IMG/VR virus record: IMGVR_UViG_3300043803_002450
Length of the DNA: 20,000 nucleotides
Reading direction: 5' to 3' (one strand)
From: an uncultured virus (IMG/VR IMGVR_UViG_3300043803_002450)
Taxonomy: Duplodnaviria > Heunggongvirae > Uroviricota > Caudoviricetes
The position numbers and the translations under genes are program-made. Of this stretch, positions 1 to 20,000 are shown piece by piece. The first letter of the stretch is position 1. Each line of letters begins with the position of its first letter. The notes beneath the pieces were generated by a model, which had not been told where the DNA came from, did not search any database, and saw only the letters and a program-made list of their open reading frames with translations.

Positions 1-1
1 T

Positions 2-604
2 AAAGGCCACGCCCTGCTCGTCTCTGTCGGGACACAGAACAAGCTGACGCCCTTTGAACAAGCTCGAATAGTCACCATTGGTGCGGTACTGCTTGGAACC
101 ACCAAGAAAGGTGACGCAGGGCAGTTCGATTGCCCACATGGATTCGCAAGTGAGCTCGCCTTCGACGATAAAAATAGGCAGGCCGGTGGCTTCGCTTTTG
201 GCAATGGCTTCGTGATATTTATAGGGCAGAATCTTTGTCTTTACTTCCTGAAGCTGGGCTTTATGGCCGCTCGAGGATTTTTCAATCGTGGGAAAATCTT
301 GCCAAATCCTTTTGCTACCGCTTGTGTCGTCACGATGAACGACGACAATTTCGGAGCCTCCTCTGTCCTGGTATGAAAAGTCGTAACGGCCAGGACTGCG
401 TGGTGGCTTCTCCCATCGTGTCAGCGGCGCAAGAGCATCTCGGATGTCGGCGCGGTGGGCAGGAGAGGGGTCGTGCCAGCAGTTGTAGCCTCCAGTATTC
501 TTGTTGACCGTAAAATCGTTGCCACCACACGCCGGGCAAAGAAATTTCCCCTTTTCGTTGCTGGGTTCGAGCTGGTCAAGGTGGTCAAGGATGGAGAACG
601 CCAT
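2..604 (-). CDS. DNA primase (Zn finger plus TOPRIM), runs off the left edge
   Basis: Manual translation from ATG at 604: MAFSILDHLDQLEPSNEKGKFLCPACGGNDFTVNKNTGGYNCWHD...LPIFIVEGELTCESMW...LVLCPDRDEQG. It has a CxxC zinc-finger start, the TOPRIM 'IVEGE' motif and a DxD motif. Missing from the ORF track because its stop lies outside the window. Confidence 0.88.
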   Translation of the reverse strand, partial: MAFSILDHLDQLEPSNEKGKFLCPACGGNDFTVNKNTGGYNCWHDPSPAHRADIRDALAPLTRWEKPPRSPGRYDFSYQDRGGSEIVVVHRDDTSGSKRIWQDFPTIEKSSSGHKAQLQEVKTKILPYKYHEAIAKSEATGLPIFIVEGELTCESMWAIELPCVTFLGGSKQYRTNGDYSSLFKGRQLVLCPDRDEQGVAF

Positions 605-715
605 TCAGCGGGCATGGGAAGCGCTCCCTATCATGGCAGCCCCGAACGCTAGCTGCAAGCAGGCTTTTTAATGGTTTAACGAAGATGCCATAAGGAGCCC
701 TGATGGCACAAGGGC

Positions 716-743
716 TTGCAAGAGGGCATTGTGGGCCTAAACT
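716..743 (+). promoter_or_regulatory. putative sigma70-type promoter for the rightward operon
   Basis: TTGCAA (716-721), 16 nt, TAAACT (738-743), then a GGAGG RBS before ATG 765, in the divergent intergenic region. Confidence 0.45.
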
Positions 744-764
744 CAGGAAGCCAGTTTGGAGGCC

Positions 765-1010
765 ATGCCCAAAAGCCCTTACGAAGGCGGCAAGAAACGC
801 CGCCACTTTACCCTGTCAGATCGAGCCTACAACCATCTTGGTGGCTTGGCTGATGGGGCCAAGCTCTCGCGCTCTGAAGCGCTTGAGCGTCTCATTCGCT
901 GTCAGGCGCTGTTAGAAGGCGAATACACGCTTTCCGACGATGCCTGGCCTGAAGTCACCGACTTCTCTGCCTCTGATTTTTCTTCTCCTGAAAACGAACC
1001 ATGCAACTGA
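765..1010 (+). CDS. ribbon-helix-helix (CopG/Arc-like) DNA-binding protein
   Basis: KKRRHFTLSDRAYNHLGGLADGAKLSRSEALERLIR fits the RHH strand-helix-helix pattern, including 'SRSE'. GGAGG RBS before ATG 765. Confidence 0.75.
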   Translation: MPKSPYEGGKKRRHFTLSDRAYNHLGGLADGAKLSRSEALERLIRCQALLEGEYTLSDDAWPEVTDFSASDFSSPENEPCN

Positions 1011-1267
1011 AAGCTCTAATTGACACTCTGAATAAAGCTCGCATTGAAGCGGGAGATGAAGCAGAAGTGTTTCTTTGTTTCGAAGAAACTGCCCTAGAGG
1101 AAGGGTACGACGAAAATTGCACAGAAGCAATTAGCGACGTGCGCCTTTTAGAAGACTGGCCGCTTCCCGGCAAAAGTCTGTGCTTTTCCGAAGGAGAGAA
1201 AGCCCAGAAGGTGGTCATCTTTTATGACAACCATTACAAGCTTGACTCTGCAAAAGGGGTGGCATGA
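1001..1267 (+). CDS. hypothetical phage protein (acidic)
   Basis: 88 aa ORF overlapping both neighbours in a tight operon (ATGA overlap at 1264-1267). Confidence 0.7.
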   Translation: MQLKALIDTLNKARIEAGDEAEVFLCFEETALEEGYDENCTEAISDVRLLEDWPLPGKSLCFSEGEKAQKVVIFYDNHYKLDSAKGVA

Positions 1268-1446
1268 ATCTTCAAGAATTCACGGCAAGGCTTGATGAGC
1301 TTGATGATCACATTGCTGCCGTGCTGCAAATGTTCGAAGATGACACTGGCGTAAAGGTCGGGAGTCTCTTGGTCACGATCAATCAAGATGGTGATTACGA
1401 AATGACCACCGGCCTCGACTTTCCCGCATCAAAAGATGCAGAATGA
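1264..1446 (+). CDS. hypothetical phage protein
   Basis: 60 aa, ATGA overlaps at both ends, GGGGT RBS-like sequence upstream. Confidence 0.7.
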   Translation: MNLQEFTARLDELDDHIAAVLQMFEDDTGVKVGSLLVTINQDGDYEMTTGLDFPASKDAE

Positions 1447-2420
1447 AAAACTCTCTTCTCTTTTACGACCCCAGCCATTTCCAAGACATGACTCTTCCCG
1501 TCACTGCCGTCAATGAAGCCATGCTAACTGAACGAATGCTCGGCCACTTCTCCCCTCTTGAGATTTCCTCAGAAGCCTTCACCAAGGCTTACGAGCTGCC
1601 TATTGGCGATCACGTGGAGAAGAACTATAAAGGCCTCTCCTATCTGTCATGGCCCTTTGCCTTCCGCTACTTGAAGGAGCAATTTCCTGCTGTTTATGTG
1701 GCCTTTGAAGAAAAGGAAGCTGGCTGGCCGGTGTTCGGTCAAGAGGGCTGCTGGCTGCTTCGCCCCTATCTCACCGATGGCATCAAGCGCACTCCTGCGC
1801 TGGTGTTTCCCATCATGGACAACAAGCACAGCGCCGTAAAAGCTCTTGATGCTCGTCAAGTGAGCGACAACATCCAGCGGGCTTCCGTGAAATGCATCGC
1901 CACCTTCACTGGTCTTGGTCTCAAGCTCTACTCAGGCGAAGACATTCCTAAAGCAGACGATGAAAAAGAGCAATCTCCCCGGCTCCCGCTTCAACAGGAA
2001 ACTGCGAAGCCGTCTGCGCGGCGAAGCACGAAACAAGAGACGCCTGTGCCTGCTGATGATGCAATTGGAGGAGCTGAAACTGCTCCCTCCGGTGGAGGAG
2101 CCGAGTTCGATGGCAAAGCAGCGCTTCTTAGCTTTGGCGAAGCCAATCCCCTCGGCTACCCAGACCGCGCCACAAGCATGAAAGCTGTCAAGGCTGGGCT
2201 TGAAGCTCTTGGGCTTACCAAGGGAGAAGATGTGAAAGACAGGGAAATGTTTGCCAATGTGGTGACAACCATGGTCACATCATGGACCAAGGCCCAGGGT
2301 ATCAAGATCACCAAGACTGACATGACCAAGGAGATTGATTGCCTGCGAGCTATTTGCTCGGAAGGGTCAGTTGACAATGCCATTAAGGGGGTGTCTGTGT
2401 TCGTGGAAGGAAAAAAGTAG
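1443..2420 (+). CDS. sak: Sak/DUF1071-family (Rad52-like) single-strand annealing protein
   Basis: VEKNYKGLSYLSWPFAF...PIMDNKHSAV...DNIQRASVKCIATFTGLGLKLYSGEDIP matches the DUF1071 signature (LsYLSW...PvMD...R...K.ia..GLGl.iY.GEDlP). A low-complexity linker and a C-terminal domain follow, and exonuclease and SSB-like genes lie downstream. Confidence 0.85.
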   Translation: MKNSLLFYDPSHFQDMTLPVTAVNEAMLTERMLGHFSPLEISSEAFTKAYELPIGDHVEKNYKGLSYLSWPFAFRYLKEQFPAVYVAFEEKEAGWPVFGQEGCWLLRPYLTDGIKRTPALVFPIMDNKHSAVKALDARQVSDNIQRASVKCIATFTGLGLKLYSGEDIPKADDEKEQSPRLPLQQETAKPSARRSTKQETPVPADDAIGGAETAPSGGGAEFDGKAALLSFGEANPLGYPDRATSMKAVKAGLEALGLTKGEDVKDREMFANVVTTMVTSWTKAQGIKITKTDMTKEIDCLRAICSEGSVDNAIKGVSVFVEGKK

Positions 2421-2470
2421 ATAGGGCAGCAGCCGCGCTTGCGAGAAGTTTTGCAGGCGCGGTTATTGCC
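2411..2470 (+). other. putative -1 programmed ribosomal frameshift signal (slippery heptamer plus stimulatory hairpin)
   Basis: The last sak codons are GGA AAA AAG TAG, giving in-frame A_AAA_AAG at 2411-2417. A 7-nt spacer is followed by a stem 2425-2445/2450-2470 with 20 of 21 positions paired (5 G-U). The -1 frame is open for 40 codons to TGA 2537-2539. Confidence 0.72.
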
Positions 2471-2504
2471 GACAAGCTCAATACCCCTCTCGCGGAAGAC
2501 TTCA

Positions 2505-2741
2505 GTGATCTCTTTAGTCAGCCTCAAGCATTGCCCTGAATGTGGCTCTTTGTGGCACGACAAGCCAATTCCAGAGAAGAGCCGTTGGCTATTTGGAAAT
2601 AGCGAATGGTTCTCGAGAGTGATTGCCATCAGCTCTTGGCGGCAGGATCGTTGTATTGCCTATCAGTGCCCTGACTGTCACACTTGTTGGGACAGGGACA
2701 CTGGCGCCATCATTGACTCTTACGATTTGACCGTGCGATAG
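2505..2741 (+). CDS. small zinc-ribbon protein
   Basis: Two CxxC pairs (HCPECG...YQCPDCH). The start is uncertain: GTG 2505 preceded by GGAAG, or TTG 2439 as in the ORF track. Confidence 0.65.
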   Translation: MISLVSLKHCPECGSLWHDKPIPEKSRWLFGNSEWFSRVIAISSWRQDRCIAYQCPDCHTCWDRDTGAIIDSYDLTVR

Positions 2742-2773
2742 TGGCTTGTTACGACCTCGCCGTGTCTAAAGCT

Positions 2774-3538
2774 ATGCCCTCGTTCGAGCGCTTCGAGCCC
2801 AGGCGCATCAGTCTCAACGGGAAAAGACACTACATCTGCGAAAGCTTCCCGAATGTCCCAGAGGGCGTGCTCCTTCCTTCTGTCACTACCGTGCTGTCTT
2901 CCATGGCACCGGTGGCGAAGATCATGGCTCTCATGAACTGGCGGAAGCGAGTGGGAGATGACGAGGCCAATAGGCGCACAAGGCTTGCCGCCAATCGCGG
3001 CACCTGGCTCCATGGCGTCTTGGAGGATTGGTTCAATGGGGAAGACATCGAGCACCACCTGGAAAAAGCAAAGGAATGGGCCGTCTACTTCCAGACCATA
3101 GATCCATTCTTGGAGCACATCGCGGAGCCGGTCTTAGTTGAAAGCGCAGTGGCTTGGTTCGACCTCGACAGGGAAATTGGCTATAGCGGCACGCTTGATA
3201 TGGTCGCAAAGATGGCTGATGGTCGTACTGCCTTGATCGATTGGAAGACAAGCTTCAAGGAAAAGCCAGATTACCAACTGGCCGACTACAAACGACAGCT
3301 CGGGGCCTATTCAATGGCAGCAGAACAAATGTACGACACCTCTATTGACGAGGCCTGGTGCGTCATTTCCTGCTTCGACCCAGAGGACCAGAAAAGCAAG
3401 AGCATTCTTCAGTTGGTCCACCTTGATGGTTTTGAGCTGGTCAGCCAGCAGCGCATCATGGCCGATACGGTAAAGAGATATTTCAATGCGTGGTACCCCG
3501 GCGGCAAGGCATTTGCGCTCACGATGGACAGGGGGTGA
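2774..3538 (+). CDS. PD-(D/E)xK exonuclease (cyanophage/MGME1-like)
   Basis: Motifs LPSVTTVL, RGTWLH..LE, YSGTLD, LIDWKTS and QLGAY. ATG 2774 chosen; GTG 2741 is an alternative. Confidence 0.88.
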   Translation: MPSFERFEPRRISLNGKRHYICESFPNVPEGVLLPSVTTVLSSMAPVAKIMALMNWRKRVGDDEANRRTRLAANRGTWLHGVLEDWFNGEDIEHHLEKAKEWAVYFQTIDPFLEHIAEPVLVESAVAWFDLDREIGYSGTLDMVAKMADGRTALIDWKTSFKEKPDYQLADYKRQLGAYSMAAEQMYDTSIDEAWCVISCFDPEDQKSKSILQLVHLDGFELVSQQRIMADTVKRYFNAWYPGGKAFALTMDRG

Positions 3539-3563
3539 CAGGGGGCTTCGAAGGGGGTAAGAT
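3535..3563 (+). promoter_or_regulatory. putative sigma70 promoter for the SSB-like gene
   Basis: GTGACA (3535-3540), exactly 17 nt, TAAGAT (3558-3563). GGAG RBS before ATG 3611. Confidence 0.6.
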
Positions 3564-3610
3564 TGGCAGGCCCACAAAGGGCTGTACCATCACTCCCCTG
3601 GAGAAACACC

Positions 3611-3862
3611 ATGGCTGGAAAGCCTCCTATCACCGCTGCAATCGACCTCACCCCTGACGTGCTCAACGCACTGAAGGCTGCTGGCCCCAATGATCGCGGC
3701 AACTACTCTCTCGACCTTGCCGTATGGGAGAACACCCGTCGCACTTCTGACCGCGCTCCCGGCTATACGGGCAGCGTCAAGGTGAAGGGCGCAGATCGCG
3801 ACGCTCCCAAAGGCTACGCTTCTGTGTGGACCAATATGGGCGGTTCTGACGACCTGTTCTGA
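3611..3862 (+). CDS. small ssDNA-binding-like protein (DUF736/OB-like)
   Basis: LAVWENTRRTSDRAPGYTGSVKV motif and an acidic-aromatic C-terminus (GSDDLF) typical of SSBs. It follows the annealase and exonuclease and has a good RBS. Confidence 0.65.
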   Translation: MAGKPPITAAIDLTPDVLNALKAAGPNDRGNYSLDLAVWENTRRTSDRAPGYTGSVKVKGADRDAPKGYASVWTNMGGSDDLF

Positions 3863-3866
3863 AAAC

Positions 3867-3890
3867 AAGGGGCTTCGGCCCCTTTCTTTT
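3867..3890 (+). terminator. intrinsic terminator
   Basis: AAGGGGC-TTCG-GCCCCTT (cUUCGg tetraloop) followed by TCTTTT, just after the stop at 3862. Confidence 0.85.
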
Positions 3891-3891
3891 T

Positions 3892-3969
3892 ATGGAATAC
3901 CTGCTCACCTTCATTGTTTGCTTTGCTCTTGGCTACTTTTTCGTCGGTCTTTTGATTGACCGCAATTGA
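3892..3969 (+). CDS. 25-aa single-helix membrane peptide
   Basis: MEYLLTFIVCFALGYFFVGLLIDRN; it fills the gap between the terminator and dcd. Confidence 0.45.
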   Translation: MEYLLTFIVCFALGYFFVGLLIDRN

Positions 3970-3988
3970 TCCTTTTCATTAGACAACC

Positions 3989-4582
3989 ATGCTTCTCACT
4001 GACAAAGAAATCAGCAAGCTTGCTGAGCTTGATATTTTTACGCCTTATGTTGGCGAAAAAAGCCGCAGCTTGGACGATGGCACGAAGGCCATCTCTTACG
4101 GTCTTTCACAGGCTGGCTATGACATCAGGCTCTCTCCTGATCAGTTCTTAGTGTTCGATGGGAAAAGTTGCAAGGGCAGAAGCAAGCCCTTCCTTGACCC
4201 CAAGCTTTCAGACGCAACCATTCCTTACGATGCTCCGCTCGTGCATGGCATCAATGGGTCGTGCTTCATTCTGCCCGCTCATAGCTTTGCTCTTGGCGTG
4301 AGCCTGGAGCTCATCTCTATGCCACCAAGCATCATGGGCTTGTGCGATGGGAAAAGCACGTATGCACGCTGCGGCATCATCATCAATGTCACTCCTATTG
4401 AACCTGGCTGGGCTGGTCATTTGACCATGCACATTGCCAATCCCACAGCATTTCCAGCCCGCATTTATGCCAATGAAGGCATTGTGCAAATTATGCTCGT
4501 GCAGCTTTCTAGTAATGTGGCACAGTCCTATTCAGGGCACTACCAGAATCAAGGCGCTAAGGTGCAGCTAGCTGCTGTCTAG
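3989..4582 (+). CDS. dcd: dCTP deaminase
   Basis: ISYGLSQAGYDIRL, GKSTYARCGIIINVTPIEPGWAG, IYANEGIVQ and YQNQ are diagnostic Dcd motifs. Confidence 0.95.
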   Translation: MLLTDKEISKLAELDIFTPYVGEKSRSLDDGTKAISYGLSQAGYDIRLSPDQFLVFDGKSCKGRSKPFLDPKLSDATIPYDAPLVHGINGSCFILPAHSFALGVSLELISMPPSIMGLCDGKSTYARCGIIINVTPIEPGWAGHLTMHIANPTAFPARIYANEGIVQIMLVQLSSNVAQSYSGHYQNQGAKVQLAAV

Positions 4583-4584
4583 TC

Positions 4585-4962
4585 TTGAGCGCTCTTGAGG
4601 ATCAGTTTCTTGGGCTTTGGCAAGCTCGTTATCCGCAGCTCTATTTAGAGCGTGAATACAGCGACATCGAGGCCTGGGAAAAGGATTATCAAGAGCGCTA
4701 TTCTCGCAGTAAACGCTCAAAAAGGTATCGTCTTGACTTTGCTCACCCCGACTCTCGTACTGGCATCGAAATACAGGGTGGTGTTTACAATCGTGGCCGC
4801 CACGTCACTGGCTCTGGGTATGAGCGAGATTGCAAAAAATATAATCTCGCCTATACGAGTGGTTGGACGATCTTTTTGCTCACGAATGCCATGGCCAAAG
4901 ACTCCACCTGGCTCTCGTTGATTGCTTCGCATATTTCCGAGTCATCCTCTCCATCTCTCTAG
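4585..4962 (+). CDS. DUF559/Vsr-like (restriction endonuclease fold) phage nuclease
   Basis: YRLDFAHP...GIEIQGGVY..GRH..GSGYERDCKKYN.A...GW pattern; TTG start. Confidence 0.8.
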   Translation: MSALEDQFLGLWQARYPQLYLEREYSDIEAWEKDYQERYSRSKRSKRYRLDFAHPDSRTGIEIQGGVYNRGRHVTGSGYERDCKKYNLAYTSGWTIFLLTNAMAKDSTWLSLIASHISESSSPSL

Positions 4963-5260
4963 CGGCTTCCATTATCAGCTCATCAGCGGCTTCAAGGTCC
5001 AAGTCTTTCTTTGCTAACGCTTGTCGAAGCTGGATGTTCTCCAGCATCAGACCTTGTATGGCCGTGTGCATTGAAGACCATCCTTCCAGCAGGTTCCTGG
5101 CTACTGGCTTGAGCTGATCAAGACTGCCACATTCATCGATTGCCTTCTTGTTGACCGTCAAGGCAAATTCCCTTTCAGGTGAATGCTCGAACGGTCCCAT
5201 AGCGGCTTGGTATTTTCGGCCATTGTAGTCGACCACATCCACGGGGATTACAAATTTCAT
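4880..5260 (-). CDS. coiled-coil protein with a possible NblA-like domain
   Basis: ATG 5260 (MKFVIP...), 126 aa. PFEHSPEREFAL...SLDQLKPVARNLLE resembles NblA and is followed by a heptad-rich tail. The ORF is likely real; the function is tentative. Confidence 0.55.
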   Translation of the reverse strand: MKFVIPVDVVDYNGRKYQAAMGPFEHSPEREFALTVNKKAIDECGSLDQLKPVARNLLEGWSSMHTAIQGLMLENIQLRQALAKKDLDLEAADELIMEAAREMERMTRKYAKQSTRARWSLWPWHS

Positions 5261-5405
5261 TGTTGCTTTACTGTCCTGAATACAGGCTAAAGCCAATGAG
5301 TGAAGGCAAGGAGGAGAAAGCCGAAAAGAAAATGGCGGTTGCCACGAAACTATTGCCGCGCAGCTCGGCAAGCCGTACAATTGGTCAGCCTTTATTGCTG
5401 CCTCA

Positions 5406-6113
5406 ATGCCGCCTGCTGCCGATCCGTTGAACGATGGCAAGAGCTGTTTGGTGCTTGTCGATTCAATGGGGAACAGTCTTTCCGTTGTGAACGATGCGCG
5501 TCAAAGCTTCGCTGCTAAGTCAGAAGAGTGGACCGAAAAAGACGGAAAGCTGTTGCGTTATCTGGCCCGCGAGCACCATACAAGCCCGTTCAGGGGCGTT
5601 GTCTTTAAGTGGTTCGTGAAAGCGCCGCTGTTTGTTGCCAGGCAATGGTGGAAACATACGGTCGCCTCGACTTACGTGGATGATCAGCTCGGTTGGAACG
5701 AGAAAAGCTTTCGCTATTGCTCGGCCGAAGATGCGGAGTTCTACATGCCAGCCGTCTTTATGCGGCAGAGCGAAAGCAACAGGCAGGCCTCAGACGGCCC
5801 TCTGACGAGCTCCGCTCAAGATCGGGCATCAATCTTCTATCGGGAAGCCATCGGCACCTCCAAGGCCGCTTACGAGGAGCTGGTGGCAATGGGAGTGAGC
5901 AAGGAGCAAGCGCGAGCAGTGCTGCCACCTGCGATGTACACTTCGTTTGTCTGGACTTGTTCGCTCCAGGCTCTGTTTCATTTCATCAGCCTCCGCAAAG
6001 GAGCTGGTGCCCAAGGAGAGATTATTGCTTATGCCGATGCCCTTCTCGAGCTAGGGAGCTCAGTGGCTCCTGAGGCTTTCGAGGCCTTTACTTCAAACAA
6101 CTACCAATTTTGA
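5406..6113 (+). CDS. thyX: FAD-dependent thymidylate synthase
   Basis: VVNDARQSF, HTSPF, APLFVARQWWKH, WNEKSFRY, EQARAVLP and AQGEI are ThyX motifs. Confidence 0.93.
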   Translation: MPPAADPLNDGKSCLVLVDSMGNSLSVVNDARQSFAAKSEEWTEKDGKLLRYLAREHHTSPFRGVVFKWFVKAPLFVARQWWKHTVASTYVDDQLGWNEKSFRYCSAEDAEFYMPAVFMRQSESNRQASDGPLTSSAQDRASIFYREAIGTSKAAYEELVAMGVSKEQARAVLPPAMYTSFVWTCSLQALFHFISLRKGAGAQGEIIAYADALLELGSSVAPEAFEAFTSNNYQF

Positions 6114-6115
6114 TC

Positions 6116-6493
6116 ATGAACGATTCCGTGAACAGCCCCGCTCATTACTCGTTTGGAGGCATTGAATGCATCGAAGCGCTTGAAGCCTGCTCGTCTAACG
6201 AGGGTTTTTGTGCTCATTTGAAACTTACGGCGATTGCTTATCTCTGGCGGTACGAAAAAAAAGGCGGCGTCGAAGATTTGAAAAAGGCACAGTGGTACTT
6301 AAAACGCCTAATTGCAATTAAAGAGCAAGAAGAAGCTAAAGCTCAGAGGATTAAAAAAGAGAGCTCAAAAGTGATGGAATATATAGCTAATCATGATCCT
6401 GATGACTATTTGATCAGCGGCTGCCCTGACGGCTTTTGCCCCATGCCTGAATTCAGGCAAGGCCCTCGAGAAATTTTCTCTCCGATCAACTAG
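6116..6493 (+). CDS. DUF3310 (SaV/T7 gp1.7-like) protein with a Cys-containing tail
   Basis: DSVNSPAHY..GGIECIEA...YLWRYEKKGGVEDLKKAQWYL matches DUF3310. Confidence 0.85.
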   Translation: MNDSVNSPAHYSFGGIECIEALEACSSNEGFCAHLKLTAIAYLWRYEKKGGVEDLKKAQWYLKRLIAIKEQEEAKAQRIKKESSKVMEYIANHDPDDYLISGCPDGFCPMPEFRQGPREIFSPIN

Positions 6494-6968
6494 CTAAGCA
6501 TAAAGAAAGCGGCCAAATACGAGCCGCTTTTTCTTTCGCTTCATGAATGGGCACGATGCGCTGCGTTTCCTGCATCCACTCTTCCCATGGGCCAATTGAA
6601 CTATGGGCACTAATGAAGCTATGAGCATATATCCAACTCATCAACGCTTCTTCGCGCTGTGCGCTCCAAAATAATTGAGGACGCCACCATTCAAACAAAG
6701 GCAAGTTGCTCTTGGAAGCGTTACAGCTTAAGCAACAAGGAGCACTGTTCCACTTTGAGAAGTGCGGACCGCCCTTGCTCTTGGGCACAATGTGATCAAT
6801 GGTCAGCTTCTCGTTCCATTTGCCGCAATAGGCACAGGCACAGTGGCCAAAAGTGCCCCGTAGCGGGTAGTCCTCAAAAATGCTTTTTCGAAAGCGACGC
6901 TTAGCTTCTCCAGGGCGCAAAACAGACAATGAAAACAGAAGTTCTTCGGCACCATTGTCTTTTCCCAT
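6486..6968 (-). CDS. HNH endonuclease
   Basis: CAYCG...LTIDHIVPKSKGG....N....CLSCNASKSN. Confidence 0.9.
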   Translation of the reverse strand: MGKDNGAEELLFSLSVLRPGEAKRRFRKSIFEDYPLRGTFGHCACAYCGKWNEKLTIDHIVPKSKGGPHFSKWNSAPCCLSCNASKSNLPLFEWWRPQLFWSAQREEALMSWIYAHSFISAHSSIGPWEEWMQETQRIVPIHEAKEKAARIWPLSLCLAS

Positions 6969-7080
6969 GGCAGCAATTCGCTGTCTTGCCTTTAGCTTAA
7001 GGCAGCAAAAAGACCATCGCGAAGGCTATAAAGCATCGCCACGGAAGCCCTAGAATGAGCATGACGGTTGCATTGAAGCT

Positions 7081-7290
7081 GTGAAAAGCTGGCAGGAACA
7101 GCTCGCCAATTTGGCAGTAAGCGTAACGGCCGGCATGCTTCTGGCCACTGGTGGCACGATGGTTGGCATTGGAATGCAACAGGCTCGAATTACTGAGCAA
7201 GTGGAGACTGTCACTGAAAAGCTGGATGCCCTGACCAATAATATGAAGGACTTAGAAGTGCGAGTGCGCTCCCTCGAAATTCGACGCTAG
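7081..7290 (+). CDS. membrane-anchored coiled-coil protein (lysis cassette)
   Basis: Hydrophobic N-terminal helix followed by a heptad repeat ending RVRSLE; lies upstream of the endolysin; GTG start. Confidence 0.6.
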   Translation: MKSWQEQLANLAVSVTAGMLLATGGTMVGIGMQQARITEQVETVTEKLDALTNNMKDLEVRVRSLEIRR

Positions 7291-7315
7291 GCTTAAGCAA
7301 ACGCTTTTGATTTCC

Positions 7316-7459
7316 ATGACCTCCATCGAATGGTTCGTGATTGGTGGCATCATCATCGCTGCTGTTGATCAAGTTATCGAAAAGACTCCCTACAAGAGCA
7401 ACAATATCATTCAACTCATTCTGACAGGCCTCAAAGCAATCTTTCGCGTGAAGGGCTGA
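7316..7459 (+). CDS. putative small holin-like protein (47 aa)
   Basis: Manual translation MTSIEWFVIGGIIIAAVDQVIEKTPYKSNNIIQLILTGLKAIFRVKG. Two hydrophobic or amphipathic segments and a basic C-terminus, ending 3 nt before the endolysin ATG. Confidence 0.6.
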   Translation: MTSIEWFVIGGIIIAAVDQVIEKTPYKSNNIIQLILTGLKAIFRVKG

Positions 7460-7462
7460 CGA

Positions 7463-8407
7463 ATGTCCGCCGAGCGAGTATTCTGGGATCAGTGCTTTGC
7501 TATTGCCCGCAAATGCGGGGCACGGTTTCCAGAGCTCGTAGCGGCTCAATGTTGTCTTGAAAGTGGTTTTGGCAAGCACTTTTCTGGCGCCAACAACGTC
7601 TTGGGACTTAAGGGAGACGGGACGACCGTCTCTACCAAAGAGTTTTACGATGGTCAGTGGGTAACGATTAAGGCTGGCTTTCTTGACTTTCCAAGCATTG
7701 CCGCCTGTATTGAATACCTTATCACTCGTTGGTACAAGGACTACCGCCATTTCAAGGGCATCAACAATGCCCCCAACCGCTACGCAGCGGCTCGGATGCT
7801 TTATCAACAGAAATACGCGACGGACCCTGACTACCCGACGAAGCTTTCTAAGTTGATGAAACAATACGCTCCTGAATCAACAACTGTCACCATGATTGGC
7901 CCCAAGAAGCGTCCTCAAGATTTTGGTTTTAAGCAAGGCGATTCGCATCTTATTGTGAACGATGCCAGCGAAACCATGAAAGCTTTTTCCTTCGAGGGAA
8001 AGCTGCTATGGGAGATTCCTTGCTTGGCTCGGGGGCAATATAGTGACTTCGAGTGGAAGCTGCAAAAATCTGACACTCCTCCGGGGCTTTACCGGCTCGG
8101 TCAGCTTTACAACGACTACGCCCTTCATGGCGACAAGGCCCCTTACGACAGGACGCTCATGGCATATGGCTGGGCCTTTTATGACATGATCGAGCTAGAG
8201 GGCCAGGAAAAAGGAACTGGACGTGCTGGAATTGGTCTCCATGGAGGCGGCAGTGCGCTGGGATGGCCTGGAGCCTGGGCACCTAAGCAAGCGCTTGTGG
8301 CAACTCACGGTTGTTGCAGGATCTTCAATCAAGACCTTATCAACAAAGTACTTCCGCTCTACAGAAAAGGAACGGTGTTCGTAAGCGTTTTTCAAGAAAG
8401 TCAATGA
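7463..8407 (+). CDS. endolysin: GH73 glucosaminidase plus L,D-transpeptidase (YkuD-like) domain
   Basis: N-terminal AAQCCLESGFG, NNVLGLKG and YATDPDY (FlgJ/GH73). C-terminal TPPGLY, IGLHGG and THGCCRI (YkuD His/Cys motif). Confidence 0.87.
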   Translation: MSAERVFWDQCFAIARKCGARFPELVAAQCCLESGFGKHFSGANNVLGLKGDGTTVSTKEFYDGQWVTIKAGFLDFPSIAACIEYLITRWYKDYRHFKGINNAPNRYAAARMLYQQKYATDPDYPTKLSKLMKQYAPESTTVTMIGPKKRPQDFGFKQGDSHLIVNDASETMKAFSFEGKLLWEIPCLARGQYSDFEWKLQKSDTPPGLYRLGQLYNDYALHGDKAPYDRTLMAYGWAFYDMIELEGQEKGTGRAGIGLHGGGSALGWPGAWAPKQALVATHGCCRIFNQDLINKVLPLYRKGTVFVSVFQESQ

Positions 8408-8811
8408 ACTGGCGGGAATGGTTCCTCGCGCTTTGTTACGAGCTAGCCCTTGAGCTGGCCAAACAACGCCCTTCCATCGTTTCCCAGTGGTGGTATAAAC
8501 AGCTTTTGGAATGGTGCAGGCCTGCGTGGGTGGAACGGAAAACGCAAACGACGTTACAGGCCGTTGACAAGCAGGCTGCAACATTGGTTGAGCAATGGGA
8601 GAAAGAAGAGCGAGAGCATCGCTCAGAAACTCTTGCCGCCAAAGCTCAGGAGCTTTTCCCGAGGGCTACTGTGACGCCTTTGCTCGACGCAGTGGTGCCA
8701 AGCGTGATGATCGTCCACGAAGCGCCAGACGATGCCAGCGAGGCAATCAAGGCCCTTGGCGCAGAACTCCGCATCACTTGGACACTCGGGAATCAAGACC
8801 CATCCCAATAA
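8404..8811 (+). CDS. hypothetical protein
   Basis: ATG 8404 overlaps the endolysin stop (ATGA); 135 aa, MNWREWFLALC... Confidence 0.65.
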   Translation: MNWREWFLALCYELALELAKQRPSIVSQWWYKQLLEWCRPAWVERKTQTTLQAVDKQAATLVEQWEKEEREHRSETLAAKAQELFPRATVTPLLDAVVPSVMIVHEAPDDASEAIKALGAELRITWTLGNQDPSQ

Positions 8812-9124
8812 AGTTGTGCAGCGCCATGTAGTGCGCAAGTCCATCGCCATATTCCAGCCCAAACACGTCATAAACGGCCCATCGATAAGAACCGCGATCT
8901 TCCACTTCGGCGCGATACATCAGTTTTGCAATCTGCCGGAAAGCCCTTGCCCGGCTTTCGTAGTCCAAGCTGTCCCACCAAGCGTCATCGCTTGCTTGCT
9001 GACTTCGTTCAAAAGCCGCAAAGGATTCTTGAAGCTTTTTCAATTCAGGCGAGTTCAAGAAATCGCCAAGAGACCGTTTCCCCTCGCTGGCAATTAAATC
9101 ATCTTGTCCCTCAAGGCCTTCCAT
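8774..9124 (-). CDS. hypothetical phage protein
   Basis: Protein-like ORF (WWDSLDYE...GSYRWAVYDVFG...YMALHN) at the end of the minus-strand run; start uncertain. Confidence 0.6.
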   Translation of the reverse strand: MEGLEGQDDLIASEGKRSLGDFLNSPELKKLQESFAAFERSQQASDDAWWDSLDYESRARAFRQIAKLMYRAEVEDRGSYRWAVYDVFGLEYGDGLAHYMALHNFIGMGLDSRVSK

Positions 9125-9276
9125 TTGCGCAATTCCTTTTCGTGATAATTTAACCACGAATCAATGGCCGCGACAATCGTTTCGTAACAGGCATCCGCAC
9201 AATCTTCGTCTGTCATTAGCTCTTGCAAGATTTCGGCAAGCGCTTCTTGCTGGCTTTCCCTAAAACCTAGTTCCAA
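9094..9276 (-). CDS. hypothetical phage protein
   Basis: 60 aa helical ORF with a TTG start, directly downstream of the 407 aa gene. Confidence 0.6.
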   Translation of the reverse strand: MELGFRESQQEALAEILQELMTDEDCADACYETIVAAIDSWLNYHEKELRKWKALRDKMI

Positions 9277-9300
9277 GGCAATGGTCCGCGAAAGTGCTTT

Positions 9301-10524
9301 CTATACTACTTCCACCCAGCCAATCATGCCCAAGGCTTTGGCGCTGGTAGAACTGTCAACAGTCAAAATAAGAGTGTCACTCACTCCAGAAGCATTTTGT
9401 CCGAGGGCAAGACGAATGGCCTCTGCCGCTGTATAGTTATTGGCACTGCCTTGGCTGACGAAGCCAGAGTCGATAACCGTGCCTCCCGTAGCAGTGCCGC
9501 TTGTCGTCACTTCTACATTTCCACGGCCATTGTTTGCCGCTGTCCACGTAACGCCTGAAAGGGTCGGGTTGAGACGCAAGCGCCATAGCACCACGTCACT
9601 GGTGGCGATAGTCGTTGAAATGCGAACTGGCAAGATTACATTTCCAGTGCGACCGCTAGCCATTCGAATGCCTGCTGTAATTCTTTCGCCAGACGTATTA
9701 GGAACAGCCGCAAGATCATGGCTAACAGAATAAATTGCGCCGTCCGGTTCGTAGCCTCCTTCGCTAAGGACACTGCAGCAAATCTGCTTCATCGTCGCGC
9801 CAGAGGCTTGAGCAGTTGCATTGTAAATTCGGTATGACATTGGCAAAATAGCAGTTGTCATGTAAACGCTATTTAGCGCATTAAAATGCTCAAATTCATG
9901 GCAGTAAGTCACTTCTCCATTGACAACAAACCCACACCTCACACGTCCAACGCCAAGCCACTCCAAGTCAGCAGCAAAGATTTGCGCTTTTGAAAAATCA
10001 AGGGAGCTCAGTGTATTTATGTTCCAGGATGATTGATTAACGACATTTTCAACCACTGCGCCAGAAGAATAGCTTCTAATGACAAACTGAACCGTGGTTC
10101 CACTAGCTCGAACCATCACTCCATTTTGATCATTAAACAAACCAGCCTCTTGAATAAGCCCAGAAGCCAATGGAGCGCCGGCAAAACTTTGCAAAAGCAT
10201 CATACTCTTGCCTGCTTGATAGGGGAAATTTTGCTTGGTGCGGCGAAGAACTGTATCGCCAGAAGCCGTGGTGACTGTCATCGCCACGCTGCTTTCATTT
10301 GTCAAGAAGTTAGAAGTGCCACTGCCAACAATGCTGTCGAACCATTGATCAGGGCGCTTGTCATAGCGCATTGTGCTGTCAAACAGCGTATAAGGACTGC
10401 TTGTACGCTGTCTTCCAAAGGCATCGACAGCGCCACTATCTACGCCACTTTGAACAAGTTGGCCTCGATAGTCGGCAAGAATGTGAGTTTCAAACTGCTC
10501 TCCACCCTTTACAACTTGTGCCAC
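9301..10524 (-). CDS. conserved phage protein, probably virion-associated (beta-rich)
   Basis: DAFGRQRTSSPYTLFDS...YQAGKS...DLEWLGVGRVRCGF...TAILP is a pattern I recognise from cyanophage-type proteins. Ser/Thr/Gly rich, with a GAGG RBS before GTG. Confidence 0.7.
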   Translation of the reverse strand: MAQVVKGGEQFETHILADYRGQLVQSGVDSGAVDAFGRQRTSSPYTLFDSTMRYDKRPDQWFDSIVGSGTSNFLTNESSVAMTVTTASGDTVLRRTKQNFPYQAGKSMMLLQSFAGAPLASGLIQEAGLFNDQNGVMVRASGTTVQFVIRSYSSGAVVENVVNQSSWNINTLSSLDFSKAQIFAADLEWLGVGRVRCGFVVNGEVTYCHEFEHFNALNSVYMTTAILPMSYRIYNATAQASGATMKQICCSVLSEGGYEPDGAIYSVSHDLAAVPNTSGERITAGIRMASGRTGNVILPVRISTTIATSDVVLWRLRLNPTLSGVTWTAANNGRGNVEVTTSGTATGGTVIDSGFVSQGSANNYTAAEAIRLALGQNASGVSDTLILTVDSSTSAKALGMIGWVEVV

Positions 10525-10548
10525 GATTCATCCTCATTTCCCTCTATC

Positions 10549-10785
10549 CTAATCTTTCTGGTTTCCATAAGCCTCATCGTATTCCGTGGCAATCGAAATC
10601 ATGGCGTCAGAAACACTCTGTGGTGCGTAGCCGCAAGCCATCATGAACTGATAGAAAGCCCTTGCCACTGCAGGAGCGGCATCGGCACTGTAAACGTGAT
10701 TGATTTCTTGATACGAACAAGTATCGTGGCAAACTCCATCATCAGAAAAACGATGGGAAAAGGAAATTGTGTTGACCACTGCCAT
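10549..10785 (-). CDS. hypothetical protein
   Basis: 78 aa ORF in the minus-strand gene run. Confidence 0.6.
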   Translation of the reverse strand: MAVVNTISFSHRFSDDGVCHDTCSYQEINHVYSADAAPAVARAFYQFMMACGYAPQSVSDAMISIATEYDEAYGNQKD

Positions 10786-10791
10786 TGCATG

Positions 10792-10822
10792 AAAAAGGAG
10801 GCCCCGTCATGGTAGCCTCCTT
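10792..10822 (-). terminator. putative intrinsic terminator
   Basis: Minus strand AAGGAGGC-TACCATGACGGG-GCCTCCTT-TTT: an inverted repeat with a U tract, 15 nt after the stop at 10838. Confidence 0.6.
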
Positions 10823-10837
10823 GTCCTGATAGGTCAA

Positions 10838-10978
10838 TTAACGATTGCCCTGGCCAATCCTTAGTTTTCGACCGTGGCTTGGCTTGCTATTTTTGCCGTT
10901 GCCTTGTCTGGTGGTTTTGGGCTGACTGATAATAATGCGTTTCGAGCTCGAGGCGCCCGCTTTTGCCTTTACTGCCAT
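10838..10978 (-). CDS. small highly basic protein (46 aa)
   Basis: Manual translation MAVKAKAGASSSKRIIISQPKTTRQGNGKNSKPSHGRKLRIGQGNR. Its ATG overlaps the upstream TAA (TAATG). The TRQGxG...GQG pattern recurs in cyanophage small proteins. Confidence 0.65.
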   Translation of the reverse strand: MAVKAKAGASSSKRIIISQPKTTRQGNGKNSKPSHGRKLRIGQGNR

Positions 10979-11505
10979 TAGAAGCCGCTGGTAGTACTAT
11001 TCGAAAACATCATAGTGTCGTCGTTCGACTCTGAAACTGGCTGTGGCGCGTAAGGATCAGCGGGCCACACGGGGTAGTTGGCGCCAGTGATGTAGGCAGC
11101 GAGATCAGTGGTGTCAAGGGTGTCACGAATTACTCCCACCTTCACGCCGGTAGCCAGGCGGATGTCCTCGCGCCAAGTCTTAAGCAGTGGGTCAGCAGCT
11201 TTGCCGTTGTCAGCTTCGCGGATGATGATCCAGTCCGTAGGGGCCAGCAGCGTGTTCGCCGTGGTGCGCGTCTGCGCCACCCACTGCTCGACCAGTTGCG
11301 TGTGGTCCTTCGGGATCAGCTCGCCCTCGGCGTCGTAGCCCCAGTAAAAACGTTGGTCGTAAACCGGAGGGTCAGGTACTTCAGTGATACCAATGGCTGC
11401 ACGTTCTTCTGGGCTGCTTAATCTCAGAAAATTAGCCGGGTACTGAATCCCATCGTGCGTGAAGGCCACGTCTGGGGCCAAGGGTTTGCCGTCAAGAAGG
11501 AACAC
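10978..11505 (-). CDS. tail-fibre-associated / fibre assembly-like protein
   Basis: GTG 11505 gives (M)FLLDGKPLAPDVAFTHDGIQYPANFLRL...DQRFYWG...LLAPTDWIIIR...WREDIR...WP. The TDW...R...WP pattern is typical of tail fibre chaperones. Confidence 0.72.
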   Translation of the reverse strand: MFLLDGKPLAPDVAFTHDGIQYPANFLRLSSPEERAAIGITEVPDPPVYDQRFYWGYDAEGELIPKDHTQLVEQWVAQTRTTANTLLAPTDWIIIREADNGKAADPLLKTWREDIRLATGVKVGVIRDTLDTTDLAAYITGANYPVWPADPYAPQPVSESNDDTMMFSNSTTSGF

Positions 11506-11532
11506 AAGTGCTGGAGCGGGAAGTCTCAGTGT

Positions 11533-11538
11533 ATTATA
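11533..11538 (-). promoter_or_regulatory. -10 element (TATAAT) upstream of the fibre-associated gene
   Basis: Perfect TATAAT on the minus strand, 27 nt upstream of GTG 11505; no clear -35. Confidence 0.45.
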
Positions 11539-11563
11539 CCCTGACCCTGGCATACTCCATTCC

Positions 11564-12412
11564 ATGCATAAAACCCTTCAGCAGGCTTGGCTCGAATTCA
11601 AGCAGGAACGAAGTACCGTTGTCCACCCGACCACGTTTGAGGCCGATTACAAGCAGGTGAGCAAATGGATTGAACGATGCCCCATAACCGACTTAAAAGA
11701 AGGACGGCAGGTCATGACGTGGGTGCTGTCGCAAAGTCCAGTAAAAAGCACGCGGCGAGTTGCGATGTACATCAAGTCGCTCTATCGGTGGGCTTCAAGC
11801 GAGGATATTGGCTATCTAGAACGAAATCCAATCACCACTTTTCGCATGCCAAAACCCCCTCAGGCAGACGAGGAAATCATTGTTATACCGCGCAATGAAG
11901 TGTCGCTTTTACTGTCTGCCTTTGAGGCGCGTCAACACAAGCACAATTGGGCTGCCTATTCAGAATTCATGCTTCAAACTGCCATGAGGACAGGCGAAGT
12001 AAGGGCATTGCGATGGGAAGACATTAAGGACAATCGCGCCCTTGTTCACAGCAATTACACTCTCACCCATGGCCTTAAGAACAGCACAAAAACAAACAAA
12101 AAACGAGCAGTGCCATTAAATGGCAGGTGCTTGGAAATTTTGAGCACGATGGAAGGGGATAATGATTTCATTTTTCCGTATAATCGCTACGCTTTTCAAT
12201 CCTTCTTCTACGACAGGGCTAAAGAGCTGTACGCCGCTGGCCTCACTTCCCATCGCTATCGGCCATATGACCTGCGTCACACTGCGATCAGCAGGTGGAT
12301 AGAGGGAGGCATTCCCGTGGCGCAAGTAGCTAAATGGGCGGGAAATAGTTCAGAAGTGATTTGGAAGCACTACTGCAATGTCACTCAAGAATACGAAATG
12401 CCCGTGCTCTGA
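11564..12412 (+). CDS. tyrosine recombinase/integrase (cyanobacterial XisA-like catalytic variant)
   Basis: TAMRTGEVRALRWED (R), TKT (K), YDLRHTAIS (YxxR in place of HxxR), WAGNS and KHY (catalytic Y). 282 aa from ATG 11564. Confidence 0.92.
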   Translation: MHKTLQQAWLEFKQERSTVVHPTTFEADYKQVSKWIERCPITDLKEGRQVMTWVLSQSPVKSTRRVAMYIKSLYRWASSEDIGYLERNPITTFRMPKPPQADEEIIVIPRNEVSLLLSAFEARQHKHNWAAYSEFMLQTAMRTGEVRALRWEDIKDNRALVHSNYTLTHGLKNSTKTNKKRAVPLNGRCLEILSTMEGDNDFIFPYNRYAFQSFFYDRAKELYAAGLTSHRYRPYDLRHTAISRWIEGGIPVAQVAKWAGNSSEVIWKHYCNVTQEYEMPVL

Positions 12413-12438
12413 CCAATTAACCTTTTCTTCCTATTCCC

Positions 12439-12663
12439 ATGACTGACGAACAAATTCAAGAGATCATGTACATGCACGCAAACTGCTTCACCAATTACAT
12501 CTGCTTCAGCGATCAGGGCGTGCTCGACTTTGCCCGTGCCGTACTGGACCAGGCTGGATACAAAACACCAGAGCCGCAACCCGAGCCTATCGGAGCAAGT
12601 TATGCCGACGCTATGTGGCGATTTTCGGAAAGCGTGGACAAACTGCAGGGGAAGTTGGAATGA
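12439..12663 (+). CDS. hypothetical protein
   Basis: 74 aa ORF with DFARAVL, downstream of the recombinase and abutting the convergent gene exactly. Confidence 0.6.
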   Translation: MTDEQIQEIMYMHANCFTNYICFSDQGVLDFARAVLDQAGYKTPEPQPEPIGASYADAMWRFSESVDKLQGKLE

Positions 12664-12888
12664 CTACTGGGCTTCAAGTTCGGTGGCAATGGCGAGGAAT
12701 TGCTCTCGAATTAAATCAGCCTTTTCGTACCAGCAGTTGTCAATAATCTCGTGCTCAACCGGCACCACCTGATCCGCAGCAGCTCGCAGGGCGGCGGCAG
12801 CAATCTCCCGGGAGTAACACTCAGGGTTGATCTCGTACTGCATGGCAGCATCCAGCACAGCCTGCGCGGGGGGAGAGAGGTCAGTCAT
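12664..12888 (-). CDS. hypothetical cyanophage-type small protein
   Basis: MTDLSPPAQAVLDAA...AAALRAAADQVVP...LAIATELEAQ. ATG 12888 overlaps the upstream stop (ATGACTGA). Confidence 0.7.
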   Translation of the reverse strand: MTDLSPPAQAVLDAAMQYEINPECYSREIAAAALRAAADQVVPVEHEIIDNCWYEKADLIREQFLAIATELEAQ

Positions 12889-13246
12889 TGATCTGCTCCA
12901 GTGCGCGAAGAAGGATGTTGTAATGGGCTGAGTCCAGTTCAGCATCATCCAGTATTGCCAACGCCTGCTCCTTCAAGCTCAGTGGCTTGGGGCGGCGTGC
13001 GGCACGGAGTTGTCGTGATTCACCAGACCAACCTTCTCGATTTAGCCATTCACAGCACGCCTGCAGCTCCTGGTCGGCAGCGGCCTGGATCTCGGGTCCG
13101 CGTTGATCCCAGCCCCATTGCGCGGCCATTGAGACAACATAATCTTCTGCTTCTGAGCCCGTGTACTGACGGTGGTTGCTTTCTTCCCACCACTGCTGCA
13201 CCAGCTCCGGCGGTGGCGTTATCGGGTGCTTGTAATCTTGGGTCAT
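12881..13246 (-). CDS. hypothetical cyanophage-type small protein
   Basis: HPITPPPELVQQW...ADQELQACCEWL...LRAARRPKPLSLKEQAL; GGAGG RBS upstream. Confidence 0.75.
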   Translation of the reverse strand: MTQDYKHPITPPPELVQQWWEESNHRQYTGSEAEDYVVSMAAQWGWDQRGPEIQAAADQELQACCEWLNREGWSGESRQLRAARRPKPLSLKEQALAILDDAELDSAHYNILLRALEQIND

Positions 13247-13352
13247 CGTCGATCCTCCAATCGGCGGTCATGGGGCAGGGTGTTAGCGCACCGCTGCTCC
13301 ACCACATTACCATCCTGACAAGCCGCCACACAGGTCTTGTTCTCTAGTGGGG

Positions 13353-16163
13353 TCAGCGGGCGCGGGCGTAATTAAAGGGAACTTCTGCCCATGCGCAGTA
13401 AATCCATGTACTGCCAGATGACATTCCTGGGTTTCGCATTTTAAAGCCGTTTGAAACCACATCTAAAGAATAAGTTGAACTGTTTACCACTTCAGCGTCG
13501 CTTAAGTTTGGATACAGCTCTTTTGACGCGTAGTTGTATGAATCACGAGACGTGTCCCAAACAATCCAATTTGATGTATTTGTAGTTTGCTTGACCAGCA
13601 AGAGGCGCGGCCTAAATCCACAATAAACAAAACTTGAATCCGAAGTACCTGTAGGGTTGAAGATGCCAAAACTAGAGTACCCGACTACTGGGGCGAATGC
13701 GTATATCACATGCGTGTAACCAGAAAAGTTAGTTGATCCCGAGACGCCTAGTGTGATGACGGTAGAAGTCGGGCTAGTGCTATTCCAAGTGGAGGAAGAA
13801 CCTGCCGCTGCAGTGGTATTCAGGATGATGGATTGAGCATTTCCGAGCGACTGATGGTAGCAGGACCATTCGCTGGAATTACTGCGACTCTTAGAGATAA
13901 TAAATGCCGGAGCAACACCTAGTCCGTGTCCCACGGTTGCGCCTGCGGTGCTGTTCCCTGTGTAAGTAACAACCGAGAACCCCGCCGTCGCGTTTGCCCT
14001 GACACTAGAAGTGATGGAGCCTGATGTGTTTGTGACGGTGGAGCTGCCGGCGTCCCAGGTCCAGGCGACGTAGGTGTTTCCAGAAGCATTGACGTCACCG
14101 TCAGGATTAGAGCCCAAGGAAAACCCGCCTGAATCAAAAGACGTAAGGGAGTTGGTAAATGTCGCTTCTGCGCTTGTAGTGCTGCTGGCTAAGCGCTGTG
14201 TGGCACCTCTAACAATGTCATAAAGGGAATGGTTGCCAGTAGTATTTCTGACCTTTGCCCACACCAAATCAGGGCTAAACGCAAGCCCGGTGATGTTTTG
14301 TGTTGCCCCTGTGCCCGTATAGAGCTTCACGTCCATCACCGTATTAGGCTTTGTGACTACTGGGGCGGGCAGGTTGGCCGTGCAGAGCGCCTTGAAGCCG
14401 CTGGGGGCCGTGTAGGCGAAGGGGCGGCCGCCAAAGTTCATTACGCAACTTGTTGTGCTGTAATGACCAAGAGCAGGAAACAGGAAATCCCCTGTTATTC
14501 CAGAGAACATTTCATTCGTGCCGCTGGCTGGGTTGCCAGATGAGAACCACGTCCCGTTTTTGCCAGCCCACATCTTGCCGCTGTCACGGTCTACAGCGAT
14601 CATAATTACGTCGTTTGTGGTTGTAGTTGAACCCCAAGCTGTATTAGTGTTGTTATTCCACTTGTTAGCGTGACTTTGCCATGCCCAACTTGTCGCAGTG
14701 CTTCCCGGATGATTTGATAACGTAAAGCCAGCCGGAACTATGCCGACATTTAGGAAATCACTTGCTGCGGTTTGCGTGACCTCAAAATACCATTTATTAC
14801 TGTTAGGAATGCCAATAGTTGCAGACGAAGATTTCCATGCGTTTGAGGTTGAAGAAGCGTCTAAATTGCCGTTTGATAATGTTATTCCAGAGTTTGTATT
14901 GAGTGGATTTAAGGTTGCATAATTTCCCCTAACCTCACCCCCCGCCCCGGTATCCGTGCCGCTCGAAGAGGGAACGTCTACTAAACTGGCTCCAGCGGCT
15001 GCATCTACAAGAAGTATGCCATCAACAGTAATACCAAACAAGGTGTAGTTAAAGTCGGAAACACCTTCACGGTAAATATAAATAGAAGTTATGCCGCTAG
15101 TTCCTGCTGGAACACTAAGTTCAGTATCAGTTCCTGTCCCAGGAGATGATGGCAGACTCTGAGCATAACTAGTGCCATTGACTTGAAGGGAACTGTTTGA
15201 ACTGGCTGTTCCATAAACACTGCCAATCAATTTGACAAGCGAACCAGACGGCAAAGCCGGGCTAAATGAAACAGTAACGCCAGCATTAGCCTGGTTGACC
15301 GAGAAAGAACCTCCAGCCGCAGCAAGTGAACCATCAAAAATATCTGCAATGGTTCCAGATAAAATTGGTGGACTTGCACTTAGACTTCCACGTGAGCTGT
15401 AGTTGGCACCACCTGGATAAAGATTGTTGACAGTCCACGTGTTGTTATTGCCTGATGAATCAATGCCTAGGGCTGCCTTGGTGGAGTTATCGGAGAAAGA
15501 AAGTTTAAAGCCATTTGTGCCGTAACTGCCGGTATATGCCTTCGGGATGAGCTGGCCGGTGGTGGCGTCGGTTTCGGTGAAGCTGCTGGGGGTCAGCGCT
15601 TGGCCGTCGATGAAGTAGATGTCGGCTAGGTAGCCGTTAAGAAAGCTGCTGGAAGTATCTACAGACGTTCCAATTCGATTTTCTACCGAATTGTTCCAAG
15701 CATCATCAAAATTTTGGCTTGGATTTGTCTGCGTATCAAACGCCGTTACTTCCGATCCGTTTATGTAAAGTTTTAATCTGTTGGATGCTGTTGCTTGAGT
15801 GCTGTCAAATGCAAAAACTAGATGATACCAAGCAGAAGGATCTCTTAAGACTTGCGTAGTTCTTCTCTCATAGGCAATCCCGCCAGACCAGTTATACCAC
15901 CTTAATCTGTAATCACTGAGGATGTCAACTTCCATGTAGTTGTTTGCATCCGTTCTTGCGCCAAACAAACGAACTGAGTGGTTGCCTGTACTTTTGAACC
16001 ATAGCGCCACTGTGTATGTGCGGCGGTTACCAGCAGACCCAGGCGTGCGGCTGAGATAGGCCGAGTCGGGTGCATTGAACCGCAGCGAACGTGAGATACC
16101 CCCTGCAGCAGCACCTGCAGCGCTAGTGAGCAGCAGCGGATTGACGGAACCGGGGACCAGCAT
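13353..16163 (-). CDS. tail fibre / receptor-binding protein with ConA-like (LamG) and SPRY-like domains
   Basis: SLRFN...RDPSAWYHLV...LYING...GYLADIYFIDGQAL (LamG-like), NYATLNPL...KWYFEV...IMIAVD...NFG (SPRY-like), ending FNYARAR. ATG 16163 overlaps the upstream TGA. Confidence 0.85.
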   Translation of the reverse strand: MLVPGSVNPLLLTSAAGAAAGGISRSLRFNAPDSAYLSRTPGSAGNRRTYTVALWFKSTGNHSVRLFGARTDANNYMEVDILSDYRLRWYNWSGGIAYERRTTQVLRDPSAWYHLVFAFDSTQATASNRLKLYINGSEVTAFDTQTNPSQNFDDAWNNSVENRIGTSVDTSSSFLNGYLADIYFIDGQALTPSSFTETDATTGQLIPKAYTGSYGTNGFKLSFSDNSTKAALGIDSSGNNNTWTVNNLYPGGANYSSRGSLSASPPILSGTIADIFDGSLAAAGGSFSVNQANAGVTVSFSPALPSGSLVKLIGSVYGTASSNSSLQVNGTSYAQSLPSSPGTGTDTELSVPAGTSGITSIYIYREGVSDFNYTLFGITVDGILLVDAAAGASLVDVPSSSGTDTGAGGEVRGNYATLNPLNTNSGITLSNGNLDASSTSNAWKSSSATIGIPNSNKWYFEVTQTAASDFLNVGIVPAGFTLSNHPGSTATSWAWQSHANKWNNNTNTAWGSTTTTNDVIMIAVDRDSGKMWAGKNGTWFSSGNPASGTNEMFSGITGDFLFPALGHYSTTSCVMNFGGRPFAYTAPSGFKALCTANLPAPVVTKPNTVMDVKLYTGTGATQNITGLAFSPDLVWAKVRNTTGNHSLYDIVRGATQRLASSTTSAEATFTNSLTSFDSGGFSLGSNPDGDVNASGNTYVAWTWDAGSSTVTNTSGSITSSVRANATAGFSVVTYTGNSTAGATVGHGLGVAPAFIISKSRSNSSEWSCYHQSLGNAQSIILNTTAAAGSSSTWNSTSPTSTVITLGVSGSTNFSGYTHVIYAFAPVVGYSSFGIFNPTGTSDSSFVYCGFRPRLLLVKQTTNTSNWIVWDTSRDSYNYASKELYPNLSDAEVVNSSTYSLDVVSNGFKMRNPGMSSGSTWIYCAWAEVPFNYARAR

Positions 16164-18685
16164 CAGCTCAGGTTGGTGATCAGGGTGGCGGTGATCTGCG
16201 TGGAAGACTGCACCGCGTAGACGATGCAATCACGAGCGTTGGCAGCGGTCGTCAGCGTCGGCGCGGTGCCGCCTGTGAAGTCCCAGTAGCTGCCATAAGC
16301 CAGCGTTCTACTGCCGGTGCCGTCCTGCGTAATCCAGATGCAGCCCGATTGCCCTGCTGTCAGGTTGCTGGGGTTGGCGAGTGTTCTTGACCCACCGAGC
16401 GTGACCGAAAAATTGTTCGCCAGTGCGAAATCTGCTGTGATCGTCGAGCCGTCAGTCAGCGCTGAGATCGTGCCCCGCTGCGCTGCGCTGAATGACTGCG
16501 CCAGGTTGATGCCTGCCACTGTCAGTGACGCGTCAGGCAGTGTGATCGTGCGGTCGGCAGTTGGATCGGTTACCGCCAGTGTGGTCTCGAACGCATCAGC
16601 GCTGCTGCCTTCAAAGGTCAGGCTTCCTGCGCTGCCAATCTCAAGGTTGCCTGTGACCGTGCCACCAGATTTGGGCAGCGCTGCGTTGGCTAAGTCGTAG
16701 GCGCTCTTGACTGCGTTAGGTGTGGCGGCTGTCGTTGTGCTGGTGCTGCTGGTGCTGTCGGTGAGCTGCAGCTTGCCGGCGACGCTGGTGCTACCGCTAA
16801 CGACGGTGGTTGCCCCAGTGTTGCTGATCGTTACATCGCCGCTCATGGCGACGGAAGTGGCCACGTTGCTACTGTTGCCAACGAGGATGTTGGCGCTGGT
16901 CAGTGCGGCCAGTTTGCTGAAGGCGATCGCGGCGCTGGCGTTGATGTCCGCGTTGACGATGCTGGCGTTGCCGCTGACGATGACGTTGCCGCTTTGGTCC
17001 GGGAAGGTGATGGTCCGGTCGGCGGTCGGGTCAGTGGCGGTCAGGTAGGTTTCGTAGGCGTTGGCCGTGGAGCCCTCAAACGCAAAGCTGCCAGCAGTGC
17101 CGATCAGCAGCTCGCCGGTCATCGTGCCACCGGCCTTGGCGAGCTTTTCGCTCTCTAGCTCGTCGAGGGCGGCTTGGACGTTGACAGCAGCAAGGCCGCC
17201 GCTGGGGGTGTAGCTAACTTGGTTGGCGGTGACGCTGGTGATCGTCTGGCTAACGTCCACCTCGGTCCATTCGTTGCCGTTCGACAGGACGATGTCAGGC
17301 GGTGCCAAAGCAACGTTCGGGGCGTTGCCGCTAGTGATCGTGCCAGCCTCGGAAACCACCAAGTAGTAGCGGTTGTTGGCGGTGGCGGCGGCGGGTAGCG
17401 GCTGACCAACGACCAGGCCGATGGCGGTGCCTTCTGCGGTGACGGTAGCGATCAGGCCGCTTCCGCTTCCAGCGGAGGCATCAAACGTGCCAGCGAAGAT
17501 GATCTCGCCCACCGAGATGCCGATGGGCTGGAAGACGTTACCGTCCCAGAGGAAAAGGTCGCGGGTGAGGGGATTGAAGAAGAACTGGCCGATCATGTCG
17601 GCCGTGGGCTGCGTTTCTCCAATCTTGGTGATGGCGTAGTTGGCCAGCTTGGCGCCAGTCACCGTGTTGTTTGTGATGCGGGCAATATCGAGCGAACCGC
17701 TGGTCAGCTTGGTGGCCGGAAGGTCTGGAATGTCGCCTGCAACCAGGGCGGTGGCGTTGGTGACGTGACCCTGGGCGTCGAAGGTGATGCCGTTTTGTGT
17801 GGTGCCTGCAACGCTATTGGAGTGGTTGAGGACGCCGCTGCCATCGACAGCTAAGCCAGTCCCGGGGCGGACGGCGCCCGTTAAAACACTGGTGGCAACA
17901 GGCAGGTCAGAACCAGCAACAGCAGTACTGGCGGTGATCAGGCCTTGTGCGCTGTAGGTGAGTTTGCGGAGGGAGTCGGTGACAGGGGTGACGGTGTTGT
18001 TGATGATGGCGGTGTCGCCACTCATCGTCAGGCCGCCGCCATTGATGATGACGCCGCCCTTTGCGCTAGTGGTGGCCGTGGGCAGGTCTGCACCAGCAAT
18101 GGTGCGGTAGCTGACGGCTCCAGCAGAGCCAGTCGGGCCTGCGAGGAATTGGCCGGCGGCGCCTGTGTTATCGAGGCTGGTGCCAACAGTCGCGGTGTCG
18201 CCGCTGGTGCTGACGGTGATGTTGACGATGCCGCTGGTGTCAGCCGTGATGGTGTTGATCGAGCCGGCGGCTTCAACAGCGTTCCAGGTGCTGTTTTGCC
18301 AGAGATAGATCTTGAGGGCGTCAGTGGTGAAGCCGAGTTGGCCGACAAAGTCGCCCGTGATGGCTTGCAGAGCTGCTGTGCTGGCGGCGACGATGCAGGT
18401 GCTTTGGTCTCCGAGCTTGGCGGCGGTTACAGCGTCGGCGCCAATCTTGGTGGCAGTGACAGAGCCAGTGGCAAGCGATGCCTCGACGATGGAGCCAGCG
18501 GCAAAGCTGATCTTCGCGCTTGGGATCTCGGCGTTCGAGATGAGGTCGGCGCCGTATGCGATGAGGTCGCTGACCGTGATTTTCTTGGTTTCGCTGGCGC
18601 TGATGTCCGCGACAGCCAGTGCGTCCGTGGCTGCGAGGTTGGCACCAGCGAGGGCCTGCAGCTCTGTAATTTTGAGGTCTGCCAA
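16163..18685 (-). CDS. long tail fibre protein
   Basis: Ala/Thr/Gly/Ser rich, with VTAAKL-type repeats and the phage tail fibre repeat GKLQLTDSTSSTSTTTAATPNAVKSAYDLA; TTG start. Confidence 0.87.
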   Translation of the reverse strand: MADLKITELQALAGANLAATDALAVADISASETKKITVSDLIAYGADLISNAEIPSAKISFAAGSIVEASLATGSVTATKIGADAVTAAKLGDQSTCIVAASTAALQAITGDFVGQLGFTTDALKIYLWQNSTWNAVEAAGSINTITADTSGIVNITVSTSGDTATVGTSLDNTGAAGQFLAGPTGSAGAVSYRTIAGADLPTATTSAKGGVIINGGGLTMSGDTAIINNTVTPVTDSLRKLTYSAQGLITASTAVAGSDLPVATSVLTGAVRPGTGLAVDGSGVLNHSNSVAGTTQNGITFDAQGHVTNATALVAGDIPDLPATKLTSGSLDIARITNNTVTGAKLANYAITKIGETQPTADMIGQFFFNPLTRDLFLWDGNVFQPIGISVGEIIFAGTFDASAGSGSGLIATVTAEGTAIGLVVGQPLPAAATANNRYYLVVSEAGTITSGNAPNVALAPPDIVLSNGNEWTEVDVSQTITSVTANQVSYTPSGGLAAVNVQAALDELESEKLAKAGGTMTGELLIGTAGSFAFEGSTANAYETYLTATDPTADRTITFPDQSGNVIVSGNASIVNADINASAAIAFSKLAALTSANILVGNSSNVATSVAMSGDVTISNTGATTVVSGSTSVAGKLQLTDSTSSTSTTTAATPNAVKSAYDLANAALPKSGGTVTGNLEIGSAGSLTFEGSSADAFETTLAVTDPTADRTITLPDASLTVAGINLAQSFSAAQRGTISALTDGSTITADFALANNFSVTLGGSRTLANPSNLTAGQSGCIWITQDGTGSRTLAYGSYWDFTGGTAPTLTTAANARDCIVYAVQSSTQITATLITNLS
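16532..17132 (-). repeat. duplicated ~45-aa module inside the tail fibre
   Basis: GGTMTGELLIGTAGSFAFEGSTANAYETYLTATDPTADRTITFPD (~16998-17132) and GGTVTGNLEIGSAGSLTFEGSSADAFETTLAVTDPTADRTITLPD (~16532-16666). Confidence 0.85.
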
Positions 18686-18688
18686 GGG

Positions 18689-19573
18689 TTAGTCCTCCTG
18701 CTCCAAGGCCAAGTACGAGCTGGCGTCTTGCTCAAGCTCAAGTCTATCGCCGTTTTCCTGCAGCAAGTATTCGAGCTGACCCACGCCCGTGCGGAGACGG
18801 ATGGGGCCAGTTGTGATGAAGTCGGCGGTCACTTCAACAATCGAGCCAGGCTGGAACGCAACGGCTGCGTTTGTAATGATTGCACTAATACTGTAGTAGA
18901 TTTTGTCGTTTAATTCGCTTTGTTGGCCTGTTGGAGAATAGTTTTCTGTCTTGACGAACAGTTCGGCGTCAAACTCGCTGCCAACTTCGGTGCGGAGGAT
19001 TAGCTGGAGTAGGTAGTTGCCGCTTTCTGCAACAGTGTCGAGGTAGTCCCAGTGGCAGGAGATGGTGCCAGAGCCGGACATTAAGCCGCTGTACTGGCTG
19101 CGGAACTCTTCCGACAGGGCCGTAACGTCGATGGCCTCGCGGTTGGTGTTGATCTCGTAGGAGGTGACTGCTCCAAGCAAACGGGTGCTGGCGTTTTCGA
19201 CCTTGACGCGGATGGGAATGTCGGAGGCGATGGAGGCAAGCGTGATGGCCGAGGCTTGTTCGCCGTCGAGGGACGCGGCGAAGTTGTTGTAAAGGCGGAT
19301 GCCGCCCATGTCGTCAACGAAGACGTACCACTTTCCGCTGCTTTGCTTGGTGTTGTTGGCCCATCCATCGGTACCAACGAATTCGAGAACGACGCCGTTG
19401 GTGCTGGTGATCTCCACCTCGTCGCCGCTGATCAGGAAGCCGGGCTCGAAGTCAAAGCTGAACCGGCGGGCAGTGACGTTGATGTCACTGGCGTTGACGA
19501 CAGAGGTTTTTTCGCCTTCGTCGCTTTTGCGGCGGAGGGCGACGCGACCGTAAGCGCCAAGGTAGGTGGACAT
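18689..19573 (-). CDS. tail-tube-like structural protein with an inserted domain
   Basis: VTSYEINTNREAIDVTALSEEFRSQYSGLMSGSGT...GSIVEVTADFITTG parallels the adjacent tube protein. Confidence 0.7.
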   Translation of the reverse strand: MSTYLGAYGRVALRRKSDEGEKTSVVNASDINVTARRFSFDFEPGFLISGDEVEITSTNGVVLEFVGTDGWANNTKQSSGKWYVFVDDMGGIRLYNNFAASLDGEQASAITLASIASDIPIRVKVENASTRLLGAVTSYEINTNREAIDVTALSEEFRSQYSGLMSGSGTISCHWDYLDTVAESGNYLLQLILRTEVGSEFDAELFVKTENYSPTGQQSELNDKIYYSISAIITNAAVAFQPGSIVEVTADFITTGPIRLRTGVGQLEYLLQENGDRLELEQDASSYLALEQED

Positions 19574-19983
19574 TAGATGGCCACTCCTGTAGCGGCGCCA
19601 GAGCCTTGGAAGCTAATCTGGGCGCTCACTACTTCGCCGACGCTGGCGCCGTAAGAGGCGCTGGTGATGAAAGCGTTGAGGGTGACGGTCTTGCTGCCGA
19701 GCGCCAGGATGAAGGCGATGGGGGAAGTGCTAGGGGCGCCAGTGCTGATGACGCGCTTGACTTGCGTGGCGGCGTCGTTGCGGGCGGTGTCGTCTTCGTA
19801 GTACAGAAGCGTGGCCGAGCCGCTGTACGAGCGGATGCCGGGCGTGTAGCTGCGGTCGTCATCGCCCAGCGTGGTGGTCTCCAGCATCTCAAGGTCGGCC
19901 TGCAGGGACCAGTTGGTAACCTTCACCTGCGTGGTGCCCGCGATGCTGAGGGTGCCGTCTTTGCCGGTGTAGTACTTGCTCAT
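19573..19983 (-). CDS. putative major tail tube protein (siphovirus type)
   Basis: YTGKDG...VTNWSL...LETTTLGDDDRSYTPGIRSYSGS...ITSASYGASVGEVVSAQISFQGSG is a typical tail tube pattern; 136 aa. Confidence 0.78.
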   Translation of the reverse strand: MSKYYTGKDGTLSIAGTTQVKVTNWSLQADLEMLETTTLGDDDRSYTPGIRSYSGSATLLYYEDDTARNDAATQVKRVISTGAPSTSPIAFILALGSKTVTLNAFITSASYGASVGEVVSAQISFQGSGAATGVAI

Positions 19984-20000
19984 GATGTGGTCACGACCAG

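What the first reader, a model, noticed from the sequence alone, without database searches (positions are those of the whole stretch)
2409..2539. Candidate -1 programmed frameshift giving two isoforms of the Sak/Rad52-like annealase
Seen in sequence: sak ends GGA-AAA-AAG-TAG, which places A_AAA_AAG in the correct X_XXY_YYZ phase directly before the stop. Seven nt later a hairpin starts (GGCAGCAGCCGCGCTTGCGAG-AAGT-TTTGCAGGCGCGGTTATTGCC, 20 of 21 positions paired). Its five G-U pairs form only on the + strand RNA, and no U tract follows, so it does not look like a terminator. The -1 frame continues VDRAAAALARSFAGAVIADKLNTPLAEDFSDLFSQPQALP* (40 aa). Established: A_AAA_AAG plus a 3' stem-loop is the efficient bacterial -1 signal of E. 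coli dnaX and IS3-family elements, and known phage frameshifts are mostly in tail chaperone, capsid and tail genes. Inference: the phage makes 325-aa and ~365-aa annealases that could co-assemble in one ring. The extension contains EDFSDLF, which resembles the SDDLF tail of the nearby SSB-like protein and may dock a partner. I know of no described frameshift in a phage annealase gene.
Basis: partly seen in the sequence, partly recalled or inferred. Interest (0 to 1): 0.88.

Follow-up and report, generated by a model that had tools for sequence, protein, structure and literature searches.

The report
Conserved -1 frameshift in phage annealase
A cyanophage-type Sak (Rad52-like) DNA-annealing gene ends in a conserved ribosome slip site and RNA hairpin, so the phage very probably makes a short and a tail-bearing form of its recombinase from one gene.

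Summary
The sak gene (1443-2420) ends GGA-AAA-AAG-TAG, so A_AAA_AAG (2411-2417) is in phase. A 20-bp hairpin (2425-2470) starts 7 nt later. The -1 frame stays open for 40 codons, to TGA 2537-2539.

The heptamer alone is no more than chance (4 in the window, 5 expected). The comparative evidence is what carries the case:
- All 86 distinct homologous contexts (133 loci, Sak identity 49-98%, including the cultured Synechococcus phage S-CBS4) have an in-phase slippery heptamer 0-3 nt before the stop: 44 A_AAA_AAG and 42 G_GGA_AAG.
- The heptamer type changes at least 3 times on the Sak tree and never becomes non-slippery.
- The -1 frame shows a coding signature. Synonymous fraction is 0.46, against 0.13 and 0.05 in the other frames, and 0 of 34 sequences have stops.
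- 23 of 41 loci have no start codon for the -1 frame.
- The hairpin covaries in two registers.
- No in-frame fused Sak was found in 1.84 billion proteins.

I conclude this is a canonical -1 programmed frameshift giving 325-aa and 365-aa isoforms. Literature searches found no description of one in an annealase gene. The function of the tail is not established.

The parts
1443..2420 (+). sak, zero-frame CDS (325 aa), Sak/Rad52-like single-strand annealing protein
   Evidence: ORF. Pfam SSAP_Sak PF06378 E 1.7e-18, 67.1 bits against cut-off 22.3. phrog_8492 Sak-like E 4.9e-43. AF2: C-terminal domain 220-325 at pLDDT ~90, five helices, the last (310-324) ending at the C-terminus.
2411..2417 (+). 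slippery heptamer A_AAA_AAG in X_XXY_YYZ phase
   Evidence: In-phase heptamer in 86 of 86 distinct homologous contexts: 44 A_AAA_AAG, 42 G_GGA_AAG.
2418..2420 (+). zero-frame stop TAG, directly after the heptamer
   Evidence: The stop lies 0 nt (46 contexts) or 3 nt (40 contexts) after the heptamer in the 86 contexts. Stop codons: TAG 69, TAA 14, TGA 3.
2425..2470 (+). stimulatory RNA hairpin: 5' arm 2425-2445, loop 2446-2449, 3' arm 2450-2470, 7 nt after the heptamer
   Evidence: MFE fold, z -2.74. Homologues: median spacer 7 nt, median dG -28.9 kcal/mol, median z -3.1 over 34 unique sequences. Covariation in the window's stem register: 81.9% of cells paired against 35-49% when slid, 7 of 20 pairs with changes on both sides.
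2417..2539 (+). -1 frame extension (40 codons + TGA), reached by re-reading G2417. Transframe product = codons of 1443-2417 followed by 2417-2536, 365 aa
   Evidence: Extension of 23-43 aa (median 31) in all contexts. Coding signature in this frame only. No own start codon in the window or in 23 of 41 loci.
2417..2470 (+). clade-wide conserved core of the extension (V-D-R-A-A-A-A-L-A-R-S-F-A-G-A-V-I-A), encoded by the hairpin itself
   Evidence: Alignment A4 of 44 extensions: K1 and G16 invariant; A6, A8, A11 and F14 at least 90%.
2505..2741 (+). downstream small zinc-ribbon gene (CPEC...CPDC), probable start GTG 2505; overlaps the extension ORF by 35 nt in another frame
   Evidence: Zero-frame translation. 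The start is inferred from the N-termini of homologues in L006/L036. Weak Zn-ribbon Pfam hits, all below cut-off. No PHROG.
2741..3538 (+). PD-(D/E)XK exonuclease, presumed partner of the annealase
   Evidence: PF12705 E 6.7e-08. phrog_298 exonuclease E 5.4e-47.
3611..3862 (+).
   Evidence: No Pfam or PHROG family. AF2 pLDDT 81, order beta-alpha-beta-beta-beta, tail disordered. No fold match: Foldseek E > 1, best VIA Z 3.1.

Best explanation
The 3' end of sak is a canonical -1 programmed ribosomal frameshift cassette.

Most ribosomes read GGA AAA AAG, stop at TAG 2418 and release the 325-aa Sak. A fraction pause on the hairpin (2425-2470) with the P- and A-site tRNAs on A_AAA_AAG and slip back one base. 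They then read GTA GAT AGG... and add 40 residues up to TGA 2537, giving a 365-aa isoform.

Shown by sequence comparison: the slip site, spacer, structured stem and translated -1 frame are all under selection throughout this Sak clade.

Inferred: that the shift happens, and at what rate.

The added tail is an Ala-rich amphipathic helix with a Gly cap, then a short hydrophobic stretch and an acidic, variable end. It sits on the last helix of the C-terminal domain. In other phage annealases this region docks the exonuclease and SSB. I therefore infer that the frameshift fixes a ratio of tail-less to tail-bearing subunits, and that the tail changes partner binding or assembly. That functional step is not shown.
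For: 1. In-phase slippery heptamer in 86 of 86 distinct 220-nt contexts. These came from 133 loci examined; one further locus was cut off by its end. The set includes the cultured phage S-CBS4, whose record annotates sak only to the TAG.
2. Selection acts on nucleotides, not on the protein. The codon that supplies the first heptamer base encodes T, R, E, A, G, S or L but always ends in A. In G_GGA_AAG contexts it encodes K, Q, E, A or V and always ends in G.
3. The heptamer type changes 8 times by parsimony on a FastTree of 84 Sak rows, and at least 3 times across well-supported branches. It never becomes non-slippery, and the A-site codon is always AAG.
4. -1 frame coding signature in 34 unique sequences over 17 codons. 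Column entropy by codon position is 0.83/0.64/1.32. The synonymous share of differing codon pairs is 0.463, against 0.129 (zero frame) and 0.049 (+1). Stops within 60 nt: 0, 24 and 26 of 34.
5. No conserved start. 23 of 41 loci, including the window and S-CBS4, have no ATG/GTG/TTG in the -1 frame from its upstream stop to 3 codons past the conserved Asp.
6. Hairpin 6-8 nt downstream in most sequences (median spacer 7, median z -3.1).
7. Covariation of the hairpin. In register A (17 sequences) 92.5% of cells are paired, against 34-54% when slid, and 8 of 15 pairs change on both sides. In register B (16 sequences, including the window) 81.9% are paired, against 35-49%, and 7 of 20 pairs change on both sides.
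8. The gene after the extension differs between loci (zinc ribbon, small membrane peptide, or the exonuclease directly) and lies in different frames, yet the extension is kept.
9. In 41 of 86 contexts an ATG or GTG opening at least 25 codons overlaps or abuts the extension's stop (30 are ATGA). The same holds for 22.6% of all stop triplets in the same loci.
10. No terminator-like site.
11. The G_GGA_AAG form has no long homopolymer run, which argues for ribosomal rather than transcriptional slippage.
Against: - There is no direct evidence of the shifted protein: no proteomics, ribosome profiling or reporter assay.
- The heptamer by itself is at chance frequency in the window.
- A few homologues fold weakly: L011 z -1.27, L033 z -1.57.
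- The hairpin occupies two different registers, so one fixed structure is not conserved.
- An upstream SD-like stimulator of the dnaX kind is absent from the window. It is present in only 26 of 86 contexts.
- Slipperiness of AAG in the A site depends on the host's tRNA-Lys set, which I did not examine. The host is unknown.
- The 500-shuffle controls do not correct for relatedness. The slid-partner controls do.
- For function: the tail matches no family or solved structure, and its C-terminal half is poorly conserved.
Confidence: 0.85

Rival explanations
1. The -1 ORF is a separate small gene. It would be translated from its own start or by re-initiation after the sak stop, not as an extension of Sak.
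For: 18 of 41 loci have some ATG/GTG/TTG in the -1 frame near the site. Gene callers in public data have called 10 stand-alone peptides of 30-63 aa here.
Against: Those start codons sit at inconsistent positions. 23 of 41 loci have none, including the window and S-CBS4. This reading does not explain why an in-phase slippery heptamer is invariant in 86 of 86 contexts while the amino acid before it varies.
Confidence: 0.04
2. The element is only an RNA structure between sak and the next gene (transcript stability, processing, attenuation or translational coupling). The -1 frame is not translated.
For: The hairpin is strong and covaries. It lies just before the next gene's start region.
Against: The three-base periodicity and a synonymous share of 0.46 in one frame only, with 0 of 34 stops, extend beyond the stem. 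The extension stays open for 23-43 codons in all contexts. The invariant heptamer is unexplained. No U-tract or terminator-like site is present. The stem register moves while the peptide is kept.
Confidence: 0.06
3. Transcriptional slippage on the A run adds one A to part of the mRNA, and normal translation of that mRNA gives the long form.
For: A_AAA_AAG contains a run of six A. The outcome (frame -1) would be the same.
Against: 42 of 86 contexts use G_GGA_AAG, which has only three-base runs. A positioned hairpin 6-8 nt downstream is the signature of ribosomal, not polymerase, slippage (recalled knowledge). Six A is short for efficient bacterial RNA-polymerase slippage (recalled). Contigs of four runs showed no inserted or deleted base at the run, but contigs drop rare variants, so this carries little weight.
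Confidence: 0.03
4. Assembly or sequencing error, or a decaying gene: the true gene is one continuous frame.
For: Homopolymer runs are error-prone. Two related contigs (L036, L040) do have broken sak frames further upstream.
Against: The same arrangement is found in 86 independent contexts from many samples and in a sequenced isolate. No in-frame Sak-plus-tail protein appears among 25 hits in 1.84 billion representative proteins, or in the word-indexed search of longer proteins.
Confidence: 0.01

Closest known systems
E. coli dnaX tau/gamma -1 frameshift (recalled knowledge)
   Same: The same heptamer A_AAA_AAG, a stem-loop a few nucleotides downstream, and two isoforms of a DNA-metabolism protein that works as an oligomer.
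   Different: In dnaX the shifted product is the shorter one, because a stop follows at once in the -1 frame. Here the shifted product is longer by 23-43 aa. The dnaX SD-like stimulator about 10 nt upstream is absent from the window and present in only 26 of 86 relatives. Here the zero-frame stop abuts the slip site.
Phage tail assembly chaperone frameshift (lambda G/GT and relatives; recalled knowledge)
   Same: G_GGA_AAG, used by 42 of 86 relatives, is as I recall the lambda G/GT slip site. In both cases a phage gene yields a minor, C-terminally extended form at a fixed ratio.
   Different: The gene class differs: recombination rather than virion assembly. The extension here is a short peptide rather than a whole domain. 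A strong covarying hairpin is present here.
IS3-family transposase OrfA/OrfAB frameshift (recalled knowledge)
   Same: An A_AAA_AAG-type heptamer plus a downstream structure, joining two frames.
   Different: IS3 fuses two sizeable ORFs to make the active enzyme. Here the zero-frame product is already a complete annealase.
Red-beta / RecT C-terminal domains that bind the exonuclease and host SSB (review PMC11611040; passages read)
   Same: The frameshift tail is appended to the annealase's C-terminal domain. In Red-beta this region docks lambda Exo and SSB through overlapping sites. An exonuclease gene follows sak here.
   Different: The annealase subfamily differs (Sak, PF06378). No sequence or fold similarity was found for the C-terminal domain or the tail. 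No binding is shown. The review does not mention a frameshift ('frameshift' occurs 0 times).

Membership tests
Canonical bacterial/phage -1 programmed ribosomal frameshift cassette | X_XXY_YYZ heptamer in phase with the upstream frame | tested here: met
   A_AAA_AAG at 2411-2417, phase checked from 1443. 86 of 86 homologous contexts.
Canonical bacterial/phage -1 programmed ribosomal frameshift cassette | Stable RNA structure starting about 5-9 nt after the heptamer | tested here: met
   Spacer 7 nt, 20 bp, z -2.74. Median spacer 7 over 34 sequences. Compensatory changes in 8 of 15 and 7 of 20 pairs.
Canonical bacterial/phage -1 programmed ribosomal frameshift cassette | -1 frame open, under protein-level selection, and without its own initiation signal | tested here: met
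   Synonymous share 0.463 against 0.129 and 0.049; 0 of 34 with stops. 23 of 41 loci without any start codon.
Canonical bacterial/phage -1 programmed ribosomal frameshift cassette | Two protein products detected, dependent on heptamer and structure | not testable with these tools
   Needs a reporter assay, western blot, mass spectrometry or ribosome profiling.
dnaX-type cassette specifically | Internal SD-like sequence about 10 nt upstream of the heptamer | tested here: not met
   No GGAG or GAGG lies 8-18 nt upstream in the window. It is present in 26 of 86 contexts: 21 of 42 G-type and 5 of 44 A-type.
Sak / Rad52-like single-strand annealing proteins (Pfam PF06378) | Match to the family profile above the curated cut-off | tested here: met
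   67.1 bits against 22.3, residues 48-180. phrog_8492 E 4.9e-43.
Sak / Rad52-like single-strand annealing proteins (Pfam PF06378) | Ring formation and ssDNA annealing activity | not testable with these tools
   The AF2 model of the N-terminal domain was of low confidence (pLDDT mostly below 70).
Intrinsic transcription terminator | GC-rich hairpin followed by a U tract | tested here: not met
   0 terminator-like sites in 2200-2800. The sequence after the stem is GACAAGCUCAAUACC.
SSB / OB-fold protein (the 83-aa neighbour, 3611-3862) | Profile or fold match to an OB-fold ssDNA-binding protein | tested here: inconclusive
   No Pfam or PHROG hit. Foldseek PDB E > 1 and best VIA-wide Z 3.1, with no SSB among the rows. 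Only the acidic tail ending in F resembles SSB tails.

The most novel reading that the evidence does not exclude
The frameshift acts as a stoichiometry device for a recombinase, comparable to tau/gamma in the clamp loader. Each Sak ring or filament would take in a fixed minority of tail-bearing subunits. The conserved helix-strand-acidic tail would be a docking peptide that tethers the annealase to one partner: the adjacent PD-(D/E)XK exonuclease, the 83-aa acidic-tail protein, or host SSB/replisome. Resection and annealing would then be coupled at a set ratio. If so, the C-terminal partner switching known for Red-beta is here encoded by recoding rather than by competition for one site.
Probability: 0.3. 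Interest if true: 0.8.

Novelty: new member of a known kind. Interest (0 to 1): 0.62.

Why it matters
Programmed frameshifts in tailed phages are known mainly from tail-chaperone, capsid and tail genes (recalled knowledge). This would be a well-supported case in a recombination gene. My seven literature searches and the papers I opened show no description of one.

Practical consequences:
- It changes the annotation of a widespread aquatic phage clade, including the isolate S-CBS4, whose record stops sak at the TAG.
- It gives a compact natural cassette in two heptamer versions and two stem registers for studying -1 shifting in cyanobacteria.
- It warns people who port Sak-type annealases for recombineering that the zero-frame ORF alone may omit a functional isoform. 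This matters because annealase C-termini decide partner and host compatibility (review PMC11611040; passages read).

Tried and rejected
- **Exonuclease binding.** Complex prediction with the exonuclease alignment A5 and the tail alignment A4 returned 'no answer' (scores 0.01 and 0.00; mark 0.32). This is no evidence either way.
- **Fold of Sak.** Foldseek of the AF2 Sak model against the PDB found no match at E <= 0.001.
- **Tail versus known sequences.** Against PDB sequences the best hit was E 0.068, to designed proteins sharing ARKFAGTV. Against Pfam the best was E 0.16. Nothing usable.
- **RNA evidence.** The look-up of sequencing runs listed no RNA holder on record. There were four 'RNA?' runs from one study, kept only as contigs. 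Laid on 2200-2750 they showed a related strain with no inserted or deleted base. Contigs cannot show rare slippage or expression.
- **In-frame fusion, word-indexed search.** The search of longer proteins gave one hit, P0002 (214 aa). It is a miscalled ORF that runs into the tail from unrelated upstream sequence.
- **In-frame fusion, exhaustive profile search.** 25 hits. Ten are stand-alone calls of 30-63 aa. Fifteen are proteins of 122-3675 aa with 4-23 matched stretches each; I fetched two of these (P0026, P0027) and both were repeats. None is of Sak length.
- **Motif-anchored re-tally.** It missed 26 loci and reported 'no heptamer' for L036 and L040. This was an artefact: their sak frames are broken upstream. 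Anchoring on the tblastn match ends restored both.
- **Alignment error.** L013's range held a stop codon. I left L013 out of alignment A3.
- **SSB-tail mimicry.** I compared the tails of the 83-aa protein (SDDLF, EEVPF, DDFF, NDVF, EEAPF) with the extension tails locus by locus. There was no co-variation.
- **TAG read-through into the zinc-ribbon frame.** Possible in the window and L001-L003 only. 24 of 34 sequences have zero-frame stops within 60 nt.
- **Unavailable resources.** The window's own assembly is not held.
Full report
**1. What is in the window**

The + strand ORF 1443..2420 encodes a 325-aa protein. It matches Pfam SSAP_Sak (PF06378, E 1.7e-18, 67 bits against a cut-off of 22) and PHROG 8492 'Sak-like ssDNA annealing protein' (E 4.9e-43).

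The gene ends GGA AAA AAG TAG. Position 2411 is 968 bases after 1443, which is 2 mod 3. A_AAA_AAG (2411-2417) is therefore in the X_XXY_YYZ phase that tandem -1 slippage needs. The zero-frame stop follows at once.

Seven nucleotides after the heptamer a hairpin begins. It spans 2425-2470 with 5 + 15 base pairs around one C/A mismatch and the loop AAGU. Five of the pairs are G-U or U-G.

- As + strand RNA, 2405-2500 folds at -35.9 kcal/mol, z -2.74, with 3 of 200 shuffles as stable.
- The complement folds less well, z -1.34.
- No terminator-like site is found in 2200-2800.
- The -1 frame from the heptamer reads KK and then 40 codons to TGA 2537-2539.

**2. Is it more than chance?**

Not from this sequence alone. 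AAAAAAG occurs four times in the window against 5.0 expected. By the ORF coordinates, only this copy is in phase with its gene. The case rests on comparison with homologues.

**3. Homologues**

- GenBank phages hold one relative, Synechococcus phage S-CBS4. It appears as two records of one genome, with 65.5% nucleotide identity over 60% of the query.
- Three scans of IMG/VR and one of genome contigs gave further loci.
- With the window and S-CBS4 these make 133 loci whose sak 3' end could be read, plus one cut off by its locus end. They collapse to 86 distinct 220-nt contexts, with Sak identity to the window of about 49-98%.
- L032 and L070 are truncated before the 3' end.
- L198 (29% identity) is outside the clade and has no heptamer or extension.

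**4. The slip site is selected as nucleotides**

- All 86 contexts carry an in-phase slippery heptamer. 44 have A_AAA_AAG: 43 directly before the stop and 1 one codon before it. 42 have G_GGA_AAG: 39 one codon before the stop and 3 directly before it.
- The codon that supplies the first heptamer base encodes seven different amino acids in the A-type and five in the G-type. Its third base is nevertheless always A or G respectively.
- I built a FastTree of 84 Sak sequences. L036 and L040 were left out because their zero frames are open for fewer than 200 codons. The three codons at the site were excluded from the alignment.
- On that tree the heptamer type changes 8 times by parsimony, and at least 3 times across branches with strong support. 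It never changes to a non-slippery sequence.
- Both heptamers place AAG in the A site.

**5. The -1 frame is translated sequence**

I used 34 unique sequences, aligned without gaps over the 17 codons after the site.

| Measure | -1 frame | zero frame | +1 frame |
|---|---|---|---|
| Synonymous share of differing codon pairs | 0.463 | 0.129 | 0.049 |
| Sequences (of 34) with a stop within 60 nt | 0 | 24 | 26 |

Column entropy at -1-frame codon positions 1, 2 and 3 is 0.83, 0.64 and 1.32.

- The extension is 23-43 aa long, median 31.
- It begins with a conserved core of consensus (V/I)-D-L-A-A-A-R-L-A-R-A-F-A-G. In 44 aligned extensions the Gly is invariant, and three Ala and the Phe are at least 90% conserved. 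A hydrophobic stretch and a D-x-D-G-x-P-L/F-like acidic segment follow, and then a variable end.
- The frame has no initiation signal of its own. 23 of 41 loci, including the window and S-CBS4, have no ATG, GTG or TTG from the upstream -1 stop to three codons past the conserved Asp. The starts present in the other 18 sit at inconsistent positions.
- The following gene varies: a zinc-ribbon protein, a small membrane peptide, or the exonuclease directly. It lies in different frames relative to sak. The conserved peptide is therefore not the start of a downstream gene.
- In 41 of 86 contexts an ATG or GTG opening at least 25 codons overlaps or abuts the extension's stop, and 30 of these are ATGA. 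The figure for all stop triplets in the same loci is 22.6%. This is a modest sign that genome packing treats the extension's stop as the gene boundary.

**6. The hairpin is selected as structure**

- Folding the 70 nt after each of 34 unique heptamers gives a median spacer of 7 nt, a median energy of -28.9 kcal/mol and a median z of -3.1 against mononucleotide shuffles. The weak exceptions are L011 (z -1.27) and L033 (z -1.57).
- Two registers exist. Register A has its loop on the Leu-Ala codons. Register B, which includes the window, has its loop about 7 nt further on.
- Register A (17 sequences): 92.5% of cells pair, against 34-54% when the 3' partner is slid by 1-3 columns. 8 of 15 pairs change on both sides. 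Several of these are paired synonymous changes, such as CGC...GCG becoming CGT...GCA.
- Register B (16 sequences): 81.9% of cells pair, against 35-49% when slid. 7 of 20 pairs change on both sides.
- The shuffle controls in these calls ignore relatedness. The slid controls do not.

**7. No unshifted version exists in the data**

- A profile of the extension was searched against longer proteins in the 5.8-billion-protein index. It found only P0002, an ORF call that enters the tail from unrelated sequence.
- The exhaustive profile search of 1.84 billion representatives gave 25 hits at E <= 0.001.
  - Ten are stand-alone calls of the -1 ORF, 30-63 aa long.
  - Fifteen are proteins of 122-3675 aa matched in 4-23 short stretches. 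I read two of these and both are repeats.
  - None is of Sak length.
- S-CBS4's record annotates sak only up to the TAG.

**8. Mechanism**

The anatomy is that of a standard bacterial -1 programmed frameshift. The heptamer is in phase, the spacer is 6-8 nt, the stem is stable, and the transframe ORF is short.

The long form is the zero-frame protein through Lys325, followed by the 40 residues encoded from 2417 (G2417 is read twice), giving 365 aa.

- I prefer ribosomal to transcriptional slippage because half the clade uses G_GGA_AAG, which has no long homopolymer run, and because the stem is positioned downstream.
- Efficiency cannot be computed here. From memory, the range among known cassettes runs from a few per cent (lambda G/GT) to about half (dnaX).
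- A dnaX-like SD element 8-18 nt upstream is absent from the window. It is present in 26 of 86 contexts: 21 of 42 G-type and 5 of 44 A-type. It may simply reflect the codons of a conserved V-E-V motif.

**9. What the tail may do**

- AF2 on 13 Sak sequences models the C-terminal domain (about 220-325) with pLDDT near 90. It forms five helices, and the last (310-324) ends at the C-terminus. The tail therefore continues from that helix.
[quoted passage not shown] It also says that Red-beta uses overlapping sites for the two. It does not mention any frameshift.
- Here sak is followed by a PD-(D/E)XK exonuclease (2741-3538) and by an 83-aa protein with an acidic tail ending in F (3611-3862).
- My inference, not shown, is that the shift sets a ratio of tail-bearing subunits and that the tail alters partner docking or assembly.
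That stretch is also the start of the zinc-ribbon gene in another frame.
- The tails of the 83-aa protein do not co-vary with the extension tails.
- The 83-aa protein itself has no family or fold match that would make it an SSB.

**10. Comparison with the literature**

- Seven full-text searches on frameshifting with annealing proteins, Sak, SSAP, cyanophage, PRFect or S-CBS4 returned nothing describing a frameshift in an annealase gene. For these I saw listings and abstract starts only.
- Term searches inside the PRFect paper, a 2025 frameshifting preprint and the S-LBS1 cyanosiphovirus paper found no relevant passage.
- The original S-CBS4 genome paper (Huang et al. 2012) was not in the library, and I did not read it.
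- Supplements were not consulted.

**11. Verdict**

This is a real, conserved and apparently undescribed instance of a well-known recoding mechanism in a new gene class. The existence of the cassette and its selection are shown by comparison. The shift itself, its rate and the role of the tail remain to be tested.

Noticed in passing
window 2505-2741: A small zinc-ribbon gene (CPEC...CPDC, 78 aa from GTG 2505) lies between sak and the exonuclease. It overlaps the frameshift extension by 35 nt in another frame. It is present in only some related loci, at different distances and in different frames. No Pfam hit passes the cut-off and there is no PHROG hit.
   Followed up: partly
window 2421-2741: In the window and L001-L003 the sak zero frame stays open after the TAG all the way into the zinc-ribbon gene. 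TAG read-through would therefore fuse the two. This is not conserved: 24 of 34 relatives have zero-frame stops within 60 nt.
   Followed up: partly
window 3611-3862: A conserved 83-aa protein has a disordered acidic C-terminal tail ending in F (GGSDDLF; other loci end EEVPF, DDFF, NDVF or EEAPF). AF2 gives pLDDT 81 with the order beta-alpha-beta-beta-beta. It has no Pfam or PHROG family and no PDB fold match (best Z 3.1). It looks like a new small partner protein of the recombination module rather than a recognisable SSB.
   Followed up: partly
L004-L019 and others, 8-18 nt upstream of the heptamer: GGAG or GAGG (often within GTGGAGG) lies about 10 nt upstream of the slip site in 21 of 42 G_GGA_AAG contexts and 5 of 44 A_AAA_AAG contexts. 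This resembles the dnaX stimulator but may be a by-product of conserved V-E-V codons. It is absent from the window.
   Followed up: partly
L004-L009, L029, L031, L034, L036 and others, downstream of the extension: Many loci carry a small Cys-rich gene after the extension. It has a hydrophobic N-terminus and the motif ACNQP...CPLGYY...YC(V/I)PSR. Its ATG often overlaps the extension's TGA.
   Followed up: no
L036, L040, L013: In L036 and L040 the sak zero frame is open for only 175 and 104 codons before the stop, so the frame is broken upstream (assembly error or decay). The slip site and extension are nevertheless intact. L013's tblastn range includes a stop near the N-terminus.
   Followed up: partly
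L122-L125: The same sak cassette occurs on contigs binned into MAGs labelled Methylacidiphilales, Verrucomicrobia and Gammaproteobacteria. These are probably phage contigs swept into bins. The host of the clade outside S-CBS4 is therefore uncertain.
   Followed up: no
window 3989-20000: The rest of the window looks like a temperate siphovirus. It holds dCTP deaminase, ThyX, a DUF3310 nucleotide-kinase-like protein, an HNH endonuclease (- strand), a glucosaminidase/YkuD lysin, a tyrosine integrase (11459-12412), and large tail-fibre-like genes on the - strand (DUF7483, Laminin_G_3, SPRY, Phage_fiber_2). It has no tRNA genes.
   Followed up: no
window 2443, 2445, 2455, 2464: A related strain seen in wastewater-metagenome contigs and in L001 differs inside the stem. 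G>A at 2443 and 2445 turns G-U pairs into A-U. A>G at 2455 turns U-A into U-G. T>C at 2464 opens the end pair of the inner stem.
   Followed up: partly
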